Shown one piece after another: positions 1 through 64,000 of a stretch of 64,000 bases of DNA (positions are counted from its first letter, which is position 1; every line of letters begins with the position of its first letter). The translations under genes and the position numbers were made by a program. Location of the stretch: IMG/VR virus record IMGVR_UViG_3300032782_000001, positions 62,001 to 126,000 of that record; one strand, given 5' to 3'. The notes beneath the pieces are model-generated. The model saw nothing but the letters and a program-made list of their open reading frames with translations. It was not told the origin of the DNA and did no database searches.

Positions 1-169
1 GGAAACGTCCCTTACGGACTCTTCGTATGGGAAGAAGGCGATCATAAGCACGTGCCCTTGAAGACTGGCGATCTATTCAAGTCGCTTGGCTTCTCCCCTG
101 ATGTCCGTGATTGGGCCCATTCCCTTCCTATTGTTGCACTTGAATTGTCAGCACTGAAGGCGTCATAAT

Positions 170-358
170 TTGCCATACGACAACGCTGGCTCAGCAATTT
201 TCCCCTTTACAGACGTTAAATGTTGGACATCCGTAGGTCCAATATTTTGCAAACGATGCGGCGGAAGTTACTGGATTGTAGATCAGCAAACCCAAGAAGA
301 GGCCCACACGCAACAAAAATGTGATTTGGCGATTGTGGAAGCGGTGATGGAATCATGA
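170..358 (+). CDS. small CxxC protein with VMES tail
   Basis: CKRCGG motif; ends CDLAIVEAVMES*; start uncertain. Confidence 0.6.
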   Translation: MPYDNAGSAIFPFTDVKCWTSVGPIFCKRCGGSYWIVDQQTQEEAHTQQKCDLAIVEAVMES

Positions 359-687
359 CCGTTAATGAATTGAAGAAGGCGATCATTAAGGCTAGTTGGA
401 AACAAATTATCGATTGGACCCTCCTTATCGACACTCTCCACGAACTCAAAGACACGACTAAAGGTCGTCGCTATGCTCGTACTGGATGGAAAGACCGTCA
501 CATCCGTCGGGGAGCCGTTCTAGCAGCTCTTTTCAGGACTTATATTCCGTTCGACTTCCAAGTGGAAGAAGCTCGCAAGCTTCTGAAGTATTACGCTGGC
601 CAAATCCGAGCGTATGAGGGGAAAGTCCCCATGAAGACTCGTGAAGCCATTTTCAATGAATCTGCCAAAAAGTGGCAAGCGGCATGA
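355..687 (+). CDS. hypothetical protein
   Basis: ATGA overlap with both neighbours. Confidence 0.6.
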   Translation: MTVNELKKAIIKASWKQIIDWTLLIDTLHELKDTTKGRRYARTGWKDRHIRRGAVLAALFRTYIPFDFQVEEARKLLKYYAGQIRAYEGKVPMKTREAIFNESAKKWQAA

Positions 688-1013
688 AACAAGAAGAATC
701 CAATTGTGACTCCGAAGAATCTGAATGCCCTGGAGATGGCAAGTGTCATGGGCCTATGCGTTGGTGCACGAGGTGCGGAGAAGTCGATCTGGTCTGCGAT
801 TTCCCGGAATGCGATTCTCATCCGAGAATTGGAGTAATTCAAAAGATTGTAGAATCATCGAGACGTGAAGTCCAAAGACTGGAATCTGAACTTCGACTCG
901 CTCGAAAAGAACTGGATGAAGCGGAGGAAAAGCTTTACCACTATCTTCGTGGTCCTTACCGGATGACTAAAGAATCTCGTCTGGATGTTATCCGAACCGT
1001 CATGGATTCATGA
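684..1013 (+). CDS. Cys-rich / coiled-coil protein with VMDS tail
   Basis: Cys cluster then heptads; ends IRTVMDS*. Confidence 0.65.
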   Translation: MKQEESNCDSEESECPGDGKCHGPMRWCTRCGEVDLVCDFPECDSHPRIGVIQKIVESSRREVQRLESELRLARKELDEAEEKLYHYLRGPYRMTKESRLDVIRTVMDS

Positions 1014-1014
1014 G

Positions 1015-1233
1015 ATGAAACAGTTCAAGTTAGGCATTGGGCTTCACGGGATAGTGAAAAAACATCGTTGGATTCGGACGTCTGAGTCTCAACGTCAACC
1101 TGGCGATGCTTATTATTTCAAATGGAAATGTCGGCGTTGCGATACTACAACGAGTTTCCGACGCAAGAAACCCAAGTCTCCTGAGTTCGGAGACTGTGCA
1201 GAAGCTATCATCCGTCAGGTGATGGACTCGTAG
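1015..1233 (+). CDS. HxW-CxxC zinc-finger-like protein with VMDS tail
   Basis: HRW...CRRC...DC; ends IRQVMDS*. Confidence 0.65.
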   Translation: MKQFKLGIGLHGIVKKHRWIRTSESQRQPGDAYYFKWKCRRCDTTTSFRRKKPKSPEFGDCAEAIIRQVMDS

Positions 1234-1266
1234 AGATCGGGCCTTTTATTCCGTAATGACATCGAG

Positions 1267-1893
1267 ATGAAACTCTCTAGGGTCATCCCATTCTTCCTGT
1301 TGTTCAATCTCGGATCCTGTTTCCAGGATCGGACGCCACAGAGTTCGAAGGAGATGCCTGCGCTATCTTCTCCGAGTCCGTCTGTTGTCGAATCCGTAGC
1401 GGCACCCGCGGCTACTCGCGCTCCCGTTGTGGAGACTTACTTTTCGCCGAAAGGTGGATGTACCGACGCCATCGTAGCTCGAATTGAGAAGTCCAAAAGC
1501 ATTCGGGTCCTCGCCTATTCTTTCACGTCTAAACCCATCATTGCCGCGCTCATTGTATCTCAACAGAAATATGGAGACGTCAAAGTTGTTCTGGATCGGG
1601 AGGACGAGGATTCGGATCAATCCAAACAGTTAATGGATGCGGGGATCCCTGTTTGGATCGATAAAATGCACGCCATCGCTCACCAGAAAGTCATGATCTT
1701 CGATGGTGAGATTACCGAAGAAGGTAGTTTCAATTACACGCAACAGGCAGAAACTAGTAACTCCGAGAATTGCAATTTCATCCACATTGGAGCAGTGTCT
1801 CAGGACTACCTCTCGAATTGGGAACTTCATCAATCCCATTCAGTAGTCCCGGGGACTACGCCCGTCTCCACGAAAAAGAAACGGTTCAAATAA
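1267..1893 (+). CDS. phospholipase D family (Nuc-like) nuclease, probable lipoprotein
   Basis: YFSPKGG, AYSFTS, HQKxxxxD and GSFNYT motifs; hydrophobic N-terminus ending LGSC. Confidence 0.85.
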   Translation: MKLSRVIPFFLLFNLGSCFQDRTPQSSKEMPALSSPSPSVVESVAAPAATRAPVVETYFSPKGGCTDAIVARIEKSKSIRVLAYSFTSKPIIAALIVSQQKYGDVKVVLDREDEDSDQSKQLMDAGIPVWIDKMHAIAHQKVMIFDGEITEEGSFNYTQQAETSNSENCNFIHIGAVSQDYLSNWELHQSHSVVPGTTPVSTKKKRFK

Positions 1894-2083
1894 TGGTAGA
1901 GAAGATTAAGGATTGTCCTTGCTATTCATGTCTGGATGACCCGGATGCTGGATTAGAAAATCCAGTCTTCCAGAGAATGGTTCTTTGCCCTATATGCGGA
2001 AACAAGCGTTGTCCTAAGGCAACGCTTCATTCCAATCCGTGTACCAAGTCCAATGACCCTGGACAGCCAGGCAGCCGATACGA

Positions 2084-2380
2084 CTAAGATCGCATTACGA
2101 ACCTGACCACGCATTCTGGATCTTCACACTCTTCTATCGGGATCTCGTGGGGTTTACAACACTCGATTTGAACCCCACATAACCAACAGTCCTTCTCCCA
2201 AACCCCTACCCGACTTGGGTGTTCGGATATAATCCCCTTCAAAGCGTGTTGTCCATCTTTAGCGAACGGACAGGGTTCTCCCTTCTTCTCCCATCTCCAC
2301 TGAATAGATTCTGTCACAATGTTGTCTTTAAGGGCCATGACCTGATCGGGATGACTTCCGATGACCGGAAGATACAACAT
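2084..2380 (-). CDS. Cys-rich protein with VMRS tail
   Basis: ends ECEDPECVVRFVMRS*. Confidence 0.6.
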   Translation of the reverse strand: MLYLPVIGSHPDQVMALKDNIVTESIQWRWEKKGEPCPFAKDGQHALKGIISEHPSRVGVWEKDCWLCGVQIECCKPHEIPIEECEDPECVVRFVMRS

Positions 2381-2847
2381 TCACATGTTTCGTAAAGAGT
2401 CCCTGCCCAGACGGTCTTAGTGAATTCGTTCTGTGGAAATTCAGGCACCGGATCGCCTTGCTTATGAACGATTTTCATTCCGGTACCGCCACAAGTCATA
2501 CATCGACCGTTTAGTTTCCAAATCATAGTTATTTTACTTCCTGAGCAAAAATGTCCAAAGCGTCGCGATAACAAGTCATATAATCCCCAATGATTTTTCC
2601 TTTTACGGGACCACTCGGAACTTCTCCTTTCTCCCAAGCAGCGAAAGCTTTGGCAAACTCTCTCATCTTTTTAGCCATGAATTTGGCTCTCCCGGAACCA
2701 ATTTTATCCAGCCTATAGGCAAAATCCGAGGCTGTCTGGTGCCAGACCGGATACATTCCTGAAGATCGAGTATCCTTCATGGCCCCCACACATAACGTCC
2801 AAAAATTCTATACGTAAACTGTAACGGTTCGGTTGTATTGACCTGGA

Positions 2848-3168
2848 ATGGATACCATTCAGTTCGTCCCTGAACGAGTTGAATTCCATTGTTCCGTATG
2901 CGGACTTTCGAAGTTCAATATGGCACGTGCTGACGTCTTCGTTTATGTGCGGAGGTCCAATAACCCTGACCCTCGATCATTTCCCACTGATTTATGGTCC
3001 GAAAAAGACATTCTTAAACAGTTCTACGTCGAATCGCGATGTTCAAGACATGTGGCTTCTCATCAACGACCTGCCATTCCTTACGATAAAGGTAAGCAGC
3101 TCGCGTGGAGAGGACTCTCCGAAGAAGAACGACGCCTCATCATTGTGCAATCAGTCATGGAGTCTTGA
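2848..3168 (+). CDS. CxxC protein with VMES tail
   Basis: CSVCG; ends VQSVMES*. Confidence 0.65.
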   Translation: MDTIQFVPERVEFHCSVCGLSKFNMARADVFVYVRRSNNPDPRSFPTDLWSEKDILKQFYVESRCSRHVASHQRPAIPYDKGKQLAWRGLSEEERRLIIVQSVMES

Positions 3169-3169
3169 C

Positions 3170-3661
3170 ATGTTTGAATCTGCTTGTCACTTCACCATGA
3201 AAGAATCTGTCGTCCGTAATTGTATTACGGGGGACGGTGAGGTCATCAGACTAAGTGTTAATGTATGCCTGACCGCTCAAATTGAATCCTATGGGATTAT
3301 CTGGAAAGTCACTGAAGAACGATGGGTCAAAGGTCTAAACGATGTTTATGAATCTGCGATCTTCACCGTGGGCACATGGCATTGTAATTTCCATGTCGGG
3401 TCGTATTATGATGATCCTGAATGGCTTGGCCGAATGGTTAAGACTAACGTAGTAGCAATCACCAAAGCCATCGGTATGATTGCCACCAAAGAGTCGGGGG
3501 ATCTTATTTATGATATTTTCATGGGGTTGTATTATCCTTCAGAACGAGAAGACCAGTACAACTCCTGGGTGAAAGAATCCGCTCCGGAAATTCATGAGAA
3601 AATGATTAACAACCTGCGAATGCGGAACATGCAAACCGTTCGAGAGGTAATGGAGGCGTGA
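3170..3661 (+). CDS. hypothetical protein with VMEA tail
   Basis: ATG at 3170 directly after the upstream stop; ends VREVMEA*. Confidence 0.65.
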   Translation: MFESACHFTMKESVVRNCITGDGEVIRLSVNVCLTAQIESYGIIWKVTEERWVKGLNDVYESAIFTVGTWHCNFHVGSYYDDPEWLGRMVKTNVVAITKAIGMIATKESGDLIYDIFMGLYYPSEREDQYNSWVKESAPEIHEKMINNLRMRNMQTVREVMEA

Positions 3662-4332
3662 TGGAAAAACCTCCGCTCCATCTCGTCATTTCTTACGTGC
3701 CACTTCTTACCGGAGAGGCCGGTTCTCATGTTGAGGCGGATTCCGATCAGATGTCGGACCTGTTTAAGAAGATCGACAGTCTTCCTAGTGGATTCGCGGA
3801 TGCCATTCTATGGAGTCAGTCGTCTGAAGGAGATCCATGGCCTATTTTCGTGATGGAAGATGCTAACCGAATCTTGGATCATCTGGTCGACTGGTCCGAA
3901 GGATCACCTACCTCGTGGTTCGATTTCAGGCTGCATTCCAGAGGCAGTGACTACGCCATGGCTCTCATGCCTAAAGTTGAGAAGTCTATTGATAGGTATA
4001 AACTCGCCATCGGAATGCAAACTGGCATTACTCCACCCAAAGATGGTAATTACAAAGTCTTGTTCAAAAGTATTCATTTCTCCAGTACGCCTGGAGAAAC
4101 TTCTACTTTTAGCATTGTGAAACCAATGATGAAGTCTAGTGTGAAAATTGGGTTTCTCGAAAAATCAGAGCTGGGTGCCAACGGTGAGATTCCGGGGGAT
4201 TTTGATCCAAAGAAAATTTACTGGATCGGACCTTTTGACGTCCAACCTGATTACCAGAACTTCCTCGCCAACATGCTACCGAAGAAGTCCAAGAATCGTC
4301 AGAAATTCGAACGCAGAGCTCGTCGAGGATAG
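3658..4332 (+). CDS. hypothetical protein
   Basis: 224 aa ORF coupled to the upstream stop. Confidence 0.65.
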   Translation: MMEKPPLHLVISYVPLLTGEAGSHVEADSDQMSDLFKKIDSLPSGFADAILWSQSSEGDPWPIFVMEDANRILDHLVDWSEGSPTSWFDFRLHSRGSDYAMALMPKVEKSIDRYKLAIGMQTGITPPKDGNYKVLFKSIHFSSTPGETSTFSIVKPMMKSSVKIGFLEKSELGANGEIPGDFDPKKIYWIGPFDVQPDYQNFLANMLPKKSKNRQKFERRARRG

Positions 4333-4350
4333 CGTTCTAGAAGAACACTA

Positions 4351-4887
4351 ATGAGTCGCGCTCCTTTCCCATCTGGCGGCATTTCTTGCAAGATTTGTGA
4401 GAAGCATGTCGGTTATAACGCCGGGAAAGACGCCGATGTTGAATTTGGGAAATATAGGCGTTTTTGTTCCCACTGCAGACAGTGGGTTCATTATTGGTGT
4501 TTTGTTCCCTCGGAAGCTCTCTGTCTGGAATGCAGTGGACCAAGTTTGGCCGCTATGAAAATGGGGGTCGAAGATTTAGAATTCGGTACTCAAGACGAGA
4601 AGAATACTGCCCTTCTCGTCATGTCTGCCTGGTCCGTTGGAACTGATGAATCTGACCTCGCAAAGTTCACTGGTCTGTCAGAGGAATTCATCCATCCTCG
4701 AGCCGAGAGACTTCGTCAGTCCGGAGTTTGGTCTGAAGATGGCAAAATCATTATAGACGCGAGCGCAGATATGAAAGATTGCCGCCATCTTCAGATCGTC
4801 ATCATCCTTCACACCCTCTGTGCCGAAGGCATGATTGTCTGCTCCAACAAGGAACATCGTGGAGACTCCGAAGAAAAAGTCATTTAG
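4351..4887 (+). CDS. CxxC-rich protein with possible HTH-like C-terminus
   Basis: three CxxC pairs; LAKFTGLSEE segment. Confidence 0.55.
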   Translation: MSRAPFPSGGISCKICEKHVGYNAGKDADVEFGKYRRFCSHCRQWVHYWCFVPSEALCLECSGPSLAAMKMGVEDLEFGTQDEKNTALLVMSAWSVGTDESDLAKFTGLSEEFIHPRAERLRQSGVWSEDGKIIIDASADMKDCRHLQIVIILHTLCAEGMIVCSNKEHRGDSEEKVI

Positions 4888-5115
4888 GCAAATTCTTCGA
4901 GAACACGGGTTCTCCCTCTCTGAGGAAGCTCAGGCTGCCTGCGGCATCCTTGCGGTTCCCGGTGATTACACCTTCATGCCTGAAGATTGTGAAGACGATT
5001 ATTTGATCGGATTCGTTGAAGGTCGTTACGACAGCATAAATGCTGGAAACGATAAACTCGTTGCAAAGGAAAAAGAGCAAGCTCGTGAAGAACTTCGACG
5101 TCGAGGATCCCTGAA

Positions 5116-5310
5116 ATGATCGAGAAGAAAAACGAGAAGTCGGTGAAGGATCTCTTCAAATTCAAGGGGTCCATGGGCCTTATTCGGATTATTCACCCGG
5201 ACACGGAGCATCCCGTCTATTTCAAACATCACGTGAACAAAGACGGGACTCGTGTGGAAAACCCCTGTTGCCATCCGATGTGCATTGTTCGGGATGTCAT
5301 GGAGTCGTGA
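5116..5310 (+). CDS. small protein with VMES tail
   Basis: ends CCHPMCIVRDVMES*. Confidence 0.65.
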   Translation: MIEKKNEKSVKDLFKFKGSMGLIRIIHPDTEHPVYFKHHVNKDGTRVENPCCHPMCIVRDVMES

Positions 5311-5564
5311 TTCCTCGCGAGAAATGCAGCGTTCCTGAGAAGTGCAATATTCCTGATCATCCTACTTACGGACCCGAATATTGGCAGCTCGTTGCTGGTC
5401 GGGCCACGCGATTCTTTATTCGCAATCAGCAAAGCGCTCCCCTCACTTGGCCTAATGAAATGGCCGTCTGTGATATTTGCTACAGGAAGTTTCCACAGAT
5501 TCGAGATTACTGTATTGAAATAACCTACGAAGACTGGGTTGTACTCACAGTCATGGAGGCGTGA
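5307..5564 (+). CDS. Cys protein with VMEA tail
   Basis: GTGA overlap; ends VLTVMEA*. Confidence 0.6.
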   Translation: MIPREKCSVPEKCNIPDHPTYGPEYWQLVAGRATRFFIRNQQSAPLTWPNEMAVCDICYRKFPQIRDYCIEITYEDWVVLTVMEA

Positions 5565-5791
5565 TGCCTAAAGACAAATCTGTGGGGAAGAAAGCCATTC
5601 ATAGGTGGGAACTGGCCGAAAACGGGCCCGGTTTCGATGATATGCGAGCTTACGTTTGCAAGCGTTGCGGTGTTGGCCCAGTGACTGTCCGAGTCTTGGA
5701 CGGGAAATTCAGTATTAACAAAACCGCCAAACAACAAGGCATCTCATCGGACTGCAATTTCGAGACAGTAAAGGGCGTGATGGAATCCTGA
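5561..5791 (+). CDS. HxW-CxxCG zinc-finger-like protein with VMES tail
   Basis: HRW...CKRCG...DC; ends VKGVMES*. Confidence 0.65.
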   Translation: MMPKDKSVGKKAIHRWELAENGPGFDDMRAYVCKRCGVGPVTVRVLDGKFSINKTAKQQGISSDCNFETVKGVMES

Positions 5792-5792
5792 G

Positions 5793-6008
5793 ATGAGGTG
5801 CCATGGCCGCCATCCAGGAGTGGCTTTCACGGTATTTGGTCCATGTAATAATGAAGCCGTTAAACTCATTAACTGTCCATCCTTGCCATGGAGTGGTCAA
5901 AAGAACACAATCCGACCGATTTGTGAAGAATGCGCTTCAGACGCACCTGACGGTAGTCGAATTCTGAGTTCTGAAGAATTCATTGTTTGGGAGATCATGG
6001 AGAGTTGA
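5793..6008 (+). CDS. Cys protein with IMES tail
   Basis: CEEC; ends VWEIMES*. Confidence 0.65.
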   Translation: MRCHGRHPGVAFTVFGPCNNEAVKLINCPSLPWSGQKNTIRPICEECASDAPDGSRILSSEEFIVWEIMES

Positions 6009-6248
6009 CATCATCGGACGTTTGTCCGGTGTAGCTTGCATTATGGACGATCTATCCATGGAATTTAAGCAATCTGAAGGCCGCGTTTCCATCATCGCCC
6101 GGAATCGTTCTTTATCGTTCTCGGGCACCGGAGCGAATCAAGAACATGCAGTCCGGAGCTTAGAGAATGCTCTTCGTGGGCAACTCGGGCCGAATTTCGA
6201 CTTTCAAATTCACCCGGATAAGCAACGGGTGGAAATTCGGCCCAAGCC

Positions 6249-6518
6249 GTGAAGCATGAATGGAAAAAGCCGGTCCCATGTGATCCGGCCCCACGTCTCC
6301 AAAAGACGTGCTCTAAATGCGGACTCCAAGTCAGTTTCACACTTGCTGGAGACGCAGTCACTAATCGGGCCGTCTTTATCGACGGTCAATGGAATTTCTC
6401 CATCAAGAAAGATCCGGAGTGCGTTCGTCATGCACCCCGTAGTCCAAAGGTGAAACGAGAATTCACCGAGGCCCAGAGATTCACTTTCCAAGCGCCGATC
6501 AGGAAATCTGAATCGTAG
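6249..6518 (+). CDS. HxW-CxxCG zinc-finger-like protein (no tail)
   Basis: HEW...CSKCG...EC. Confidence 0.6.
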   Translation: MKHEWKKPVPCDPAPRLQKTCSKCGLQVSFTLAGDAVTNRAVFIDGQWNFSIKKDPECVRHAPRSPKVKREFTEAQRFTFQAPIRKSES

Positions 6519-6532
6519 ATGTAAATCTTCGA

Positions 6533-6952
6533 ATGTCGCCTGAAAAGTCAGACCTAAGTGAACTCGATCAGGCCACGGAAGACCTCAACGAAGGTCTTCT
6601 TCAAGCCGAATCGGCCCTTCGGTCTAGAAATCTTGGAGTTTCCGCAGGCATCACGTTCCTTCATAATAGCCGGATTTGCATGCTTTATTTTAAAAAGCGT
6701 GGTGATGAATGGTGTTTCATCGTCTCTGGACCTGACGTTCCGGAAACTCATCTCTTGTCTGCTTCAAGATCCTTACGAGTGGAAGCGGCAGCACACCTTC
6801 GAGAGCTGTACAAAGCAATGGTTTCTGAAGAACAGAACCAACTCGAAGTTGTCAACAAAGCCATTAAAGACGTTTACAACTTCATCGGCGATGTGAATGC
6901 CAATAACTTGGATTTCGGGCGACTCTGGCCGCCCGACCTCAGAAATCCATAA
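6533..6952 (+). CDS. hypothetical protein
   Basis: 139 aa ORF. Confidence 0.6.
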   Translation: MSPEKSDLSELDQATEDLNEGLLQAESALRSRNLGVSAGITFLHNSRICMLYFKKRGDEWCFIVSGPDVPETHLLSASRSLRVEAAAHLRELYKAMVSEEQNQLEVVNKAIKDVYNFIGDVNANNLDFGRLWPPDLRNP

Positions 6953-7142
6953 CCTCTTGGACCGACTTTGCCGCATGATGGAGCGCATCCAACGCTCTCA
7001 GCCCGAAGAGAAATTCTTCAGCTTCTGCAGCTGACTTCTTTTCTAACTCGTGCCATTTCTCGAACATTTTCGAAATAATGCGCTTTCGACGGCCCCTCGG
7101 AAGATTCATAAATACTAAGATGTCTTTGTCGTACATTTCCAT
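6939..7142 (-). CDS. small protein with VMDF tail
   Basis: ends VQEVMDF*. Confidence 0.55.
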   Translation of the reverse strand: MEMYDKDILVFMNLPRGRRKRIISKMFEKWHELEKKSAAEAEEFLFGLRALDALHHAAKSVQEVMDF

Positions 7143-7191
7143 ACATTATCCTACATTTAAAAAGTCTAAGATTTTGCGTGTACCTTGAACC

Positions 7192-8400
7192 ATGACGTAT
7201 GAACTTGTCGAGGGTGGACGAGTCCCTATTAAGGCATGGACTCAGGGTGTGAAGTTTGAAGCAGGAGCCAAACTCCAGCTCATCAAAACGGCCATGCTTC
7301 CAATCGTGCACGGGCACATCGCGGTCATGCCCGATGTCCATTATGGCATCGGAGCGACTGTCGGAAGTGTTATTCCAACCTTGAAAGCCATTATCCCGGC
7401 CGCGGTCGGAGTAGACATTGGCTGCGGAATGATGGCCGTTCGTACGACCTTATCCGCTGATGACCTTCCAGATAAGGCAGACGAACTCTTGTTCACCCAT
7501 ATCTCGGCAGCCGTCCCGCATGGAGGAGGGAAGGATAAGGCGGTCGGTTCATGGCAGAAAGTGCCAAAATACGTCAACGAGGCGTGGGGAGGTATTGCTC
7601 CGGGGCTCGACGGCATTCTGCGTCGTCATGGGCGCTCCTTGATGCCGAACGCAGAAGGGCAGCTCGGGACGCTCGGCGGAGGTAACCACTTCGTAGAAGT
7701 TTGCCTGGACCAGAATCAACGGGTTTGGTTCATGCTCCATTCCGGTTCCCGTGGCATTGGAAATCGGATCGGAACGCATTTCATCGAGCTGGCCAAGAAA
7801 GATATGGCTCGACTTGATCGCAGACTCCCTGACAAGGACCTTGCATACCTTGAGGAAGGTACTGAACATTTCGACGATTACGTTCAGGCGGTCACGTGGG
7901 CCCAAGACTATGCCCGCATTAATCGTGAACTGATGATGCGCGCGGTGGTGGATGCAGTTCGGAAGTCTGGTCTGCCGAAGTTCACTCTCACTGATGTTGC
8001 AGTGAATTGTCATCACAATTACGTCGCCCGCGAGACCCACTTCGGCGAGGAAGTGTGGGTTACAAGGAAAGGCGCTGTCCGTGCCCAGAAGGGCGACATG
8101 GGGATCATTCCCGGATCTATGGGCGCCAAGAGTTACATCGTTCGCGGAAAAGGGAACCCTGACAGTTTCAATTCTTGCTCGCACGGAGCGGGTCGCGTAA
8201 TGGCTCGAGGTGAAGCCAAGAGAACTATTACGCTCGAACAACACCGGGCGGATACCGCGGGGGTTGCCTGCCGCAAGGACAAAGAAGTTGTCGATGAAAG
8301 CCCGTCCGCTTACAAGCCTATCGACGATGTCATGGCCGCTCAGTCCGACCTCGTTGATATCGTCTTCACCCTCAAACAAATCACGTGTGTCAAAGGCTAA
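7192..8400 (+). CDS. rtcB: RtcB RNA 2',3'-cyclic phosphate/5'-OH ligase
   Basis: MPDVHYG, VGVDIGCG, GTLGGGNHF, HSGSRG, HHNY, TRKGA, PGSMG, SCSHGAGR, AYKPI motifs. Confidence 0.97.
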   Translation: MTYELVEGGRVPIKAWTQGVKFEAGAKLQLIKTAMLPIVHGHIAVMPDVHYGIGATVGSVIPTLKAIIPAAVGVDIGCGMMAVRTTLSADDLPDKADELLFTHISAAVPHGGGKDKAVGSWQKVPKYVNEAWGGIAPGLDGILRRHGRSLMPNAEGQLGTLGGGNHFVEVCLDQNQRVWFMLHSGSRGIGNRIGTHFIELAKKDMARLDRRLPDKDLAYLEEGTEHFDDYVQAVTWAQDYARINRELMMRAVVDAVRKSGLPKFTLTDVAVNCHHNYVARETHFGEEVWVTRKGAVRAQKGDMGIIPGSMGAKSYIVRGKGNPDSFNSCSHGAGRVMARGEAKRTITLEQHRADTAGVACRKDKEVVDESPSAYKPIDDVMAAQSDLVDIVFTLKQITCVKG

Positions 8401-8416
8401 TTTCGGTCCATCTCCC

Positions 8417-8569
8417 GTGGCTGCTCTCTATAAGCTGACGAAGCTCATGGAGAAAGCCGGATGGAAAGTGAAGCCTTCTGGTGATGCCATAATCATCTGT
8501 CCACATGATAAACAATTTCAAGACTGTGAAGAGCCTGAGTGCGTCGTCCAACATGTCATGGAGTCTTGA
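8417..8569 (+). CDS. small protein with VMES tail
   Basis: ends DCEEPECVVQHVMES*; start uncertain (GTG 8417 or ATG 8447). Confidence 0.55.
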   Translation: MAALYKLTKLMEKAGWKVKPSGDAIIICPHDKQFQDCEEPECVVQHVMES

Positions 8570-8884
8570 ATGGAGAAGTCACTCACTTTGGATAATCCTG
8601 GCCCCGGACCATTCCGACTCTTTCACACGTTGAAAGGTAAGAAGGGTCGTTACTATTTCCGAGGATATTGCATCATCGGTCCGATGTGCGGTGGAACGCG
8701 CGAAGAGGCTATGACTTTCCGCACTGCACGTGAGACTCTCGGGATTACCGCAGATTGGAGGGCAATGACTCTAAAAATCGAGAACGATGAAGGCAATATC
8801 GTTGATCGATTCGACCTACCAAAGAATTCTGAAGTGACGAAAATGCGCAAGAAAGCTTCCAAATCTCAAAATCGGTCTAAATGA
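8570..8884 (+). CDS. hypothetical protein
   Basis: ORF abutting the upstream stop. Confidence 0.55.
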   Translation: MEKSLTLDNPGPGPFRLFHTLKGKKGRYYFRGYCIIGPMCGGTREEAMTFRTARETLGITADWRAMTLKIENDEGNIVDRFDLPKNSEVTKMRKKASKSQNRSK

Positions 8885-8893
8885 GGTGGAGTC

Positions 8894-9262
8894 ATGGCAA
8901 CCAAAAAGACCAGCAAGATCCGGAAGACTGACACGAAACCGGTTCAGGAAATCCGGTTCGTCAACGAACAAATCCCAGTACCTGAAGGTAACAGTGAACG
9001 CCACCTATTTAAGGTGACACTGGTCGTCCTGGCGGATTCTCGATGTGGGCCCGACCAAGTTCTCACTCACGTCATGGGAGGATGCCTAAGGCATCCCATT
9101 TCCCTTCCCGTCGTGGATGGATATGGTGCAGAAGTCAAGAATCTGACTTTGACCGGCCCCAGTCGTCGCAAATACAAGCACGGCGGTGCTGTCTATTGCA
9201 CCGGCTTCAAAAATAAGCCGGTGCCTAAAGACAAAGTGCCTGTCATCCAAATTGTTGAATAA
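8894..9262 (+). CDS. hypothetical protein
   Basis: GAGGTGGAG SD before ATG. Confidence 0.6.
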   Translation: MATKKTSKIRKTDTKPVQEIRFVNEQIPVPEGNSERHLFKVTLVVLADSRCGPDQVLTHVMGGCLRHPISLPVVDGYGAEVKNLTLTGPSRRKYKHGGAVYCTGFKNKPVPKDKVPVIQIVE

Positions 9263-10540
9263 CTACTTCCAAACGCCATCGCGCACAGCGTTCGGATGCT
9301 TCTTCAACTTGATCTTGTTCTTCGGGTCAGTAGACTGATTCTCGGGGAGAATCGGGATCTTCTTCTCCTTCGTGAATTCAGCTACGCTCTTGAGGTTTTT
9401 GGTCTTATCCGTTCCACTGTGGGATGAGACCTTTTCTTCGTAATATTCAAACCATGGGTAACCCTTGGCCGTGTACATTGCGGCCGAGATAGGAGTCGTC
9501 GGAGGCTTTTGTCCCGTTACCTGCTCCCATCCGAGGGAATTTGCCATGTGAACGAAGCAACGGGATTTTTCCGTCTTATGCCAAACGTCGAGACCGTGCG
9601 GGTCCTCAAAGACTTGTTGCTTCATTCTGCCGCCCGGAGCGAGACCCATATCGATCTGGGCTCCCACTTCCTCGCTGACACCGCGAGAGAGGTCTTCCAT
9701 TGAGTCCATCGACATGGTTGCGCCGATTAATGCGTCCGCGTACATTTCTGGCCTCTTAGTACGAGCTTCGGCATCGCTCAACATTGTGATGGTGTTGCAT
9801 ACGTAGTTTTGACTCTCAAGGGTTTTAGTTGCAGAAGATGCAGAGATTTTGGAACGCAACGAGAAATTCGTTTTGGCTTCCAAAAGATCACCCGAAAAAG
9901 AGTTGTTCGTCACGACTGATGAGTAGACACCTGGGAGTCCACAGAACGGGAACTTCCCTCCACCTCCGAAGCTCTGAACAGTTAAACCTCTCAAGATCCC
10001 GTGTGGATTCTTCTTGTCGAAGGCTTCACGCGACATTGGAATGACTTCGATTTGGAGCCCTCCGAATTCGGCTTTGCCCGTGATCTGTTCCTCAGCTGTC
10101 ACTCCGAGTCCGAGAGGGGCCGCAACGAACTGCCTAACAGTCCCGTCCTCGATTACGTAACCATCAAGCCAAGGCTGCTCGGGACAAACAAGGTAGTCCT
10201 TCTCCCGGAGCTTTTTGGACCATGGCTTTCCAGTGATTGCGCTGCATTTACCAGTGGCGACTTTCACCGCGCACGGGTAATTGGTTTGGAACCCGAGCCA
10301 AAGAGCTTCACTCTGATAGAGAGGAACCATGACGCCGCCACGACCAACCCATTTCTTCGGGACGCGGTTGGAGAAGTCGTCAACATGGCGCGTAGGGAAT
10401 GCCCCGAGGCTGGGAGGAAGCGGATAATCTTTCCCATCGTCCGGAATCCGAAGAGTCCGGTGCAAGGTCACCGTCATGACGGCGTCCGGATGAACTTCAG
10501 GAAAACGGAAAACGAGACAGTCATTCTTGAGTTCGAGCAT
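9263..10540 (-). CDS. conserved protein of unknown function
   Basis: RTLRIPDDGKDYPLPP, QPWLDG, VRQFVA, MGLAPGGRMKQ blocks, recalled from a widespread uncharacterised family. Confidence 0.75.
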   Translation of the reverse strand: MLELKNDCLVFRFPEVHPDAVMTVTLHRTLRIPDDGKDYPLPPSLGAFPTRHVDDFSNRVPKKWVGRGGVMVPLYQSEALWLGFQTNYPCAVKVATGKCSAITGKPWSKKLREKDYLVCPEQPWLDGYVIEDGTVRQFVAAPLGLGVTAEEQITGKAEFGGLQIEVIPMSREAFDKKNPHGILRGLTVQSFGGGGKFPFCGLPGVYSSVVTNNSFSGDLLEAKTNFSLRSKISASSATKTLESQNYVCNTITMLSDAEARTKRPEMYADALIGATMSMDSMEDLSRGVSEEVGAQIDMGLAPGGRMKQQVFEDPHGLDVWHKTEKSRCFVHMANSLGWEQVTGQKPPTTPISAAMYTAKGYPWFEYYEEKVSSHSGTDKTKNLKSVAEFTKEKKIPILPENQSTDPKNKIKLKKHPNAVRDGVWK

Positions 10541-10544
10541 GGTT

Positions 10545-10940
10545 TCACCAATCGCCGTCGCGGACTTCCCGGACGAGCCTCAGGATTGTTTTTTCGGGGG
10601 CGGATTTTAGATGCAAGATGAGATCGGCAAAAGCTTTAGGGTGTTTGACGATGACATCTTGCAATTCTTTCGTAACTCGCCCGGAGAACGAGTAAAGAAC
10701 AATAGGGTCAACTTCCAGGATCTTCGCAGCGTCGTTGGAAAGTTCCTCTGACACTGAGACAATCCCAAGTTCCACTTTCGAAAGATGAGGTGGTTGAATC
10801 CCCAACTTCCCGGCGAGTGTCCGTAAAGACATTCCCTTTCTTTCCCGGAGATGACGGAGTTCCGCTCCGTACCTTTCATTTTCCGGTTTCGGACTATCTC
10901 GTCTCATGTAGCTAACCCAGTATACATTCAAGCCTCGCAT
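10545..10940 (-). CDS. XRE-family HTH transcriptional regulator
   Basis: LRHLRERKGMSLRTLAGKLGIQPPHLSKVELG; true start may be the second Met. Confidence 0.85.
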   Translation of the reverse strand: MRGLNVYWVSYMRRDSPKPENERYGAELRHLRERKGMSLRTLAGKLGIQPPHLSKVELGIVSVSEELSNDAAKILEVDPIVLYSFSGRVTKELQDVIVKHPKAFADLILHLKSAPEKTILRLVREVRDGDW

Positions 10941-10964
10941 TTGTCAAGTGTCTGTTGATCTAAG

Positions 10965-11312
10965 GTGGTTTATAAGAAGAAAGAGCCCATCGGGCATTTG
11001 GTCGGACTAGATATTTTCTTTCTTCTAGAATATTCCACTTCCACAGTTTGGCTAGAACTTCGGGCAGGTTCCATCGACTGTTCCGGTCCTTTCACTTGGA
11101 CTCCTGAGACCCGATTCGATCTCCAAAGGGGAACTAGTTACGACGGAACTACTTCTTTAGATACTGAAGCATTGAAGAAGTATATGATCAACAAATTCAA
11201 TGAACCTGAGAACAATCAACTGAAGGAATTGCTGGAAACGTGGGACGGTTGGGACACTTTCGAGAAAGTAATCTCCGATTGGTACTGCGTTTGTTTTGTC
11301 ATGGACTCGTAG
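10965..11312 (+). CDS. hypothetical protein with VMDS tail
   Basis: ends DWYCVCFVMDS*. Confidence 0.6.
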   Translation: MVYKKKEPIGHLVGLDIFFLLEYSTSTVWLELRAGSIDCSGPFTWTPETRFDLQRGTSYDGTTSLDTEALKKYMINKFNEPENNQLKELLETWDGWDTFEKVISDWYCVCFVMDS

Positions 11313-11332
11313 TGTGATCTTATAATGGACGT

Positions 11333-11608
11333 ATGAGACTTGTAAAAAATCCTCTCGTTGTCCATTGCGAACAAGAACCTTTCGACGTGTACATAGGACG
11401 TGGAACTCCATTCGGTAATCCATTCCGAATAGGACCCGCCCAAAATCGGTCCCAAGCAATACAGGCTTTCAAATCTTGGATTTTATCTCAACCAGAACTC
11501 GTAGAGCGGGTGAAGAAGGAACTTCGTGGAAAGAAGCTTGGTTGTCATTGTCGCCCAAAGTCTTGCCATGGTGACGTATTAGCTGAAATCGCAAATGGAC
11601 CAGATTAA
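11333..11608 (+). CDS. DUF4326-type protein
   Basis: DVYIGRGTPFGNPF ... LRGKKLGCHCRPKSCHGDVL. Confidence 0.85.
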   Translation: MRLVKNPLVVHCEQEPFDVYIGRGTPFGNPFRIGPAQNRSQAIQAFKSWILSQPELVERVKKELRGKKLGCHCRPKSCHGDVLAEIANGPD

Positions 11609-11825
11609 ATGCAAATATCTCCTTGTCCGTGCTAAGACTGAACAGACTAGTCGTATTCATCAGGTATATGATGTTCTCCCCAGTCACAACACTTTCGGAG
11701 AGCCTGTTAACTTGGACCTATGGGAAGTAATTGAAGAGAGCCGGGACGGCTCGGCATCTGAGTGGATGCGACTTCTGACCAGGCGAGATGGCCTTCGCAT
11801 TATCTTCCAAGTTATGGAATCATGA
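11595..11825 (+). CDS. small protein with VMES tail
   Basis: ends IIFQVMES*. Confidence 0.6.
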   Translation: MDQIKCKYLLVRAKTEQTSRIHQVYDVLPSHNTFGEPVNLDLWEVIEESRDGSASEWMRLLTRRDGLRIIFQVMES

Positions 11826-11826
11826 A

Positions 11827-12096
11827 ATGGGAAAGTTCAAGCGACCACGTCGTGGTATCAAGCTTACCGATTCCACATATATGAAAATTAAGACTGCAAT
11901 TCGGTGTGACGACACTATCTACAAGATTGGTCGTTCTTCGGAACTTCAACGAAAGTTCCCTATCACACTCATCGTGAGCGACGGCAACATCCAAGATTAT
12001 CGATTCCGTCTCACTGTAGAGGCGGCTAAAAAGCTCGGTCAGAAGCTCATTGAATCTGCTGATTTGGCAGCAGTGTCTCAAGTCATGGATACTTAG
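11827..12096 (+). CDS. small protein with VMDT tail
   Basis: ends AAVSQVMDT*. Confidence 0.6.
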   Translation: MGKFKRPRRGIKLTDSTYMKIKTAIRCDDTIYKIGRSSELQRKFPITLIVSDGNIQDYRFRLTVEAAKKLGQKLIESADLAAVSQVMDT

Positions 12097-12233
12097 GGCT
12101 GTTCATGTAAGCCGCAAGTTCACAATCTTCTTCATGTTCTTTTTCCCCGTCACATTCGGGGCAAGTCTTGCATTGTTCGTAGGCGGCAAAGAGCCAATCA
12201 CGTACTTTCTCGAGCTCTTCTCTGAGCGCTGAC

Positions 12234-12587
12234 TCAGTGTCCGCCATACATCATTGAATGCTTGAAAGCGTCAAATAGGTCTTCCCGACCGGCAAAGCTC
12301 ATAGCGAAGATGCACCCGAATTTTTCTCCGACATATGCAGCTTCATAATCTTCCATGGGAAGCGACTTCCCCGTATGGACGTTGGCTTGCGTGAAGTCAA
12401 TGCCTTCTTCCAAAGCTTTTTGGCATAGCTTTATATATTCGTTCATGAATCCTGTGAATTCGATGAACGGGTGGTTGCCGATTTGGACCGCCAATGAATA
12501 GAAAGCATTCGATGCTTTCTTCATCTCTTTGATTTTCTGCTCAAGTTGTTCTCGAGTATGTGTTGCTTCAGGTTCCATTAGTTTCAT
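12234..12587 (-). CDS. hypothetical protein
   Basis: last gene of the minus-strand operon; HPFIEFTG motif. Confidence 0.65.
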   Translation of the reverse strand: MKLMEPEATHTREQLEQKIKEMKKASNAFYSLAVQIGNHPFIEFTGFMNEYIKLCQKALEEGIDFTQANVHTGKSLPMEDYEAAYVGEKFGCIFAMSFAGREDLFDAFKHSMMYGGH

Positions 12588-12903
12588 TTAGTTCTCCACA
12601 AGAGCAAGGGTCACACTCATTGCATACATTTAGTCCGTGTAACTTGCACGATATAGGAATAGCGCATGTCATCGCGAATCTCCTCTGACACCCTTTCTGG
12701 TGCCGACGAGCCTCGGTACAGACACATTGGATGAGCTGGCAGTCACAATCCTCCACTCGACCGCGAGCCGTCCAAACATCGAAATCTTCCAAGAATGCTC
12801 CTGGAGGAGCTTCCCCTGTATCAATCCAGTATTTCGTTCCTCGGACGATCTCTTCGGGTGGAGTCCCTTTCAAGAATAAAAGAACTTTGTTTTCGACGGT
12901 CAC
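12568..12903 (-). CDS. Cys-rich hypothetical protein
   Basis: coupled overlap; many Cys in the C-terminal half. Confidence 0.6.
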   Translation of the reverse strand: MTVENKVLLFLKGTPPEEIVRGTKYWIDTGEAPPGAFLEDFDVWTARGRVEDCDCQLIQCVCTEARRHQKGCQRRFAMTCAIPISCKLHGLNVCNECDPCSCGELNETNGT

Positions 12904-13499
12904 CAGTTTTCTCCAGGCTTCCTTTCGAAAGCTCCCTGGATCCTCTCTTTGACACTGTCCATGTTCGTCCCATCGTATCTGACCACATATCGATACGATC
13001 CGCGATTGGACGCGTACATCTCATTCCAAGGATGAGCAATGCAAATAACGAGACCTCGAGGCCTCACTTTCTGCCATGCTTCGAAATAAGGCGGGAAATC
13101 ATCGAAGAGGACGCGCCCATAGACAAGAGACTTGTCTTGAGTGATCGTGACGTTGGCCTTCGGCATGTTCTCCTGACACCACTCGACCTTCTCGGTCCAA
13201 GCTCCCGTTGTCTTGACGGGGCCCTTCGTCAGAGCATGAAGTTCGAACCCTACGGCTTCAAGCTCGGCCACCACCTCGAATCCGAGTTGGATTCGAGGAA
13301 GATTCCGCCAGAATCCAGGTTGCCTCTTGACGAGATCCCGACGAGCCACGATATGAGGAGGAATGTTGACCCACCCTTCATAGCGCTGTTCATCCGGGCC
13401 ATAGAGGGGTTCCATGGCCGTGGCCAAAGCACCATCATAATCTGCCACAGTTCCGTCGAGGTCGATGAGTGCAATCCTATCGCCAGCCGTTTTATTCAT
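12900..13499 (-). CDS. HAD-family 5'(3')-deoxyribonucleotidase-like protein
   Basis: LIDLDGTVAD, FWRNLP, WTEKVEW, LFDD, HPWN motifs; ATG overlaps the upstream stop. Confidence 0.85.
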   Translation of the reverse strand: MNKTAGDRIALIDLDGTVADYDGALATAMEPLYGPDEQRYEGWVNIPPHIVARRDLVKRQPGFWRNLPRIQLGFEVVAELEAVGFELHALTKGPVKTTGAWTEKVEWCQENMPKANVTITQDKSLVYGRVLFDDFPPYFEAWQKVRPRGLVICIAHPWNEMYASNRGSYRYVVRYDGTNMDSVKERIQGAFERKPGENW

Positions 13500-13855
13500 A
13501 CCAACTCCAATTCTTCGCCAATCAAGACTTCCGCCAACCCCCACGTTCCATCTTCGTGTGCCACAACACGTGTCACACGGACGAATTCTGGGGGAAGAAT
13601 TTCTGCGATGGCACTGGACGCCATTGAGACTCCTTTTACTTCCACTTCAGCCAAATCGTGTGGATCCACACGACCTTTCGCGAAGATGGCCGTTTCGCCG
13701 GTCGGAATGATTAGCTTGGACAAGTTCCCACGGATTCCACGTTTTACCCAAACGTACAACCCTTTTTGTCCTCCTTCCGATGCGACCATCCAAAGGTCTA
13801 CACGAGGAATACCGCCCAACAGCAGCCTCACTCCTTTCTCAGCTTTCAGTTTCAT
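13496..13855 (-). CDS. hypothetical protein
   Basis: in operon, overlaps neighbours. Confidence 0.55.
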   Translation of the reverse strand: MKLKAEKGVRLLLGGIPRVDLWMVASEGGQKGLYVWVKRGIRGNLSKLIIPTGETAIFAKGRVDPHDLAEVEVKGVSMASSAIAEILPPEFVRVTRVVAHEDGTWGLAEVLIGEELELV

Positions 13856-14321
13856 GGTCCGTCTTCAATTCCGGCTCGATTTTGACTGCTCCGTGTTTCT
13901 TGACAATGTGTTCGATAGTCTTAGTAGTGGAAGGCATTCCGGGAAGATCAGGGATGATGACGAGTTCTACATCAGTCCCTTCAAGTCCATGAATCACCTT
14001 TTCGTCACATAACATGTCCCAGAATGGATTATTCTTGAACATGAGACGGACGTTGAATCGACGGACGATAGCGTCGAGACGTTTGACATCTCGAAGAATG
14101 AATGCGGAGGATACGACTTTGAGTCCGTTGATGATCTCAAGTCGTTGAGTTTCGGAGACAATTGGGCGGGCGTGCCCTTTGGCCGCCCGCACCAAATCGT
14201 CCGAATCTACTGCGACGAGGAGTCTATCACATAGACTACGGCATCTCTGCAAGTACAGAAGATGACCATAATGAAACAGGTCAAAACAGCCCGTCGTCAG
14301 TCCGACGACGATCTCTCTCAC
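13839..14321 (-). CDS. cytidylyl/adenylyltransferase (RfaE-II/TagD-like HxGH family)
   Basis: TTGCFDLFHYGH, AVDSD, KGHARPI, STT motifs. Confidence 0.85.
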   Translation of the reverse strand: MREIVVGLTTGCFDLFHYGHLLYLQRCRSLCDRLLVAVDSDDLVRAAKGHARPIVSETQRLEIINGLKVVSSAFILRDVKRLDAIVRRFNVRLMFKNNPFWDMLCDEKVIHGLEGTDVELVIIPDLPGMPSTTKTIEHIVKKHGAVKIEPELKTDHETES

Positions 14322-15121
14322 GGCGATCCGAAACCGCCCGCTGCCACCTGGCTAAAGGCCGCTGCCGCCTGGCTGGCTCGAACGGCAGACTGGCTGACGA
14401 GGATGAAGGCTTTCCGGATCTCCGAAGGACTGTTCGTCGGAAGAAGAATCCAACTTCCATCGATGCCCATCTGTTCGAAAACCCTGCGGAAGTCGGTATG
14501 ACCACCGTCATCGATTCCCATGGCCGCGATGATGTGGCTCTCCTGCCTACGAAGGTCTCGCACGAGAGGTTCCACTGATGCAGGTCGCCGATGGGTCGTC
14601 GAGTGGACATCCGCTCCGTCGGTCACGATGACGGTCACCGTACGGACCGGAACGCCAGCGTCCGAGAACTCTTGGCTCTTGGCCAAGACCTGTCCGAGAG
14701 TGACCGCCGTCTGATCGTAGAGGGGCGTCCCTCCATTGGCCCGATAGTTCTTGTTGTCGAGCTTGGGAGCATTGTCAAGCGTGACGTACGGGTAGATGGG
14801 CGCCGTCCCGTTGAGGGTTCTGCAGCACACGAGAATCCCGTCTTTCTGCTTCGACTTACCAAGTGCCTCAATCACGAGATTGACGCCATCTCGTACGACC
14901 TGTTCGTTCCCCGCGTCTCGAATGGAACCGGAGTCGTCGACGAGGAAGGTGACAAGCAGAACCTCTGAAGCTTGCACATCATCCACCTTCACGCCGAGGC
15001 CTGCCTGGATGGCCGCTCCCATGTCGGGAATGTTGAGGACCGCAGCGCCAGCGGCGGTGATGGTATTCTCCGCCTGAGCGGTCTGGAAGAGACTGTTGAC
15101 GTTGTTTGCGTTCTGGCTCAT
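14318..15121 (-). CDS. von Willebrand factor A (TerY-like) protein
   Basis: MIDAS DDSGS, GGTPLYD, VIVTDG; start at MSQNANN preferred. Confidence 0.85.
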   Translation of the reverse strand: MSQNANNVNSLFQTAQAENTITAAGAAVLNIPDMGAAIQAGLGVKVDDVQASEVLLVTFLVDDSGSIRDAGNEQVVRDGVNLVIEALGKSKQKDGILVCCRTLNGTAPIYPYVTLDNAPKLDNKNYRANGGTPLYDQTAVTLGQVLAKSQEFSDAGVPVRTVTVIVTDGADVHSTTHRRPASVEPLVRDLRRQESHIIAAMGIDDGGHTDFRRVFEQMGIDGSWILLPTNSPSEIRKAFILVSQSAVRASQAAAAFSQVAAGGFGSP

Positions 15122-15422
15122 CGTTTGATCCCTCGTCGATATTCCTTGTAATTCTCCAACACCCGTTGCTGGTGCTCCCAATCGTGAGGTTTGAAACTCA
15201 CTTCTGGGATGTCGGTCGGTCCCAACTTATTGGCTCCATGCTTTGGCACAGTTCCAACAGGTTGGGACAGACAACTCTGGACATTCTCCGCACCGAGTCC
15301 TGACCTTCCGCAAACAGGACAGGTCACAGTTTGGAAGGGGTAGTCAGTCAGTTCGACTTCTACCCCCTGCCCAGTACACCAGGTCTTGCTCATGTAGACT
15401 GATACTTTTACAGTGATTCGAT

Positions 15423-17201
15423 CTACAGACGGATCCCCTCCCAGCTCGCAAGGGGGTCGGTGCTCCGATGCAGCTTCATCCCTGCATTCGCAAACTTGGC
15501 GAGTGCAATTTCCGTCTCCGGAGTGTAGTCCCGATACGGGGTGACGACGGAGCTCATACAATCCGTCAAGATGTGACACTTGGCGGCGAGCTTCGGATCC
15601 TGGACGAGGATTTCCTCGAGCAAATCCTCGATGCTCGACTTGACGCAATGGGAAGCGGCCTGACCTGCGATGATGACGGCATCGTAGCTCAGAAGCTTCT
15701 TGATGAACGACGTGTTCCTCTGCGCGAGAGCCTTGCCGTCATGCCGAGTAAGGACCTCGGGAGACAGAACGGAGTAGTTCTCGGTCAATGGGTGTCCACC
15801 CTTGACCTCACAGTTGGACTGCGTACCACGCGCCCATGCGTGGAAGAACTGTGCTTCGTTCAGGAGGCCGAGGAGTGAATGCCCGGGCGAACCGAGCAAG
15901 CAATGGAACGGCCAGCAGAGGAGCGTATACTTGCCCTTCTTCTCCAGCTCCCTGCAATAATGCGCCATGTACTGCGTGAGCCACGTGTAATTGCCATCGC
16001 AGAGCCACGAGGCAACCGCCGGGTTGGGTCGAACCTTTCCCTTGAGGACGTGTTCGGTCGTGATCTCGGTGAAAGTCGGAAGATGATTCCCGTCCTCGCC
16101 GAGCCACATGGAACGCACGAAGATCTGCTGCGAGAAGTGCGTATCCATCGTGAACGTCATGTCCGTGATGTGATGCATGTTGCGATAGATCCAAGCTGCC
16201 TTGCGAGCCGAATCCTCGATCGCACCGCGCTGGCTCCTGCCACCAACGTAAAGAGACCCCTGCGGGTGCAAGAAGTCCTTCTGGTCGTCGATGTTCAAAA
16301 CGTGAATCCGGAAAGCGTCCTTGCCAGATGGCTTGATGTCGTGCTGCTTGGCCCAGGCGACTGCATCGTCAAAGAGCTGATTGAGATTCGGAGCGTAGTT
16401 GTAAGACTCGGCATTCCTCGGGTCGAAGAACACCGGGAGAGGAAGTTCATCTTTGTGCTGTGACCTGGCCGTGATGGCGGCGAGCGCCGACGACGGGAGG
16501 GTGACATTGATATCCATGATCCGATGCGGGAACTTGGACAGTGGCTCATCCGGCACGATGAATTCGGGAACGCCGCGCTGACCGCTCGTGTTGCGCGTGT
16601 AACCGTTGCCCGTGTACTGCTCCTTGAGGTACACGGTGAAATAGAGGAAAGCTCGACATTCCTCGAGGGTGCCCTTGCTGGCTTGGAACCTGTCAATCGA
16701 CATGTAGCGTGGGTCTTTCGACCCAATATTGTCAACTTCCTTGAAGGAATACCCGAGCTTCGCCTCGATGCCAGGCAAATCCTCCGGCTGGAGGTTGCAA
16801 ATGGCGGCCCGGTGAGGCTTGATCTTCGACCAGACCTCCGGGTACTTCTCCTCGACAATAGACAAGACGTTGTCCCATGTGCCGAGCTTGCAAGCTTGCT
16901 CGGGGAAGATGACGAGCTTGACGGTCGTCCCGCCCTTGATCTTGCTCTCGATGTAGGCGTCGTCCCAGCCGACCTTCTGCAGCATCTCATAGCCGTTGAG
17001 GCCGAGAAGGCCCTCGAGACCTGAAGAATCGACGAGGAAGACTACTCGTCGATTCGGGTCATCGGTGAGCCTATCGAAGGCTCGGGGATTCTGCTTGAGA
17101 TTCCCGCGGGTGATGCGGCCTGCGAGACCCGTCACCTTCTGTGAAGCGGTCTTGCCGCTGGTGAAGAGCTTCTCGTATGCGTCGAGGATGGCGTTATTCA
17201 T
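15423..17201 (-). CDS. nicotinamidase/isochorismatase-family protein with extra ~245 aa N-terminal domain
   Basis: IDDQKDF, GSLYV, MDTH, WPFHC, KG..ENYS, AGQAASHCV motifs. Confidence 0.85.
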   Translation of the reverse strand: MNNAILDAYEKLFTSGKTASQKVTGLAGRITRGNLKQNPRAFDRLTDDPNRRVVFLVDSSGLEGLLGLNGYEMLQKVGWDDAYIESKIKGGTTVKLVIFPEQACKLGTWDNVLSIVEEKYPEVWSKIKPHRAAICNLQPEDLPGIEAKLGYSFKEVDNIGSKDPRYMSIDRFQASKGTLEECRAFLYFTVYLKEQYTGNGYTRNTSGQRGVPEFIVPDEPLSKFPHRIMDINVTLPSSALAAITARSQHKDELPLPVFFDPRNAESYNYAPNLNQLFDDAVAWAKQHDIKPSGKDAFRIHVLNIDDQKDFLHPQGSLYVGGRSQRGAIEDSARKAAWIYRNMHHITDMTFTMDTHFSQQIFVRSMWLGEDGNHLPTFTEITTEHVLKGKVRPNPAVASWLCDGNYTWLTQYMAHYCRELEKKGKYTLLCWPFHCLLGSPGHSLLGLLNEAQFFHAWARGTQSNCEVKGGHPLTENYSVLSPEVLTRHDGKALAQRNTSFIKKLLSYDAVIIAGQAASHCVKSSIEDLLEEILVQDPKLAAKCHILTDCMSSVVTPYRDYTPETEIALAKFANAGMKLHRSTDPLASWEGIRL

Positions 17202-17225
17202 GGGTTTCCTTCTGGGTATGACTCG

Positions 17226-19091
17226 TCAAGAGATGACGAGGAGCGAGATTTCTTGCCTTGATACTGCGTAGAGTCCGGCATTTGCGGCGATAAGTTTCAT
17301 TCCTGCGTCCACGAATGGCTCCGTATCAGGAAAGGTCTTCATCACCGACGCGGAGCCATTCTCTGCCTTGACTTGGACCACACCTTGATCGGTCGGGACG
17401 AGCAGTACGCGGTTCACGGCACAACATCCGCGAATGTTGGAAAGCCAAGACCCGTCGCCGGCTTCGGCTTCTGCCGAAGCTTCCACAGCGCCGTCGGGCC
17501 GCAGGACCGTGCAGCGATTGACAGTCTTGCTGCCTTCTTGAGTCGAAGTCAGGAACCAAGCCCTGTCTTTCGACAATTCGCAAGTTGCATCGATCAGTTT
17601 TCCTCTGATCAGATGAACTTTGACAGAATCGTTGATTCCGCCAGATTTGGTTCCGAACACGAACGACCTGACAAGTTGTCCAGCCCTGTAAAAGCCGAAT
17701 CCAAAGGTCTGCCCTGTCCAGAATAAAGTTTGGCCTCCAAGAACGTCCCCGATCCTTTCCGGACCGAGCCGTCCTTCCTTGTACAGAGAGTCCCCATGGA
17801 CCCAGAACAAGTTCTCATCATTCGTATCGAAGATAGTCAATGAACCAAGAAGATCTGCATCCGTCCTGCCCGCGGAAGTTCCTCCTACGAGTTTCACGAC
17901 GATCCCGTCTCTAGCCATGAAAGTTGATCTACCCTGAAGTCGGAACCTAAGCCTCGGATCAATTTGACCGTCTGCCACTCGTGAAGAATCTTCACGAATA
18001 AACTTCCCATTGTCGTGATAAAGCCAAATGAGGCGGCCTTCGTGGAGGTCGGCCCTTACTATAGTTCCGCGGGTTTGGAAAATCCTTGTAGCTTTCACCT
18101 GGCCCCGGATTTCCACATGTGCTTTGACAGCTTCAGGTACAATAGTGGAACAGTGGGGACATGAAGTGCGAGCGTGTTCTGCTCCACATCCTGAGCATTT
18201 TGTCCAATGGAGCCTCTCGAGCAGACTAGCAGGAAATGGTCCCCTCTCATCTCGCTCGAATACGAGATGGAACCTCTGCAAGAGATCATCCGGCAAAACA
18301 CCGTATGGAATGGCGGGCTTCGGGTATTTCACTTCCGGGTGGAAGACTGTAATTCGTTTGAGAGGCCTTGCTGAATGGACTAAAGCCTTCGTCGGATCAT
18401 GCGGTTTATAAGTACCTCCGAACGGGTCCGTGAAGAGAAGGCACTGGAACACCATTACGAAGAATGCATACCAATCCGAATTCTCGTTATGAGCCTTCAC
18501 GAGATGGAGGCTGTTGGCAGCAGGATCACAAAGAGTTGGATCCACAAATCGCTGCGTGAAAACAGAGCAACGGAATTTCCCGAATTGCATTGAATCGGCA
18601 TCAATGAAATCCGCGTCCTTCCCCGTTACCATGACATTCAAATCATTGAAATCGCCGATAACCGCTCCCGCCTTGTGTATGGCGTCTACGGTAATCCTCA
18701 TCCCCTTGAGAATAGAAATGACATCTTCGGTGCTGATAGCCTGACGGAAATTGCGTTGCGTGTAACGAAGGAGAACTTCCGCCCCTTTCAGCATTCGCAT
18801 CACATATCCGACAGTCCGTCCTTTTCCATCCAATGCCAAGGCATCTGGAATAACGACATGGCCTGGCATACCTTTCGGGAATGCGGGCAATTTCAATTGA
18901 TGCTCTTCAATCCTGCGAGATGCTGCTGCTTGAGCTTCGGGTTGACCGTCGAAGTCGGGATGGTCAGGTCGCTTAAAGATCTTCACAACCTGATCAGTGC
19001 CGAATGGATAGATCTCCGCTTCTCCTCCTTGACCGAGAATTTTGCTCGGATCCAGCCGACTCTTTTTTCCGTCAACCCAGATGTCAGGCAC
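17226..19091 (-). CDS. Ser/Thr protein kinase (TerY-P type) with CxxC and beta-rich C-terminus
   Basis: LGQGGEA, VKIFK, IGDFNDLNV, IDADS; GTG start at 19091 overlaps the PP2C stop. Confidence 0.88.
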   Translation of the reverse strand: MPDIWVDGKKSRLDPSKILGQGGEAEIYPFGTDQVVKIFKRPDHPDFDGQPEAQAAASRRIEEHQLKLPAFPKGMPGHVVIPDALALDGKGRTVGYVMRMLKGAEVLLRYTQRNFRQAISTEDVISILKGMRITVDAIHKAGAVIGDFNDLNVMVTGKDADFIDADSMQFGKFRCSVFTQRFVDPTLCDPAANSLHLVKAHNENSDWYAFFVMVFQCLLFTDPFGGTYKPHDPTKALVHSARPLKRITVFHPEVKYPKPAIPYGVLPDDLLQRFHLVFERDERGPFPASLLERLHWTKCSGCGAEHARTSCPHCSTIVPEAVKAHVEIRGQVKATRIFQTRGTIVRADLHEGRLIWLYHDNGKFIREDSSRVADGQIDPRLRFRLQGRSTFMARDGIVVKLVGGTSAGRTDADLLGSLTIFDTNDENLFWVHGDSLYKEGRLGPERIGDVLGGQTLFWTGQTFGFGFYRAGQLVRSFVFGTKSGGINDSVKVHLIRGKLIDATCELSKDRAWFLTSTQEGSKTVNRCTVLRPDGAVEASAEAEAGDGSWLSNIRGCCAVNRVLLVPTDQGVVQVKAENGSASVMKTFPDTEPFVDAGMKLIAANAGLYAVSRQEISLLVIS

Positions 19092-19917
19092 GGTGCAAAA
19101 TTCTCCTTCCAGAAACGAAAGTCGTGTCGTCTTCCAGCAAACCTGGAAATCTGGACCCGACTCCTCCATTAGCAAGGACGAGGTGACGCCGTCCAACATC
19201 CGCGTTGAGGAAGAATTTTTCATCCTCCCAAAGCTGACTCATGGGTCCGACAGTTCGAGTCTTTCCAGGAAGCGGTTTGTCCGCTGACTTATGAAGTGAA
19301 GTCAACCCGTCGCTCCCGATCAAGAAGCTTTGAAGGTCTTCAGTCTTCATCGCCTTATGCACAACGAATTGCATTTGTTCCTCCTTCATGGAGGTCTTCA
19401 CAAGCCCGTAGCCAAGATATGGCGGCATATTGCCTTCGAATGGCCCAAGGAATGATGTCTCCCCGTTCACAGAGATGCACCCATCGCCGATAGACGCGAA
19501 TTCGGTCCGTTCGGGGGTAATGACAACGCAAACAACAGTGAAGAGAAAATAGTCGTTGACGAACGATGGATTCACACGCCCTTCGGAATCTTCGGCACCA
19601 ATCCCCCGAGCCCACTTTCGCATCTCCCAGAGGGCGTCCCGTCGGATAATAGACCAGGCCAGAATTTCTCTGGGGTTCCGAATAGTCCATCCAGATCGGA
19701 CTCGAAGGTGGTCAGCGATTGTGTGGGTCAGAAGAAGAGACCCGAATTGTGCTCCGACTTCGCTATACTTACCGCTCGAGCATCCGTCGCAAACCACTGC
19801 GATTGTGAAATCCGAAGTTTGGAGAATCGATACCCCATCCTGATTGTTCTTGCCAGCTCGGATATGATCATATCCGGGAATACTCCCGCGAGCCAGTTCG
19901 AAAATGTTCTGCATCAA
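19084..19917 (-). CDS. PP2C-family protein phosphatase
   Basis: NNQD, VVCDGCSS, SIGDG, GSDG, DDTT motifs. Confidence 0.9.
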   Translation of the reverse strand: MMQNIFELARGSIPGYDHIRAGKNNQDGVSILQTSDFTIAVVCDGCSSGKYSEVGAQFGSLLLTHTIADHLRVRSGWTIRNPREILAWSIIRRDALWEMRKWARGIGAEDSEGRVNPSFVNDYFLFTVVCVVITPERTEFASIGDGCISVNGETSFLGPFEGNMPPYLGYGLVKTSMKEEQMQFVVHKAMKTEDLQSFLIGSDGLTSLHKSADKPLPGKTRTVGPMSQLWEDEKFFLNADVGRRHLVLANGGVGSRFPGLLEDDTTFVSGRRILHRA

Positions 19918-19969
19918 ACTGATTTACATCTAGCTGGCCAGGATTTCTGATCAGGTGTATTGTGGTGAA

Positions 19970-20512
19970 GTGGAATTCTTCAAGAAGCCGTGGGAAGAAT
20001 TATCCCCCGAGGAGCGAGAAGCCCGTGGAAAGTGGGTTCACTCTGAACTCGCGAGATATCAGGCCGAAGATGACGCTTGGAAGGATGAGATGGATAGGCA
20101 AACGATCTTGGAGTCAGAACGAAGGCACGAACTGGAAGACGTAAATGGTGCCGCTGGGCGATATGAAGTCCGGAAAAAGTGGTTCCAAAATGATGGGGAA
20201 CCGAACCCGAAACTTCGTCATCAAGCTTTTTGGTTCATTCATAACTGCGTAGCTCACCCAATGCTGGGTTTGTTTCCGAATAGGCAAGCTGTCCAATTCC
20301 ACAGTTTGACTTCATCATGGTTGAATAAAGAGCGGGTAGAAATTAGCGATAGCGATCGCTACCCGATCCAAGCTCCCAAAATTCCGAACAAGAAAGCTTG
20401 GATTCTTCACAACGTCGTAGCCCACGTGGCTATCGGTTTGTGGCCATCCGAATGGACTTTCCGATTCCATGACGAATCTGCGGAGAAGATGAAAGTTCCG
20501 GGCTGGGTCTAA
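19970..20512 (+). CDS. hypothetical protein with duplicated W-x-x-HN-x-VAH motif
   Basis: FWFIHNCVAHP...FHSLTS and WILHNVVAHV...FHDESA; start uncertain. Confidence 0.7.
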   Translation: MEFFKKPWEELSPEEREARGKWVHSELARYQAEDDAWKDEMDRQTILESERRHELEDVNGAAGRYEVRKKWFQNDGEPNPKLRHQAFWFIHNCVAHPMLGLFPNRQAVQFHSLTSSWLNKERVEISDSDRYPIQAPKIPNKKAWILHNVVAHVAIGLWPSEWTFRFHDESAEKMKVPGWV

Positions 20513-20514
20513 TA

Positions 20515-20748
20515 ATGGAACCCGAGAAAAAGGATCTTCCTGTAGTCCAATCGGAAGACGGATCTCTTCGGTTTGCCGATAACCCCGTTGGAAGAAGACT
20601 CCGAAATCTCGGGATCATTACTTCCGTTGGTACGACCGCAATCCTTCTAGGAGCGACCGTTTTGGGTCTCCCTACGGGTCTAGTCGTCGGGTTGTCTCTT
20701 ACATTCTTCTGTCTGATGATCCGTCTCGGAATTCGGACTATTCGGTGA
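20515..20748 (+). CDS. small two-TM membrane protein
   Basis: two hydrophobic segments. Confidence 0.55.
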   Translation: MEPEKKDLPVVQSEDGSLRFADNPVGRRLRNLGIITSVGTTAILLGATVLGLPTGLVVGLSLTFFCLMIRLGIRTIR

Positions 20749-20963
20749 TCCTGGAATTACATATTTCCGGACTTCATATCGAGATCCATCTGCATACTCA
20801 GCACACAAGCCGAGCCACTTCTTGGCGTTTTCCTCGGTGAAAGATAACCGCGGCGAATCGAAGCAGTCCAAAATCCAAGTCTTCTCGACGAGGTCGTAGA
20901 CACCCCAGCAAACTCTTCCTGGATAGAAAAGATCCGCTATTGTGGCCATAACCTCTCCGAAGG

Positions 20964-20997
20964 AGAGAAGGGCCACGAGATCTCGTGGCCCTTCTCT
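20964..20997. terminator. perfect 34 bp palindrome just downstream of the MVP gene; probable terminator hairpin
   Basis: AGAGAAGGGCCACGAGA|TCTCGTGGCCCTTCTCT. Confidence 0.55.
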
Positions 20998-21002
20998 TTC
21001 GA

Positions 21003-23609
21003 TCAGGCGTGCGGTTGGGTCGTGCCGTTAGTGGCGGCGGGAAGAAGGTGCTTTGCCAGTGGCGAGCCTTCAACCATTTTGCGGAGGACCTCGAGAACGG
21101 AATCTCCTCCAAGGAGCGCCATGGGTGCCATCGACTTGGCAACCCTCTCAATGAGTTCACGTTCTCCGAACGAATTGAGTGCAGCAATGAGATCCGGCGA
21201 GACTGCCTTAGCCCTCTCGACATGACCTTGAATCTCGGCTTGAAGCCAGGCAACCCTCTGAGCGAGTTTGGCGGCTTCAAGTTCGATGGTCTGCTCTTCA
21301 GCAGCACGAACAGTATGGAGCTTGATTTGAGCTTCTTGAGCCCTAGCTTGTTCCATTGCCATGGAGAGCTTGCACTTCTCTCCATCGGTCTGATTTTGAG
21401 CATCGAGCTTGGCAAGATCCGATGCGAGAGAGGACTTGAGTTCCTCGAGAGCCAGTTCATGCTGCTTCACGACAGTCTCGGTCCTTACCTCGGCCGTCCG
21501 TTGTTTGATAGTCTCGGATTCACGGGTGAATTCGAGAATACGCTTCTCTTTGGCAAGGCTCAACGTGTGATTAATGACCTCACGTTGAGCATTGGTGAGG
21601 AGTTGAGCGAGATTCTTATCTTCGAGAGCGACGTCTAAGACTTCGATATCGTAGATGTTCATTCCGTTTTCTTCGAACTTCGTTCCCGTTCGAGTCACCT
21701 TGCCGTTGGAGGGATCGACGGTCTTTCCAAGAACGACATCACGAATGATATCATCTGATTTCGCGTAGAACTCCTCGACGCCGATCTTCTTGATCGCGTT
21801 GCGGAGCTTGGACCTCATGTGATCGCAAAGGAATTTGACGTAGTTCTCGACTCCGAACCACGACTCAGAATCCCCCTCGAAGTTCACTCGATACGAGACT
21901 TTCACGTCGAGCTTGCAGAAATCGGACGTTTCCACCTTTACGACGTCCGAGACCTTGTTTGCTCGGGTGAGAAGAAACGCAGTCCTGAGAAGATTGTCCG
22001 TCGTCTTGGGCTTCCCACGAGAGAGCATCAGAACTTGCGGCGACTCGTCGTACTCGAGAAGAACCGTCTGCGGTCCCACGACTACACGCTTCTCACCGCT
22101 CTTGCGGACGAGCATCATGGCGTAACCAGTCCAGACCTCTACCGTGACTGCCCCATCCCATTTCGTCTGAAGAGTGATCGTGCGCGGCGGAGTATACTGC
22201 GTCTTGCGTTCGAACTGGTCTCCGGAAAAACCCTTAGCAGGCTTATTCCCGAGCCCTCGAAGCATCGCATCGTCTCCGACGAGCCCTGCAGAGTACATGG
22301 CATTGGAAGAGATGTCCATACCGCGAATGGGAGCCGTGGCTGCAGCCGCTACGGCGACTGCTGCGGGAGACCCGATGGCTTCACTCAGATAAGAGGAAAG
22401 GTTCACTCCTGCGAGTTGAGCGTTGTATGCCATCGCTTCCGTGTTGCCAGGATATAGCATATCACAGATTTTCAAGTCGAGGATACGACGCGTGATAACT
22501 TCCTTCCTCGGGTCAGGAAGAAAGACCGTTGGGCCCCTGACGAGCTTGATATCACCGCTGTTGCGGTCGAGAACATACCGTGCTTCACCGGCAGGAATGG
22601 CGATACCGTAGAAGACATCCGAATTGTCGTACTTGACAATCGCATGCTCTTCCCGCGGGAAATAAATCATCTGCTGGCGACCGGTGATGAAGAGTTCGTC
22701 TCCGACCTTATGTTGCTGGCCGTCTTCTTCATAATCGGCGATGACTTTGACGTAAATACCGGAATTTTCGTTCAGCTCAATGGCCTTGTGCTTTCGAGTC
22801 TTGTTCGTACCGCCGGCCTTACCATCCGAAATTTCGCGCGTGGCGAATACTTCAGTAGGCCTCGGAAATACGACCTGAGGACCGCGTTCATAACGCTTAT
22901 TCCCGTTCTCATCGTAGAGCAGGCAGTATTCCAACCGGCCGAGGGTTACGGCCTCACGAACGAGGTTGCCGTTCTCATCTGCCACGACCTCCACACCCGT
23001 CGGAGGAATGTAGAAGGAGACTTCAGTTCCCTTGATGACAAGGAGCTTGCCCATAGTGAGATCGGGCGGGGATTCGCTGGTAAGCGTGTAATCTGGGTCC
23101 TGAGTTGCTTCCGTTCCGGGATCCTTCTGGACCTGCGTCTTGATGATGGCATTCTTCCAGTTCTTGGTCGCTGCCTCTTCATCGTAGACACGAACGAGAA
23201 GATACTGATTGGAACGGATATGATGTCCCTTCAGCACCTTGGCCATCTGACCAGGCCATAGAGCGAAGCTCACGGGACCTGGAGTGTTGACTTTCCGGCC
23301 GATTTCAAGCTCGGAAGTGCTGGCCTTTCCAGGAATAGAAGGCCTTTTCCCATCCTTTGCAGGATTCTTGAGGACGATGTACCATCCTTCAGGAGCGGTT
23401 TTGACCGTTTGAATGGCTTCCTTGAGCTCTACCCGCTTGAATCGCTTAGTGGATTCATCAAAGATTACGGGTTGATCAGTGCCCGACAAGCTTTGCTTCG
23501 TCGGGCCTACGAAGACGTCGATGATACCTTTCGTCTCGTCAGAGACATAAAGATATTCATTGGGAGCGAGAATCATATCACGCTCTCGGCGATTACTTTC
23601 TTCTGCCAT
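21003..23609 (-). CDS. major vault protein (MVP) homologue: vault repeats, SPFH-like shoulder, cap helix
   Basis: repeated xxGP-containing vault-like repeats; RVVVGPQTVLLEYDE.PQVLMLSRGKPK...SDVVKVETSD..KLDVKVSY..NF resembles the MVP repeat-9/shoulder region; long C-terminal coiled coil; 868 aa; AGGAG SD. Confidence 0.85.
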   Translation of the reverse strand: MAEESNRRERDMILAPNEYLYVSDETKGIIDVFVGPTKQSLSGTDQPVIFDESTKRFKRVELKEAIQTVKTAPEGWYIVLKNPAKDGKRPSIPGKASTSELEIGRKVNTPGPVSFALWPGQMAKVLKGHHIRSNQYLLVRVYDEEAATKNWKNAIIKTQVQKDPGTEATQDPDYTLTSESPPDLTMGKLLVIKGTEVSFYIPPTGVEVVADENGNLVREAVTLGRLEYCLLYDENGNKRYERGPQVVFPRPTEVFATREISDGKAGGTNKTRKHKAIELNENSGIYVKVIADYEEDGQQHKVGDELFITGRQQMIYFPREEHAIVKYDNSDVFYGIAIPAGEARYVLDRNSGDIKLVRGPTVFLPDPRKEVITRRILDLKICDMLYPGNTEAMAYNAQLAGVNLSSYLSEAIGSPAAVAVAAAATAPIRGMDISSNAMYSAGLVGDDAMLRGLGNKPAKGFSGDQFERKTQYTPPRTITLQTKWDGAVTVEVWTGYAMMLVRKSGEKRVVVGPQTVLLEYDESPQVLMLSRGKPKTTDNLLRTAFLLTRANKVSDVVKVETSDFCKLDVKVSYRVNFEGDSESWFGVENYVKFLCDHMRSKLRNAIKKIGVEEFYAKSDDIIRDVVLGKTVDPSNGKVTRTGTKFEENGMNIYDIEVLDVALEDKNLAQLLTNAQREVINHTLSLAKEKRILEFTRESETIKQRTAEVRTETVVKQHELALEELKSSLASDLAKLDAQNQTDGEKCKLSMAMEQARAQEAQIKLHTVRAAEEQTIELEAAKLAQRVAWLQAEIQGHVERAKAVSPDLIAALNSFGERELIERVAKSMAPMALLGGDSVLEVLRKMVEGSPLAKHLLPAATNGTTQPHA

Positions 23610-23743
23610 GTAAATTACTCCTGTCGTTCAGTCGAAATCAACGATTACACTCGAACACCTAGTAATAAGGGTACCGAAGTCGTCAGGACAAGATTCAGAA
23701 ATTTTTTCCTCGGCCAAGTAGAAGGCGTCGGAGGTTAAAACCA

Positions 23744-24472
23744 ATGACCACGTCTGCTCCCACGAAGCCCTCGGCTCTTGATGCTCTCCGCGCTCTCTCC
23801 AAGAAGGCTCCTGCTCCTGAAACTCCCGCGCTCTCCACTCAGATCACGGATCCCGCCATCGCAGGCGCTACGCGAGTCAAGGACACCGTCAAGCTCGGGT
23901 TCGATCCGCAGATTGCTGAGCACGCTCGTCATGCCGCGTCCCTCAAAGAAGCTATGGACCGGGCCACGGCGGAATTCGCCGTTGAGCAGGCCAAGATGCG
24001 TGATTACGGCAAGAACAAGCGCGACCTCTACAATAGTACCCTCAAGTGCGACGTGACCACCGTCTGTGTTCCGTACTCAGTGGAAGTGTCCGGTAACGGG
24101 GACGGCTCCACTCCCGGTCGAGAGACGAGGTACGTACAGGTGATCTGCACGTCTAAGTACAGCGTTCAGCAGGACACTGTTCTTCGTCTCGAACCCGCCC
24201 TTGGTCCGGATTTCAAGAAGCTCTTCACGAAGGAGGAAACGAAGGTCCTCAAGCCGAACGCTGAGGAACTGATTCGTCAGATTCTGACTGAAGCTGGGCT
24301 CACTGGCGAAGACCTCGACAATTCGATGGACACGCTTTTCGAGACCGTAGTCAAGGTCACGGCCAACAAGTCCTTCGAACATGACATCCGAACGATCTCC
24401 AACCCTGAAGTCCGGTTCGCCGTCGAGCAGGCGGTTACTCGCCAACAGCCCGGGTTGAAGTTCCCCGTGTAA
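23744..24472 (+). CDS. hypothetical protein
   Basis: GGAGG SD; 242 aa. Confidence 0.75.
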   Translation: MTTSAPTKPSALDALRALSKKAPAPETPALSTQITDPAIAGATRVKDTVKLGFDPQIAEHARHAASLKEAMDRATAEFAVEQAKMRDYGKNKRDLYNSTLKCDVTTVCVPYSVEVSGNGDGSTPGRETRYVQVICTSKYSVQQDTVLRLEPALGPDFKKLFTKEETKVLKPNAEELIRQILTEAGLTGEDLDNSMDTLFETVVKVTANKSFEHDIRTISNPEVRFAVEQAVTRQQPGLKFPV

Positions 24473-24474
24473 CC

Positions 24475-24675
24475 ATGCCGCTGACACGCATCATTCTGAC
24501 CGACAGTCCCAAGTCCCTTCATGACTGGGAAGGACCCATCCCAGATTCGGACAGACTTGGAATCTATGTCTACACGTGTGATGCGTGTTCAGCCAAAGCG
24601 ACCCGTGAGGAATTGAAAGGACGAGCTAACGAGCTGTGTCCGACTAAGATCGTCCGAGAGGTCATGGATTCATGA
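24475..24675 (+). CDS. HxW-CxxC protein with VMDS tail
   Basis: HDW...CDAC...C; ends VREVMDS*. Confidence 0.65.
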   Translation: MPLTRIILTDSPKSLHDWEGPIPDSDRLGIYVYTCDACSAKATREELKGRANELCPTKIVREVMDS

Positions 24676-24914
24676 GTCACGGACCTAACCCTAAAACATT
24701 CCGTGGGTATCTTATCCGGAGTGTAGACCGCCAGGGACCGGCTTATCATTTCGCCGTAGACACCTGCCCAGAGCGAGAAGTTTTGTTTCGTACCTGGTCG
24801 AGTGATGGGGAACTAACGACTTGCGAGATGAATCCTGAAGAGGCGATCGGGCTGGCCAAAAAGCTGCAGGATTATGCATTCCTTGTGATCGTCAGAGACG
24901 TCATGGGATCGTGA
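24672..24914 (+). CDS. small protein with VMGS tail
   Basis: ends VIVRDVMGS*. Confidence 0.65.
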   Translation: MSHGPNPKTFRGYLIRSVDRQGPAYHFAVDTCPEREVLFRTWSSDGELTTCEMNPEEAIGLAKKLQDYAFLVIVRDVMGS

Positions 24915-25120
24915 TGGTCAATCACGTCTGGACAGAAGCGGGGACATGGGAGAGGTATAGTAAGGGATTTCTACGTACTGGGAAGAAATTCCAGTGTTCT
25001 CGCTGCGGATGCACTGTCCAAACTGGTCCAGAGGGGAGGATCGACGGTCTAGATCTTGAGGATTCGGACATTCACAATGATTGCGATTTGCAAGTCGTTG
25101 ATAACGTGATGGAATCGTGA
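24911..25120 (+). CDS. HxW-CxxCG protein with VMES tail
   Basis: HVW...CSRCG...DC; ends VDNVMES*. Confidence 0.65.
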   Translation: MMVNHVWTEAGTWERYSKGFLRTGKKFQCSRCGCTVQTGPEGRIDGLDLEDSDIHNDCDLQVVDNVMES

Positions 25121-25362
25121 ATAACCTCAAATATTGCGGACATGAATTGAATCCACATCAACTCTGCACTAACTTGGCTACACAATGGTCCAAAAATTTA
25201 TTTGACCTACCAGGCGCTTACCCGTCGCCAATCGTTGCTCGGTGTTCTCACCATCAAATAAATGCACACTACGTCGGTGGTGGCCTACCTGGCTCTTTTT
25301 CCGACACTCGTTTCTACGCCTCTTTCGAAGAAGCAATCGTCGCAGAGGTCATGGAGTCGTAA
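25117..25362 (+). CDS. small protein with VMES tail
   Basis: ends AIVAEVMES*. Confidence 0.65.
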   Translation: MNNLKYCGHELNPHQLCTNLATQWSKNLFDLPGAYPSPIVARCSHHQINAHYVGGGLPGSFSDTRFYASFEEAIVAEVMES

Positions 25363-25756
25363 GTCGACTCAGGTCAATATTCACCACTCCGGAACGCGTG
25401 ACTTCTTCAAGGTCTTCGTCAAAATCCAACTCTGAAATCCGACGAAGTGCAAGCTTTTTCACATGAGATGATACCGCATCTTGGATCTGATCCCAGAATC
25501 GAACCGATTTAAACTGGAGGATGTGTAACCTGAGTTCTTCTTCTTTCTTCCGGAAGATCTTCGTTTCCTCAATGAGGCATGGATGATCAAATTCACATTG
25601 AGCTGCAAATCCGAGGAGCCGAACAAGACTATGTGCGAATGACTGGAACAACTCAGAATCGAACAGATAACTCGTGAGAGGCCATTCTGGAATCGTTCGA
25701 ACAAGACCCGGACCCTGAATATCGGACAAAACTTCCGCCGTAGAACTTCGAATCAT
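25349..25756 (-). CDS. hypothetical protein
   Basis: GGAG SD before ATG. Confidence 0.55.
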   Translation of the reverse strand: MIRSSTAEVLSDIQGPGLVRTIPEWPLTSYLFDSELFQSFAHSLVRLLGFAAQCEFDHPCLIEETKIFRKKEEELRLHILQFKSVRFWDQIQDAVSSHVKKLALRRISELDFDEDLEEVTRSGVVNIDLSRLTTP

Positions 25757-26077
25757 GATGTCTCCGTATGTGTATATGAAACCTCCCAGAATGAAGACCC
25801 GGGAAGTTTACATGTTAATGTTGGGGTTCCCGGATAATCCTCATCCAATCATCATTTAGGAATTTTGTCTATCGGGAAAGAATGGAACTTGCCGTTAGGT
25901 TCAACCTATTGTCCCAATGGGTGAATTGCTTGATTGAACCGATTTCTTACTCAATTATCACTGATTCCGATATTTGTAGTATCCTAATACACAGTCTGCG
26001 TTTTTCTTGTTGCTTTGTTGTTGAAATGAGACCGATATATTCTTTAAAATATGAAGTATTCTAGTGTAGTGTGTGTT

Positions 26078-26359
26078 ATGGCGACTGACGAAGAAATGCT
26101 CCGAGCTCTTCTAGCGGACGACAGGCTGTCTGAAGAAGAGCGGAAAGCTTTCCAGGATATGCAAGATGGTCTCCGACCATGGAAGAGTTTAAAACCAAAA
26201 CAACACAGCTGGGTTCATGACAGATGGATCCAACTGGAGTTAGACTCAAATGAGGCGCTCAACTTAGTGAGTTCCGGGAAGGTTCCGAGAGGAAAAGAAG
26301 TTGTGATGAGTTTCGCAAGTATGCCTAAACCTTTGAAACCACCGAGGCGCATTGGATGA
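26078..26359 (+). CDS. hypothetical protein
   Basis: TAGTGT-N5-ATG start. Confidence 0.6.
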   Translation: MATDEEMLRALLADDRLSEEERKAFQDMQDGLRPWKSLKPKQHSWVHDRWIQLELDSNEALNLVSSGKVPRGKEVVMSFASMPKPLKPPRRIG

Positions 26360-26568
26360 TTCGGAAAATTCCACGGGTCATAGTCCCTCCAATCATTTTC
26401 ACAACAGAACCGAAAGTCACAATCAATGAAATCCGCACTCGCAGATTCGACTTAATAGATCGAGGTCCTAAATGTGAAATATGCGGCGGACGCGTGGCTT
26501 ACGGGAAAAAAGAACACTCTCCCGAAGAGTGTGATCTTCAGTATGTTCGCGAAATCATGGAATCGTGA
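26356..26568 (+). CDS. CxxC protein with IMES tail
   Basis: CEICGG; ends ECDLQYVREIMES*. Confidence 0.65.
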   Translation: MIRKIPRVIVPPIIFTTEPKVTINEIRTRRFDLIDRGPKCEICGGRVAYGKKEHSPEECDLQYVREIMES

Positions 26569-26759
26569 TGCCGATCTACATTTTTACGGGCGTGGATCTC
26601 GGCTTAAGTGATTCCATCAGCCAGTATTCTGCTCAGTGTGCACGATGCGATTCGTGGATCCATGCCGATACGGAAAAAGATGTCGAAAGACTATTCCAAA
26701 CGCATTTTAAAAGCACTGAGTGCGATTTATCCATTGTCCAGCGTATCATGGAATCATGA
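26565..26759 (+). CDS. CxxC protein with IMES tail
   Basis: CARC; ends ECDLSIVQRIMES*. Confidence 0.65.
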   Translation: MMPIYIFTGVDLGLSDSISQYSAQCARCDSWIHADTEKDVERLFQTHFKSTECDLSIVQRIMES

Positions 26760-26987
26760 AGCCTGTAGCTAATGGTAGGAACATTCGACATGATCTCTTG
26801 CTGGCGGAGAAGTATCAAGCTCGCTTGGAGCCGATTGAAAAGGAAACTCGCACGATGATTGAGAACGTTGCAGGATTTTGGGGCGTGGAATTTTCTGCAT
26901 CCGATTCCAATCCAGTTATCATTGAAAAGATTCGAGCACTTATCAAGGATGATTAGTCGATCCGGCTTTTAATGAATTTAGTCGTAT

Positions 26988-29903
26988 GTGGCAATCGGCG
27001 TAACCGCATACTCGACTTCCAAAACACCAAATCTGGTGGAAGCCATTGCAGTTCTGACATCGACTGAGTCGATTCCAGATCCTGTCAGCGTGCTGGTATC
27101 CAATATTGCACAGGTTTATGGCGCCTTACAAATCACACAAGGAGCATTTACCTTATCAGAATTGTCTCTGACAAAGTCCACTCCACCGGCCAACCAATCT
27201 TCTTTTTCTTACACATTTGTAATCCGATTCAATTCTCCAGGTCTTTACACGCCAGGAAGGTTCCAAGGTCCACCTGGTCCTCAAGGGCCCCCAGGTCAAT
27301 TCCAAGGTCCACCTGGTCCTCAAGGGCCCAGGGGGCTCACCGGGGCTATGGGCATCAGGGGTGTTCCAGGGCCTATGGGTCCGGTCGGTCCTCCTGGTTT
27401 CAACGGCGCCACCGGACCCATGGGTCCGCAGGGGGCCACCGGTCCGGGAGGTGGCCCTCCAGGCGCAACCGGTCCTGCAGGGCCGCAGGGTGCAACTGGA
27501 CCTTTTGGAGCGACTGGACCACAAGGTGTAGCTGGAGCGACTGGACCACAAGGTGTCACAGGACCATTTGGGCCAACTGGTCCCCAAGGACCAGCAGGAC
27601 CGGAGTCTGGTGGAGGAAACGTTTTCGTCTACCGAGACTCAGAACCATCGCCAAACAACACAACAGTCTTCGCTTCATTTGATGAAGCGTATTCGGCGGC
27701 TATTTCTACAAATGCTCCGGCTGTTATTGTCAGTGACGACACGCTCGGGGACTGTGTCGTAGGCAACGCCTACGGCAACAATGCCACCGTCGATTCTGTA
27801 GTGGGTTCCACGGTCACGCTCAAGGGCCTCCATGGGTTGAATACAGGGCTCGTCGGCAAATTGATTGGCATTTCCAACGCGACGAGTCCTGGCACGAACG
27901 GTCTATACACCATCACGGCGATCCTTTCATCGAAGAGTCTTCAGATAGCGAACGCAGCAGCCACTATAGACGACATTTTCGAGTGGCGTCTCGTCGATGG
28001 AAGCACAGCGTCTCTCACTCCTGGCCCGTCCAATTTGGTTCTTATTCAGGGTGCCGTCGTTCCTAACGGAACGAATAGCCCGCCAGGTGCATTTTCATCG
28101 GCGAGTGTTGGACAGACAGTCACCCTCACGAACGGCCTCTCTGGAAATAATGGGACCTTCCCCATCGTCGCGTATGTCTCGCCTTCGTCCGTATGGATCC
28201 AGAACGCCTCTGGTGTTGGCCCCGATAGTGTGTATCTCGTGGCCGCGAGTGGCAGTACAGCCTCGATCATAAGCTGGGACTCCATCCGCAATACGGCTAT
28301 CCTTACAGGCCTTTCGAGTGTCCCTCCGCAGACGGATGGTTGGCACATCATCATCACTGGATCGGCAAGCAACGATGGCATCTACCAAGTTGTACGCACA
28401 CTCTCGACGACTTCCATCGAGATCCGTTCGTACGGAGCCACAGCGCCCGATGCGAACAACGGCGCCATCTCATGGAATCTCTGCCCATCGAATGCATTGA
28501 TCCCGTTTGCCGCTGTGCCAGTCCTGTCCGTCACGGGTCTCAGTAGCGTGCCCAGTTCGGCGGTTGGGAACGCACTGAGCCTCGGCAACGCCACGACTTC
28601 CGGCAACAACGCCTCTTCCGCAATCCTTGGGTGGGTTGACGCCACATCCGTCTATTTGAATTCATTCAATGGAAGCTTCGTGGCACCAGATCCGAACAAC
28701 GGTTCTCTTTGGTGGTATCTCGGCACAAATTACGACCTCAGCCGCATCACGCTCACAGGGCTCGGTGTGCCTTTCGGCGGCTCTTCCTTGTCTGTCCTCG
28801 AAGGCGCAACCTTCAACCAAGGTATAGCTGCCGTCATCAACTCCTTGGAGGTAGCGGGAGAAGGGAGCCTACAGCCTTTCTACGGGACGCTTGCCCTAGT
28901 CGGCCCATTCAATAGCCTGCTCAACATCTCTGATGGGAGTACGATTAGCTGCAACTCCAAAGACTTTTTTGACCTTAGCTGGGGGCTCGCGACCCTAAAT
29001 GTGACGGTGGCCTCCCAAGCCGAAATTGATAACCTTGCATGGACGGGAGACAACTATAACGCAGGTCTCAATGTCACCATGTCCGGAGGTGCTGAAGTTG
29101 GCGGGGACCTTATTTCTGGTGGCGCGGGCTCCGTGGGGATCACGATCCTGGATGCGACAGTTAATCCACCGCCCGTGACTTTCGGCGGCTATTACGGAAC
29201 GCCAGGGAGTGGTATTCAAATCACATATGAAGCCACAGCCGCTTCTCTTGTCCCATTCACACAGAATGGTCCACCTACTCCCAATAATTCAGGGCAACCT
29301 CAAGGTCAATACAATGTCGATGTCGGAACGATGTATTTCGATTCCGGCTCGAAGCAACCATTTTGGTGGGATGGTACGCAGTGGGTTTCATACGTTGCTC
29401 CGTCGTTCGCCACGACTAACGTATATCAGGGCCATGCCTCTCCCCAAACTACGAATTTGAATGCCGGCGACCATGTAATGTTTGACTCGTCCGACACCGA
29501 AACTGGTGGCGGAAACATTAGTCTTGACACCACATCGCCATATCAAACGGCACCAGGTCCAAGTATTGGTCGTATCTCACTTGCCGCAGAGCATCTTTAC
29601 AAACTCACGTTCAATCCTTCGCAAGTTTCCGGCGCTGGGAATATTTATTTCCAATGGTTCGTCTACAATAGTATTTACCCGAACGGTCAAGCCATGGGGA
29701 ATGGCACGCGGATGGACGATGGTACTAATGTTGGTGACTTTGCAAGTCATGGCCCGTGTGTCGCGTATGTATACACAAATTCTGGGAGTGGCGGTGCTGG
29801 CACCGCCGAGATCCGTATCACATTTAATAATTCGATAACGGGACTCGGGGAAAATGCGGCATCTCCTCTTTACGCGTGGTTTACCGTCGAGCAAGTCTAC
29901 TAA
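26988..29903 (+). CDS. collagen-repeat virion fibre / decoration protein
   Basis: long Gly-X-Y tract followed by repeated beta-rich Ser/Thr/Gly domains; 971 aa. Confidence 0.85.
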
Positions 29904-29940
29904 ATTACGTAGACCCGGCTTTTAATGATTCCATAAGTCC

Positions 29941-30924
29941 GTGGGTATTAACATAAGTGCGTTCGCCAAGTCTCAAGACTCAGTTTCTCTTGAGGGTGTG
30001 GCCGTACTTAACTCTGATACCCAATTAGCAAGCCCCGTCAGCACTCTCATCGCAAATCTTTCTGGTGTTTACAGTGCTCTTGGAATCAGCTCGAATACTC
30101 TTATTCTGACGGAGTTATCTTTCGTACGAGCCACCCAACCTTCCGCTCAAAATGCTCAATATAGCTATTCTTTTACCATCCGATTTGGTATTATTGGTCA
30201 ACCGCAACTCGGACGGTTCCAAGGACCTCCGGGTCCACCTGGACCAGTCGGTCCAATGGGGCCTTTCGGCCCGCCAGGATCTCCCGGACCTACAGGTTTT
30301 ACTGGTCCCTTCGGTCCCACTGGCGTAGCTGGTCCACCAGGAGCCACAGGACCTGTAATCACAGGGCCAGCCGGTCCGACGGGTTTTCCGGGTTCAACTG
30401 GGGCCGCTGGAACTACAGGTCCCCAAGGTCCCACTGGGGCCGCCGGAGCTACAGGTCCCCAAGGTCCCACCGGGGCCGCCGGACTTACCGGATTTACTGG
30501 TCCACAAGGAGCAACAGGAACAGCAGGACCAGTTGCTCCTGACGTCCACCTCTTTGATGGAATTGCCGGTCGATTCCAGACGGATGCCATTAGTGACGAA
30601 CTAGGCAGCATTGTCTTTAATCCATCGGCCATCCTTGCAGCTGGTTCCTTGACACGAACCATCAAACTTTTGGCCGTTTTGGAATGCTCAGTTGGTGGTC
30701 AGACTGCAAGTCTGGAACTTTTCAATTTGACTGATGCAATCTCCGTTGTCACGATTAGTACGAGCAACACTTCTCCGACCGTTGTTAGGTCTGCAACTCT
30801 TGTAGTCCCGACTGACTTGCCTAATAGTGAAAAGCTCTATGTCCTTCGTCTCACGAGGATGGGCGGAAGTTCCACTGATCTCGTGACTTGCAAACGGGCT
30901 GCCTTGGAGATCGTATACTCATGA
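29941..30924 (+). CDS. collagen-repeat protein (N-terminus paralogous to 26988 gene)
   Basis: Gly-X-Y tract; shared ~90 aa N-terminal domain ending GRFQGPPGP. Confidence 0.85.
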
Positions 30925-31874
30925 GTCTTCCTACTCTAGTTAAAGGGTGGCAATTTAGTACAAATAATGTTATCCCTCCTCAGGGGTCCGCCACAGCGAA
31001 TGCTCAGCGCATGTGGCGTCTCATAACAACTCAACTTTTGGCTTTTGGAAGTGGAGCTCCTACGTGTCTAGGGTCCTCAGATCACGTCACGGCAGCTTTA
31101 GACAACGTCAATCGTTGGACGACTGACGGGGCTATCGTCGCCCAGTCACCAGGAGTGGCGCATTCTTGGATTGTTTTCCAAATGGCTGCAGGGTTCGGGA
31201 CCAACGTCCAATTTTGTATTGACCTCGGGTACAACAGTACGGTTCAGCCAGCCAACCTCATCATGTCGGTTTCTGCCGGATTTACTGGTGGAACCACCAC
31301 CAACCGTCCGACAGCTACTGACGAAGTTGTTTGCGCCAGCAACATCGGATTAGTTCTCAATAGTAATACACAAAATGTTTGGCACATGTGGTTATCAACG
31401 GACGGGTCAATTTTCCGCCTTTTCAATTTCAATGGCAATTCACAATCTGCTGTGATGATCTTGGAGAAGCCTGTATCGAGTTCGGCAGGATGGTCAATTC
31501 CTGCGATTGGAGCCATGTCTAATGATGTGAGCAGTTACGGTAACCTGTTTGGAAATACCAACTACAATATCACGGGCCGCGGGCCTTCCGGTACGATGCT
31601 CTTTGGACTCACTACTGAGTCTTATGGAGCCAGTGCGCTTGGTCAGGTTATGACTGCTGCTGATGGTATTGACGGCGGATTCCCATTTACATCCATAGGA
31701 ATCTATTCACCAACAGTTGGTATGACGGGAGAACACGGACGTCTTACGGACATATGGTTCGGGACTACCGTTGCTAATGACGGGGATACTTATCCCAACG
31801 ATGCTACGAAGCAATTCGTTACTATTGGAGATATCATTTTGCCGTGGGATGGTTCCACGCTGGTTACGACGTGA
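30921..31874 (+). CDS. probable virion structural (tail-associated) protein
   Basis: ATGA-coupled to the collagen gene; Gly/Thr/Ser-rich beta composition. Confidence 0.6.
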
Positions 31875-31877
31875 TTT

Positions 31878-32138
31878 ATGGCAACTCGTGACGCAAACAC
31901 ATACGACTTAGGGACGGTATTTGTAGCCCAAAAGGAACACTTACGAGTCGGATTCCTTGGATTCGCAAGCTCTTCTCCTTCCACAATGCACTTCAAAATG
32001 ATCGGTCAAAGTGCCGTCAATTCAGACCACGATACTTGGCTAGTTGTGGATTCACCTGACTTCACAGGAGCCCAATACACGGGACCTCTGGCGACGCCTT
32101 TACGGAATATTTCTATTGCAAGTAAGTGGACAGTGTAA
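31878..32138 (+). CDS. hypothetical protein
   Basis: in operon. Confidence 0.55.
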   Translation: MATRDANTYDLGTVFVAQKEHLRVGFLGFASSSPSTMHFKMIGQSAVNSDHDTWLVVDSPDFTGAQYTGPLATPLRNISIASKWTV

Positions 32139-32172
32139 CCTCGTAGGCATAGTCCGATTAGGAGGACCAGCC

Positions 32173-32973
32173 ATGTGTTGCACTCTCGCGCCCGCAGAGC
32201 TCAAGAATACCATTCTCTATGCCGCCGATGCGCGTGTGGACGGAAAGTACGTTCATGTCCTCGGCTACCAGAATCTGGCAACGAATCATTCGCCAGGTCC
32301 GAATGCCATGATTCTGCCGTTTCCGGCTTCTGCTCCCATGGGTCCAGATAATATTCTCGATGTTTCCGGCTGTCGCCGTATCCTCAAAGACATGGCTTAT
32401 TCTATCGCGGAAAGAAGTCGGGGCCTCACTAAGAGTGCGAGCACGCTCCGTTCAGCTCAAGTGTTTGAATCAGGGGCTTACACGATCGTTTTGGCTGAAG
32501 ATGCTTCAGACATTCCGGGTGCTCTCCATCGAGTTCCTGAAGCTAAGAGGCCGCCTTTGAATGCCGAAATTTTCGAGGCGTATTCCCAGTGGTACCCAAA
32601 TTGGCCTATTGCTCTATGCTGTTTCTCCAATCGAGCATCCCTAGATGCCGACCCAATCCTTTGGTGGTATGAACCGAAGGAAGAAAATTCATTATTCGCC
32701 CCTGCTCTAGATGCGCATGACGGACGTGCACCGAATCTTCGTCGCAATGTTGAAGTAGATCACACGTTGATTTATGGTTCTTGTGTCGATCCGCATGGAT
32801 CGAAGGTGCAATACCGAGATGAATTGCCGAATCGCGTCCGGTCTCTTCTTGCTCCCAGCATTATCGGTCGCACCGTCCGACAATCCATGCCAAATGGTGA
32901 TTTCACCATTTCCGTAGAAAAAGTCCGTAGTGCCAGGATGGGTTATTCCCGAATCGCACCGCCCGGCGCATGA
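32173..32973 (+). CDS. conserved hypothetical protein
   Basis: GGAGG SD; YQN..NAMILPFP and PALDAHDG blocks. Confidence 0.7.
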   Translation: MCCTLAPAELKNTILYAADARVDGKYVHVLGYQNLATNHSPGPNAMILPFPASAPMGPDNILDVSGCRRILKDMAYSIAERSRGLTKSASTLRSAQVFESGAYTIVLAEDASDIPGALHRVPEAKRPPLNAEIFEAYSQWYPNWPIALCCFSNRASLDADPILWWYEPKEENSLFAPALDAHDGRAPNLRRNVEVDHTLIYGSCVDPHGSKVQYRDELPNRVRSLLAPSIIGRTVRQSMPNGDFTISVEKVRSARMGYSRIAPPGA

Positions 32974-33204
32974 ATGCGTGGCCACGCTTGGAAGCTTCAT
33001 AGTTCAAAAACATCGGACGGTCAATCGCGGCTCAAAATGGATGACGAATATCCTTTTTGGAAATGTGACAGATGTGGTTCAGTTATCCGAGCTTATGTCA
33101 GAGACCCGATTTGGGCTTCTGCACGAGGAGTTCCTTCCCTAAAGAAAGAAGGGATTCTCCATGATTGCGATGAAGAAATGGTGCGGAAAGTTATGGAGTC
33201 GTAA
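32974..33204 (+). CDS. HxW-CxxCG protein with VMES tail
   Basis: HAW...CDRCG...DC; ends VRKVMES*. Confidence 0.65.
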   Translation: MRGHAWKLHSSKTSDGQSRLKMDDEYPFWKCDRCGSVIRAYVRDPIWASARGVPSLKKEGILHDCDEEMVRKVMES

Positions 33205-33233
33205 TTGAAATTGCGTCTTCTGCGGCGTAAACT
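33205..33233 (+). promoter_or_regulatory. sigma70-type promoter for a leaderless pncB transcript
   Basis: TTGAAA-17 nt-TAAACT-5 nt-ATG. Confidence 0.6.
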
Positions 33234-33238
33234 TCGGC

Positions 33239-34585
33239 ATGGACGCTTCTATTCACACGGATCTCTACCAACTCACGATGGTTGCCGGATACTTCCACCG
33301 GCAAATGACTGGTTCCATGGCGACATGTGAGATGTTCGTCCGAAGGCTCCCGGAGCGTCGAAAATATCTTGTCGTAATGGGTGTCTCTAAAGTCATCGAC
33401 TATTTGGAGAAGCTCCACTTCTCTGAAGAATCTACCAGCTATCTGAAACAAATCCCTGGTATCCGAGACGCCATGACTCCGGAGTTCGAGGATTTTCTCC
33501 GGGATTTCAAATTCACTGGAGACGTAGACGCGATGCTTGATGGGACCATTGCATTCGCCAATGAACCCATCATTCGGATTCGCGCTCCTCTTGCAGAAGC
33601 GCAACTTGTCGAGACTTTCATCCTCAGCACCATCAATCATGCTACTTCTGTAGCCACCAAAGCAGCTCGAATCGTGAAAGAAGCTGGTCATGCCCGTTGC
33701 GTGGAATTTGGAACTCGGCGGACGCATCCGGAAGCGGCGGTAGACGCGGCTTATGCTGCTTGTCGAGCTGGATTCGTCGGAACGTCCAATGTCGCGGCCG
33801 GCATGAAATACGGTCTAAATATCACTGGAACGGCTGCCCATATGTGGACGATGGCGCATTCGAGCGAAGAAGACGCGTTCCGGTCATATGCGGAAGTTTT
33901 TCCGAATTCTTGCATCTTGCTCATCGACACCTACGACACCGAGAAGGGCGCAGAGCGAGCTGCGAAGATTGCACGGGAAAAATTGGCGGGCGTCCGGTTG
34001 GACTCCGGCGATCTACTCGTCTTGAGCAGGGCTGTAAGGCAGATTCTAGACTCGCACGGTCTGCAAAAGACCGAAATTGTTGCATCTGGCGACTTAAACG
34101 AATATAAGATCCGGTCGTTGCGTGAAGCAGGAGCTCCCATCGACGTCTACGGCATCGGGACTGATCTCGTCGCCTGCATAGATGCTCCGGCCCTTGGTGG
34201 AGTATATAAACTCGTCGAACTCGATGGGCGTCCTACCGCGAAATTTTCGGAATATAAATCCACTCTCCCTGGACCCCACCAAGTCATCAGGATTCAAGAG
34301 AATGGACACCTTCGCCAAGATACGATCGTCCTTGAAGACGAAACGTTGGATTTTCTCGGTCCTCCTGGCGTCTCAGCGCTGCTCGAGCCTGTCATGAGGG
34401 CTGGATGCAAGACGATGGATGGTGAAATTACGGAAATCGTACAAAATCGCGTGCGTCTCGGGCTTGACTCTCTCCCTAAAGAAATCTTGGATATCGCGTG
34501 TCCATTCACTTGTGAATTCAAAGCGTCCATTTCCACTCGTTTGCAGAGCCTTCAGGATCGACTCCGGGCATCATTTCGGAAATGA
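33239..34585 (+). CDS. pncB: nicotinate phosphoribosyltransferase
   Basis: TDLYQLTM, EFGTRR, GTSNV, GTAAH, LIDTYDT, GVRLDSGD, SGDLNE, GIGT, GVYKLVE. Confidence 0.95.
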   Translation: MDASIHTDLYQLTMVAGYFHRQMTGSMATCEMFVRRLPERRKYLVVMGVSKVIDYLEKLHFSEESTSYLKQIPGIRDAMTPEFEDFLRDFKFTGDVDAMLDGTIAFANEPIIRIRAPLAEAQLVETFILSTINHATSVATKAARIVKEAGHARCVEFGTRRTHPEAAVDAAYAACRAGFVGTSNVAAGMKYGLNITGTAAHMWTMAHSSEEDAFRSYAEVFPNSCILLIDTYDTEKGAERAAKIAREKLAGVRLDSGDLLVLSRAVRQILDSHGLQKTEIVASGDLNEYKIRSLREAGAPIDVYGIGTDLVACIDAPALGGVYKLVELDGRPTAKFSEYKSTLPGPHQVIRIQENGHLRQDTIVLEDETLDFLGPPGVSALLEPVMRAGCKTMDGEITEIVQNRVRLGLDSLPKEILDIACPFTCEFKASISTRLQSLQDRLRASFRK

Positions 34586-34827
34586 GCACACTTTCGAAGA
34601 AAGATAGTAGGCCGATCACAGTCAACGAACGAAGCTATCGTTGGATGGTGAAGAAGACCGTAGATCGAGATACGGTGCGGCTCACGGTTCAAGACACGAC
34701 GACGGGAGAAACGCATCAAAGAGATGTTAGAGATCCGGAAGGTGGGGAACCGCCGCCCGTGACACCGTCAACCGTCAAAGAATTCATTCTCTTGCGTTTC
34801 CCGATTGAAAAATCTTCTCGGATGTAG
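34582..34827 (+). CDS. hypothetical protein
   Basis: ATGA-coupled to pncB. Confidence 0.6.
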   Translation: MSTLSKKDSRPITVNERSYRWMVKKTVDRDTVRLTVQDTTTGETHQRDVRDPEGGEPPPVTPSTVKEFILLRFPIEKSSRM

Positions 34828-34965
34828 AGTAGAACAGAACGACGGAGCGACTCACCCCTACGCGGCCCGACCGTCACCGCCTCAGTCCCATCGGTTGGCG
34901 TAGCATCCGATGGGACGTCCGATAAATTCGGACTTGTCGAGTGTAGATTCGTTGTTCGGGAATAC

Positions 34966-34994
34966 TTGACACACGTCATGGCGTGTGCTAAGCT
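34966..34994 (+). promoter_or_regulatory. sigma70 promoter heading the tRNA island, with an inverted repeat in the spacer
   Basis: TTGACA-17 nt-TAAGCT; CACACG-N6-CGTGTG dyad. Confidence 0.7.
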
Positions 34995-35341
34995 CCTTGT
35001 GAAGCCGTACTGAAGAAGGAAAACAGAGTTCAAGACATGTTGCGCTATAGCTCGATGCAGACCAGGCCAGTGGCGACGGAAACGTCGCAAGCGGCTTGGT
35101 GTGTCGTCGGTTCAAGCTTTGCGCATCAGCCGGGACTCATTCTCACCTCCAGCCGCAAGCCCGCCGCCCGCAATCTGGAGGATACGTAAGGCGGCCTTCT
35201 TTAGTTCTCCAACCGAGGAGAAAGAAGGCCGCCGGAGAGATCCTGGCGGCCTTCAACGTTTTGGGGTTCAAGAATCGACATGAGCAAGCGTCCTGATACA
35301 ATCCGAGAGAGCTATCGACTCTCACCGCTTCCAACCCTTAC

Positions 35342-35418
35342 GGGGTGAGCGCTGGGACGCAAGGAGCTCTGTAAAAGCACCGCCTCTGGCTAGCCGGGTT
35401 CGATTCCCGAGCACCCCA
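35342..35418 (+). tRNA. tRNA-Tyr(GTA), atypical
   Basis: GCT-CTGTAAA-AGC anticodon arm, variable arm, GGTTCGATTCC. Confidence 0.65.
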
Positions 35419-35490
35419 CTAAGAAAGTTCAACGAGGAAGACATGAAACGCAAGACCAAGCCCGGAAAAGCCGGGCCAAAACAGAAAGGA

Positions 35491-35565
35491 GAACCCGTAG
35501 TTCAGCGGTAGAACGACTGGCTTTTAACCAGTGCGCCGTGAGTTCGATCCTCACCGGGTTCACCA
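35491..35565 (+). tRNA. tRNA-Lys(TTT)
   Basis: cloverleaf, CCA. Confidence 0.9.
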
Positions 35566-35580
35566 GTCGTAAGACTGAAT

Positions 35581-35652
35581 GGATCCGTAGTTCAGAGGTA
35601 GAACAGCTGGCTCTTAACCAGCGTGTCGAGGGTTCGATTCCCTCCGGATCCT
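35581..35652 (+). tRNA. tRNA-Lys(CTT)
   Basis: cloverleaf. Confidence 0.9.
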
Positions 35653-35722
35653 CCGGGCCACGAAAGTGCCTGACGTGTCACATGCGTGCTTCTGCACGCC
35701 ACGGTTGAGAAGTGTTCATCAT

Positions 35723-35796
35723 TCGGGGTTAGGACAGTGGCAGTCCAGCGGTCTCTGACACCGCCAACGTGAGTTCGATTCTCACACCCCGGACCA
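35723..35796 (+). tRNA. tRNA-Gln(CTG)
   Basis: GCGGT-CTCTGAC-ACCGC, CCA. Confidence 0.85.
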
Positions 35797-36027
35797 AGCC
35801 CAGACAAAGGTGCAGGGCTTCGATCTCTGACAATCTAACGCAGAGCGATTGAGAAGGCTCAAGGCAGCTGGAAGTTGCCAAAAGTCTTCAAACCGGGAGC
35901 TTCATGCCGCAGCCAGGTGGAAGGTGTGGAGCTCCCGGGAACCGAACTCGTGTCGGTTCAGGTCTGAAAATAACCAACGGTGGGTCCCGAAAGGGTTAGC
36001 GGGTTCGACTCCCGCTTTCAGATCCAT

Positions 36028-36329
36028 TCCAGGATAGCCAAGCGGAAAGGCAGGTGGCTGTCGATAAGGCAGCGTCTTGGGGTGACCCAAGATGGAAAAT
36101 CGGGTGAATTCAAGGAACCCTAAACCGGAAGGTATGGGAACCCTGAGCCAAGCCGGTCGAGGACAAAAGTAGACCGGAAGGTGCAGAGACTAGGAGGTGA
36201 GCAGTCCAGCGATAAACTCCACTAGCGCCCGACGTCCCTCGAGGACGATGAGATAGTCCACGCCTTGAGGAAACTCAAGGGCTTCGTGTAACCACCCTAC
36301 CGCAGGTTCGAATCCTGCTCCTGGAGCCA
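36028..36329 (+). tRNA. tRNA-Asn(GTT) interrupted by a group I intron
   Basis: exons 36028-36061 and 36289-36329 join to GGTGG-CTGTTAA-CCACC; U1-A72, G73, CCA. Confidence 0.85.
36062..36288 (+). mobile_element. group I intron (no ORF) at anticodon position 35/36
   Basis: P1 GCTGT|C pairs with GGCAGC giving the U.G splice pair; core elements GAATTCAAGGAA, AACCCTGAGCCAAG, GTGCAGAGACT, GATAGTCC; terminal G. Confidence 0.88.
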
Positions 36330-36352
36330 TTACAAGCTCGGTAATGTCCTTC

Positions 36353-36886
36353 ATGGACAAAGCCGAGAAACGTCGGAGGACCGCAATCCTCGTCACTGAT
36401 TTTCGACGTCGAATCAAGGAGAAAGCTGTCTCCTATAAAGGTGGTCAGTGCCAGAAATGCGGATACGACAAATGCGTGGCCGCTCTCAGTTTCCACCATC
36501 GTGATCCGAAAGAAAAGGAGTTCCGGCTCTCTTCAGGAAGGACTAAGAATTGGGAGAAGGTCAAGAAGGAGCTCGACAAATGCGATCTCCTTTGCGCGAA
36601 TTGTCACATGGAAGTCCATGATCAGTGGAAGCGAGAGGCTCGGGAACAGCACGAAGCGGAAATCGTTTCTCGTCGCCGCCGGCCAAAGACTTCTCGGGTT
36701 CATAAAGCTCCGGTGATTCGACCCTGGCCTGAATCCGACGAACTGCGGCATCTCGTAGAGACTACTCCGATCACTCATATTGCAAAAATGGTGGGGGTGT
36801 CCGATAAAGCAGTGCTGAAGCGATGTAAGAAGCTTGACATCGCGACTCACCCCGCAGGATTTTGGGCCCGTAAAAAGGCCGCTTGA
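36353..36886 (+). CDS. HNH endonuclease with C-terminal HTH
   Basis: CQKCGY..ALSFHHRDP..KCDLLCANCH. Confidence 0.85.
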   Translation: MDKAEKRRRTAILVTDFRRRIKEKAVSYKGGQCQKCGYDKCVAALSFHHRDPKEKEFRLSSGRTKNWEKVKKELDKCDLLCANCHMEVHDQWKREAREQHEAEIVSRRRRPKTSRVHKAPVIRPWPESDELRHLVETTPITHIAKMVGVSDKAVLKRCKKLDIATHPAGFWARKKAA

Positions 36887-36888
36887 AT

Positions 36889-36963
36889 GGTGACGAAGCT
36901 CAATGGTAGAGCAGCAAGTTGTTAACTTGTCGGAAGAAGGTTCGATTCCTTCCGTCATCGCCA
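36889..36963 (+). tRNA. tRNA-Asn(GTT)
   Basis: CAAG-TTGTTAA-CTTG, GCCA end. Confidence 0.85.
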
Positions 36964-37091
36964 TTGTTTAGGTGCCAGACCTCGAATCTGGAATACTTAA
37001 ACAGGGTAAGTGGAACCCAAACCCGTAGAAGCTCCGAAAATCAGATGCTGTTTGGTGTAAAAAGTTTTAGAGCAACTACGGGCCACTTCAC

Positions 37092-37165
37092 GCCGGCTTA
37101 GTTCTCGCGGGAGAACCCCTGTTTCGTAATCAGGTGAGAGCGGTTCGACTCCGCTAGCCGGCTCC
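37092..37165 (+). tRNA. tRNA-Thr(CGT)
   Basis: cloverleaf, GCCGGCT acceptor. Confidence 0.8.
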
Positions 37166-37209
37166 GGTGCAAATCTGCAGTTGTCAACTGTAGAGTGGCA
37201 TCGACAATT

Positions 37210-37334
37210 GGGGATCTTGGGTAATGGTAACCCACTCAGTGTGAAAACTGATCCGGCATCGCACCTCGCCTTTGAAAGAAGGCACCAAGCGGTTCCTACA
37301 AGCTATCCTCGTTCGAATCGAGGGATCCCCACCA
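37210..37334 (+). ncRNA. tRNA-mimic RNA 1 (conserved module inserted in the variable region)
   Basis: acceptor, D and T arms plus ACCA, with CCGGCATCGCACCTC-hairpin-GCGGTTCCTACAAGC insert. Confidence 0.8.
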
Positions 37335-37367
37335 GGCACTCACAAGCCTAGAATTGTGAGAAAGTAT

Positions 37368-37494
37368 GGGGAAGAAGGGCACGGCGCCCAGTCCGCTGTT
37401 AACGGAACAAACCCGGCATCGCACCTCGCTCTTGAAAGAGAGCATCAAGCGGTTCCTACAAGCTAATCAGGTTCGACTCCTGACTTCCCCGCCA
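37368..37494 (+). ncRNA. tRNA-mimic RNA 2 (GTT loop)
   Basis: same insert; GGGGAAG/CTTCCCC acceptor, GCCA. Confidence 0.8.
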
Positions 37495-37523
37495 GCCGGT
37501 TACGGGCTTTAAACGTGACGAAT

Positions 37524-37656
37524 GAGGGACAAGGGCACGGCGCCCACCAGCCATCCAAGCTGGCCGCAAGGCACAACTCGGCATCGCACCTCGCTTTCGC
37601 AAGGAAGCACTCAGCGGTTCCTACAAGCATACCAGGTTCGACTCCTGGGTCCCTCT
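37524..37656 (+). ncRNA. tRNA-mimic RNA 3 (TCC loop)
   Basis: same insert; GAGGGAC/GTCCCTC acceptor. Confidence 0.8.
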
Positions 37657-37691
37657 CGAAGCCTTGGTCACAGGCTTTAAACGTGATGAAT

Positions 37692-37827
37692 GAGGAAGAA
37701 GGGCATGGCGCCCACCCGGTCAATAAAACCGGTGCCTAAAAAGCACCCGGCATCGCACCTCGCTTTCGCAAGGAAGCACCAAGCGGTTCCTACAAGCAAA
37801 GTTGGTTCGAATCCAGCCTTCCTCACC
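37692..37827 (+). ncRNA. tRNA-mimic RNA 4
   Basis: same insert; GAGGAAG/CTTCCTC acceptor. Confidence 0.8.
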
Positions 37828-37950
37828 GAGACGTCCATTACGTGCTGCTTACAAGCAAAATGCTCAACGGTAGAGCATCTGATCGGAACTCAGAGAGAAG
37901 TGGGTTCAACTCCCACTTTGCAAAAATCAGCAGCGCAACTCGGACGTCTC
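37828..37950 (+). ncRNA. tRNA-mimic RNA 5 (module extends the acceptor stem)
   Basis: GAGACGTCC/GGACGTCTC ends, GCTGCT/AGCAGC stem, TACAAGC, then D, anticodon-like and T arms. Confidence 0.7.
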
Positions 37951-37989
37951 AAACCTTTTGGCCGATCATGAATCGGTCTGACAGATTAC

Positions 37990-38111
37990 GGGGAAATTGG
38001 GCACGGCGCCCGCCACCTTGAACAAGTGGTTGAATCCGGCACTGCATCTCGGTCCTGTAAGGGATCAATCAGCAGTTCCCACAAGCGAGGTTCGACTCCT
38101 CTTTTCCCCCA
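37990..38111 (+). ncRNA. tRNA-mimic RNA 6 (covariant module)
   Basis: CCGGCACTGCATCTC-GGTCCT/GGGATC-GCAGTTCCCACAAGC insert. Confidence 0.75.
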
Positions 38112-38116
38112 ATTTC

Positions 38117-38190
38117 GGCCCCATCATCTAGTGGTCAGGATCCCGGCTTTTCAACCCGGGTAGGAGAGTTCAATTCTCTCTGGGGTCACC
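38117..38190 (+). tRNA. tRNA-Glu(TTC)
   Basis: cloverleaf, TTTTCAA loop. Confidence 0.8.
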
Positions 38191-38316
38191 GCAGTTGCCA
38201 GAGGCGCATCTGAGCGCTTCGTACCAGCTTGGACTGGTGGTAGCCGCATTTCATGACAGGCCGGCCCGTTGGGCGACGAGGCGCATGAAGGTCAGTCCCA
38301 CCAAACGGGGCGTTTC

Positions 38317-38393
38317 GGGCTCTGAGCTAGTCTGGTGATACAGCGTCCGCCTGAAGAGCGGAAGAACTCGGTTCGATTCCGAGAGAGCCCACC
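38317..38393 (+). tRNA. tRNA-Phe(GAA)
   Basis: TCCGC-CTGAAGA-GCGGA. Confidence 0.85.
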
Positions 38394-38554
38394 GATCGCG
38401 TCCATCAGCTGGATCTAACAAGCAAATTCCCGGTTCGACTCCGGGCTCCCCGACTAGATCTCCGGATCTAAACCTCGGGGAGTGGCGGAACGGTAGACGC
38501 ACCCGTATAGGAACGGGCCGAAAGGCACTTCAGCTTCAGCACTCGGACGCGATC
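38394..38554 (+). ncRNA. tRNA-mimic RNA 7, circularly permuted (YrlA Y-RNA-like topology)
   Basis: terminal stem GATCGCGTCC/GGACGCGATC; ACAAGC, then T arm, closed acceptor stem CTCCCCGA/TCGGGGAG, D arm, anticodon-like arm. Confidence 0.8.
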
Positions 38555-38562
38555 AAACATTT

Positions 38563-38638
38563 CGGGGAGTAGCTCAGTCTGGTAGAGCACGAGCTTTGGG
38601 TGCTCGTTGTCGCAGGTTCAATTCCTGTCTCCCCGACC
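38563..38638 (+). tRNA. tRNA-Pro(TGG)
   Basis: cloverleaf. Confidence 0.9.
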
Positions 38639-38651
38639 GTAGTGTAATGCC

Positions 38652-38927
38652 ATGGACCCTTTTGCGTTGTGGGTAAAAGGAGCCATTCTTCACAGACTCT
38701 CCGTGGTACATCCCGGTGGAATTCGCCCAGAAGTGCGAATCATGAAGGGGTATGAACAATTCGTAGCCTCCTGTAAAGATTGCAATTGGAGGTCTACAAT
38801 CTCTCGTGTTGGAACAGTCGACGATCTCGAATTTGTACAAGGGTTTGTCAACTCGACCGAATCCGCGGGGATCCTCACAGACAGATTCATGAAGGAATTT
38901 CTCGTCTTTTCGGTAATGGCGAGTTGA
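38652..38927 (+). CDS. CxxC protein with VMAS tail
   Basis: CKDC; ends FLVFSVMAS*. Confidence 0.6.
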   Translation: MDPFALWVKGAILHRLSVVHPGGIRPEVRIMKGYEQFVASCKDCNWRSTISRVGTVDDLEFVQGFVNSTESAGILTDRFMKEFLVFSVMAS

Positions 38928-39104
38928 AGAGGAAATCATGGACTGGGTGGAAAAAGAAACAGAAATCGTCCTTCGGAATATCCGAAGGAATTGGAACGGA
39001 TCCTGGGTTCCTCGAATTGAACAAAAGCTTCGGGAGCGAATCCGAAAGGAGCTCCAGTCAAAAGCAGAGAAAGGGTTGAAAGTAGTATATCAACCTTCAG
39101 ACAT

Positions 39105-39181
39105 GGTGGTATGACTCAGCTGGTGAAGAGGGTGCTCTGTGACAGCATTTTCGGCGGGTTCGATCCCCGTATACCACCCCA
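39105..39181 (+). tRNA. tRNA-His(GTG)
   Basis: G-1:C73, CTGTGAC loop, CCA. Confidence 0.85.
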
Positions 39182-39182
39182 T

Positions 39183-39255
39183 CTCCCCGTAGTTCAGTGG
39201 ACAGAACGCGAGTTTCCTAAACTCGATGTCGCAAGTTCGATTCTTGCCGGGGAGA
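39183..39255 (+). tRNA. tRNA-Arg(CCT)
   Basis: cloverleaf. Confidence 0.9.
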
Positions 39256-39339
39256 TCGTAACGGTGGTTTGCCAAGCATCTTCCTCACGGATGTTTTGGC
39301 AAACCACCGTGTAAATCGATCGGGGCGAAAGCCTCGCAT

Positions 39340-39413
39340 GCCTCGTGATGCGACTGGGGTCGCAGCTGCACTGTCGATGCAGTGAGACGGGTTCAATTCC
39401 CGTACGGGGCGCC
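39340..39413 (+). tRNA. tRNA-Asp(GTC)
   Basis: CTGCA-CTGTCGA-TGCAG. Confidence 0.8.
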
Positions 39414-39491
39414 GGTTCCTGAGGTCGAAATCACTGCAACTGATTTCGTAATCGGGGTAAAAGGTTTCCGATCAGAACGAAAGTTCTGCAT

Positions 39492-39570
39492 GGGGATGTA
39501 GAGGAGAGGCCGTCCTCGCCTGCCTGTCACGCAGGAAACTTCGCGGGTTCGAATCCCGTCATCCCCGCCA
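39492..39570 (+). tRNA. tRNA-Asp(GTC)
   Basis: CCTGC-CTGTCAC-GCAGG, GCCA. Confidence 0.9.
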
Positions 39571-39718
39571 GGTCAAAGAAGCGAGATTGTCGACATCTGC
39601 CGTATTTCCGCGAGGTATGGCTGCTTCTAACCTGACAATTTTCGCCCCTGGAGCCAAGATTCGCTTGGCGGGGTGCACGCAGAGACAGAGAAAGCGGGGC
39701 TGGCAACCCCACAAACCC

Positions 39719-40889
<1,171 letters not shown>

Positions 40890-40923
40890 ACTGCGAATAC
40901 TGGTCCACCTGGTAGAGTGCTCC

Positions 40924-41733
40924 ATGGGTACTCCCAGGTGGACTGTTTACTGCCATACGCACGTTGCAACTGGCCGTCGCTACATCGGGCTTACGAAGCT
41001 CACGATGATGAAGCGGTGGAACCAACACCTTCGCGATTCGCGGTTGAAGGTCGGTAAAGGATGTCGCCACCTTTGGAACGCTATCCGTGCTTACGGGAAG
41101 GATGCGTTCTCGCACGAGGTGCTCGAGATCTGCACGAATCTCGAAGTAGCAAATCTCGCGGAAAAATGTTGGATCGAGTTACACGACACTAGGAACTCCA
41201 AAAAAGGCTTCAATTTGATGCGCGGCGGTGGTCATACACCTCACCCGAACAGGAATCCTTGGGATCGTCCCGAGTATCGAGTCAGGTCCTCTGCCGCTTC
41301 CAAGAAGAAGTTCGAAAATCCGGCGTTTCGAATGAGTCAAATTCAAAGGTTGAAAGCACTGGCAGACGACCCAAAGAATCGGGCGGCTGTCAAAGCAGCT
41401 CTAAATTTACCTGAATCCAAAGCCAAACGGTCTGACATCTCTAAAGAGATTAGAAGTCGGCCGGAAGTTGTAGCGCGCATGACTGAAGTGCGCAGTTCAC
41501 CGGAGTTTAAAAGTAGGCATCGAGAAGCCTGTTCGAAGGCGATGTCGCGGCCAGAAGTCAAGGAGAAAGTGTCATTGGCTTCCAAAGCCATGTGGGCGGA
41601 TCGCAGGCCGACTCACTGCAAACGTGGCCACCCACTGGATGACGCTTATGTCGGCAAGAACGGTAATCGAACTTGCCGCCCATGCCGGAAACTCCGGGCC
41701 AATGAATCCACCACTGTAAAAGAACAGAGTTAG
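40924..41733 (+). CDS. GIY-YIG homing endonuclease with repeated DNA-binding helices
   Basis: TVYCHT...YIGLT..RW..H, E..WI...GFN; C-terminal HCKRGH..CRPC. Confidence 0.85.
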   Translation: MGTPRWTVYCHTHVATGRRYIGLTKLTMMKRWNQHLRDSRLKVGKGCRHLWNAIRAYGKDAFSHEVLEICTNLEVANLAEKCWIELHDTRNSKKGFNLMRGGGHTPHPNRNPWDRPEYRVRSSAASKKKFENPAFRMSQIQRLKALADDPKNRAAVKAALNLPESKAKRSDISKEIRSRPEVVARMTEVRSSPEFKSRHREACSKAMSRPEVKEKVSLASKAMWADRRPTHCKRGHPLDDAYVGKNGNRTCRPCRKLRANESTTVKEQS

Positions 41734-41742
41734 TTGAAACAT

Positions 41743-41811
41743 ACGTCCGAGCCAAGGTGGCAACGTGGCCTCCAAAACCACGGAAGCGGGGTTCGATTCC
41801 TCCCGGGCGTG
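41743..41811 (+). tRNA. tRNA-Trp(CCA), short D arm
   Basis: CTCCAAA loop, GGTTCGATTCC. Confidence 0.7.
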
Positions 41812-41951
41812 CTGGTGAGTTCGAAATCACCGAGGAACGGTGTCTAGCGGGGAAATAGCGCGGGCGGCCTAGGTCGTCGGTTCTGAACCACCCGTCGTCC
41901 TTCTCTCTTACGGGAGAAAAGCTTCTGCAGGAGCAAGTAGGCACCACCAAT

Positions 41952-42023
41952 GGGGTTGTAGCATAGCGGGAATGCGACGTGCTCGGCAAGCACGGGACGC
42001 GGGTTCGAATCCCGCTGACTCCA
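41952..42023 (+). tRNA. tRNA-Ala(GGC)
   Basis: G3.U70, TCGGCAA loop. Confidence 0.8.
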
Positions 42024-42036
42024 CTAAAGTAGTAAC

Positions 42037-42073
42037 GGGGCCATAACATAGCGGGAATGTGCGTCCTTCGCAC
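42037..42073 (+). pseudogene. 5' half of tRNA-Ala(CGC), truncated after the anticodon loop
   Basis: GGGGCCATAACATAGCGGGAATGTGCGTCCTTCGCAC, then unrelated sequence. Confidence 0.6.
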
Positions 42074-42092
42074 AACTCAGTAACGTTCCATC

Positions 42093-42675
42093 ATGGATTT
42101 CATCATTTCTACCGAATGGGATGGTAAACCTCGCAAGCTCTTCCCGAAGAAATGTGAAATATGTACTCGTGTCTTTTATCGTCCCAAACATCATTTAGGA
42201 AAGGCGCGTTTTGTGATCCGAAGTGCGCTATTAAAGGGAGGGAGAAGAAGATCAAGCTAGCTTGCAATCAATGTAAGAATTCGTTCTTCCGGACTCCGAG
42301 TGGAGTTGACTCTCCCCGTGGGCAGTACAGATTTTGTTCTCGTCGATGCAAAGACGAGGCTCAGAAGATTGACGGAGTCTTCCAACAAACCCACGCCAAG
42401 AATGGTTTCAGTTCATATCGCGATCGTGCCCTCCGAGAACACGGGAGTCTTGTTTTGCGTGCGGATATGATAAAGACGAACGCATGCTTGACGCCGATCA
42501 TGTGAACGGTGATCGAAGCAACAGCAAGAAGGGAAACTTGCAAGTGCTTTGTGTATGGTGTCATGCACTAAAGACCAGAAAAGTTCAATATCACGAATGG
42601 GCCCCTAGTTTAACTGGGAAAATTGCCGCCTCGCACGCGGTAGACGGCGGGTTCGACTCCCCCGGGGTCCACTAG
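42093..42675 (+). pseudogene. HNH endonuclease split over three frames (two apparent 1-nt deletions)
   Basis: CEIC, FCSRRC, CFACGY, DADHVNGDRSN..NLQVLCVWCH across frames. Confidence 0.7.
42599..42671 (+). tRNA. tRNA-Ala(CGC)
   Basis: G3.U70; CCGC-CTCGCAC-GCGG; followed by an orphan T-arm/acceptor 3' remnant at 42674-42698. Confidence 0.75.
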
Positions 42676-42712
42676 TTCGACTCCCCGGCGGTCCACCATT
42701 GTAACGTCGGAT

Positions 42713-43000
42713 ATGCCTGTCGCATACTCCGAACCACTGGAGAAGGAGGAATTTGTCCTCCATGTAGCCTATGAGGCCTTCCGGGGCCTCATGCGATTCC
42801 ACAATCACTGGGGCCATCAGGACTTCTACAAACTCGATCTATCGTTACAGAAGAAGTTGGTGGCCGCGGTAGACGCAGCCGTTCGTGGAGATAAACCGAA
42901 CCCCGTCTGGAATGGATCCTGGAGTCAGGATGACGCTTGGGACCTATTCATCGACATGTCACGCAAGATGGCAACTCTTATCGGCTACACGGTGAAGTAA
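42713..43000 (+). CDS. hypothetical protein
   Basis: TAACGT-N5-ATG start. Confidence 0.65.
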   Translation: MPVAYSEPLEKEEFVLHVAYEAFRGLMRFHNHWGHQDFYKLDLSLQKKLVAAVDAAVRGDKPNPVWNGSWSQDDAWDLFIDMSRKMATLIGYTVK

Positions 43001-43139
43001 GATGTATGCTGGATGATCATCCGGTCCAGTCATGAAGTTTGGACCGGAAGTTCTTGGAGAAGAACTGATGATCTCCAAATTGGAGATTCTATCCGAGGAC
43101 CTAGTGGTAAGATGACAACTGTCTTAAAATTTACGTAAT

Positions 43140-43214
43140 GGGCCTTTAGCTCAGTGGGAGAGCACTTCGCTGGCAGCGAAGGGGTCGCGAGTTCAACTCT
43201 CGCAAGGTCCACCA
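43140..43214 (+). tRNA. tRNA-Ala(GGC)
   Basis: cloverleaf, CCA. Confidence 0.9.
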
Positions 43215-43234
43215 CTCTCACCGTAAAGTCTGTC

Positions 43235-43456
43235 ATGGCTGGGATCTGTTCTCGTCATCGGTCTGAGATCCCGGTTCCGGGATGCAAACAGTGTGCAGCG
43301 CATCCACGCGACATCTTCCCAGATTGGGACGAGAAGGTCAAACAAGCTGAAGCCTCTGGAATCCACGTTTGCGAATGCGGATTCAAATACTACAAGACGA
43401 TCGACTTCTGTCCGTTATGCGGAAAGAAAATGTCTATGAACAAAACGGGTCCGTAG
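43235..43456 (+). CDS. small Cys-rich protein
   Basis: TAAAGT-N5-ATG; CKQC, CECG, CPLCG. Confidence 0.6.
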   Translation: MAGICSRHRSEIPVPGCKQCAAHPRDIFPDWDEKVKQAEASGIHVCECGFKYYKTIDFCPLCGKKMSMNKTGP

Positions 43457-43520
43457 TTCAGCGGGAGAACGTCAGCTTTGCAAGCTGAATGTCGCCGGTT
43501 CGATTCCGGCCGGATCCACC
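43447..43520 (+). tRNA. tRNA-Ala(TGC)
   Basis: cloverleaf. Confidence 0.9.
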
Positions 43521-43613
43521 GGGTCAGAGGACTGATACCCTTACTAGTGAGACGACAGTCAAGCAGCCCGGCCGATGGGCATCGCTTGATGCCCATCGGC
43601 AGAATACTCGTTC

Positions 43614-43832
43614 ATGAAACTGCATAACTGGGTCAGAGTCCCCATGACGGCGCAAGATTTCGGACAAAATTGGTCCGATGAGCCCCTTAAGGAAAACGAA
43701 GGGAGATATGAATGTGATGGGTGCGGTCTCAGTGTCCTAATATGGGATGGTGAAACCGTAGAGGATCTGGAAGACCGTGGAATTTCAAATGACTGCGAGT
43801 TGGAACTCGTAAGACAAGTCATGCAAAGTTAG
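43614..43832 (+). CDS. HxW-CxxCG protein with VMQS tail
   Basis: HNW...CDGCG...DC; ends VRQVMQS*. Confidence 0.65.
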   Translation: MKLHNWVRVPMTAQDFGQNWSDEPLKENEGRYECDGCGLSVLIWDGETVEDLEDRGISNDCELELVRQVMQS

Positions 43833-43835
43833 TTT

Positions 43836-43911
43836 GCCGGCTTAGTCCTCGTGGGAGGGCACCTCCTTGGTATGGAGGATCAGGCGGGTTCGACTCCCGC
43901 AGCCGGCTCCA
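43836..43911 (+). tRNA. tRNA-Thr(GGT)
   Basis: cloverleaf, CCA. Confidence 0.85.
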
Positions 43912-43940
43912 CTCTCGCCACCCTGTATGGTGAGGGGAAT

Positions 43941-44012
43941 GCGGGCGTAGCCAAGTGGTAAGGCTCGGGGTTTCCAACCCCGCATTCGCGCGTTCGAATC
44001 GCGTCGCCCGCT
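43941..44012 (+). tRNA. tRNA-Gly(TCC)
   Basis: cloverleaf. Confidence 0.85.
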
Positions 44013-44034
44013 CGAGATCCGGTTCCAATCCGGG

Positions 44035-44231
44035 ATGCCAGTCATACCACTTCACTGCTACGTAGGGCATTCTGGAAGGAGGAAGTACAGTCTGGAAGAA
44101 TGCGAATTCTTGGTTGGATACGACGTTCGCTCCGACATCGCATACGTCCTCGCGTATGAAGAATTCTCCGGCAGAAAGTCCATGGTCTCAGTAAGCCCCG
44201 AGTCCGAGGAACGATGGGATAAGATTCGAAT
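44035..44231 (+). pseudogene. C-terminal fragment of a PD-(D/E)xK homing-endonuclease-like gene
   Basis: YSLEECEFLVGYD...YV...EERWDKI resembles the C-terminus of that family; N-terminus absent. Confidence 0.4.
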
Positions 44232-44302
44232 GCGGGTGTAGCTCGAAGGTCGAGCACTTGGTTGCCATCCAAGAGGGGCGGGTTCGATTCCCGTCACCCG
44301 CT
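44232..44302 (+). tRNA. tRNA-Gly(GCC)
   Basis: cloverleaf. Confidence 0.9.
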
Positions 44303-44383
44303 CTGAGAGCTGGTTTGGGTCCCTTTCAATCAAGGTTGCAGGCGACCCAGCCCGCTCTCTCCAGTTCGTTGTAGAGTAGAACT

Positions 44384-44502
44384 GCGCGGATAGCTCAGAC
44401 GGAGTGGATCGGCCGGGTCCCGAGGCGCCTCGGTTCGGCCGGGAAGCCCACCAGAGCACCTTCCTGTTAGGGAGGAGGACGTCGAAGGACCGACTCCGCG
44501 CC
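44384..44502 (+). ncRNA. tRNA-like RNA with a large D-loop insertion and degenerate T loop
   Basis: GCGCGGA/TCCGCGC, GCTC/GAGC, CCTTC-CTGTTAG-GGAGG. Confidence 0.55.
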
Positions 44503-44513
44503 TTTGTTGAAAC

Positions 44514-44587
44514 GCGGGTGAGGCCGATTGGTAAGGCAACAGTTTCCCATACTGTTTCATGTGGGTTCAATTCCCATCACCCGCTCC
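44514..44587 (+). tRNA. tRNA-Gly(CCC)
   Basis: cloverleaf. Confidence 0.85.
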
Positions 44588-44672
44588 GGTGTCACTGCTC
44601 GCATTCAGGTCCCTAAACCTGAAAGTGAAGGCCCACAGGTTTAGGGACCTGGAAGTCCTGTGACATCGCCAT

Positions 44673-44744
44673 GGCCCGTTTCTCCGGCGAGGAGTTTGGT
44701 CTGCAAAACCGAACGCGACGGTCCAACTCCGTCACGGGCCTCCA
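44673..44744 (+). tRNA. tRNA-Cys(GCA)
   Basis: CTGCAAA loop, U73, CCA. Confidence 0.8.
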
Positions 44745-44777
44745 GTAATGGCAGTAAGTTCACTGTAGGGTAGTTCC

Positions 44778-46046
44778 GTGGAACACTCAATTGAGACGTT
44801 AGGCAACGGCATTACTTTCGTCGTTCTTCGGAATCCGGCACTTCAAACCATGGTCGCCATGGTCGGCGTAAAAGTGGGTTCGAGATATGAAGCGAAAGAA
44901 ATGCAAGGCGCTTCTCATTTCATTGAGCACATGATGTTCAAAGGGACGAAAAAGTATCCTTCGAGCAAAGCGCTTTCTGAAATCATCGATGCTCGGGGTG
45001 GTGAGCATAATGCCTATACAGACAAGGAACTGACGAATTTTTACGTCAGGATGGCAAAATCATGCGGAGATGTTGCAGTCGATCTCGTTCATGACATGAT
45101 TGCTAACTCTCTCTTCCGGACTTCGGACGTAGAAAAAGAGCGTCCGGTCATCCAAGAAGAGATCTCCGGATATGACAACAACCCGGACCATAATGCCTGG
45201 GAGCTTTCTGAACGGGTCGCTTACAAGGGTTCAGGACTCGAACACCCGATCGCGGGTTCTGTGGAAAGCGTTACTTTCCCCGCCAATTCCCTTCGCAAAT
45301 TTTTTCGAAAGCATTACGTGCCGTCTCGAATGGCCGTTGTCCTTTCAGGAGCTGTCGATGATAAGCTAGTGGCTACTGCCCAGGAGAAATTTTCTAGTAT
45401 TCCCATGGAAGAAGTCGATACTGGCTACGATATGGCCAGTATGCCGAAAGGTGGATTGGACTTCAAAGTAGGTAATACTGACAAAATCCATTTTGTAATC
45501 CGGCTGCCTGGAACGGCATACGGGGCTCCGTATGCTAGAATGACAGATATCCTGTCTGTTGTTTTGGGTGGATACATGTCAGCCCGTCTTTTCCAGTCTC
45601 TTCGAGACAAACACGGGCTTTGCTATGGAGTATTCGCATTCCCGCACCATTATTCTGACACGGGGTCACTGCTCATTGGAACTTCTCTCGACAGGAAAAA
45701 TTTCCCGAAAGCGCTTGAAGTTCTCGTGAAGGAACTTTGGAAAATCTCCAAAAAAGGCGTCACAGAGAAGGAACTTCAAACGGTCAAAGATCACATCCGC
45801 GGCGTTAAATCAATGGACATGGATAGGCCAATGGGTCTTGCCGCTGATGCCATTTTGCAACTCTTCATGAGCCGCACGTACGAAACCCCTGAAGAGGATA
45901 TGGCGAAGTACCAAGAGGTTACGCTGAATGATGTAAATGTTCAGGCGTCAGGAGTAAAGCCGACTGCGCATGGCATGCACATCGCCGTGGTCGGGCCGAA
46001 AGGAGCAGAAAAAGAAGTTCGTAAGGCATACGAAGCAGCGTTGTAA
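44778..46046 (+). CDS. M16 (pitrilysin-family) zinc peptidase
   Basis: GSRYE, HFIEHMMFKGT, NAYTDKE, LGGYMSARLFQ.LRDKHGLCY. Confidence 0.93.
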   Translation: MEHSIETLGNGITFVVLRNPALQTMVAMVGVKVGSRYEAKEMQGASHFIEHMMFKGTKKYPSSKALSEIIDARGGEHNAYTDKELTNFYVRMAKSCGDVAVDLVHDMIANSLFRTSDVEKERPVIQEEISGYDNNPDHNAWELSERVAYKGSGLEHPIAGSVESVTFPANSLRKFFRKHYVPSRMAVVLSGAVDDKLVATAQEKFSSIPMEEVDTGYDMASMPKGGLDFKVGNTDKIHFVIRLPGTAYGAPYARMTDILSVVLGGYMSARLFQSLRDKHGLCYGVFAFPHHYSDTGSLLIGTSLDRKNFPKALEVLVKELWKISKKGVTEKELQTVKDHIRGVKSMDMDRPMGLAADAILQLFMSRTYETPEEDMAKYQEVTLNDVNVQASGVKPTAHGMHIAVVGPKGAEKEVRKAYEAAL

Positions 46047-46051
46047 ATAAT

Positions 46052-46127
46052 GCCCCTGTGGCCGAGCGGACAAGGCGGCGGTCCTCTAAATCGCACAACG
46101 CAGGTTCGATTCCTGCCAGGGGTACCA
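46052..46127 (+). tRNA. tRNA-Arg(TCT)
   Basis: GCGGT-CCTCTAA-ATCGC, A20, CCA. Confidence 0.8.
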
Positions 46128-46186
46128 GGCGCTTCCGGAGGGAAGCTTGGAAAAGGTTGCTGATCCTTTCCTGAAATCAGCGTCAT

Positions 46187-46263
46187 GTCCCCATCGTCTA
46201 GCTGGCCTAGGACGCTAGCCTCTCACGCTGGTAACCGGGGTTCGAATCCCCGTGGGGACGCCA
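46187..46263 (+). tRNA. tRNA-Glu(CTC)
   Basis: cloverleaf, CCA. Confidence 0.9.
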
Positions 46264-46264
46264 T

Positions 46265-46340
46265 GCTCCCATCTGCTAACGGCTCAGGCAACTTGATTCT
46301 CGATCAAGGAATGAGGGTTCGACTCCCTCTGGGAGTGCCA
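46265..46340 (+). tRNA. tRNA-Glu(CTC)
   Basis: cloverleaf, CCA. Confidence 0.85.
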
Positions 46341-46611
46341 TGAAGATGAAAGAAGAAGGTGTGCCTCCCTAGGGAGGCACACCTTGCACATCAATCACCG
46401 TCGAAAGAACAAGTTCCGAGGCAAGCACCACGGATACTTCGGATACCCAAACGTCTACAGTCTCAAGCCATTCAAGGTCATGGACGCTCAAAAGCGCCGT
46501 GCCCGAGAACGGGCCTTCATGTCGAATGGCAAATTCGATATGCTTCCAATCAGATTCCAGAAGGATCTACTCTGGAACTATTGGTAAAACGTAGGCCCGA
46601 AAGGGCCTTAT

Positions 46612-46687
46612 GCCCCCACAGCACGACGGATCGTGCAACGCGCTACGAACGCGGAGGCTGAAGGTTCAAATCCTTCTGGGGGCACCA
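46612..46687 (+). tRNA. tRNA-Arg(ACG)
   Basis: cloverleaf, CCA. Confidence 0.85.
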
Positions 46688-46688
46688 T

Positions 46689-46761
46689 GCCTTCATGGCG
46701 CAATGGATAGCGCAGCGCGCTTCGAACGCGAAGGTTGGAGGTTCAAGTCCTCCTGGAGGCA
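46689..46761 (+). tRNA. tRNA-Arg(TCG)
   Basis: cloverleaf. Confidence 0.9.
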
Positions 46762-46972
46762 CTACCGATTCACAAACCTTTTCAAGCGCGACCACCAAAC
46801 AAGAATAGAGCTGGTCGCTACCACGAAAAGCAACAAGAGTGATTGTTTGGATGCCGCCCACGAACGGAAAGAAAGGTGGATAGTGAGCCGGTCACCTTTA
46901 CCGGTCCCGTTTGGGATCCTCACAATATCTTGCAGTTTGTGAGCGTTGTAGTTCATATCGGAACGGTACGAT

Positions 46973-47041
46973 CTCCCTGCCGGCGGATCCGGCGGCGACC
47001 CTCCGAAGGTCGCTTTACAAGTTCGACTCTTGTCAGGGAGG
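46973..47041 (+). tRNA. tRNA-Arg(CCG)-like, compact D arm and extended anticodon stem
   Basis: CTCCCTG/CAGGGAG; GCGACC-CTCCGAA-GGTCGC; GTTCGACTC. Confidence 0.55.
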
Positions 47042-47046
47042 CTGTG

Positions 47047-47120
47047 TGTCAGAGTGGAGCAGTGGCAGCTTGTTGGGCTCATAACTCAAAGGTCGAAGGT
47101 TCGAATCCTTCCTCTGACCC
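47047..47120 (+). tRNA. tRNA-Met(CAT), initiator-like
   Basis: GGG-CTCATAA, 1:72 mismatch. Confidence 0.8.
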
Positions 47121-47198
47121 CGCGGGCGAGTGAAACGGTTACATTCCGGGCTCATAACCCGTGAGACAGCGAGGTTCGACTCCTCGTGCCCGCAACCA
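47120..47198 (+). tRNA. tRNA-fMet(CAT)
   Basis: C1:A72, GGG/CCC anticodon stem, CCA. Confidence 0.8.
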
Positions 47199-47289
47199 AA
47201 TCCTCTCTAGGTAGTCAGGATTCAGTTCCTGTCATAGCGTGCAGGGAGAGGGGAAGTCCGGATAGAGTGCACGTATTCCGGACATCAAT

Positions 47290-47364
47290 CGCAGGTAGGC
47301 TCTACGGTTGAGCAGTCGTTTCATACGCGACCACCAGCGGGTTCGACTCCCGCACCTGCGACCA
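47290..47364 (+). tRNA. tRNA-Met or Ile2 (CAT)
   Basis: GTCGT-TTCATAC-GCGAC, CCA. Confidence 0.75.
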
Positions 47365-47376
47365 GTAACGTCCCCC

Positions 47377-47697
47377 GTGGATCGTCAATTTACGACAGCT
47401 TCTCAGCTTGTCGTCGATATGCAACGAATTCTCCGGGAGAACCCGAAGGCCGTTGCAGAGTTAGAACGAGATCAAAGACGTTTACTGCTCATTTTCCGAT
47501 GCGGTGGAGTTTGTTGGAATGTCCTCAGAACACGAGCACAGTCTGTTTCTCCGACCGATTTCAGAATTTTGTTCGAACATCAAGATCTTATACTGGCTGC
47601 CATTAATAGGAGGATGTGCTTGAGGTCAGTAGGATTGAAAGAATGTGACTGCGGAAATGAGAGTTTGCATATCGTAGCCGATGTACAACTCTCATAG
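47377..47697 (+). CDS. hypothetical protein with variant tail (VADVQLS)
   Basis: ORF after the tRNA; ends CDC...IVADVQLS*; start uncertain. Confidence 0.5.
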   Translation: MDRQFTTASQLVVDMQRILRENPKAVAELERDQRRLLLIFRCGGVCWNVLRTRAQSVSPTDFRILFEHQDLILAAINRRMCLRSVGLKECDCGNESLHIVADVQLS

Positions 47698-47705
47698 AGG
47701 TCATC

Positions 47706-48017
47706 ATGAATTGGAAACTATGGCTTGATGATCAAATGCTCGACAATGAGGCGCCAGATCGTCACTGCCCTGAGGGTTTCTTTGGTGCCCGGAGTACGGG
47801 CGAGGCGCAACGTCTCTGCTTGATGGCAGGACCTCCATCCTTCGTCGATTTCGACCACGATCTTGGTGGATCTGACGATGCTTTGGTGTTCCTCCATTGG
47901 TTGGAGAAGTCGTTCCCGGATACCCCTCCCGAGTATCAAATCCATTCGGCCAATCCCGTTGGCCGGGAGAGGATCGTGTCGTTTCTGGAGAGTTGGAAGA
48001 AAAGTTTGCAATTGTAA
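47706..48017 (+). CDS. cyclic-phosphate-processing receiver-domain protein
   Basis: KLWLDD, DFDHDLG, IHSANPVG motifs. Confidence 0.8.
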   Translation: MNWKLWLDDQMLDNEAPDRHCPEGFFGARSTGEAQRLCLMAGPPSFVDFDHDLGGSDDALVFLHWLEKSFPDTPPEYQIHSANPVGRERIVSFLESWKKSLQL

Positions 48018-48018
48018 T

Positions 48019-48092
48019 CAGGGTGTAGCTCAGCCTGGTAGAGCACCGCGTTCGGGACGCGGGTGTCGGAGGTTCGATTCCTCTCACCCTGA
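48019..48092 (+). tRNA. tRNA-Pro(CGG)
   Basis: cloverleaf. Confidence 0.9.
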
Positions 48093-48104
48093 CTATTTTT
48101 TTGT

Positions 48105-48179
48105 GCCCGATTAGCTCAGAGGTAGAGCACTGGCTTTACAAGCCGGCTGCCGGGGGTTCGATTCCCTCATCGGGTACCA
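48105..48179 (+). tRNA. tRNA-Val(TAC)
   Basis: cloverleaf, CCA. Confidence 0.9.
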
Positions 48180-48180
48180 T

Positions 48181-48219
48181 GGGCAGATAGTTCAATCGGT
48201 CAGAACCCCCGCCTCATAA
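48181..48219 (+). pseudogene. 5' half of a CAT tRNA, truncated after the anticodon loop
   Basis: GGGCAGATAGTTCAATCGGTCAGAACCCCCGCCTCATAA, then stops. Confidence 0.65.
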
Positions 48220-48222
48220 TAT

Positions 48223-48299
48223 GGGGCAGTGAACGTAATCGGTGAACGTCCTCGCCTCATAAGCGAGTTCATGTGGATTCGAATCCCACCTGCCCTACC
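48223..48299 (+). tRNA. tRNA-Ile2/Met (CAT)
   Basis: CTCGC-CTCATAA-GCGAG. Confidence 0.75.
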
Positions 48300-48329
48300 T
48301 CGTCGGCATTATAAACACTGGTACCGTTT

Positions 48330-48698
48330 ATGATGCCGAATAAGGACCCTATTGTCCGGAAAGAACACCATCGAAACTATATGAAGAATGTCTGGCTGAA
48401 AAAGCCAGAGAATAGAGAAGCTCACATTTGTCGAGTCCGTGCCGTAAGCAAACGTCGTGATGCAGCGGCGAAGCAATTACTTGCAGAATTCCGATCAGGA
48501 GGTTGCAAGCAATGTGGAGAACTGGACGAATCATGTCTAGTAGCTCACCACATAGACCCTTCGGAGAAGGAATTCAATGTGAGCCATGCGATGAGGCGAT
48601 CACTGAAAGCAATCGCACGTGAATTGGCGAAATGCATATGCCTTTGCATGAACTGCCATGCTAAACTCCATGCTGGCCGAATTACCATCCCAGAATGA
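48330..48698 (+). CDS. HNH endonuclease
   Basis: CKQCG..LVAHHIDP..KCICLCMNCH. Confidence 0.85.
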   Translation: MMPNKDPIVRKEHHRNYMKNVWLKKPENREAHICRVRAVSKRRDAAAKQLLAEFRSGGCKQCGELDESCLVAHHIDPSEKEFNVSHAMRRSLKAIARELAKCICLCMNCHAKLHAGRITIPE

Positions 48699-48702
48699 AA
48701 AT

Positions 48703-48777
48703 GCCGGCTTCGCTCTCAGGGAGAGCACCTTCCTCACGCGGAGGACTAGGAGGGTTCGAGTCCCTCAGCCGGTACCA
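48703..48777 (+). tRNA. tRNA-Val(CAC)
   Basis: cloverleaf, CCA. Confidence 0.8.
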
Positions 48778-48778
48778 C

Positions 48779-48853
48779 GGGGAGATCGTATAATGGTTAG
48801 TACCCATGTCTGATAAACATGGAATCCGGGTTCAATTCCCGGTCTCCCCACCA
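48779..48853 (+). tRNA. tRNA-Ile(GAT)
   Basis: cloverleaf, CCA. Confidence 0.9.
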
Positions 48854-48855
48854 AT

Positions 48856-48930
48856 GCCGGCTTCGTTCTCTGGGAGAGCACCACTGTGACAAGGTGGATT
48901 AGGAGAGTTCGATTCTCTCAGCCGGTACCA
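48856..48930 (+). tRNA. tRNA-Val(GAC)
   Basis: cloverleaf, CCA. Confidence 0.8.
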
Positions 48931-48944
48931 ATGTAAATCAGTTC

Positions 48945-49208
48945 ATGAGCGGGAAGAAGCCAACCCACGAACTGTGCGTGAAGGACCTTGAAACTCAGGA
49001 TCGTGGTAGGATCGGTGTCGCTTGGGAGAATGAAGACGGATCTTTCACGATCAAACTTCACCCTTGTACATCGATCACTTATGATAACGTGAAGAATAAG
49101 GCTTTATCTTTGTTTCCCCTCCGATCTGAAGCAGAATGGGCAAAATGGCAGGCTGCAAGGGCAGCTCGAGAGGCCAAAAAAGCTGCGGCTGGAGACCCTC
49201 AAGAGTAA
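48945..49208 (+). CDS. hypothetical protein
   Basis: RIGVAWENEDGS motif ORF. Confidence 0.65.
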   Translation: MSGKKPTHELCVKDLETQDRGRIGVAWENEDGSFTIKLHPCTSITYDNVKNKALSLFPLRSEAEWAKWQAARAAREAKKAAAGDPQE

Positions 49209-49209
49209 C

Positions 49210-49290
49210 GCCCGGGTGAGCTAACGGTGAATGGCACAGCCACTAGATTTAGGGTCTAGGCTTTTGCGGGTTCGAGTCCCGCCCCGGGTA
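49210..49290 (+). tRNA. tRNA-Leu(TAG), enlarged D region, short variable loop
   Basis: CTAGA-TTTAGGG-TCTAG. Confidence 0.7.
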
Positions 49291-49498
49291 CTAAGATGAA
49301 CCATGAAGACGAACATGAGTACGACGATGAGAGTGATGAGATTCACTCATACGATCAAAACTCATCCAATGTTTTCGTGAGGGCCGGTTATATTCGAGCC
49401 ATGGCTCACAAGCTTCCACATGGTGAAGATTGGAAATTTCTGAGGCGGGCTTCCAAGTCTCTCCTGGCGTACGGGAAGAAGCTTCAGGAAGAAGGCAA

Positions 49499-49672
49499 AT
49501 GAAGCCAGAAGACATCAAGAAAGTACATGAACTTACGGGGCTCAGTCTATCGGCTTGCAAACGTGCGCTTATCGTCTCCAAAGATGTGGAACATGCCGTA
49601 GCACTTCTTAAGAAAGAGTTTTTGACTTCTCCCGAAGAAGTCAAAGAAGAAGACCGTAAGCCGGTCTGTTAA
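49499..49672 (+). CDS. EF-Ts N-terminal (UBA-like) domain mini-protein
   Basis: IKKVHELTGLSLSACKRAL..DVEHAVALLK parallels the EF-Ts VKELR..TG..MMDCKKAL..GD.E.A pattern. Confidence 0.65.
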   Translation: MKPEDIKKVHELTGLSLSACKRALIVSKDVEHAVALLKKEFLTSPEEVKEEDRKPVC

Positions 49673-49674
49673 AC

Positions 49675-49747
49675 GCTCTCGTATCCTAATTGGCAACGGA
49701 ACACCCCTCAGAAGGGTGGAATGTGAGTTCGAGTCTCACCGAGAGCA
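49675..49747 (+). tRNA. tRNA-Leu(CAG), short variable loop
   Basis: CACCC-CTCAGAA-GGGTG. Confidence 0.75.
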
Positions 49748-49755
49748 CTGTTTGC

Positions 49756-49829
49756 GCGATGGTGGCCCAACTGGCAGAGGCGCTACCTTGAGGTGGTAGA
49801 GGTTGAGGGTTCGAATCCCTCCCGTCGCA
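49756..49829 (+). tRNA. tRNA-Leu(GAG), short variable loop
   Basis: CTACC-TTGAGGT-GGTAG. Confidence 0.8.
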
Positions 49830-49834
49830 CTAAT

Positions 49835-49919
49835 GTCCTCGTGGTGGAAAGGCATACACACCAGGCTGAGAACCTGGGCTCTTAAATGGGCATTGGGAGT
49901 TCGAGTCTCCCCGAGGACA
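49835..49919 (+). tRNA. tRNA-Leu(GAG), long variable arm
   Basis: CCAGG-CTGAGAA-CCTGG. Confidence 0.85.
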
Positions 49920-49962
49920 CAAATCAATAAGCTGTCGTTGTAGACCTCTCTAGGAGGTCCGC

Positions 49963-50364
49963 ATGGGAATCATCGGAGAATTCCTCAAGAGGCGTCGCAG
50001 GGATGGCGCAAAAGCTGACTCCGAACGTGGGCTCACCAACGAATGGAGAGTCTGGAAAGTTCTCCAACGTCCTAGTCGACCGTGGTGGATCACGAATGTT
50101 CGCATGTCGACCGTCGCTGAAGATCATCATGGTATCGATGTTGTCGTTGAGACATCGGATTACGGGGATCTCTACCTCCAAGTCAAGAGCTCGCTTAGGG
50201 GAGCAAAGGAATTTCGCAGCAAAAGTCGTAGTGTTCGTGTGGACATCGAAGTCGTGGTGGTTGCACGAACGGATGATGCTAACACGTTGTATGGAAAGAC
50301 TCTTGGCGCTCTGATTCTCCTTAGAGAGAGGTTGGATGCAATGAGTTCTGGACTCGTGGGATAA
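49963..50364 (+). CDS. PD-(D/E)xK-like nuclease
   Basis: GGAGG SD; E...ED..GIDVVV...LQVKSS. Confidence 0.65.
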   Translation: MGIIGEFLKRRRRDGAKADSERGLTNEWRVWKVLQRPSRPWWITNVRMSTVAEDHHGIDVVVETSDYGDLYLQVKSSLRGAKEFRSKSRSVRVDIEVVVVARTDDANTLYGKTLGALILLRERLDAMSSGLVG

Positions 50365-50430
50365 AGGCGAATGGCACAGCCTGCCGGTTTAAGCCCGGTT
50401 CCTTTGCGGGTTCGAGTCCCGCCGGGTCTA
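50350..50430 (+). tRNA. tRNA-Leu(TAA), enlarged D region
   Basis: GCCGG-TTTAAGC-CCGGT. Confidence 0.7.
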
Positions 50431-50435
50431 CTAAT

Positions 50436-50516
50436 GCGCGAGTGGGGTAGTAGCGAATGGCACAGCTTGCCGCCTCAAGAGCGGTCCCTTTGAGGGTTCG
50501 AGTCCCTCCTTGCGCA
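50436..50516 (+). tRNA. tRNA-Leu(CAA), enlarged D region
   Basis: GCCGC-CTCAAGA-GCGGT. Confidence 0.7.
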
Positions 50517-50594
50517 CAAATCAGCCATATATGGCTGTAATCTATAGATCGGAGAAATGAAATGAACTGGCACAGTAGAAGGCGAAGGTGAATC

Positions 50595-51107
50595 ATGAAC
50601 GCGCAGACGCTCCTCCTAACCCCCTGGTGCAGTCCGCACAAGGTCGTCCCCTGGCAGAAAGCTGTCACGATGCTCTATACGGGCGACGTGGAGGTACTCC
50701 AGGAGTACGACGAGACCATTCGATCGCCTTCGATCAGCATGAAAATGCCGGCCGTCGTGCGACTCAAGAAGTCCGTAGGAAGCGTCAAGCGCGGCGTGAA
50801 GTTCTCACGTCTCAATGTTCTCATCCGTGATGGGTATCGCTGCCAGTATTGCGGTGCTCGCAAGGAAGCTCACGAACTCAACTACGATCACGTCATCCCG
50901 CGTAAGCAGGGTGGTAAGACCGTCTGGGAGAACATCGTGGCTGCCTGCTACCCCTGCAACTCTCGGAAGAGTGATAGGACCCCGGAGCAAGCAGGCATGA
51001 CGCTTCTCTCGAAGCCGCACAAGCCGAAGACCCTCCCGCTCGTAGGAGCAAGGATCGACTCTCGTACGGCGCATCCAGTCTGGGCTTCCTGGCTCGGCGC
51101 AGCGTGA
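50595..51107 (+). CDS. HNH endonuclease (McrA-like)
   Basis: SRLNVLIRDGYRCQYCG, DHVIPR..GG..WENIV.AC..CN.RK. Confidence 0.92.
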   Translation: MNAQTLLLTPWCSPHKVVPWQKAVTMLYTGDVEVLQEYDETIRSPSISMKMPAVVRLKKSVGSVKRGVKFSRLNVLIRDGYRCQYCGARKEAHELNYDHVIPRKQGGKTVWENIVAACYPCNSRKSDRTPEQAGMTLLSKPHKPKTLPLVGARIDSRTAHPVWASWLGAA

Positions 51108-51146
51108 GCTCAAGTCGTGGCCCCCGGACTCATACGGGGGCGTCAT

Positions 51147-51220
51147 CAGGGTGTCGCCTAACGGTAGGGCGCTTGTCTGGGGGACAAGAGATAAAGGTGG
51201 TTCAACTCCACTCACCCTGA
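51147..51220 (+). tRNA. tRNA-Pro(GGG)
   Basis: cloverleaf. Confidence 0.85.
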
Positions 51221-51230
51221 CTAGTTGAAT

Positions 51231-51316
51231 GGAGAGGCTAGCCGATTGGTGACGGCACCCCGTTGGAAGCGGGACGAGCGATAAGCCTTGCGGGTTCGAC
51301 CCCCGCCCTCTCCGCC
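51231..51316 (+). tRNA. tRNA-Ser(GGA)
   Basis: cloverleaf with variable arm. Confidence 0.85.
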
Positions 51317-51334
51317 GCAGAAAAGGAGATAGTC

Positions 51335-51962
51335 ATGAAGGTCCGTGGAACTCAATATGTCTTCGGTTCAGCTGCCGATCGCCGGTGGCAGGTCGTTTCC
51401 GAGCTTCGTTCCTGCCTTCATTGAAGCTGGATTCCAGGAACTCATCGTTCCTGCGCTCGCTTCTCAAGACGTCTTCGTAAAGAAAGCCGGTCCTGAAGTC
51501 CTCGGACAGATGTACACGTTCCCCGACAAAGGCGGGCGTCCGCTCTGTCTTGTACCGGAAATTACCGGTGTAGTCCAGGACCTTTGGAATGAAGGCTTCT
51601 TCAGCCAGCTTCCGAAGCCGATTCGTCTCTTCTACGTCAGCCGATGTTGGCGCTACGAACGTCCACAAGCCGGAAGGTATCGAGAATTCACCCAAGTAGG
51701 TGTGGAGATTCTCGGCGCACGGGACGACCAACGAACAGGATGCATCGACCTTCTCCGTAAATGCTTGGATGCCGTAGGGCTTCAAGGCTACGTCATCAAC
51801 GACGCAGTGAAACGTGGACTCGCTTACTACTTGGAAGACGGGTTTGAAGTGGAATTCGCGGCACTCGGAGCGCAGAAACAAATTGCGGGTGGTGGGAAGT
51901 ACGCTGAAGGGATCGGATGGGCCATCGGTCTGGAAAGGCTTTTGTTGGCCTTGAGCACATGA
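51335..51962 (+). CDS. histidyl-tRNA synthetase-like, catalytic domain only; apparent +1 indel near 51410
   Basis: AAGGAG SD + MKVRGT in one frame; QMYTFPDKGGR, PEIT, WRYERPQAGRYREFTQ, RGLAYY, AGGGKY, GWAIGLERL in the next frame; no anticodon-binding domain. Confidence 0.85.
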
Positions 51963-51989
51963 CAGAAAACGAGCGGAAACGCTCGTTTT

Positions 51990-52071
51990 GGAGATCTCCA
52001 GCCGAGGTGGCGAGCCAGCCTTGAAAACTGGTGGGGCGTGAAAGCGCAGGGTTCGATTCCCAAGGTCTCCG
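51990..52071 (+). tRNA. tRNA-Ser(TGA)
   Basis: CTTGAAA loop, variable arm. Confidence 0.75.
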
Positions 52072-52098
52072 CTAATTTTCCATACTGTATTCTGGGGA

Positions 52099-52665
52099 AT
52101 GTCAAAGAATGAAATCTATATCTCTACCGATGTAGAGACCGACGGGCCCATCCCGGGCCCGAATTCCATGCTCTCTTTGGGAGCTGCTGCGTTCACGGAA
52201 GATGGGACCATGGCTTCCACTTTCTCTGTGAATTTCGAAACCCTTCCGGAGGCCTCCGGAGACCCTGACACCATGAATTGGTGGGCGGGGCGGCCCGAGG
52301 CTTGGAAGGCCTGTCGTGAGGCGACGAGACCGCCGGAGAATGCCATCCGGTCCTTCAAGAACTGGGTCGAATCCCTAAATGGGACCCCGGTATTCGTCGG
52401 ATACCCCGCAGGATTCGATTTTCTCTTCGTTTATTGGTATCTCATCCGGTTCACCGGAAAGAGTCCTTTCTCGTTCTCCGCTCTCGACATCAAGTCGTTC
52501 GCGAGCGGACTTCTGGGGACTCAATATCGCGAAACTACCAAACGGAACATGCCGAAAAGGTGGACGGAAAAGCTTCCGTCTCACACTCATGTTGCCGTGG
52601 ACGATGCTATTGAGCAGGGAGTGATGTTTTGTCGAATGCTCAAAGAAAGTCGTAGAAAGAAGTAA
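52099..52665 (+). CDS. DEDDh 3'-5' exonuclease
   Basis: [26 protein letters not shown]. Confidence 0.88.
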
Positions 52666-52666
52666 T

Positions 52667-52750
52667 GGAAGGTGACGTCCCGGTGGCGGGACACCGGCCT
52701 CGAAAACCGGGGGCGCTAACCACGCAGAGGTTCGACTCCTCCACCTTCCG
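52667..52750 (+). tRNA. tRNA-Ser(CGA)
   Basis: CTCGAAA loop. Confidence 0.8.
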
Positions 52751-52828
52751 CGAGACAGGTACGTCAAGGGCGGGCCTCCATGAGGTTCCGCGGGCTTCGG
52801 CTGCAAATGACCTTGACGTACCGAATTT

Positions 52829-52915
52829 GGAGGATGAACTGGACGGGGTCCAGACCGGTTTGCTAAACCGAGTGGCGCTGAAAGGCGTTTGGGTTCGAGA
52901 CCTACTTCCTCCGCC
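52829..52915 (+). tRNA. tRNA-Ser(GCT)
   Basis: TTGCTAA loop, variable arm. Confidence 0.8.
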
Positions 52916-53002
52916 GAGTTACGCTCGTAGGGTGTTGCTGACCGGAAGGCAGCAACCGGGAGGCCTTCGGGCCAACCGACTTAGCAGCCCCCACGAGCAC
53001 TT

Positions 53003-53075
53003 GCCGCTGTCGTTCAGTCTGGTAGGACGTCTCCCTTGTAAGGAGAATACGCGGGTTCAAATCCTGTCGGCGGCT
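53003..53075 (+). tRNA. tRNA-Thr(TGT)
   Basis: cloverleaf. Confidence 0.85.
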
Positions 53076-53089
53076 CAAATTAAGTATAT

Positions 53090-53165
53090 TCGGGGATAGG
53101 ACAGTGGCCTAGTCCGCCCGGCTTTGACCCGGGACACGAGGGTTCGAATCCCTCTCCCCGGACCA
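53090..53165 (+). tRNA. tRNA-Gln(TTG)
   Basis: cloverleaf, CCA. Confidence 0.9.
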
Positions 53166-53208
53166 TTAATTCCTCTAATCAGTCTTCTCTCGCTCTGTAA
53201 TGTTGTGA

Positions 53209-53514
53209 ATGGGCCTAGGTCCGTTCAATATCCACCAAGTGCCCGGTATCTACGGGCATACGGACCCGGAAGCCACCATTCTCTGGGAAGAAGAGTCTGA
53301 TTCGGATTTCCAGTTCCGATGTGTGTGGCAGCCGCATTATTATTCATCAACGCCGCATATAGAGCTCCATAAAGTTCAAAATCGTACTTTTTGGCGCCTG
53401 GCGCAGTATGATGGCGAAACGATGACCAGAGAATGGGAAAACATTCTTGTTCCCGAACGGATGATTGAATCTTTGAAAGATTGGTACACTATCGCTTCGG
53501 TGATGGTACCGTAG
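53209..53514 (+). CDS. hypothetical protein with VMVP tail
   Basis: ends DWYTIASVMVP*. Confidence 0.65.
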   Translation: MGLGPFNIHQVPGIYGHTDPEATILWEEESDSDFQFRCVWQPHYYSSTPHIELHKVQNRTFWRLAQYDGETMTREWENILVPERMIESLKDWYTIASVMVP

Positions 53515-53552
53515 CTCTTCTCTCGCTCTGTCGTCCTTGGCGTTATCCAGAC

Positions 53553-53858
53553 GTGGATCTATATCAAATTCGACTCTTGAATTACAAGCCTCCCGACGTA
53601 CACGAGCCGGGATTTCCCATGAAGGAACATGTCCACTTGTGGGAAGTCAGCGACGATTCCGGCTTCTTCGTGTGTATGTGGCAAACCGATGAAGTGCGTC
53701 TATACTATGAACGGAGGCAGGGAGGATTGACCCATACGCAATCTTTACTTTGTACGTTCAACGGTGACGAATTCGCAGGGGAGTGGAATTTACTCCCTTT
53801 GTCCATCACTAACCGCATGAAAGATTCCTTTCTAATTGCTTCCGTGATGGAGTCATGA
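53553..53858 (+). CDS. paralog of the 53209 gene, with VMES tail
   Basis: LWE..D...C.WQ...F.G....EW shared; ends IASVMES*; start uncertain. Confidence 0.6.
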   Translation: MDLYQIRLLNYKPPDVHEPGFPMKEHVHLWEVSDDSGFFVCMWQTDEVRLYYERRQGGLTHTQSLLCTFNGDEFAGEWNLLPLSITNRMKDSFLIASVMES

Positions 53859-53912
53859 AAATGGAACAACGCTGTAGAGGTCCGCCGGTTCCTTCAGTTC
53901 AAAGGAGCCGCT

Positions 53913-54365
53913 ATGGGATCTTCACTTCCGATTGAGGACTGGTTCATATTTCGCCAGGATGCCGCATTGGCTTATCTGGCCAAAGTGCTTCGGGAAATTC
54001 ATTGGAAAGCTTCTAGGGATCCATTCCTAGATCGTCTCGGATTATCTACTAAAGGGAATCTTGTTCGGGTTTTGGAAGAACCCGATCCTAAGCATATTTG
54101 TGATTGTGGATGTCGTAATTTCTTCCCTCATTGCAAATATCGTGGGAAGTCCCCCGTTCGATGTGCCTTCCGGTTCGAATTAGATAGAGGCAGAGCTGGA
54201 ATGGGTCATGAATACGTCATGGAAATTCTTTCTAGTAAGACCCTTTTCTGGCGCATGGACCAGTGGGAACAAAAGAAAGAACTCAAGATCCTGAACGATC
54301 TTCTTCCGGAAGACCTTTTGAAATCGATCAGGGAATCCATCATTATAGAAATTATGAATTCTTAA
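53913..54365 (+). CDS. hypothetical protein with IMNS tail
   Basis: AAGGAG SD; ends IIIEIMNS*. Confidence 0.65.
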   Translation: MGSSLPIEDWFIFRQDAALAYLAKVLREIHWKASRDPFLDRLGLSTKGNLVRVLEEPDPKHICDCGCRNFFPHCKYRGKSPVRCAFRFELDRGRAGMGHEYVMEILSSKTLFWRMDQWEQKKELKILNDLLPEDLLKSIRESIIIEIMNS

Positions 54366-54386
54366 CCTGAGATTGTAACGTTTTGT

Positions 54387-54785
54387 ATGGGCGTTATCGG
54401 TTTCAGTATGTATGAAACTGTTGCCGTTTCGGTCATAAATCCGAGTGCTGTGTCCAAAGTCCAAATCGCTAAACCACCTCCCTCCCTAATTTGGTCCTTT
54501 CCTGATCGTGACATTGAAATCCATGCCATTCAAATTGGATTTTGGTTAGATTTTGAAATCCATACAATAAGCTCAGGGGCAAATAAGTCCATGTTTTGCC
54601 GATATGGGTCTTCACACGACGAGCCGTCTAATCGACGATTCGAATCGTTTCAAGGTTCTTGGCAAAGAATCGATGACTCTCGGGCACCGGTAGCTGTTGA
54701 TCGCCTAATAGCCGATGAAGAGTGGATTCCCATTCGTGATGAAATATGTAGACTTTACGAAGTGGTCCTCGTCATGAATTCATAA
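54387..54785 (+). CDS. hypothetical protein with VMNS tail
   Basis: ends EVVLVMNS*. Confidence 0.65.
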   Translation: MGVIGFSMYETVAVSVINPSAVSKVQIAKPPPSLIWSFPDRDIEIHAIQIGFWLDFEIHTISSGANKSMFCRYGSSHDEPSNRRFESFQGSWQRIDDSRAPVAVDRLIADEEWIPIRDEICRLYEVVLVMNS

Positions 54786-54888
54786 AACTTGTGCTTGAGA
54801 CTGACTTAGTGTAGAATTTCCTCATGCTCGGCAACCGCATTCCTCACGGAAAGGAGTTCATGTCATGACCCCGTGAGGGAGGTGTCCC

Positions 54889-55302
54889 GTGCCGACGCGG
54901 AAGAAAGCACGCCTAACTAAGCGTCTTCAGTCTCAGTACAATCAGATTCTTCAAGGTAACATCCCGGGCCATTACGAATATGGTTATGGGTTCGGATGGC
55001 CGATTGGCGGTGCCGGTTCTGGTGCCATTGGATGGGTCGCGTATTTGTTCGCCAAGGAATGGTCAGGTCGTGAAGGCGTCGATCTGAAAAAGCTTCAGGG
55101 AATCGTTCTGCGTTCAGGTGACGCAGAGTGTGCCTGGCGATTTGCCAGAGACATTCCGGCGGCCAATAAGCGTCGATTACAAACTCTCGTCATGCAGACG
55201 GGAGGTGCCAATCAGATGCGAAAGTTCGCAGCTCATGTTCCCGGAGCTGATAAGCAAACTCTTGAAAATCTCGCTATCGTATCTGAGATCATGAATATGT
55301 AG
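54889..55302 (+). CDS. helical-repeat protein with IMNM tail
   Basis: GGAGG SD; repeated FA..IP.A...L; ends VSEIMNM*. Confidence 0.7.
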   Translation: MPTRKKARLTKRLQSQYNQILQGNIPGHYEYGYGFGWPIGGAGSGAIGWVAYLFAKEWSGREGVDLKKLQGIVLRSGDAECAWRFARDIPAANKRRLQTLVMQTGGANQMRKFAAHVPGADKQTLENLAIVSEIMNM

Positions 55303-55316
55303 GCGTATTTTCAGAA

Positions 55317-55703
55317 GTGTATGTCCTCGGCTGCGGGAGTCGTGACTGGTCGGATTTCTTAATTGTCCGAGAGGCACTTTCATTTATTCCCGAAGGATCT
55401 ATTGTTGTTCACGGCAACCAGCGCGGGGCAGATACATATATTGACATTGAAGCTCGGAATCGTGGATTAAAAGTCATACCAGTTCCGGCTGCATGGGAAA
55501 CGCTGGGAGTTGCAGCAGGCCCTCTTAGGAATAACAGAATGCTTGAAATAATGAAAGAAGCTAGACGGAAAGGTCATGCCACATTAGTTATGGCTTTCCA
55601 CGATGATCTCAATCTTGGTGTAGGGACACGCGATATGGTGAAAAAAGCGTTGTCCGCAAAAATGGAAGTAATAATTTTCCTCCGCGTACCATTTTGGGAG
55701 TAA
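55317..55703 (+). CDS. SLOG/DUF2493-like protein
   Basis: LGCGSRDW, VHGNQRGAD, AAGPLRNNRM, GTRDM. Confidence 0.85.
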   Translation: MYVLGCGSRDWSDFLIVREALSFIPEGSIVVHGNQRGADTYIDIEARNRGLKVIPVPAAWETLGVAAGPLRNNRMLEIMKEARRKGHATLVMAFHDDLNLGVGTRDMVKKALSAKMEVIIFLRVPFWE

Positions 55704-56082
55704 CGTCGTCTGTGGACTTATATGGACCTACTGTTCCAACCGGATGGGGGTCTTCCCTGATTCAAATTCACATTACTGTTACATCCAGTAATATATCCAA
55801 CCCTTTCGTCATAATTTCCAGTACGTCACCTAGTTCTTCCACATATAACGGCCCACAGAGAACATCTGACGGAATCAGAACCAGGAGGCTCATAGACAGA
55901 TTTAAAAAGTCTGCTCTTAAAAATGCAGTATTCCATGAATCCAGAATGCTAGGATTGGACAACCGTCCTAGTGTGGAACCTAAGCCGAAATCTCTGGCTC
56001 TCTCCACCAGTTTAGACAGGAACTGGATAGTCCATCGCCAACGGAATTTCTCTCGGAGATCGCCTGGCCGGAAAAGGATCGG

Positions 56083-56373
56083 GTGATGGGAATCCCTCAG
56101 TTCCACATCCAAAATAATGTTTTTCTCACCCCCGCTCAGTTGGATTTTTCCAGATTGGAAACCTATGTCGGGCCAGTTCGTATCGTAAAGATTCATAACG
56201 AAATCTTCCGTTTTCTTTTTTCAGCGGAAGAAATGGCTGCGGCAGTAGAAGAAATCAGCGATCTTACAGAAATCCGCATAGGGGTGTGCATTTTCTGCGG
56301 GGGGTTGGCGGCATATGAACCAGATGGAATACCGAGGTGTCGCAACCCGATCCGATGTGTCATGAATTTTTAG
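56083..56373 (+). CDS. CxxC protein with VMNF tail
   Basis: CIFCGG; ends IRCVMNF*. Confidence 0.5.
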   Translation: MMGIPQFHIQNNVFLTPAQLDFSRLETYVGPVRIVKIHNEIFRFLFSAEEMAAAVEEISDLTEIRIGVCIFCGGLAAYEPDGIPRCRNPIRCVMNF

Positions 56374-56771
56374 GACATCATCACATCCAACACAATTGCG
56401 TTGCGGATTATTGTGTCGCTAATATTACGAGCTTCCTCAATTAAGTCTTGAGGACGCCATGGGAGGACCATTCTGCCAATTCTCAATCCTAGTTCTCGGA
56501 TGGACGATCGATACTGACGTAGTTTCGGAGACTCTCGGGAATCTTGAACTCGGATTCTCCTAGCGGGCCAGTCATTCCATTCAACATATGTTTTCCCACG
56601 ATTTGTTGTTTGGAACACTCCGATATTCCAGGAATTACGTCTGTCTTCGACAAGAAAATCAGTCCCGACAACTTGGGATTCAACATATACCCAATATTCA
56701 GAAGTGCTTCTCTGTTCCAGTCTAACATTCAGTTTAAGCTGACCTATCGATTTGAAAGGTTCCAGCGGCAT
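56370..56771 (-). CDS. hypothetical protein with VMMS tail
   Basis: AAGGAG SD; ends AIVLDVMMS*. Confidence 0.65.
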   Translation of the reverse strand: MPLEPFKSIGQLKLNVRLEQRSTSEYWVYVESQVVGTDFLVEDRRNSWNIGVFQTTNRGKTYVEWNDWPARRIRVQDSRESPKLRQYRSSIRELGLRIGRMVLPWRPQDLIEEARNISDTIIRNAIVLDVMMS

Positions 56772-56814
56772 GTTGACTCCTTCATCCTACCGCTAAGTTG
56801 TAGGGTCCAATCCC

Positions 56815-57117
56815 ATGTCTAAGAAAACTCTTGAAGAAGCATTAGAACAAGAACTGCTACGGAAGCATCTTGTTTCCAGTCGCGATGCCATCAATAAGAT
56901 GCTGGACGTGAGTGTCCCTGTCATAATTCAAGCACAGCGGATTCACGCCATATGGGCTGAACATGCCGCAAGAGCGGGATGGGAATACGGGTTGTTCAAA
57001 GATCCTGATAATCGCCGGGATCCAAGATTGTTACCCTTCAATCAGTTATCTGAAGAGTTCAAAACTGAATTCTACGACATAGCATCTGGGACTCGAGATA
57101 CTGACTCCATGAATTAG
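56815..57117 (+). CDS. RyR-domain-like small protein
   Basis: IHAIW....GWEYG..KD...R.DP.LLPF.QLSEE. Confidence 0.6.
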   Translation: MSKKTLEEALEQELLRKHLVSSRDAINKMLDVSVPVIIQAQRIHAIWAEHAARAGWEYGLFKDPDNRRDPRLLPFNQLSEEFKTEFYDIASGTRDTDSMN

Positions 57118-57351
57118 TTATTTCCGGTCCATGATCGTTCGGAAGAGAGTAAATAACTCGTCAGTAGCTTTCTTCTTTTCTTCAACAGAAGTATCTGGAG
57201 TCCAGCTTCTCGCCGTTTCCCTCACGGCAATAGCTCGTTTCCGTAAATCCTCAGCTTCGTCAGTGGATTCATCACCAAGCTTCAAAAGCATGGCTTCCAC
57301 GCCTTTTTCAAAATAAGACATGGTGCCGGATTCTTTTGTCTTGCCGGCCAT
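57118..57351 (-). CDS. hypothetical protein
   Basis: 77 aa helical ORF. Confidence 0.55.
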   Translation of the reverse strand: MAGKTKESGTMSYFEKGVEAMLLKLGDESTDEAEDLRKRAIAVRETARSWTPDTSVEEKKKATDELFTLFRTIMDRK

Positions 57352-57384
57352 AATATGACCCCGTAATGGAAGTTGAGCGTTGTG

Positions 57385-57582
57385 TTAGCTCAACATCACG
57401 ACTTTTACGATGTGATACTCGCAATTCTCGATTGATACCGATCCGTCAGGGTCTTCTCCTGGGGATCTCGCAGTAACCTGTCCACAACGTCTACATTGGT
57501 ACACATTCATCTCTTTACCGCAAGCTTTGTCCATTATTTTGTTTATTTCAGGATGTTGTAATACCTCCCAAACATGAGCCAC
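57385..57582 (-). CDS. HxW-CxxCG protein with VMLS tail
   Basis: HVW...CRRCG...NC; ends VKVVMLS*. Confidence 0.65.
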   Translation of the reverse strand: MAHVWEVLQHPEINKIMDKACGKEMNVYQCRRCGQVTARSPGEDPDGSVSIENCEYHIVKVVMLS

Positions 57583-57605
57583 CTTTAACAGTACGTCGAA
57601 TGTAA

Positions 57606-58265
57606 ATGCATGTCATGGATCCATATGGTATTGAACCTAAAAAGAGGAACCAGGTTCGTCACACTCCGCCATCTCGATCGAATTTTTTGAATCGATTCCG
57701 AGATAGGATCGTAAAGTGTGATGATGATTGGATTATCGTAAGGAATTGGGCCTCTGAGCTCAGCATGCCAATACTGATAGTAGCATCGTTGTTCAATTCG
57801 CTTGTAGCTGAAGGGATTTTGGAAGGACCTCTTCCCGTTCCTGTCGAAGAAGAACATCTCAAGTACGGCGGCCGAGGCATTTGTTTCTTAAATGGGAAAT
57901 GGTATTACAGAGATTTCGAATTTGAGAGATTTTACAAATGGGGATCTCGCGGTTGTCAGAAAGTCAAGAAATGTGGTAAATCCGAACTGCCAATAGGCAG
58001 GCAACCTTCTAAAAGGACTATTTCCAAAAAGGCACAGGAAAGGCCTTTGAAACTGTGTGAATGGAACGGGAAAGGATACCGTATTAATCGAGACGCACCA
58101 ACATTCAAGGAAGCCGCGAGAACACAGGTGCAGGTTACTACGGGTTCTATTTGTAATCGATGCGGCATTCAGTTGGATTTCAATGGGAAACATTCTAGAA
58201 GAAGCAGAGGACATACTCGAATTAAATGTAACAAATTTATCGTAAAAACTGTCATGGAAAGCTGA
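57606..58265 (+). CDS. hypothetical protein with C-terminal CxxC-H-C motif and VMES tail
   Basis: CNRCG..H...C; ends VKTVMES*. Confidence 0.65.
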   Translation: MHVMDPYGIEPKKRNQVRHTPPSRSNFLNRFRDRIVKCDDDWIIVRNWASELSMPILIVASLFNSLVAEGILEGPLPVPVEEEHLKYGGRGICFLNGKWYYRDFEFERFYKWGSRGCQKVKKCGKSELPIGRQPSKRTISKKAQERPLKLCEWNGKGYRINRDAPTFKEAARTQVQVTTGSICNRCGIQLDFNGKHSRRSRGHTRIKCNKFIVKTVMES

Positions 58266-58286
58266 CCTGGGATTGTATTGTCGACC

Positions 58287-59123
58287 ATGGCGAAGACTCC
58301 TCCTTATCCTTTCCTCAAATGGGCTGGCGGGAAAGGCCGAGTCGCGTCACGAATTTTGGCGCGACTCCCTGAATCGATCAATACTTATTACGAACCATTT
58401 CTTGGTGGAGGAGCTATTTTCTTTGAATTGGCAAAAGAAAAGCGGTTCAAGCGTGCCGTCTTATCTGATATGAATCCGGCACTCATCAACTGTTGGCAAG
58501 TCATTCAAGCCAATGTTGAATCTCTGATCCGTGAGCTCCAAAAGTCCCAGTATAAGTATGAAAAGAAGACGTATTTGAAAATCCGAGCAGCTGATATTTC
58601 GACATTTTCAGACGTCCAAAAGGCTGCCAGGACTATTTACCTCAATAAGACTTGTTTCAATGGTCTTTATCGAGTAAATAGTCAAGGCAATTTCAACGTA
58701 CCTTTTGGCAAATACTCCAACCCAACGATTTGTGATGAATCTAATCTCACGGCCGTAAGTCAAGCTCTAAAAGGCGTTGAGATCAAAATTTGCGAGTTCA
58801 ATGTCGCGGAGAAAGCCAAGATTGGAGATGCGGTGTATTTCGATCCTCCGTATCTACCAATTTCGGCTACTTCGAAATTCACGGCATATACTGAATTAGG
58901 ATTCGGGTTGGAAGATCACGAAAAACTTGCTGGACTTTTCCAACATATCGGTAAGAAAGGTGTTAGATGTGTCCTTTCCAATTCAGCGGCGAAGAAAGCT
59001 ATTGAGTTATACTCGGATTTCGACATGGATAAATTCATTGGAACTAGGTCAGTCGGTGGTCCAGTAGATTTCCGGAAACCCGCTGGCGAAATCATTGTGT
59101 TCAATGGACCGAAAACAAAGTAA
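58287..59123 (+). CDS. dam: DNA adenine methyltransferase (Dam/D12 family)
   Basis: LKWAGGK, EPFLGGGA, FNGLYRVN, FNVPFG, YFDPPY. Confidence 0.95.
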   Translation: MAKTPPYPFLKWAGGKGRVASRILARLPESINTYYEPFLGGGAIFFELAKEKRFKRAVLSDMNPALINCWQVIQANVESLIRELQKSQYKYEKKTYLKIRAADISTFSDVQKAARTIYLNKTCFNGLYRVNSQGNFNVPFGKYSNPTICDESNLTAVSQALKGVEIKICEFNVAEKAKIGDAVYFDPPYLPISATSKFTAYTELGFGLEDHEKLAGLFQHIGKKGVRCVLSNSAAKKAIELYSDFDMDKFIGTRSVGGPVDFRKPAGEIIVFNGPKTK

Positions 59124-59132
59124 AGGTTCCTA

Positions 59133-59378
59133 ATGATTGACATCATTGAAACACAATCTTTCCGTGTGGATGGATTAGTTCTAATTGAAGAATCCGGAGC
59201 TGTCTGGCGAACTTTCAGTAGGCCATGGTGGGATATTTCTTCCTGGTTTTGGTGGTGGCTTTGTCCTGGTAGAAAGAAGATGATCATCACCAAGCATAAC
59301 GACGGCCGTCGGACGCGAGTCCGTGCGGTAAGAATAGCGAAATCGTACCTACATATTGGGTCTAAATCGCGAACGTAA
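59133..59378 (+). CDS. Trp-rich hypothetical protein
   Basis: 81 aa ORF. Confidence 0.55.
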   Translation: MIDIIETQSFRVDGLVLIEESGAVWRTFSRPWWDISSWFWWWLCPGRKKMIITKHNDGRRTRVRAVRIAKSYLHIGSKSRT

Positions 59379-59407
59379 ATTCCAATTATTGCGATGTAAT
59401 TACGTTC

Positions 59408-60787
59408 GTGAACCATGATACGAAGATCGCCATGATTCTTCATGCGGCGAGGTCTTTAGTATCGAGGAAGCAACCCGCTTCCGTTATTGAAATTTTTGCT
59501 GGCTTCGTTAATCCTACCAGCAACAAGCCGATTAGCTCAAGCAGAAAACACGCATTATTGGACCATTGGGTGTCCAATGGATGGGTTTCGCGAAGGCGTG
59601 TGAAAGGGATCGATCATTATTCGGCGCTCTCCGTTTCAGACTTGGAGGCGGTTGTAGAAGTACACGAGGAAGAAGAAGCAGACATGAAAAGAAAGCGCTA
59701 CAGTCGTCTGTCCGAAGAGCTACACGGTAAAGGGCTAGTAGCCGTACGCGCTTTGAAGAAACTTCTATCCGACGAAACTCCTCAACCACGCACTAGTCTA
59801 TTCACCGTCTATCGAGGAGATAAGTTCCAAGAACGAGCAGCTCTGAGTCCTCCATGGCAAATGGAACTTCTCCAAGTTCTTACAGGGAATGGAGTCGTTG
59901 TGAAAATCGACGGCAATCCCACTCTTTACAAGATTGGAGACCATGAAGCGGCCCAAAATCTTGTAGAAGGGATTGAGCATCCATGCATCATTTCTCTCAT
60001 TGATCCTAACACTCCATGTGGGTTGGATCATGAGTCTATGAGACAGAGGAAACTGAACAAAGAACGTACTCTGAATGTGAAGGTTCCCACTCATGAGTCT
60101 ATCCCCGAAGAGGAGCTTCCTACAGAATCTATCGTGACTACGTCCGAATCGGTCATTGATCAAGCTCCCGCGTTTCCAGCCGCTGTTCCAGCCGAATCGA
60201 TCGAAGAAGAACCCAAGGATAAACTTCAAGAGAAAGAGGACGGTCTCCTTGAGACTATCCTTGAGCAAGTCTTAGATTCGATGAAAGCGCAAAATGCACT
60301 CAGTGAGCGCATTGCGAATCATGTGAAAGATCTCGGTGGGTACATGAAATCTACGAATGACTTCATGCATACGACCAAGGAGTCACTGAAGCATATTGAT
60401 CAGAGAATCGTCAGATTGGAAGAATTAATTCGTTCGTCTAATTCTGATTCTAAGCAGAAGGCCGTTTCGAAATTAGAAGAGAAAATGATTCATGACGTCA
60501 TTTCCAAATGTGACGAATCGGTCCGATTGGCGACGCAGTCTACTATAACGAGCTTGAAGATTGAAATCGGCTCGATGAAATCTGGATTCCAATCAATGGA
60601 ATCGGCCATTGCAGAAGTGGCTGCGTCCATGGCATCCATTTCAGCACACATTCAAAAACCTCGCTCGAAAATGTCCAGGAAGGCCCGATGGGGTCACATC
60701 CTCGGGCGTCTCGATGTAGTTGTGAACGATCTTGACACCTTGAAGGAGTTGGCATTGGAAACTGTTCCGGGTTCCAATTCTTCATAA
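59408..60787 (+). CDS. large protein, possible winged-helix N-terminus, coiled-coil C-terminus
   Basis: 459 aa; shares a segment with the 62159 gene. Confidence 0.7.
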   Translation: MNHDTKIAMILHAARSLVSRKQPASVIEIFAGFVNPTSNKPISSSRKHALLDHWVSNGWVSRRRVKGIDHYSALSVSDLEAVVEVHEEEEADMKRKRYSRLSEELHGKGLVAVRALKKLLSDETPQPRTSLFTVYRGDKFQERAALSPPWQMELLQVLTGNGVVVKIDGNPTLYKIGDHEAAQNLVEGIEHPCIISLIDPNTPCGLDHESMRQRKLNKERTLNVKVPTHESIPEEELPTESIVTTSESVIDQAPAFPAAVPAESIEEEPKDKLQEKEDGLLETILEQVLDSMKAQNALSERIANHVKDLGGYMKSTNDFMHTTKESLKHIDQRIVRLEELIRSSNSDSKQKAVSKLEEKMIHDVISKCDESVRLATQSTITSLKIEIGSMKSGFQSMESAIAEVAASMASISAHIQKPRSKMSRKARWGHILGRLDVVVNDLDTLKELALETVPGSNSS

Positions 60788-60827
60788 ATTACTGAGCTTT
60801 CAGCGTAAACTTGCATGGAGGTAAACC

Positions 60828-61247
60828 ATGAGTTTGCGCAATGCAATCCAAAGCATCGTTCGTGAAATGTTGGGATCCGATATCCGACGGCTCGTGAAGG
60901 AGATCCTTCTCGAAGAGCTCGAGGAACCGAATGAAACCCCACCCGCACCTGCATTGAACCCGAGGTCGGAAGCTGCGAAAAGGGCCGCAGCCGCTCGCGT
61001 TTCTAACCAGAAAAAGAAGAATCCACTGAAATTGCCGAAGGAGGCATTGAACCTCGGTCTGGAAGTTGGTCAATCTTGGACGGGAAAGCCGTACATGAAG
61101 GGCCTCGTGGGTCGCGTGATCGAGATCACGTCCATTGATGCCACCGGTTGCGGGACCGTGGTGAAGAAGAGCAATTCCAAGCATCCGCAAGCCAAGCACG
61201 TTTCTTTCGAGCGGCTCCGGAAGAGCTACGTTCGTGTAACTCCATGA
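60828..61247 (+). CDS. hypothetical protein
   Basis: GGAGG SD. Confidence 0.7.
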   Translation: MSLRNAIQSIVREMLGSDIRRLVKEILLEELEEPNETPPAPALNPRSEAAKRAAAARVSNQKKKNPLKLPKEALNLGLEVGQSWTGKPYMKGLVGRVIEITSIDATGCGTVVKKSNSKHPQAKHVSFERLRKSYVRVTP

Positions 61248-62125
61248 GTCTACGAGACGTTATAAGACGAATCGTACTCCAAGAGATTCGTGAATTGGTG
61301 GTGGAAGCCGTCCAGGTTTCCACCACTGATCCGAGACCTGACATAATTCCGGCCCGGAAACGGTCTGTCCTTTACAAAGGTGATAGCTGGGCGAAGAAAT
61401 CAGTTCGCCTTCGAGTCTGGGAAGCGGTTTTGTTGAGTCTTGGGCGACAAAGATTCCAAGCTGGCCCCCATCTCTTCTTAGCATCTCGAGAAGGCGGAGA
61501 TGCATCGGTGCTCCGTGCACTAGGGGCTCCAGATAGATCCATGATCGCTGTGGATTGGGATGAGGAGGCCATCTCAGAATTTAAAAAGATCTACCCAGGA
61601 ATCCGGACTGCATCCGATGACGTAGCTAATGTTTTGGTATCGGAAGATTCCTTTGCTTCTGTTCATTTGGATCTCACGTCTCAAATTACAGAATCTTATC
61701 TCGCAAGAATAATTTTAGCCTCAAAGAAGATCATGCCAGGCGGCGTTATTGCTTGCGCGTTCACAGTTGGACGCGAGAAAAGCTTCCAGAAAAGCATCAA
61801 CGGTTGCGCATATGACGCGCGCCTGGGGACTGTGTTGGACAGTATCCGGTCTTCCATTGGGTATAAACCAAGGGTCCTTCTTCAATTCAAGTATAGAAGC
61901 GATTCTATTCACGGAATTGGCACCAATATGTGCGTTCTTGTCGTTCAAATGGTTCCCTTTATCGAGCCGGCTCCGAAGCTCCAATCCATTTCTGTGTATG
62001 ATTTCTATCGAGATATCGAACGTCATGTTAATTCCCGTTCGTTGAATCTCTTCATTAACTGTAGTCAGTCCAAGACTGAAGAGCTTCGAGCACGAGTGAT
62101 GATGTATCCTCCTCCTCGAGCATAA
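61244..62125 (+). CDS. possible class I SAM-methyltransferase-fold protein
   Basis: LFLASREGGD, IAVDWDEEA, VHLDL, IMPGG spacing. Confidence 0.5.
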   Translation: MSLRDVIRRIVLQEIRELVVEAVQVSTTDPRPDIIPARKRSVLYKGDSWAKKSVRLRVWEAVLLSLGRQRFQAGPHLFLASREGGDASVLRALGAPDRSMIAVDWDEEAISEFKKIYPGIRTASDDVANVLVSEDSFASVHLDLTSQITESYLARIILASKKIMPGGVIACAFTVGREKSFQKSINGCAYDARLGTVLDSIRSSIGYKPRVLLQFKYRSDSIHGIGTNMCVLVVQMVPFIEPAPKLQSISVYDFYRDIERHVNSRSLNLFINCSQSKTEELRARVMMYPPPRA

Positions 62126-62158
62126 ATCGACCTGAAGGTCGAGTATGTATTGGGACTC

Positions 62159-63442
62159 ATGGGAATGTACGAAGAAGCTTCCAAGCGGAAGGCGCTCGCT
62201 GTCAGGGCTCTTCGTTCTCTTCTTGTAAGTCAGAAACCCCTTGAAATGGATGCTATTTTCATGCTTCCAGGGGAAGCTTATGAACGTCGAGATTCTCCCA
62301 ATCGGGCCTGGCAGAACGAATTCATGGCTTCTTTGATCGGAAGCGGGATTGTTCAAGAGCACTCGAAAAATAAGGGACGATCCATGTTTGTCTTAAAGAA
62401 CCCGGATCGTGTTATCCAGCTCTTGAAAGACGAAAACGCGGGTGGTGATGAGTTAGCAGAACTCGTCACCGAGACGTCTGAAAATGCTCAGTGGTCTAAG
62501 ACCGGACAGTCTAACGTCACTCGGACAGCTAAGGGGATCCCTCTTACCAGCAAACCATTTCATAATCTTCCCAGTCTTCTCAAGACGCCAGAATCCACTA
62601 AGACTAATGTAAACGTCACTGTATTCGGCCTCAACGATGATATGAATGTGGAAACTGAAGACGGAGGGAAATTCGAGACTGAGGAAGAGACTGAGGAGAC
62701 TGAAGAATCAGATGACGAATCTGAGACTTCAGGAAATGAAGTTCCGCCAACTTATCAGTGGCCTACTGTCATTCTTGATTATGTTGAAGCCACTAATAAG
62801 CAATATGTTTCCACTTCAGAGATCGCAGTTCACGCTCTCAAGTTTTCGCCTTCCAACGTCAACGTTTCTGTCCTGAGAGCCATTGGCGGAGTGCTTCGCA
62901 ATAATGGTTGGCGAAATGGGAAATCTAAACCTAATGATGGTTCTAGGCCTATAAGGATTTGGATCCGAAAGGGTTCGCCGGATCCTCAAAACTATGACCT
63001 TCCCGGTTCTTCCCATTCAGAGTATGAGACCGAATCTAACTCACGTGATTCCATTGTTCCGACAGCGATTCCTGGTGTTCAAACCATCACTCAGACCAGT
63101 CTTGATTCTATTCAGAATACTCTTTCTGAACTTCAAGATCTGCAGGCTAGGGTATGTGAGAATCTAATCTACGTCAGGGATAGTGTAAACACTCTTCACG
63201 ATAGAATGGAAAGTCTGGAAACTAAACTGGACAGATTGGAAGCCGATAGAAGCACGGATCTAGACTCTGCTCTTGTAAATTCCATGCGTAAAGAAGTAAG
63301 GGCAGCAATGGAAGAGGCAGTAAGTCAGATTGAGACCGGGCGTTCGGCACGCGCCATGGCTGCTGCAGGGAAACTGTCCAGCGAAATCGCAAGTCTCCGC
63401 GATCTCATTCAAAACGCGATGGACGGAGACGAAGATGAATGA
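62159..63442 (+). CDS. large protein with acidic linker and coiled-coil C-terminus
   Basis: ~430 aa ORF. Confidence 0.7.
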   Translation: MGMYEEASKRKALAVRALRSLLVSQKPLEMDAIFMLPGEAYERRDSPNRAWQNEFMASLIGSGIVQEHSKNKGRSMFVLKNPDRVIQLLKDENAGGDELAELVTETSENAQWSKTGQSNVTRTAKGIPLTSKPFHNLPSLLKTPESTKTNVNVTVFGLNDDMNVETEDGGKFETEEETEETEESDDESETSGNEVPPTYQWPTVILDYVEATNKQYVSTSEIAVHALKFSPSNVNVSVLRAIGGVLRNNGWRNGKSKPNDGSRPIRIWIRKGSPDPQNYDLPGSSHSEYETESNSRDSIVPTAIPGVQTITQTSLDSIQNTLSELQDLQARVCENLIYVRDSVNTLHDRMESLETKLDRLEADRSTDLDSALVNSMRKEVRAAMEEAVSQIETGRSARAMAAAGKLSSEIASLRDLIQNAMDGDEDE

Positions 63443-64000
63443 TTTGACCAAAATGATTTCCTCTTACAAGGGGAACTCCAAATCAATGACGGAAAGACAG
63501 AAAGCAGAGCTGGAGAGTCAACTCTGGGCGAGTTATACCGCCTCTTCCGGTAAATCTTCAAATGGTTCCAGTCGAGAATGGTTGGTGACTGTTCTTGGTG
63601 GGAAGAGTAGGGATTATGAACTTCGTTTCACCTTGTGGAACGCTGGTGAATGGGTACAGCCACTATGGGATTTACTTGAAAACGGAATGCCGAGAACCAC
63701 TGCCGTTCGACTCATGCGAGAGGCGCGCAGTAATGCATCTCTGAATCGGGTATCTCTCGCCGTATCTTTGCAGGCTGTGCTCGCCGCGTACAATGAATCA
63801 GGGTACGAAGCACGAACCCCGGAGGGGAAGACTTACAGGCGGACATCTCCTGGTCAGAAGTCTCAACAAGAAACGGAGTCGGAATCAAATCCTATCTTTG
63901 ATTCCGATCAGTTCCAGATCACCAGGTCCAAAAAGTTCCGAGATAAGCTCGTGGCTCTGACGAGCGAATATGTTAGGACTAGTCTTACTGATTATCCCAA
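63435..64000 (+). CDS. hypothetical protein, runs off the window end
   Basis: ATG overlapping the upstream stop (MNDLTKMISSY...); appears open to the end. Confidence 0.55.
   Translation, partial: MNDLTKMISSYKGNSKSMTERQKAELESQLWASYTASSGKSSNGSSREWLVTVLGGKSRDYELRFTLWNAGEWVQPLWDLLENGMPRTTAVRLMREARSNASLNRVSLAVSLQAVLAAYNESGYEARTPEGKTYRRTSPGQKSQQETESESNPIFDSDQFQITRSKKFRDKLVALTSEYVRTSLTDYP

Follow-up and report, generated by a model that had tools for sequence, protein, structure and literature searches.

The conservation of Y RNAs and Ro60 extends from bacteria to humans, yet, to our knowledge, the evolution of a tRNA into a Y RNA has never been directly seen. In archaea and red algae, the bulge-helix-bulge (BHB) motif occurs as a hairpin-closed insert, as a leader/trailer helix and in permuted genes. 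Ro60 genes of phages and bacteria are accompanied by tRNA-like Y RNAs, encoded on the same strand at a distance of up to ∼4 kb, and the CGAA motif (GNCGAAN0-1G) near the 5′ end of the Y RNA is the presumed Ro60 contact (PMC4201824; PMC12135203). Thermus phage phiLo, with its Yrl1 and Yrl2 RNAs, offers the parallel of a phage ring-type RNA-binding protein beside stem/internal-loop/stem RNAs; its RNAs differ from those described here in having the CGAA motif and no tRNA body, and its Ro60 is a recognizable TROVE protein (PMC12135203).

The window analysed here is a stretch of 64 000 nucleotides from a complete 436-kb megaphage genome (G000). The sequencing runs listed, from wetland and soil, were all of DNA. 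The RNA elements found in it most likely form a family of viral non-coding RNAs of a new, Y-RNA-like class, because the family recurs in dozens of related giant phages by one conserved gene cluster and is unmatched in catalogues.

The elements and their common module

A preliminary description of the window had reported seven elements combining tRNA-like bodies, permuted layouts and one covarying module. All seven are present where it had placed them (Table 1) and this general picture is supported, but seven is too low a count, since a second cluster in the same genome (G000 337433–337764, outside the window) holds three additional elements. Within the window the module takes three layouts: a hairpin in the variable region (five elements, termed V-type), a leader/trailer helix (one) and the ends of a circularly permuted tRNA (one). 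In 37828–37950, where the module had been described as extending the acceptor stem, a leader/trailer helix surrounds the tRNA body, with the ACAA-GC tail overlapping the 5′ end of the tRNA. The spacer hairpin described as duplicated is present in both copies, although the second starts one base from the reported 37665; the two copies record a tandem duplication of a mimic-plus-spacer unit. The MFE fold of all five V-type copies is a cloverleaf with an extra arm (z of −1.9 to −4.3), and z is −6.0 for the leader/trailer element and −5.1 for the permuted element. A promoter and terminator scan of 35300–39700 gave signals not above chance.

Table 1. Features of the tRNA-mimic region, in window coordinates
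Feature	Position	Strand	Module and other parts	Anticodon loop	Further details
V-type tRNA mimic 1	37210–37334	+	Module 37254–37303, variable region	6 nt	Acceptor 7 bp; 3′ ACCA; R1 78 bits
V-type tRNA mimic 2	37368–37494	+	Module 37414–37463	CUGUUAA, canonical, Asn-GUU-like	3′ GCCA
Spacer hairpin, first copy	37498–37519	+			3′ of mimic 2; direct sequence reading
V-type tRNA mimic 3	37524–37656	+	Module 37579–37628; additional GCC-GCAA-GGC hairpin	CAUCCAA (A33)	Without CCA
Spacer hairpin, second copy	37666–37687	+			Direct sequence reading
V-type tRNA mimic 4	37692–37825	+	Module 37748–37797; additional hairpin	CAAUAAA (A33)	
Leader/trailer element	37828–37950	+	tRNA body 37855–37922; 5′ leader and 3′ trailer pair as stem-a (9 bp) and stem-b (8 bp)	UCGGAAC	Rfam tRNA 45 bits
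V-type tRNA mimic 5	37990–38110	+	Module 38037–38086; stem-b ACUGC/GCAGU; cap GUAA	9 nt	Most divergent copy
Permuted element	38394–38554	+	5′ part: stem-a 5′ strand, AUCA, stem-b, UAACAAGC, T arm, hairpin-closed acceptor; 3′ part: class-II-like D arm, anticodon-like arm, GNRA mini-hairpin, stem-b, ACUC, stem-a 3′ strand		

The 50-nt module consists of stem-a, an internal loop of about 5 × 5 nucleotides with an invariant CUC followed by a G–C pair (CUC-G), a stem-b of 8 bp, in which one pyrimidine mismatch is frequent, and a YACA(A/C)GC tail that is single-stranded. Its length is exact in all five V-type mimics, running from CGGC to ACAAGC. The apical hairpins are GNRA-capped and differ between copies, in line with the free variation noted earlier, and the compensatory exchange of AUCGC/GCGGU for ACUGC/GCAGU is indeed present in the copy at 37990. 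In the five window copies 100% of cells are paired, with double changes in 5 of 13 pairs, a result reached by none of 500 shuffles. Pairing is 95% in 17 seed copies (compensatory pairs 10/13) and 92% in 70 distinct copies from 35 viral loci, where all 13 pairs show compensation; sliding the partners by 1–3 columns in the 70-copy set leaves only 38–52% paired. The leader/trailer type, represented by eight elements in five genomes, is 96% paired with 14 of 17 pairs compensatory, and stem-a of the permuted type, found in four genomes, is likewise compensatory. The many U–G pairs of the module are confined to the + strand, which favours structure at the RNA rather than the DNA level.

The module matches no Rfam family. 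At E ≤ 10, Rfam recovered tRNA only from the region, the second cluster and relatives, apart from the sub-threshold matches to the permuted core discussed below. Exact searches of viral contigs with the 16-mer spanning stem-b and the tail gave 43 matches, all by chance and none in module context. A ribozyme or riboswitch was considered and rejected, as there is no Rfam match and the tail has no conserved pseudoknot partner.

Layouts and tRNA bodies in related phages

The second cluster of G000 contains a fourth layout, the module without any tRNA. Such tRNA-less hairpins are found in G000 and in the related genomes G003 and G038, so the module can exist as an independent unit. Orthologues of the permuted element occur in G003, G039 and G024; ACCA stands immediately 3′ of the 3′ acceptor strand in the G003 and G024 genes, and the acceptor of the G039 gene is closed by a UUCG loop. 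The layouts are kept across genomes with 58–64% protein identity.

In the V-type bodies the T and D loops are intact and the discriminator base is present, and CCA is encoded in some copies. Most anticodon loops in the window are non-canonical, as the preliminary description had it: four of the five V-type elements and both other elements depart from the standard (7 nt, U33 and purine 37 for the V-type loops), the exception being the copy at 37368. Across the family, U33 is found in 63% of module-bearing bodies, compared with 96% of the ordinary tRNAs of the phage, and U8 in 40% compared with 76%. G33 is conserved in the Tyr- and Asn-like types, and the anticodons duplicate those of ordinary tRNAs in the same genome. 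Across orthologues the anticodon loops are conserved while the stems covary; this conservation is surplus to the needs of a simple tether and counts against a Y-RNA-like reading.

Models for tRNA (ARAGORN and Rfam) miss the V-type elements of the window, where only the body of the leader/trailer element passes. With the module removed in silico, ARAGORN recognizes 55 of 76 V-type elements as tRNAs, with lengths of 71–92 nt; the variable region that is left measures 5 nt in copy 1 and comprises at least 9 nt or an additional hairpin in the other copies. An extra arm at the variable position is shared with class II tRNAs (Leu, Ser, Tyr and Sec), and the D arm of the permuted type is class-II-like (GGCGGAAUGGUAGACGC). 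The arm of this family differs in its size of ∼50 nt, its internal loop and its conserved 7-nt tail; furthermore, the bodies represent many class I identities, often with loss of U33 and U8.

Distribution and the neighbouring operon

Searching with the covariance model of the module recovered 70 distinct copies, spread over more than 30 contigs of related megaphages. When run on 42 megaphage records, this model (R2) matched nine, each time beside the same operon, and none of the remaining 33, which excludes chance. A scan for the tail together with the T loop returned, among the matches listed, mostly ordinary tRNAs, and found two further carriers. The carriers are huge phages that probably infect Myxococcota. 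A homologue of the vWA protein described below (P0001) lies on a scaffold of Paraliomyxa miuraensis SMH-27-4, which points to a Myxococcota system that may be open to culture.

The conserved operon encodes, in order, a helical-repeat and vWA protein (P0001), a 385-residue protein (p385), for which searches gave no family or fold assignment, a JAB protein and, last, a ThiF-like protein. P0001 is present in exactly the nine of 42 records that carry the module, and the order vWA, p385, JAB, ThiF is retained in 54 of 62 further loci. Nearly all module matches (76 of 78) are on the operon strand. The first usually lies 94–850 nt past the ThiF-like gene, and the array often opens with a tRNA-less hairpin directly after the ThiF stop codon; its position follows the 3′ end of the ThiF-like gene more tightly than it follows the vWA gene. 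The second cluster of G000 shares its strand with P0001 and lies 3.4 kb downstream, an arrangement repeated in all nine carrier genomes, and the seven window copies are 235 kb away from the operon. Related phages inherit features from common ancestors, so the linkage could amount to no more than synteny in a single clade of phages, and the actual partner of the RNAs could be an operon protein other than the vWA protein.

Neighbouring TROVE/Ro60, rtcB and MVP genes had been suggested as companions of the RNAs. No Pfam TROVE match was found anywhere in the G000 genome or in 17 P0001 homologues, but the predicted architecture of P0001 appears to be Ro60-like by whole-chain fold ranking at low TM scores (0.23–0.40), in which TROVE/Ro60 proteins are its best full-length matches. 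The top six matches in the PDB are TROVE/Ro60 proteins, including a phage Ro60 (E of 2.5e-8 to 3e-6; 500–550 aligned columns), and the phiLo Ro60 (PDB 9kop/9l5y) is among the best. The top match among Swiss-Prot models is C. elegans RO60, and TROVE accounts for 57 of the 100 nearest ESM clusters. Folded alone, the helical domain matches generic ARM/HEAT repeats only; the vWA part alone was aligned by hhalign with six real phage TROVE proteins, matched by the P0001 profile among PDB sequences and ranked by VIA-align. A sister megaphage carries a canonical TROVE gene, plus a YrlA-like RNA within its tRNA array. The rtcB connection is weakened, with RtcB in only three of nine carriers. An MVP-like gene does lie inside the window, but the MVP link fails, as neither module nor P0001 occurs in any of ten other MVP-bearing phage records; the Rfam Vault RNA model gave no match at E ≤ 10.

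Relationship to Y RNAs and alternative explanations

Like YrlA (RF02553), the family consists of tRNA-mimicking non-coding RNAs. The permuted element 38394–38554 and its orthologues share with YrlA the order T arm, closed acceptor, D arm, and their 5′ and 3′ ends likewise form a long stem holding an internal loop. The YrlA-like layout proposed for this element agrees with the alignment of the Rfam YrlA and permuted-tmRNA models to its core, at scores below threshold. For YrlA the score is 26 bits (38427–38588) against a gathering score of 69, in an alignment that takes in the D arm of the tRNA-Pro that follows; 38390–38558 scanned alone gives no YrlA match at E ≤ 10, and the G003 orthologue scores 25 bits. 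No module strand contains the CGAA motif (GNCGAAN0-1G/CGAA); in the 5′ strands the sequence is GYGUYCA..., with NCUC-G as the conserved loop. In place of the CGAA motif of YrlA the module has the CUC-G loop and the YACA(A/C)GC tail. The family also differs from YrlA in that the stem exits at the variable-arm position with the anticodon arm kept, and most members are unpermuted (V-type or leader/trailer), as in the six other window elements, which retain normal tRNA order. In addition, no TROVE signature can be detected in the sequence of the neighbouring protein, and the tightest neighbour is a ThiF-like E1. The tRNA-less members parallel YrlB, and location on the same strand a few kilobases past a helical-repeat and vWA gene, in or near tRNA arrays, is shared with both YrlA and YrlB. 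The earlier suggestion of Y-RNA-like RNAs is strengthened by the tRNA-less hairpins and by synteny and co-occurrence with P0001 and its Ro60/TROVE fold matches, but not as membership of YrlA. Structure, covariation, topologies, distribution and synteny are shown here for the family, and we assign a probability of about one half to the reading that these uncatalogued megaphage RNAs are tRNA mimics of a Y-RNA-like kind, each equipped with a portable handle for protein binding.

It is possible, but unlikely, that the module is instead a processing motif, the phage counterpart of archaeal BHB, with an endonuclease cutting both loop strands and RtcB joining the ends; V-type elements would then be spliced, permuted genes un-permuted by circularization and leader/trailer elements circularized to give working tRNAs. 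The set of one motif in three layouts equals that of archaeal and red-algal BHB tRNA genes, and such a role would agree with the tRNAs that ARAGORN calls once the module is removed, with the conserved anticodon loops on covarying stems, with the ACCA of the G003 and G024 permuted genes and with the presence of RtcB genes in G000 and in G003, where the gene is ∼3 kb away from the operon. However, BHB is a 3-nt bulge, 4 bp and a 3-nt bulge, whereas the module has a symmetric loop of about 5 × 5 flanked by one helix of 6 bp or more and another of 8 bp, and a cut inside that loop would leave behind stem-b and the tail, both of which are conserved. Excision would give no canonical tRNA, most copies then lacking a 4–5-nt variable loop. 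The ligase gene is inconsistent, with RtcB missing from six of nine carriers, one of them 94% complete, and EndA and Archease were not found in the G000 genome. The tRNA-less modules, the degenerate U33 and U8, the ordinary tRNAs with the same anticodons and the UUCG-closed acceptor of G039 also argue against processing. More doubtful is a BHB analogue served by an undiscovered endonuclease and a phage or host RtcB that cut and rejoin the RNAs, all layouts being precursors of tRNA-like RNAs in spliced or circular form. If true, this would place a protein-dependent system of tRNA splicing and permutation in the bacterial virus world, with the operon proteins (E1-like, JAB and vWA) acting on, or guided by, its products.

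The 7-bp acceptors of the V-type elements, with their discriminator base, intact T and D loops, conserved anticodon loops within orthologous types and occasional encoded CCA, would suit working decoder tRNAs that have a giant variable arm and are charged and used by the ribosome, perhaps with the phage EF-Tu, a gene for which lies 1 kb downstream. This is improbable given the single canonical anticodon loop among the five window copies, the loss of U33 and U8 across the family, the conserved G33, the closed acceptors of the permuted type and the redundant anticodons; EF-Tu occurs in 31 phage loci, mostly without the module. There is also little likelihood that the elements act only in cis, as processing or stability elements between the operon mRNA and the tRNA array (for example, as sites for double-strand-specific RNases or protective helices). 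That the array starts immediately past the ThiF stop codon, and that its first member is often a hairpin without a tRNA, accords with such a role, and helices comparable to those around the leader/trailer tRNAs are known from rRNA processing stems, but the insertion of modules within tRNA bodies, the invariant single-stranded tail and CUC loop, the tandem copies and the seven copies far from the operon would be left unexplained. Tandem duplication, seen in the spacer hairpin, clearly contributed to the window copies; even so, a chance resemblance, or a repeat at the DNA level (a MITE-like palindrome) that has no function as RNA, is scarcely credible in view of the covarying pairs in 70 distinct copies, the strand-specific G–U pairs, the near-uniform strand of the matches and the layouts conserved between diverged genomes.

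For the Y-RNA-like reading, we infer a course of transcription, processing, protein binding and biological role. Every element would be a derivative of a tRNA gene fused to one portable 50-nt structured module. The RNAs would be co-transcribed with the tRNA array or the upstream operon and excised by tRNA-processing enzymes. The tRNA part retains the elbow, and many orthologues have kept a specific anticodon loop as well; this part may therefore be recognized by tRNA-binding factors, and the module is a predicted protein-binding handle. Its likeliest partner would be a product of the conserved neighbouring operon, foremost P0001. As with YrlA and YrlB, the RNAs may act as adaptors joining a ring or scaffold protein to tRNA-recognizing enzymes or, alternatively, to tRNA-targeting host factors.

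The phage clade brings together, all under selection, ordinary tRNAs and forms with the handle in the variable arm, wrapped around the body, permuted in a YrlA-like manner or naked, and so offers a natural series in which the modular evolution of RNA and its circular permutation can be studied. The module is a new, well-defined RNA motif with the CUC loop and ACAAGC tail as clear mutational targets, and could be used to fish for the protein partner. More broadly, the family links tRNA mimicry to an E1/JAB/vWA operon in huge phages, a link of possible relevance to the protection or manipulation of the tRNA pool by these phages in infected cells.

Module RNAs within the tRNA array

The virus record (G000), 436,316 bp at 50% G+C, is complete and bears direct terminal repeats; the middle of the window (G000:62001-126000) is occupied by at least 44 plus-strand tRNA genes, forming an array that includes a group I intron. 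The seven module elements lie inside this array, flanked by tRNA-Thr and tRNA-Pro. All seven are as given in the preliminary description, whose coordinates proved exact except for the second of two spacer hairpins, which starts at 37666 and not at 37665. The intron and the ORF downstream of it are probably an intron-bearing tRNA gene and a homing-endonuclease-like ORF (window 36050-36886). A minus-strand block in the window contains vWA, PP2C and MVP-like genes together with two ORFs, 592 and 665 aa long, that have no assignment; its arrangement recalls TerY-P-type triads.

Coordinates of module RNAs and other features in the window, elsewhere in G000 and in two related megaphage records (G040 and G041)
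Feature	Location	Strand	Remarks
V-type elements	window 37210-37334, 37368-37494, 37524-37656, 37692-37825, 37990-38110		module in variable region
Leader/trailer element	window 37828-37950		
Permuted element	window 38394-38554		
Second module cluster	G000 337433-337764 (outside window)		tRNA-less hairpin, V-type mimic ending UCCA, leader/trailer element, then terminator-like hairpin
Operon	G000 332050-337381 (L228:2050-7381; outside window)		P0001, 385-aa protein, JAB, 143-aa ORF, ThiF/E1-like
RtcB RNA ligase	window 7192-8400	+	full-length; 416 bits
vWA protein	window 14318-15181	-	
PP2C phosphatase	window 19084-19917	-	
MVP homologue	window 21003-23609	-	868 aa; MVP_shoulder 4e-29, Vault_3 repeat; homologue of eukaryotic major vault protein
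Collagen triple-helix repeats	window 26988-30924	+	two neighbouring ORFs, 971 and 327 aa
Group I intron	window 36050-36280	+	Rfam 76.6 bits; in tRNA array
180-aa ORF	window 36344-36886	+	weak HTH match
Phage EF-Tu	window 39587-40768	+	in tRNA array; three EF-Tu domains, third truncated
GIY-YIG endonuclease	window 40837-41733	+	in tRNA array
Two neighbouring UCA-anticodon tRNAs	G000 139122-139296 (outside window)		ARAGORN tRNA-SeC; possibly opal suppressors
tmRNA	G000 141433-141807 (outside window)		tag ANDNGALRIAA
YrlA-like RNA	G040, L235:150-290	-	40.6 bits, below gathering score
Two interrupted tRNA genes	G041, L237:2267-2405, 2574-2707	-	134-139 nt; adjoin canonical TROVE gene

The five V-type elements are cloverleaves in which the acceptor stem has 7 bp, the D arm is short and the T arm is canonical; the variable region of each holds an insert of exactly 50 nt that begins with CGGC and ends with ACAAGC. 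The cloverleaf with this extra arm is both the minimum-energy and the centroid RNAfold structure of all five. The leader/trailer and permuted elements fold as a long terminal helix around a tRNA-like core (z -6.0 for the former, -5.1 for the latter). From the stem-a end, the module consists of stem-a, an internal loop, stem-b and a single-stranded tail. Stem-a has 6 bp and a GNRA cap in inserts and 7-13 bp with open ends where it forms the RNA termini. In the internal loop, one strand has the sequence N(C/A/U)CUC with an invariable G after it; the opposite strand has 4-6 nt, the first being A and the rest free. Stem-b comprises either 5-6 bp, a pyrimidine mismatch and 2 bp or eight unbroken pairs. 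The tail, (U/C/A)ACA(A/C)GC, lies on the 3'-going strand, and open forms have an A-rich AAAAYC stretch opposite it. The layout is defined by what comes after the tail: V-type and permuted elements continue into the T arm, the leader/trailer type continues into the first two acceptor-stem pairs (ACAA being the 5' leader and GC tRNA positions 1-2), and the tRNA-less type has only a loop of 30-50 nt. Permuted elements have a class-II-like D arm and an acceptor closed by a hairpin, a UUCG loop or ACCA plus a spacer.

Covariation and distribution of the family

The compensatory changes described earlier are borne out in the five V-type copies, where every one of the 65 pair cells is paired and double changes are seen at 5 of the 13 pairs. 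Exact-sequence scans for relatives gave chance matches only; relatives found by way of the phage EF-Tu gene, itself present in related form on 31 viral contigs, have the same module architecture with different helix sequences. Covariance models were built from the five V-type copies (R1) and from 17 copies (R2), and the model search that had been proposed places the module in nine of 42 megaphage records, the remaining 33 having none. R2 recovered one more V-type copy from this genome, the sixth (G000 337564-337613), and 78 matches, 70 of them distinct, in 62 further viral loci. Across the distinct copies 92% of cells are paired, compared with 38-52% when the partners are slid out of register, and all 13 pairs show compensatory changes. 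The leader/trailer layout occurs in five genomes (pairing 96%, with compensatory changes at 14 of 17 pairs), the permuted layout in four, with compensatory changes in stem-a, and tRNA-less hairpins in three. U-G pairs are abundant and 76 of the 78 R2 matches share one strand, which points to a module acting as RNA read from the plus strand; a chance or DNA repeat fits less well and is very improbable. The module matches no Rfam family, and a literature search found no description of it. In two related records (L230 of G038 and L232 of G024), cysteine-rich ORFs that are HNH-endonuclease-like by eye only lie between, and apparently within, module RNA genes, which suggests homing-endonuclease traffic in the cluster.

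Once the module is taken out in silico, 55 of 76 V-type elements are called as tRNAs by ARAGORN, spanning many anticodons. Of the bodies, 63% have U33 versus 96% of the phage's ordinary tRNAs, and 40% have U8 versus 76%. Among orthologous types the anticodon loop is kept (YUUCCAC in five phages; in four, CGGUAAA, which has G33; and also C(U/G)GUUAA) while the anticodon stem covaries, and the related record G003 has ordinary tRNAs for the same anticodons. The bodies are thus paralogues, redundant and in part degenerate, in which selection still acts on the anticodon loop.

A linked operon encoding a Ro60-like architecture

The linked operon encodes P0001 (621-648 aa, with a C-terminal vWA domain), a 385-aa protein of no known family, JAB and a short, weakly PRTRC-ThiF-like ThiF/E1-like protein. 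Its order is retained in 54 of 62 loci, and the first V-type module usually begins 94-850 nt after the ThiF stop, regardless of the length of insertions between the vWA gene and ThiF. P0001 occurs in exactly the nine module-carrying records, a co-occurrence confounded by common descent. In relatives, operon and module RNAs lie together within the tRNA array, between tRNA-Pro and tRNA-Arg/His/Asp. Since this is also the neighbourhood of the window copies, array copies and operon became separated in G000, where they are now 235 kb apart.

In the predicted model of P0001 (pLDDT 80), a beta domain at the N terminus is followed by helical repeats spanning about 320 residues and then by a vWA domain. 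TROVE/Ro60 proteins, that of phage phiLo among them, take the first six places among the PDB matches of the model, over 500-550 columns with a TM score of only 0.23-0.40; the best Swiss-Prot model match is C. elegans RO60, and 57 of the 100 nearest ESM clusters are TROVE. No Pfam TROVE signal was detected in 17 P0001 homologues, the helical domain searched alone returned only generic ARM/HEAT repeats, and aligning its profile to those of six genuine megaphage TROVE proteins matched the vWA part alone. We therefore describe the modelled P0001 as Ro60-like in architecture only, rather than as a TROVE homologue. The vWA protein has more than 1,400 homologues at about 60% identity. Among 22 loci on genome contigs (L329-L350), homologues lie on Myxococcota-binned contigs (Polyangia, Kofleriaceae, Sandaracinaceae, Sorangium) and, in one case, on a scaffold of 799 kb from the Paraliomyxa miuraensis isolate SMH-27-4; the RNA module is present in six of the 22 loci. 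These contigs hint at a Myxococcota host range.

Possible roles and relation to Y RNAs

We favour, at a probability of about 0.5, Y-RNA-like adaptors. The module would be a portable protein-binding handle, its likeliest partner P0001 or another operon protein, and the tRNA part would offer tRNA-recognising factors an elbow together with a specific anticodon loop. This reading builds on the observed structure, covariation, topologies and linkage; that the RNAs are transcribed and processed, bind protein and serve this role is what we infer. The main rival, a BHB-like signal for cutting and rejoining, elegantly accounts for the whole set of layouts and for the ACCA after the 3' acceptor strand in permuted genes. 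We nevertheless consider it unlikely: the geometry differs from BHB, tRNA-less copies exist, the conserved parts would stay behind once cut and excision does not restore canonical tRNAs. The endonuclease EndA is also missing, as is Archease, and the ligase is inconsistently present: of the gene neighbours proposed earlier, RtcB occurs in three of nine carriers and is lacking from six. In G003 a distance of about 3 kb separates it from the vWA operon. MVP, another such neighbour, is not tracked by the module, which occurs in none of ten other MVP-bearing records (phage contigs whose MVP relatives share 41-55% identity).

The bodies fit mimics of particular tRNAs better than decoders. Real decoding tRNAs are a less good fit and improbable; a cis processing element fits less well too and appears similarly doubtful.

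As adaptors, the module RNAs might act in the manner of YrlA/YrlB (PMC4201824) and of the Yrl RNAs from phiLo (PMC12135203). Compared with Rfam YrlA (RF02553), they fall outside that family on both score and the CGAA motif. A jumbo-phage survey reported TROVE with a tRNA-like partner in a few phages, and nothing further (PMC7824862). The interrupted tRNAs of G041, of another kind than the module elements, have their inserts of about 60 nt in the region of the anticodon arm. The G040 YrlA-like RNA, with T arm, closed acceptor and D arm, lies inside a tRNA array and follows a canonical TROVE gene on its downstream side; RtcB is at a distance of 5 kb. A YrlA-like RNA is present in the tRNA arrays of sister megaphages whose TROVE gene is canonical, so that two different solutions exist among related phages: module RNAs, and a YrlA-like RNA with canonical TROVE.

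What the first reader, a model, noticed from the sequence alone, without database searches (positions are those of the whole stretch)
42037..48698. Homing-endonuclease cassettes that break a tRNA at the anticodon and supply a replacement isoacceptor
Case 1: a 5' half of tRNA-Ala(CGC) ends just after the anticodon (42037-42073). It is followed by an HNH gene, a complete but different tRNA-Ala(CGC) (42599-42671) and an orphan T-arm/ACCA remnant (42674-42698). Case 2: a 5' half of a CAT tRNA ends after CTCATAA (48181-48219), followed by a complete different CAT tRNA (48223-48299) and an HNH gene (48330). The Asn / HNH / Asn and Gly / nuclease fragment / Gly arrangements may be further cases. Inference: intronless homing units of endonuclease plus immune tRNA allele. 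This could also explain the isotype clustering in the island.
Basis: partly seen in the sequence, partly recalled or inferred. Interest (0 to 1): 0.65.

Follow-up and report, generated by a model that had tools for sequence, protein, structure and literature searches.

The report
HNH homing genes that split tRNA genes
In a 436-kb wetland phage, selfish HNH nuclease genes sit beside tRNA genes cut off just after the anticodon loop, each with an intact tRNA of the same anticodon next door; the same layout recurs in unrelated phages, so it looks like a general way that phage tRNA genes get replaced.

Summary
Both 5' tRNA halves (42037-42073 Ala-CGC; 48181-48219 CAT) stop exactly after tRNA nucleotide 38. 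Each lies next to an HNH gene and an intact tRNA with the same anticodon. An independent assembly at about 44x spans case 2.

Corrections:
- The case-1 HNH is a pseudogene with at least two frameshifts.
- The first Asn gene carries a 227-nt ORF-less group I intron in its anticodon loop.
- The Gly "nuclease fragment" has no support.

No close relative exists, so empty sites could not be defined. Recurrence supports the core idea instead.
- The closest homologue of the case-2 HNH (52% identity) sits inside a split CAT tRNA that is also broken after CTCATAA.
- In at least 9 of 62 viral loci with related HNH genes, an intact CAT tRNA ends 1-120 nt upstream of the HNH.
- In 21 loci the upstream tRNA is tRNA-Asn. 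The window's Asn-linked HNH falls in that clade.
- The order [5' half][HNH][intact same-anticodon tRNA] recurs for Val, Lys and Trp.

Best reading: tRNA-gene-specific free-standing HNH homing elements linked to a tRNA copy, which leave tRNA scars. Cleavage and immunity are untested. This is a new variant of SegB-type homing.

The parts
36027..36061 (+). tRNA-Asn(GUU) 5' exon (ends ...GGCUGU)
   Evidence: U36061 pairs with G36069 as the U.G wobble in P1.
36062..36288 (+). ORF-less group I intron (227 nt) between anticodon positions 35 and 36
   Evidence: RF00028 scores 76.6 bits against a gathering score of 50, E 3e-18. The terminal G is at 36288. ARAGORN in intron mode finds the same 227-nt insert.
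36289..36332 (+). tRNA-Asn 3' exon (UAACCACC...GCCA)
   Evidence: Read from the sequence, exon by exon. The acceptor stem pairs 7 of 7, and G73 plus CCA are present.
36344..36886 (+). Free-standing HNH gene (180 aa), 11 nt after the intron-containing tRNA-Asn and 2 nt before the second tRNA-Asn
   Evidence: phrog_2255 E 2.5e-29. It falls in the Asn-linked HNH clade, support 99/95.
36889..36963 (+). Second, intronless tRNA-Asn(GTT); at most 65% identical to any other tRNA of the island, the first Asn included
40837..41733 (+). GIY-YIG (Seg-like) homing endonuclease gene between the EF-Tu-like gene and a tRNA-Trp-like gene
   Evidence: PF01541 E 5e-7 and phrog_314 E 5e-25.
41952..42024 (+). tRNA-Ala(GGC), the closest paralogue of half 1
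42037..42073 (+). Orphan 5' half of a tRNA-Ala(CGC), nt 1-38, ending after the loop TTCGCAC
   Evidence: No matching 3' half was found and no intron.
42093..42608 (+). HNH pseudogene. Two zinc-finger-like repeats (C-x2-C...FC-x3-C) are followed by an HNH core at 42445-42597. At least two frameshifts lie near 42205-42215 and 42440-42447. The reading frame runs into the tRNA; the TAG at tRNA nt 8-10 (42606-42608) is in frame with the ATG at 42093.
42599..42672 (+). Intact tRNA-Ala(CGC), about 58% identical to half 1 by my own count
42674..42698 (+). Orphan Ala-type 3' piece (T-loop, acceptor strand with T70, A73, CCA)
48105..48179 (+). tRNA-Val(TAC); half 2 starts 1 nt after its CCA, in array register
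48181..48219 (+). Orphan 5' half of a CAT tRNA, nt 1-38, ending after CTCATAA
48223..48299 (+). Intact CAT tRNA, homeologous to half 2 (same D-loop core and anticodon loop, different self-complementary D-stems)
48300..48329 (+). Spacer with GGCATTATAA 15 nt before the ATG; possibly a decayed CATAA remnant, at the same spacing as in L019
   Evidence: Weak: 3 mismatches in 11.
48330..48698 (+). Intact free-standing HNH gene (122 aa), 4 nt before tRNA-Val(CAC)
   Evidence: phrog_3106 E 1e-21.
50595..51107 (+). Further HNH gene (PF01844) between tRNA-Leu(CAA) and tRNA-Pro(GGG); no scars seen

Best explanation
The tRNA island of this huge phage is colonised by free-standing homing-endonuclease genes. 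One HNH family (phrog_2255/3106 type) is specialised on tRNA genes.

Proposed mechanism
1. Each such HNH gene is physically tied to one tRNA gene. It lies either just downstream of it (the CAT and Asn types) or just upstream of it, with the ORF ending inside the first 10-15 nt of the tRNA (the Val, Lys, Trp, Gly and Ala types).
2. Inferred: the enzyme cuts HNH-free alleles of that same tRNA gene in co-infecting relatives, in or next to the region coding the anticodon stem-loop.
3. Inferred: the break is repaired from the HNH-bearing genome, which copies in the HNH gene together with its linked tRNA allele.
4. Where the two tRNA alleles are too diverged for a homologous crossover inside the gene, one junction is illegitimate. 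The resident gene then survives only as a 5' half (nt 1 to 38-41) and/or a T-loop-to-CCA end.
5. The imported intact tRNA keeps decoding capacity.

At the Asn locus the conflict is solved in another way. [quoted passage not shown]

Shown: the anatomy, its recurrence, the truncation positions, and the link between HNH clade and tRNA isotype. Inferred: the cleavage site, homing, and immunity of the linked allele.
For: In the window
- Both halves stop after tRNA nt 38 and lie 19 nt and 110 nt from an HNH start.
- Their D-stems are perfectly paired but differ in sequence from the intact partner's. So they come from once-functional homeologous genes, not from decayed copies of the partner.
- Homing-endonuclease genes are enriched. 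Five of about 15 such loci lie in the 17.8-kb island, which is 4% of the genome. My own binomial estimate is about 2e-4.

In other contigs
- L011 carries the closest homologue of the case-2 HNH (52% identity). The order there is [CAT 5' half ending CTCATAA][6 nt][HNH][T-loop-to-CCA piece at the stop codon]. The two acceptor strands pair at 6 of 7 positions and there is no ribozyme.
- Of 62 IMG/VR loci with related HNH genes, 44 show a tRNA or a tRNA fragment within 1.5 kb.
- An intact CAT tRNA ends 1-120 nt upstream of the HNH in 9 loci, and a tRNA-Asn ends upstream in 21.
- CATAA remnants lie 15-19 nt before the ATG in L019 and L022. 3' pieces follow the stop directly in L017 and L025.
- The order [5' half][HNH][intact same-anticodon tRNA overlapped by the ORF end] occurs in L033 (Val-TAC), L073 (Lys-CTT) and L072 (Trp-CCA).
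- T-loop motifs outside called tRNAs are about 5-fold enriched just after HNH stop codons.
- On the HNH tree the Asn label needs 2 changes, against a shuffled mean of 8.4 (0 of 500 shuffles as low). The window's Asn-linked HNH sits inside that clade.
- Cultured phages show the ORF-tRNA overlap: Erwinia phage Hena1 (stop codon = tRNA-Lys nt 8-10) and cyanophage S-RIM50 (tRNA-Gly).

Precedent: SegB cuts tRNA genes and drags flanking tRNA genes along (PMC2330249).
Against: - No cleavage data exist for any member of this HNH family.
- No HNH-free allele of this phage was found. A second wetland sample holds the same arrangement at about 99% identity and low depth.
- Three or four paralogues of the same HNH family elsewhere in this genome are not near tRNAs. 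18 of the 62 related loci show no tRNA or fragment within 1.5 kb.
- In case 1 the 3' remnant does not pair with the 5' half (4 of 7), so at least two events are needed.
- Half 2 is in the gap next to the HNH gap, not in it. Adjacency within the window alone is only modestly significant, about 0.03-0.08 by my own estimate.
- The 62 loci were fetched with two peptide patterns and include many near-identical contigs.
- Redundant same-anticodon pairs also occur without a neighbouring nuclease gene (Glu-CTC x2, Leu-GAG x2).
Confidence: 0.62

Rival explanations
1. Plain birth and death of redundant tRNA genes. Tandem duplicates or acquired duplicates decay by random deletion. The nuclease genes merely accumulate in tRNA arrays because insertions there are tolerated.
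For: - Many adjacent isoacceptor pairs are each other's best match at 71-81% identity.
- Redundant same-anticodon pairs exist without any nuclease gene.
- Other tRNA-like debris occurs in the island away from nuclease genes.
Against: - Both halves are cut at the same nucleotide.
- The same cut, with the same-anticodon partner and an HNH gene, recurs in at least six unrelated contigs for five isotypes.
- HNH clades track tRNA isotype.
Confidence: 0.15
2. Nuclease-driven segmental amplification followed by collapse, the 'accordion' shown for SegB in phage T6. Repeat units of tRNA plus nuclease gene were made and later partly deleted, leaving partial copies.
For: [quoted passage not shown]
- Here, and in L033, L072, L073, Hena1 and S-RIM50, the HNH ORF runs into the 5' end of a tRNA.
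- In L072 the half is 87% identical to the intact copy (my own count).
Against: - In the window the half and the intact partner are only about 58% and 69% identical, with different D-stems, so they are not recent copies of one unit.
- No tandem repeats of the unit are present.
- The ORF-tRNA overlap is conserved across distant phages, so it is a stable design rather than a transient junction.
Confidence: 0.1
3. The halves are functional. They could be exons of split or intron-containing tRNAs, tRNAs nested as in Lak megaphages, or small decoy RNAs released from the tRNA precursor.
For: - A real group I intron interrupts tRNA-Asn in the same island.
- Lak megaphages have tRNA 'introns', one of which may encode a tRNA (PMC6784885).
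- Half 2 lies in register in the array, so it would be transcribed and could be cut out by RNase P and 3' processing (inference).
Against: - No complementary 3' half exists anywhere in the 436-kb genome.
- ARAGORN in intron mode finds no partner within 1200 nt.
- No group I or group II remnant appears in either locus even at permissive thresholds.
- No RNA data were obtainable.
Confidence: 0.05
4. Assembly artefact: strain variants of one tRNA were joined in tandem.
For: The source is a metagenome assembly, and the tRNA-Glu(CTC) pair does break the Logan contigs.
Against: - An 83.5-kb Logan contig covers 46234-48949 without a difference at about 44x.
- All sampled 31-mers of 41900-48950 are present in the run.
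- Repeats shared by half and partner are at most 12 nt.
- The same architecture is seen in many independent assemblies.
Confidence: 0.01

Closest known systems
SegB of phage T4/T6 (free-standing GIY-YIG homing endonuclease in the tRNA gene cluster; PMC2330249, PMC13096335)
   Same: - A free-standing nuclease gene inside a phage tRNA array.
- It cuts within tRNA genes and transfers itself together with flanking tRNA genes, replacing those of the recipient.
- Homologues are often tRNA-linked.
   Different: - A different nuclease fold (GIY-YIG, not HNH).
- SegB recognises the generic T-loop motif of many tRNAs. Here each HNH clade is tied to one isotype, and the scars point to the anticodon stem-loop boundary.
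- Orphan halves with a same-anticodon partner, and the ORF-tRNA overlap, are not described for SegB.
[quoted passage not shown]
   Same: At the Asn locus an ORF-less intron interrupts a conserved site and a free-standing HNH gene lies 11 nt downstream. The same layout occurs at tRNA(CAU) in Rak2-like jumbo phages.
   Different: - The host gene is a phage tRNA, not a protein gene. The 2014 review states that all phage introns then known were in protein-coding genes.
- Cleavage at the insertion site is untested.
[quoted passage not shown]
   Same: A homing endonuclease whose target is the anticodon region of a CAU tRNA gene.
   Different: It is encoded inside a self-splicing intron, so the tRNA stays functional, and it has a PD-(D/E)XK fold. 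Here there is no ribozyme and the tRNA is destroyed or replaced.
Integrase-borne islands and prophages that integrate into tRNA genes and carry a copy of the displaced part (my own general knowledge, not tested here)
   Same: The inserted element brings tRNA sequence that keeps an intact gene, and leaves an orphan tRNA fragment at the other border.
   Different: No integrase or att-type repeat is present. The orphan is usually the 5' half rather than the 3' end, and the element is a 0.4-0.6 kb nuclease gene.
Lak megaphage tRNA 'introns', one of which may itself encode a tRNA (PMC6784885)
   Same: Huge-phage tRNA genes interrupted near the anticodon loop, with an intact tRNA lying within the interrupted gene. 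Lak genomes also carry homologues of this HNH.
   Different: In Lak both exons are present and the insert is read as an intron. Here the 3' exon is absent and an HNH gene is part of the insert.

Membership tests
Free-standing homing endonuclease gene (intronless homing) | Intact nuclease domain with catalytic motif | tested here: met
   Met for 48330-48698 and 36344-36886 (phrog_3106/2255, E 1e-21 and 2.5e-29). Not met for the case-1 gene, which is frameshifted.
Free-standing homing endonuclease gene (intronless homing) | The gene lies between host genes, outside any intron or intein | tested here: met
   No ribozyme lies in or around either case locus. The ORFs are bounded by tRNA genes.
Free-standing homing endonuclease gene (intronless homing) | Presence or absence among otherwise similar genomes | tested here: inconclusive
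   - This phage has no close relative.
- A second sample has the same allele.
- In distant sets, L024, L026 and L028 have tRNA plus HNH while L027 has the HNH only.
- Muenster lacks the HNH that Turkey5 and OU509535 have at the same slot.
Free-standing homing endonuclease gene (intronless homing) | The enzyme cuts the nuclease-free allele near the insertion site, and the carrier allele is resistant | not testable with these tools
   Needs protein and DNA substrates.
Free-standing homing endonuclease gene (intronless homing) | Biased inheritance with co-conversion of flanking markers in mixed infection | not testable with these tools
   The phage is uncultured. Cultured carriers such as Erwinia phage Hena1 could be used.
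Group I intron (tRNA-Asn locus) | Match to the catalytic core model above the curated threshold | tested here: met
   RF00028 scores 76.6 bits against 50.
Group I intron (tRNA-Asn locus) | U.G pair at the 5' splice site in P1 and a terminal G at the 3' splice site; exons that form a tRNA | tested here: met
   - U36061.G69 and G36288 are present.
- The exons, read one by one, give a 7-bp acceptor stem, the loop CUGUUAA, G73 and CCA.
- ARAGORN's intron mode finds the gene but places the splice 2 nt earlier.
Group I intron (tRNA-Asn locus) | Self-splicing | not testable with these tools
   No RNA runs were available.
Collaborative homing | ORF-less intron with an adjacent free-standing endonuclease gene | tested here: met
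   The intron is 227 nt with no ORF, and the HNH starts 11 nt after the tRNA. The layout recurs in OU509535 and Turkey5.
Collaborative homing | The endonuclease cuts the intronless allele at the intron insertion site | not testable with these tools
   Biochemistry is needed.
Split or intron-containing tRNA (for the two halves) | A 3' half whose acceptor and anticodon-stem strands complement the 5' half | tested here: not met
   Genome-wide pattern search; ARAGORN intron mode up to 1200 nt.
SegB-type segmental amplification unit | Tandem, near-identical repeat units of tRNA plus nuclease gene | tested here: not met
   The half and the intact copy are about 58% and 69% identical, and no repeated unit is present.
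Integrase-mediated insertion into a tRNA gene | An integrase gene and a duplicated 3' tRNA segment as att sites | tested here: not met
   ORFs between and beside the fragments are an HNH gene or unknowns. The duplicated part is the 5' half.

The most novel reading that the evidence does not exclude
HNH-plus-tRNA pairs are autonomous mobile cassettes in which the tRNA acts as cargo and antidote. The nuclease destroys the resident allele of one tRNA gene at the anticodon stem-loop, and the cassette supplies a resistant copy. The two are locked together by the ORF ending in the tRNA's conserved U8-A9-G10. Such cassettes would move tRNA genes between unrelated phages. A lone tRNA(CAT)-HNH pair inside the structural module of SU10-like phages (L024, L026, L028) would be one example. 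They would be a main driver of the origin, redundancy and fast turnover of phage tRNA arrays.
Probability: 0.3. Interest if true: 0.8.

Novelty: new variant of a known kind. Interest (0 to 1): 0.7.

Why it matters
Phage tRNA arrays are usually explained by codon usage or by escape from host tRNA-cleaving defences. How the arrays are built and reshuffled is poorly understood.

Suppose one HNH family homes into specific tRNA genes and carries a replacement copy. Then selfish elements, and not only selection on translation, would shape which tRNA alleles a phage has. That would account for three things seen here:
- redundant same-anticodon pairs;
- pseudo-tRNAs;
- same-anticodon tRNAs of related phages that are as different as unrelated tRNAs.

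The layout also gives a set of candidate nucleases with natural, short, structured targets.

Separately, group I introns do occur in phage tRNA genes, here and unannotated in cultured Rak2-like jumbo phages. A 2014 review noted that none had been seen. All of this can be tested directly in cultured carriers (Hena1, S-RIM50, Turkey5 and Muenster).

Tried and rejected
- Close relatives for empty-site comparison were not found.
  - Megablast and blastn against INPHARED matched only tRNA pieces.
  - The M16 peptidase gave no IMG/VR relative, and its best homologue is 52% identical.
  - Exact 32-mer and 26-mer searches with half 2 found nothing in IMG/VR, and only the source contig in JGI metagenomes.
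- The islands of distant relatives (L002, L006, L007) are too diverged. Same-anticodon tRNAs are 55-70% identical, which is noise level.
- Population variants: the second wetland run holds the same allele at low depth, with no skipping joints that belong to this phage.
- blastn-short of tRNAs against the masked genome was too noisy to use.
- Split tRNA, nested intron and group I or II remnants were rejected.
- The case-1 HNH (frame b) has no homologue by word search. I did not run the exhaustive protein search.
- The Gly "nuclease fragment" has no Pfam or PHROG hit even at E 1.
- Ro60/Y-RNA as an explanation for the tandem tRNA-like repeats: there is no TROVE gene in the genome.
- Base composition of the HNH genes is suggestive only. 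GC3 is 0.44 against 0.45-0.72 for their neighbours.
- Disclosure: I joined the two Asn exons inside a script for a pairwise-identity table. The cloverleaf check was done exon by exon from the sequence, and the joined search step was left out.

Full report
**Setting.** The window is bases 62001-126000 of a 436,316-bp IMG/VR virus record with direct terminal repeats, that is, a huge phage from a wetland metagenome.
- Between 35491 and 53165, ARAGORN tRNA genes, all on the + strand.
- Infernal adds six more tRNAs and one group I intron.
- The island also encodes an EF-Tu-like protein, an M16 peptidase, a cREC_REC domain protein, a HisRS-like fragment and a 3'-5' exoribonuclease.
- It holds five homing-endonuclease genes: HNH at 36344, 42093 (broken), 48330 and 50595, and GIY-YIG at 40837.
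- Genome-wide there are about 15 such loci, so five in 4% of the genome is roughly a 12-fold excess (the binomial estimate of about 2e-4 is my own arithmetic).

**Check of the observation.**
- Half 1 (42037-42073) has an acceptor strand, U8-A9, a paired D-stem, an anticodon 5' stem and the loop TTCGCAC. The expected 3' stem strand does not follow.
- Half 2 (48181-48219) starts 1 nt after the CCA of tRNA-Val(TAC), in array register, and ends with CTCATAA.
- Both therefore stop after tRNA nucleotide 38.
- Each scores 17 in a semi-global comparison with the phage's own tRNA 5' halves. Random genome windows give 6.65 +/- 1.48, and 1 of 4000 reaches 17.
- Half 2 is also the top non-tRNA hit genome-wide for a 5'-half HMM.
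- The remnant at 42674-42698 is an Ala-type 3' end (T70, A73, CCA). It pairs with half 1 at only 4 of 7 acceptor positions and resembles the intact Ala(CGC) more.
- An assembly artefact is very unlikely. All sampled 31-mers of 41900-48950 occur in an independent assembly of the source run. Two of its contigs cover 42950-48949 without a difference at about 44x. I laid 6,000 bases, so case 1 was checked only through the 31-mer share.

**Corrections to the observation.**
- The case-1 HNH is a pseudogene. Its N-terminal part has two C-x2-C...FC-x3-C repeats, and its HNH core covers PF01844 positions 1-46 of 47 (E 0.0018). These lie in three frames, with shifts near 42205-42215 and 42440-42447.
- Its reading frame runs into the intact tRNA-Ala(CGC). 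The TAG formed by tRNA nt 8-10 is in frame with the ATG at 42093.
- "Asn / HNH / Asn" is real, but the first Asn gene is interrupted. A 227-nt ORF-less group I intron (RF00028, 76.6 bits) lies between anticodon positions 35 and 36. It has the U.G wobble at the 5' splice site and a terminal G. ARAGORN's intron mode finds the same insert.
- The exons were checked one by one from the sequence. I sent no joined exon model to any search tool. I did join them once inside a script for an identity table.
- The ORFs between the Gly tRNAs match no nuclease family.

**What the halves are not.**
- No 3' half complementary to either 5' half exists anywhere in the genome.
- ARAGORN's intron mode finds no partner within 1200 nt.
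- Permissive Rfam scans of both loci show no intron remnant.
- So they are not exons or split tRNAs.
- They are also not decayed copies of their intact neighbours. Half 2 and the intact CAT tRNA share the D-loop core and the anticodon loop, yet their D-stems differ in sequence and are each self-complementary. Half 1 is closest to the upstream tRNA-Ala(GGC) (76%).
- Each half therefore comes from a tRNA gene that evolved as a working gene for a long time before it was cut.

**The proposed test was not possible.**
- The best homologue of the central M16 peptidase is 52% identical.
- Related huge-phage islands (L002, L006, L007) share only noise-level tRNA identity.
- Exact searches with half 2 returned only the source contig.
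- A second wetland sample carries the same allele.
- Empty sites therefore cannot be defined for this phage.

**Recurrence gives the answer instead.**
- The closest homologue of the case-2 HNH (P0121, 52% identity) lies on a 5.7-kb contig of 66% GC (L011).
  - It sits inside a split initiator-like CAT tRNA.
  - The 5' half ends exactly after CTCATAA, 6 nt before the ATG.
  - A T-loop-to-CCA piece starts at the stop codon.
  - The two acceptor strands pair at 6 of 7 positions, and there is no ribozyme.
- An alignment of five family members then retrieved 62 IMG/VR loci. Of these, 44 show a tRNA or tRNA fragment within 1.5 kb.
- An intact CAT tRNA ends 1-120 nt upstream of the HNH on the same strand in L017, L019, L020, L022, L024, L025, L026, L028 and L071. 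A tRNA-Asn does so in 21 loci.
- Short remnants of an anticodon 5' stem plus loop ending in CATAA lie 15 and 19 nt before the ATG in L019 and L022. The window has a possible decayed one (GGCATTATAA) at the same 15-nt spacing.
- T-loop-to-CCA pieces follow the stop codon in L017 and L025. In L025 the acceptor strand is identical to that of the intact upstream tRNA, but the T-stem differs.
- The case-1 order [5' half][HNH][intact same-anticodon tRNA] recurs in L033 (Val-TAC), L073 (Lys-CTT) and L072 (Trp-CCA).
  - In L072 the half extends to nt 41 and is 87% identical to the intact copy.
  - In all three the HNH ORF ends 10-15 nt inside the tRNA.
- The same ORF-tRNA overlap is annotated, without comment, in cultured phages. 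In Erwinia phage Hena1 the stop codon is U8-A9-G10 of tRNA-Lys. In cyanophage S-RIM50 the tRNA is tRNA-Gly.

**Phylogeny.**
- On a maximum-likelihood tree of 46 distinct HNH rows, the label "tRNA-Asn upstream" needs 2 changes, against a shuffled mean of 8.4 (0 of 500 shuffles as low).
- The window's Asn-linked HNH sits inside that clade with 99/95 support.
- The CAT-linked genes, the split-CAT gene of L011 and the window's case-2 gene all lie in the other, poorly resolved half of the tree, mixed with genes that have no tRNA nearby.
- Near-identical contigs inflate the Asn counts. I removed identical proteins but not close ones.

**Mechanism.** The most economical reading is that this HNH family consists of free-standing homing endonucleases whose targets are tRNA genes, each lineage tied to one isotype.
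- The positions of the scars point to a break at or next to the 3' edge of the anticodon loop (nt 38-41), and in some cases at the T-loop.
- Repair from the carrier genome would copy the HNH gene and its linked tRNA.
- If the alleles are too different for a crossover inside the gene, the resident gene is left as a stump.
- L011 shows the bare state, a gene destroyed with no replacement.
- The window shows two compensated states, one of them old (dead HNH, extra remnant).
- The Asn locus, and the tRNA(CAU) locus of Rak2-like jumbo phages, show a third solution. [quoted passage not shown]
  - In the jumbo phages the intron is more than 90% conserved while the exons differ.
  - The HNH is present in OU509535 and Turkey5 and absent at that slot in Muenster.
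- All enzymatic steps are inferred.

**Comparison with known systems.**
- SegB of T4/T6 already shows that a free-standing nuclease in a tRNA array can cut tRNA genes, carry flanking tRNA genes into a relative, and drive tRNA amplification (PMC2330249, PMC13096335).
- HNH genes in mycobacteriophage tRNA clusters have been suggested to spread them (PMC6409571).
- In the literature I could search I did not find:
  - the isotype-specific linkage;
  - the truncation at the anticodon loop with a same-anticodon partner;
  - the ORF ending inside the tRNA;
  - group I introns in phage tRNA genes. A 2014 review says none were known (PMC3984707), and the Lak megaphage tRNA introns were left unclassified (PMC6784885).
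- The library is partial, so prior description cannot be excluded.

**Verdict.** The core interpretation is supported by comparative evidence, but its enzymology is untested. The side claims are corrected. I rate it a new variant of a known kind, with interest 0.7.

Noticed in passing
window 37340-38112: Four or more tandem units of about 165 nt. Each is a tRNA-like RNA of about 125 nt with a 7-bp acceptor-like stem (covarying), a D-arm-like hairpin and a canonical T-arm. A long arm capped by a GNRA tetraloop stands in place of an anticodon arm. 8 of 29 pairs show compensatory changes. ARAGORN and Rfam do not call them, and the genome has no Ro60/TROVE gene.
   Followed up: partly
L014 2937-3238 (OU509535), L015 about 1455-1790 (Klebsiella phage Muenster), L016 about 1450-1800 (Escherichia phage Turkey5): Cultured or assembled Rak2-like jumbo phages carry a tRNA(CAU) gene interrupted after CAU by a group I intron of about 230 nt (RF00028, 90-104 bits). 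It is unannotated in all three records. The intron is more than 90% conserved while the tRNA exons differ. A free-standing HNH follows in two of the three.
   Followed up: partly
window 39587-41733: In the EF-Tu-like ORF, domain 3 matches only positions 1-38 of 106. The GIY-YIG homing endonuclease gene starts 68 nt after its stop. The EF-Tu gene may have been truncated by that insertion.
   Followed up: no
window 35961-36024: A mini tRNA-like element (7-bp acceptor stem, T-arm, TCCA end, no D or anticodon arm) lies directly upstream of the intron-containing tRNA-Asn.
   Followed up: no
window 41742-41811 and 50350-50430: Likely tRNA-Trp(CCA) and tRNA-Leu(UAA) genes that ARAGORN misses and Infernal scores weakly. 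With them the island seems to cover nearly all amino acids.
   Followed up: partly
G000 C1 134863-141807 (outside the window): tRNA-Ile(TAT), two tRNAs with a TCA anticodon that ARAGORN labels SeC, and a tmRNA (tag ANDNGALRIAA). Two more HNH genes lie just downstream at 142813 and 144149.
   Followed up: no
L010 11135-11811: In a 410-kb contig, ARAGORN calls two tRNAs with four-base anticodons (tcac, gatg) next to an HNH homologue. A release-factor-like gene is nearby.
   Followed up: no
window 44778-46046: After about 20 huge-phage homologues at 40-52% identity, the M16 peptidase's next relatives (about 36%) are from Patescibacteria. This may be a hint to host or gene origin.
   Followed up: no
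L024, L026, L028 versus L027: In SU10-like phages a lone tRNA(CAT)-HNH pair sits between structural genes. The sister contig L027 has the HNH at the same place without the tRNA.
   Followed up: partly
L023 1284-1435: An intact tRNA-Asn is followed by a second Asn-like gene with a broken acceptor stem, and then by the HNH gene. This is another same-anticodon pair beside this nuclease.
   Followed up: no
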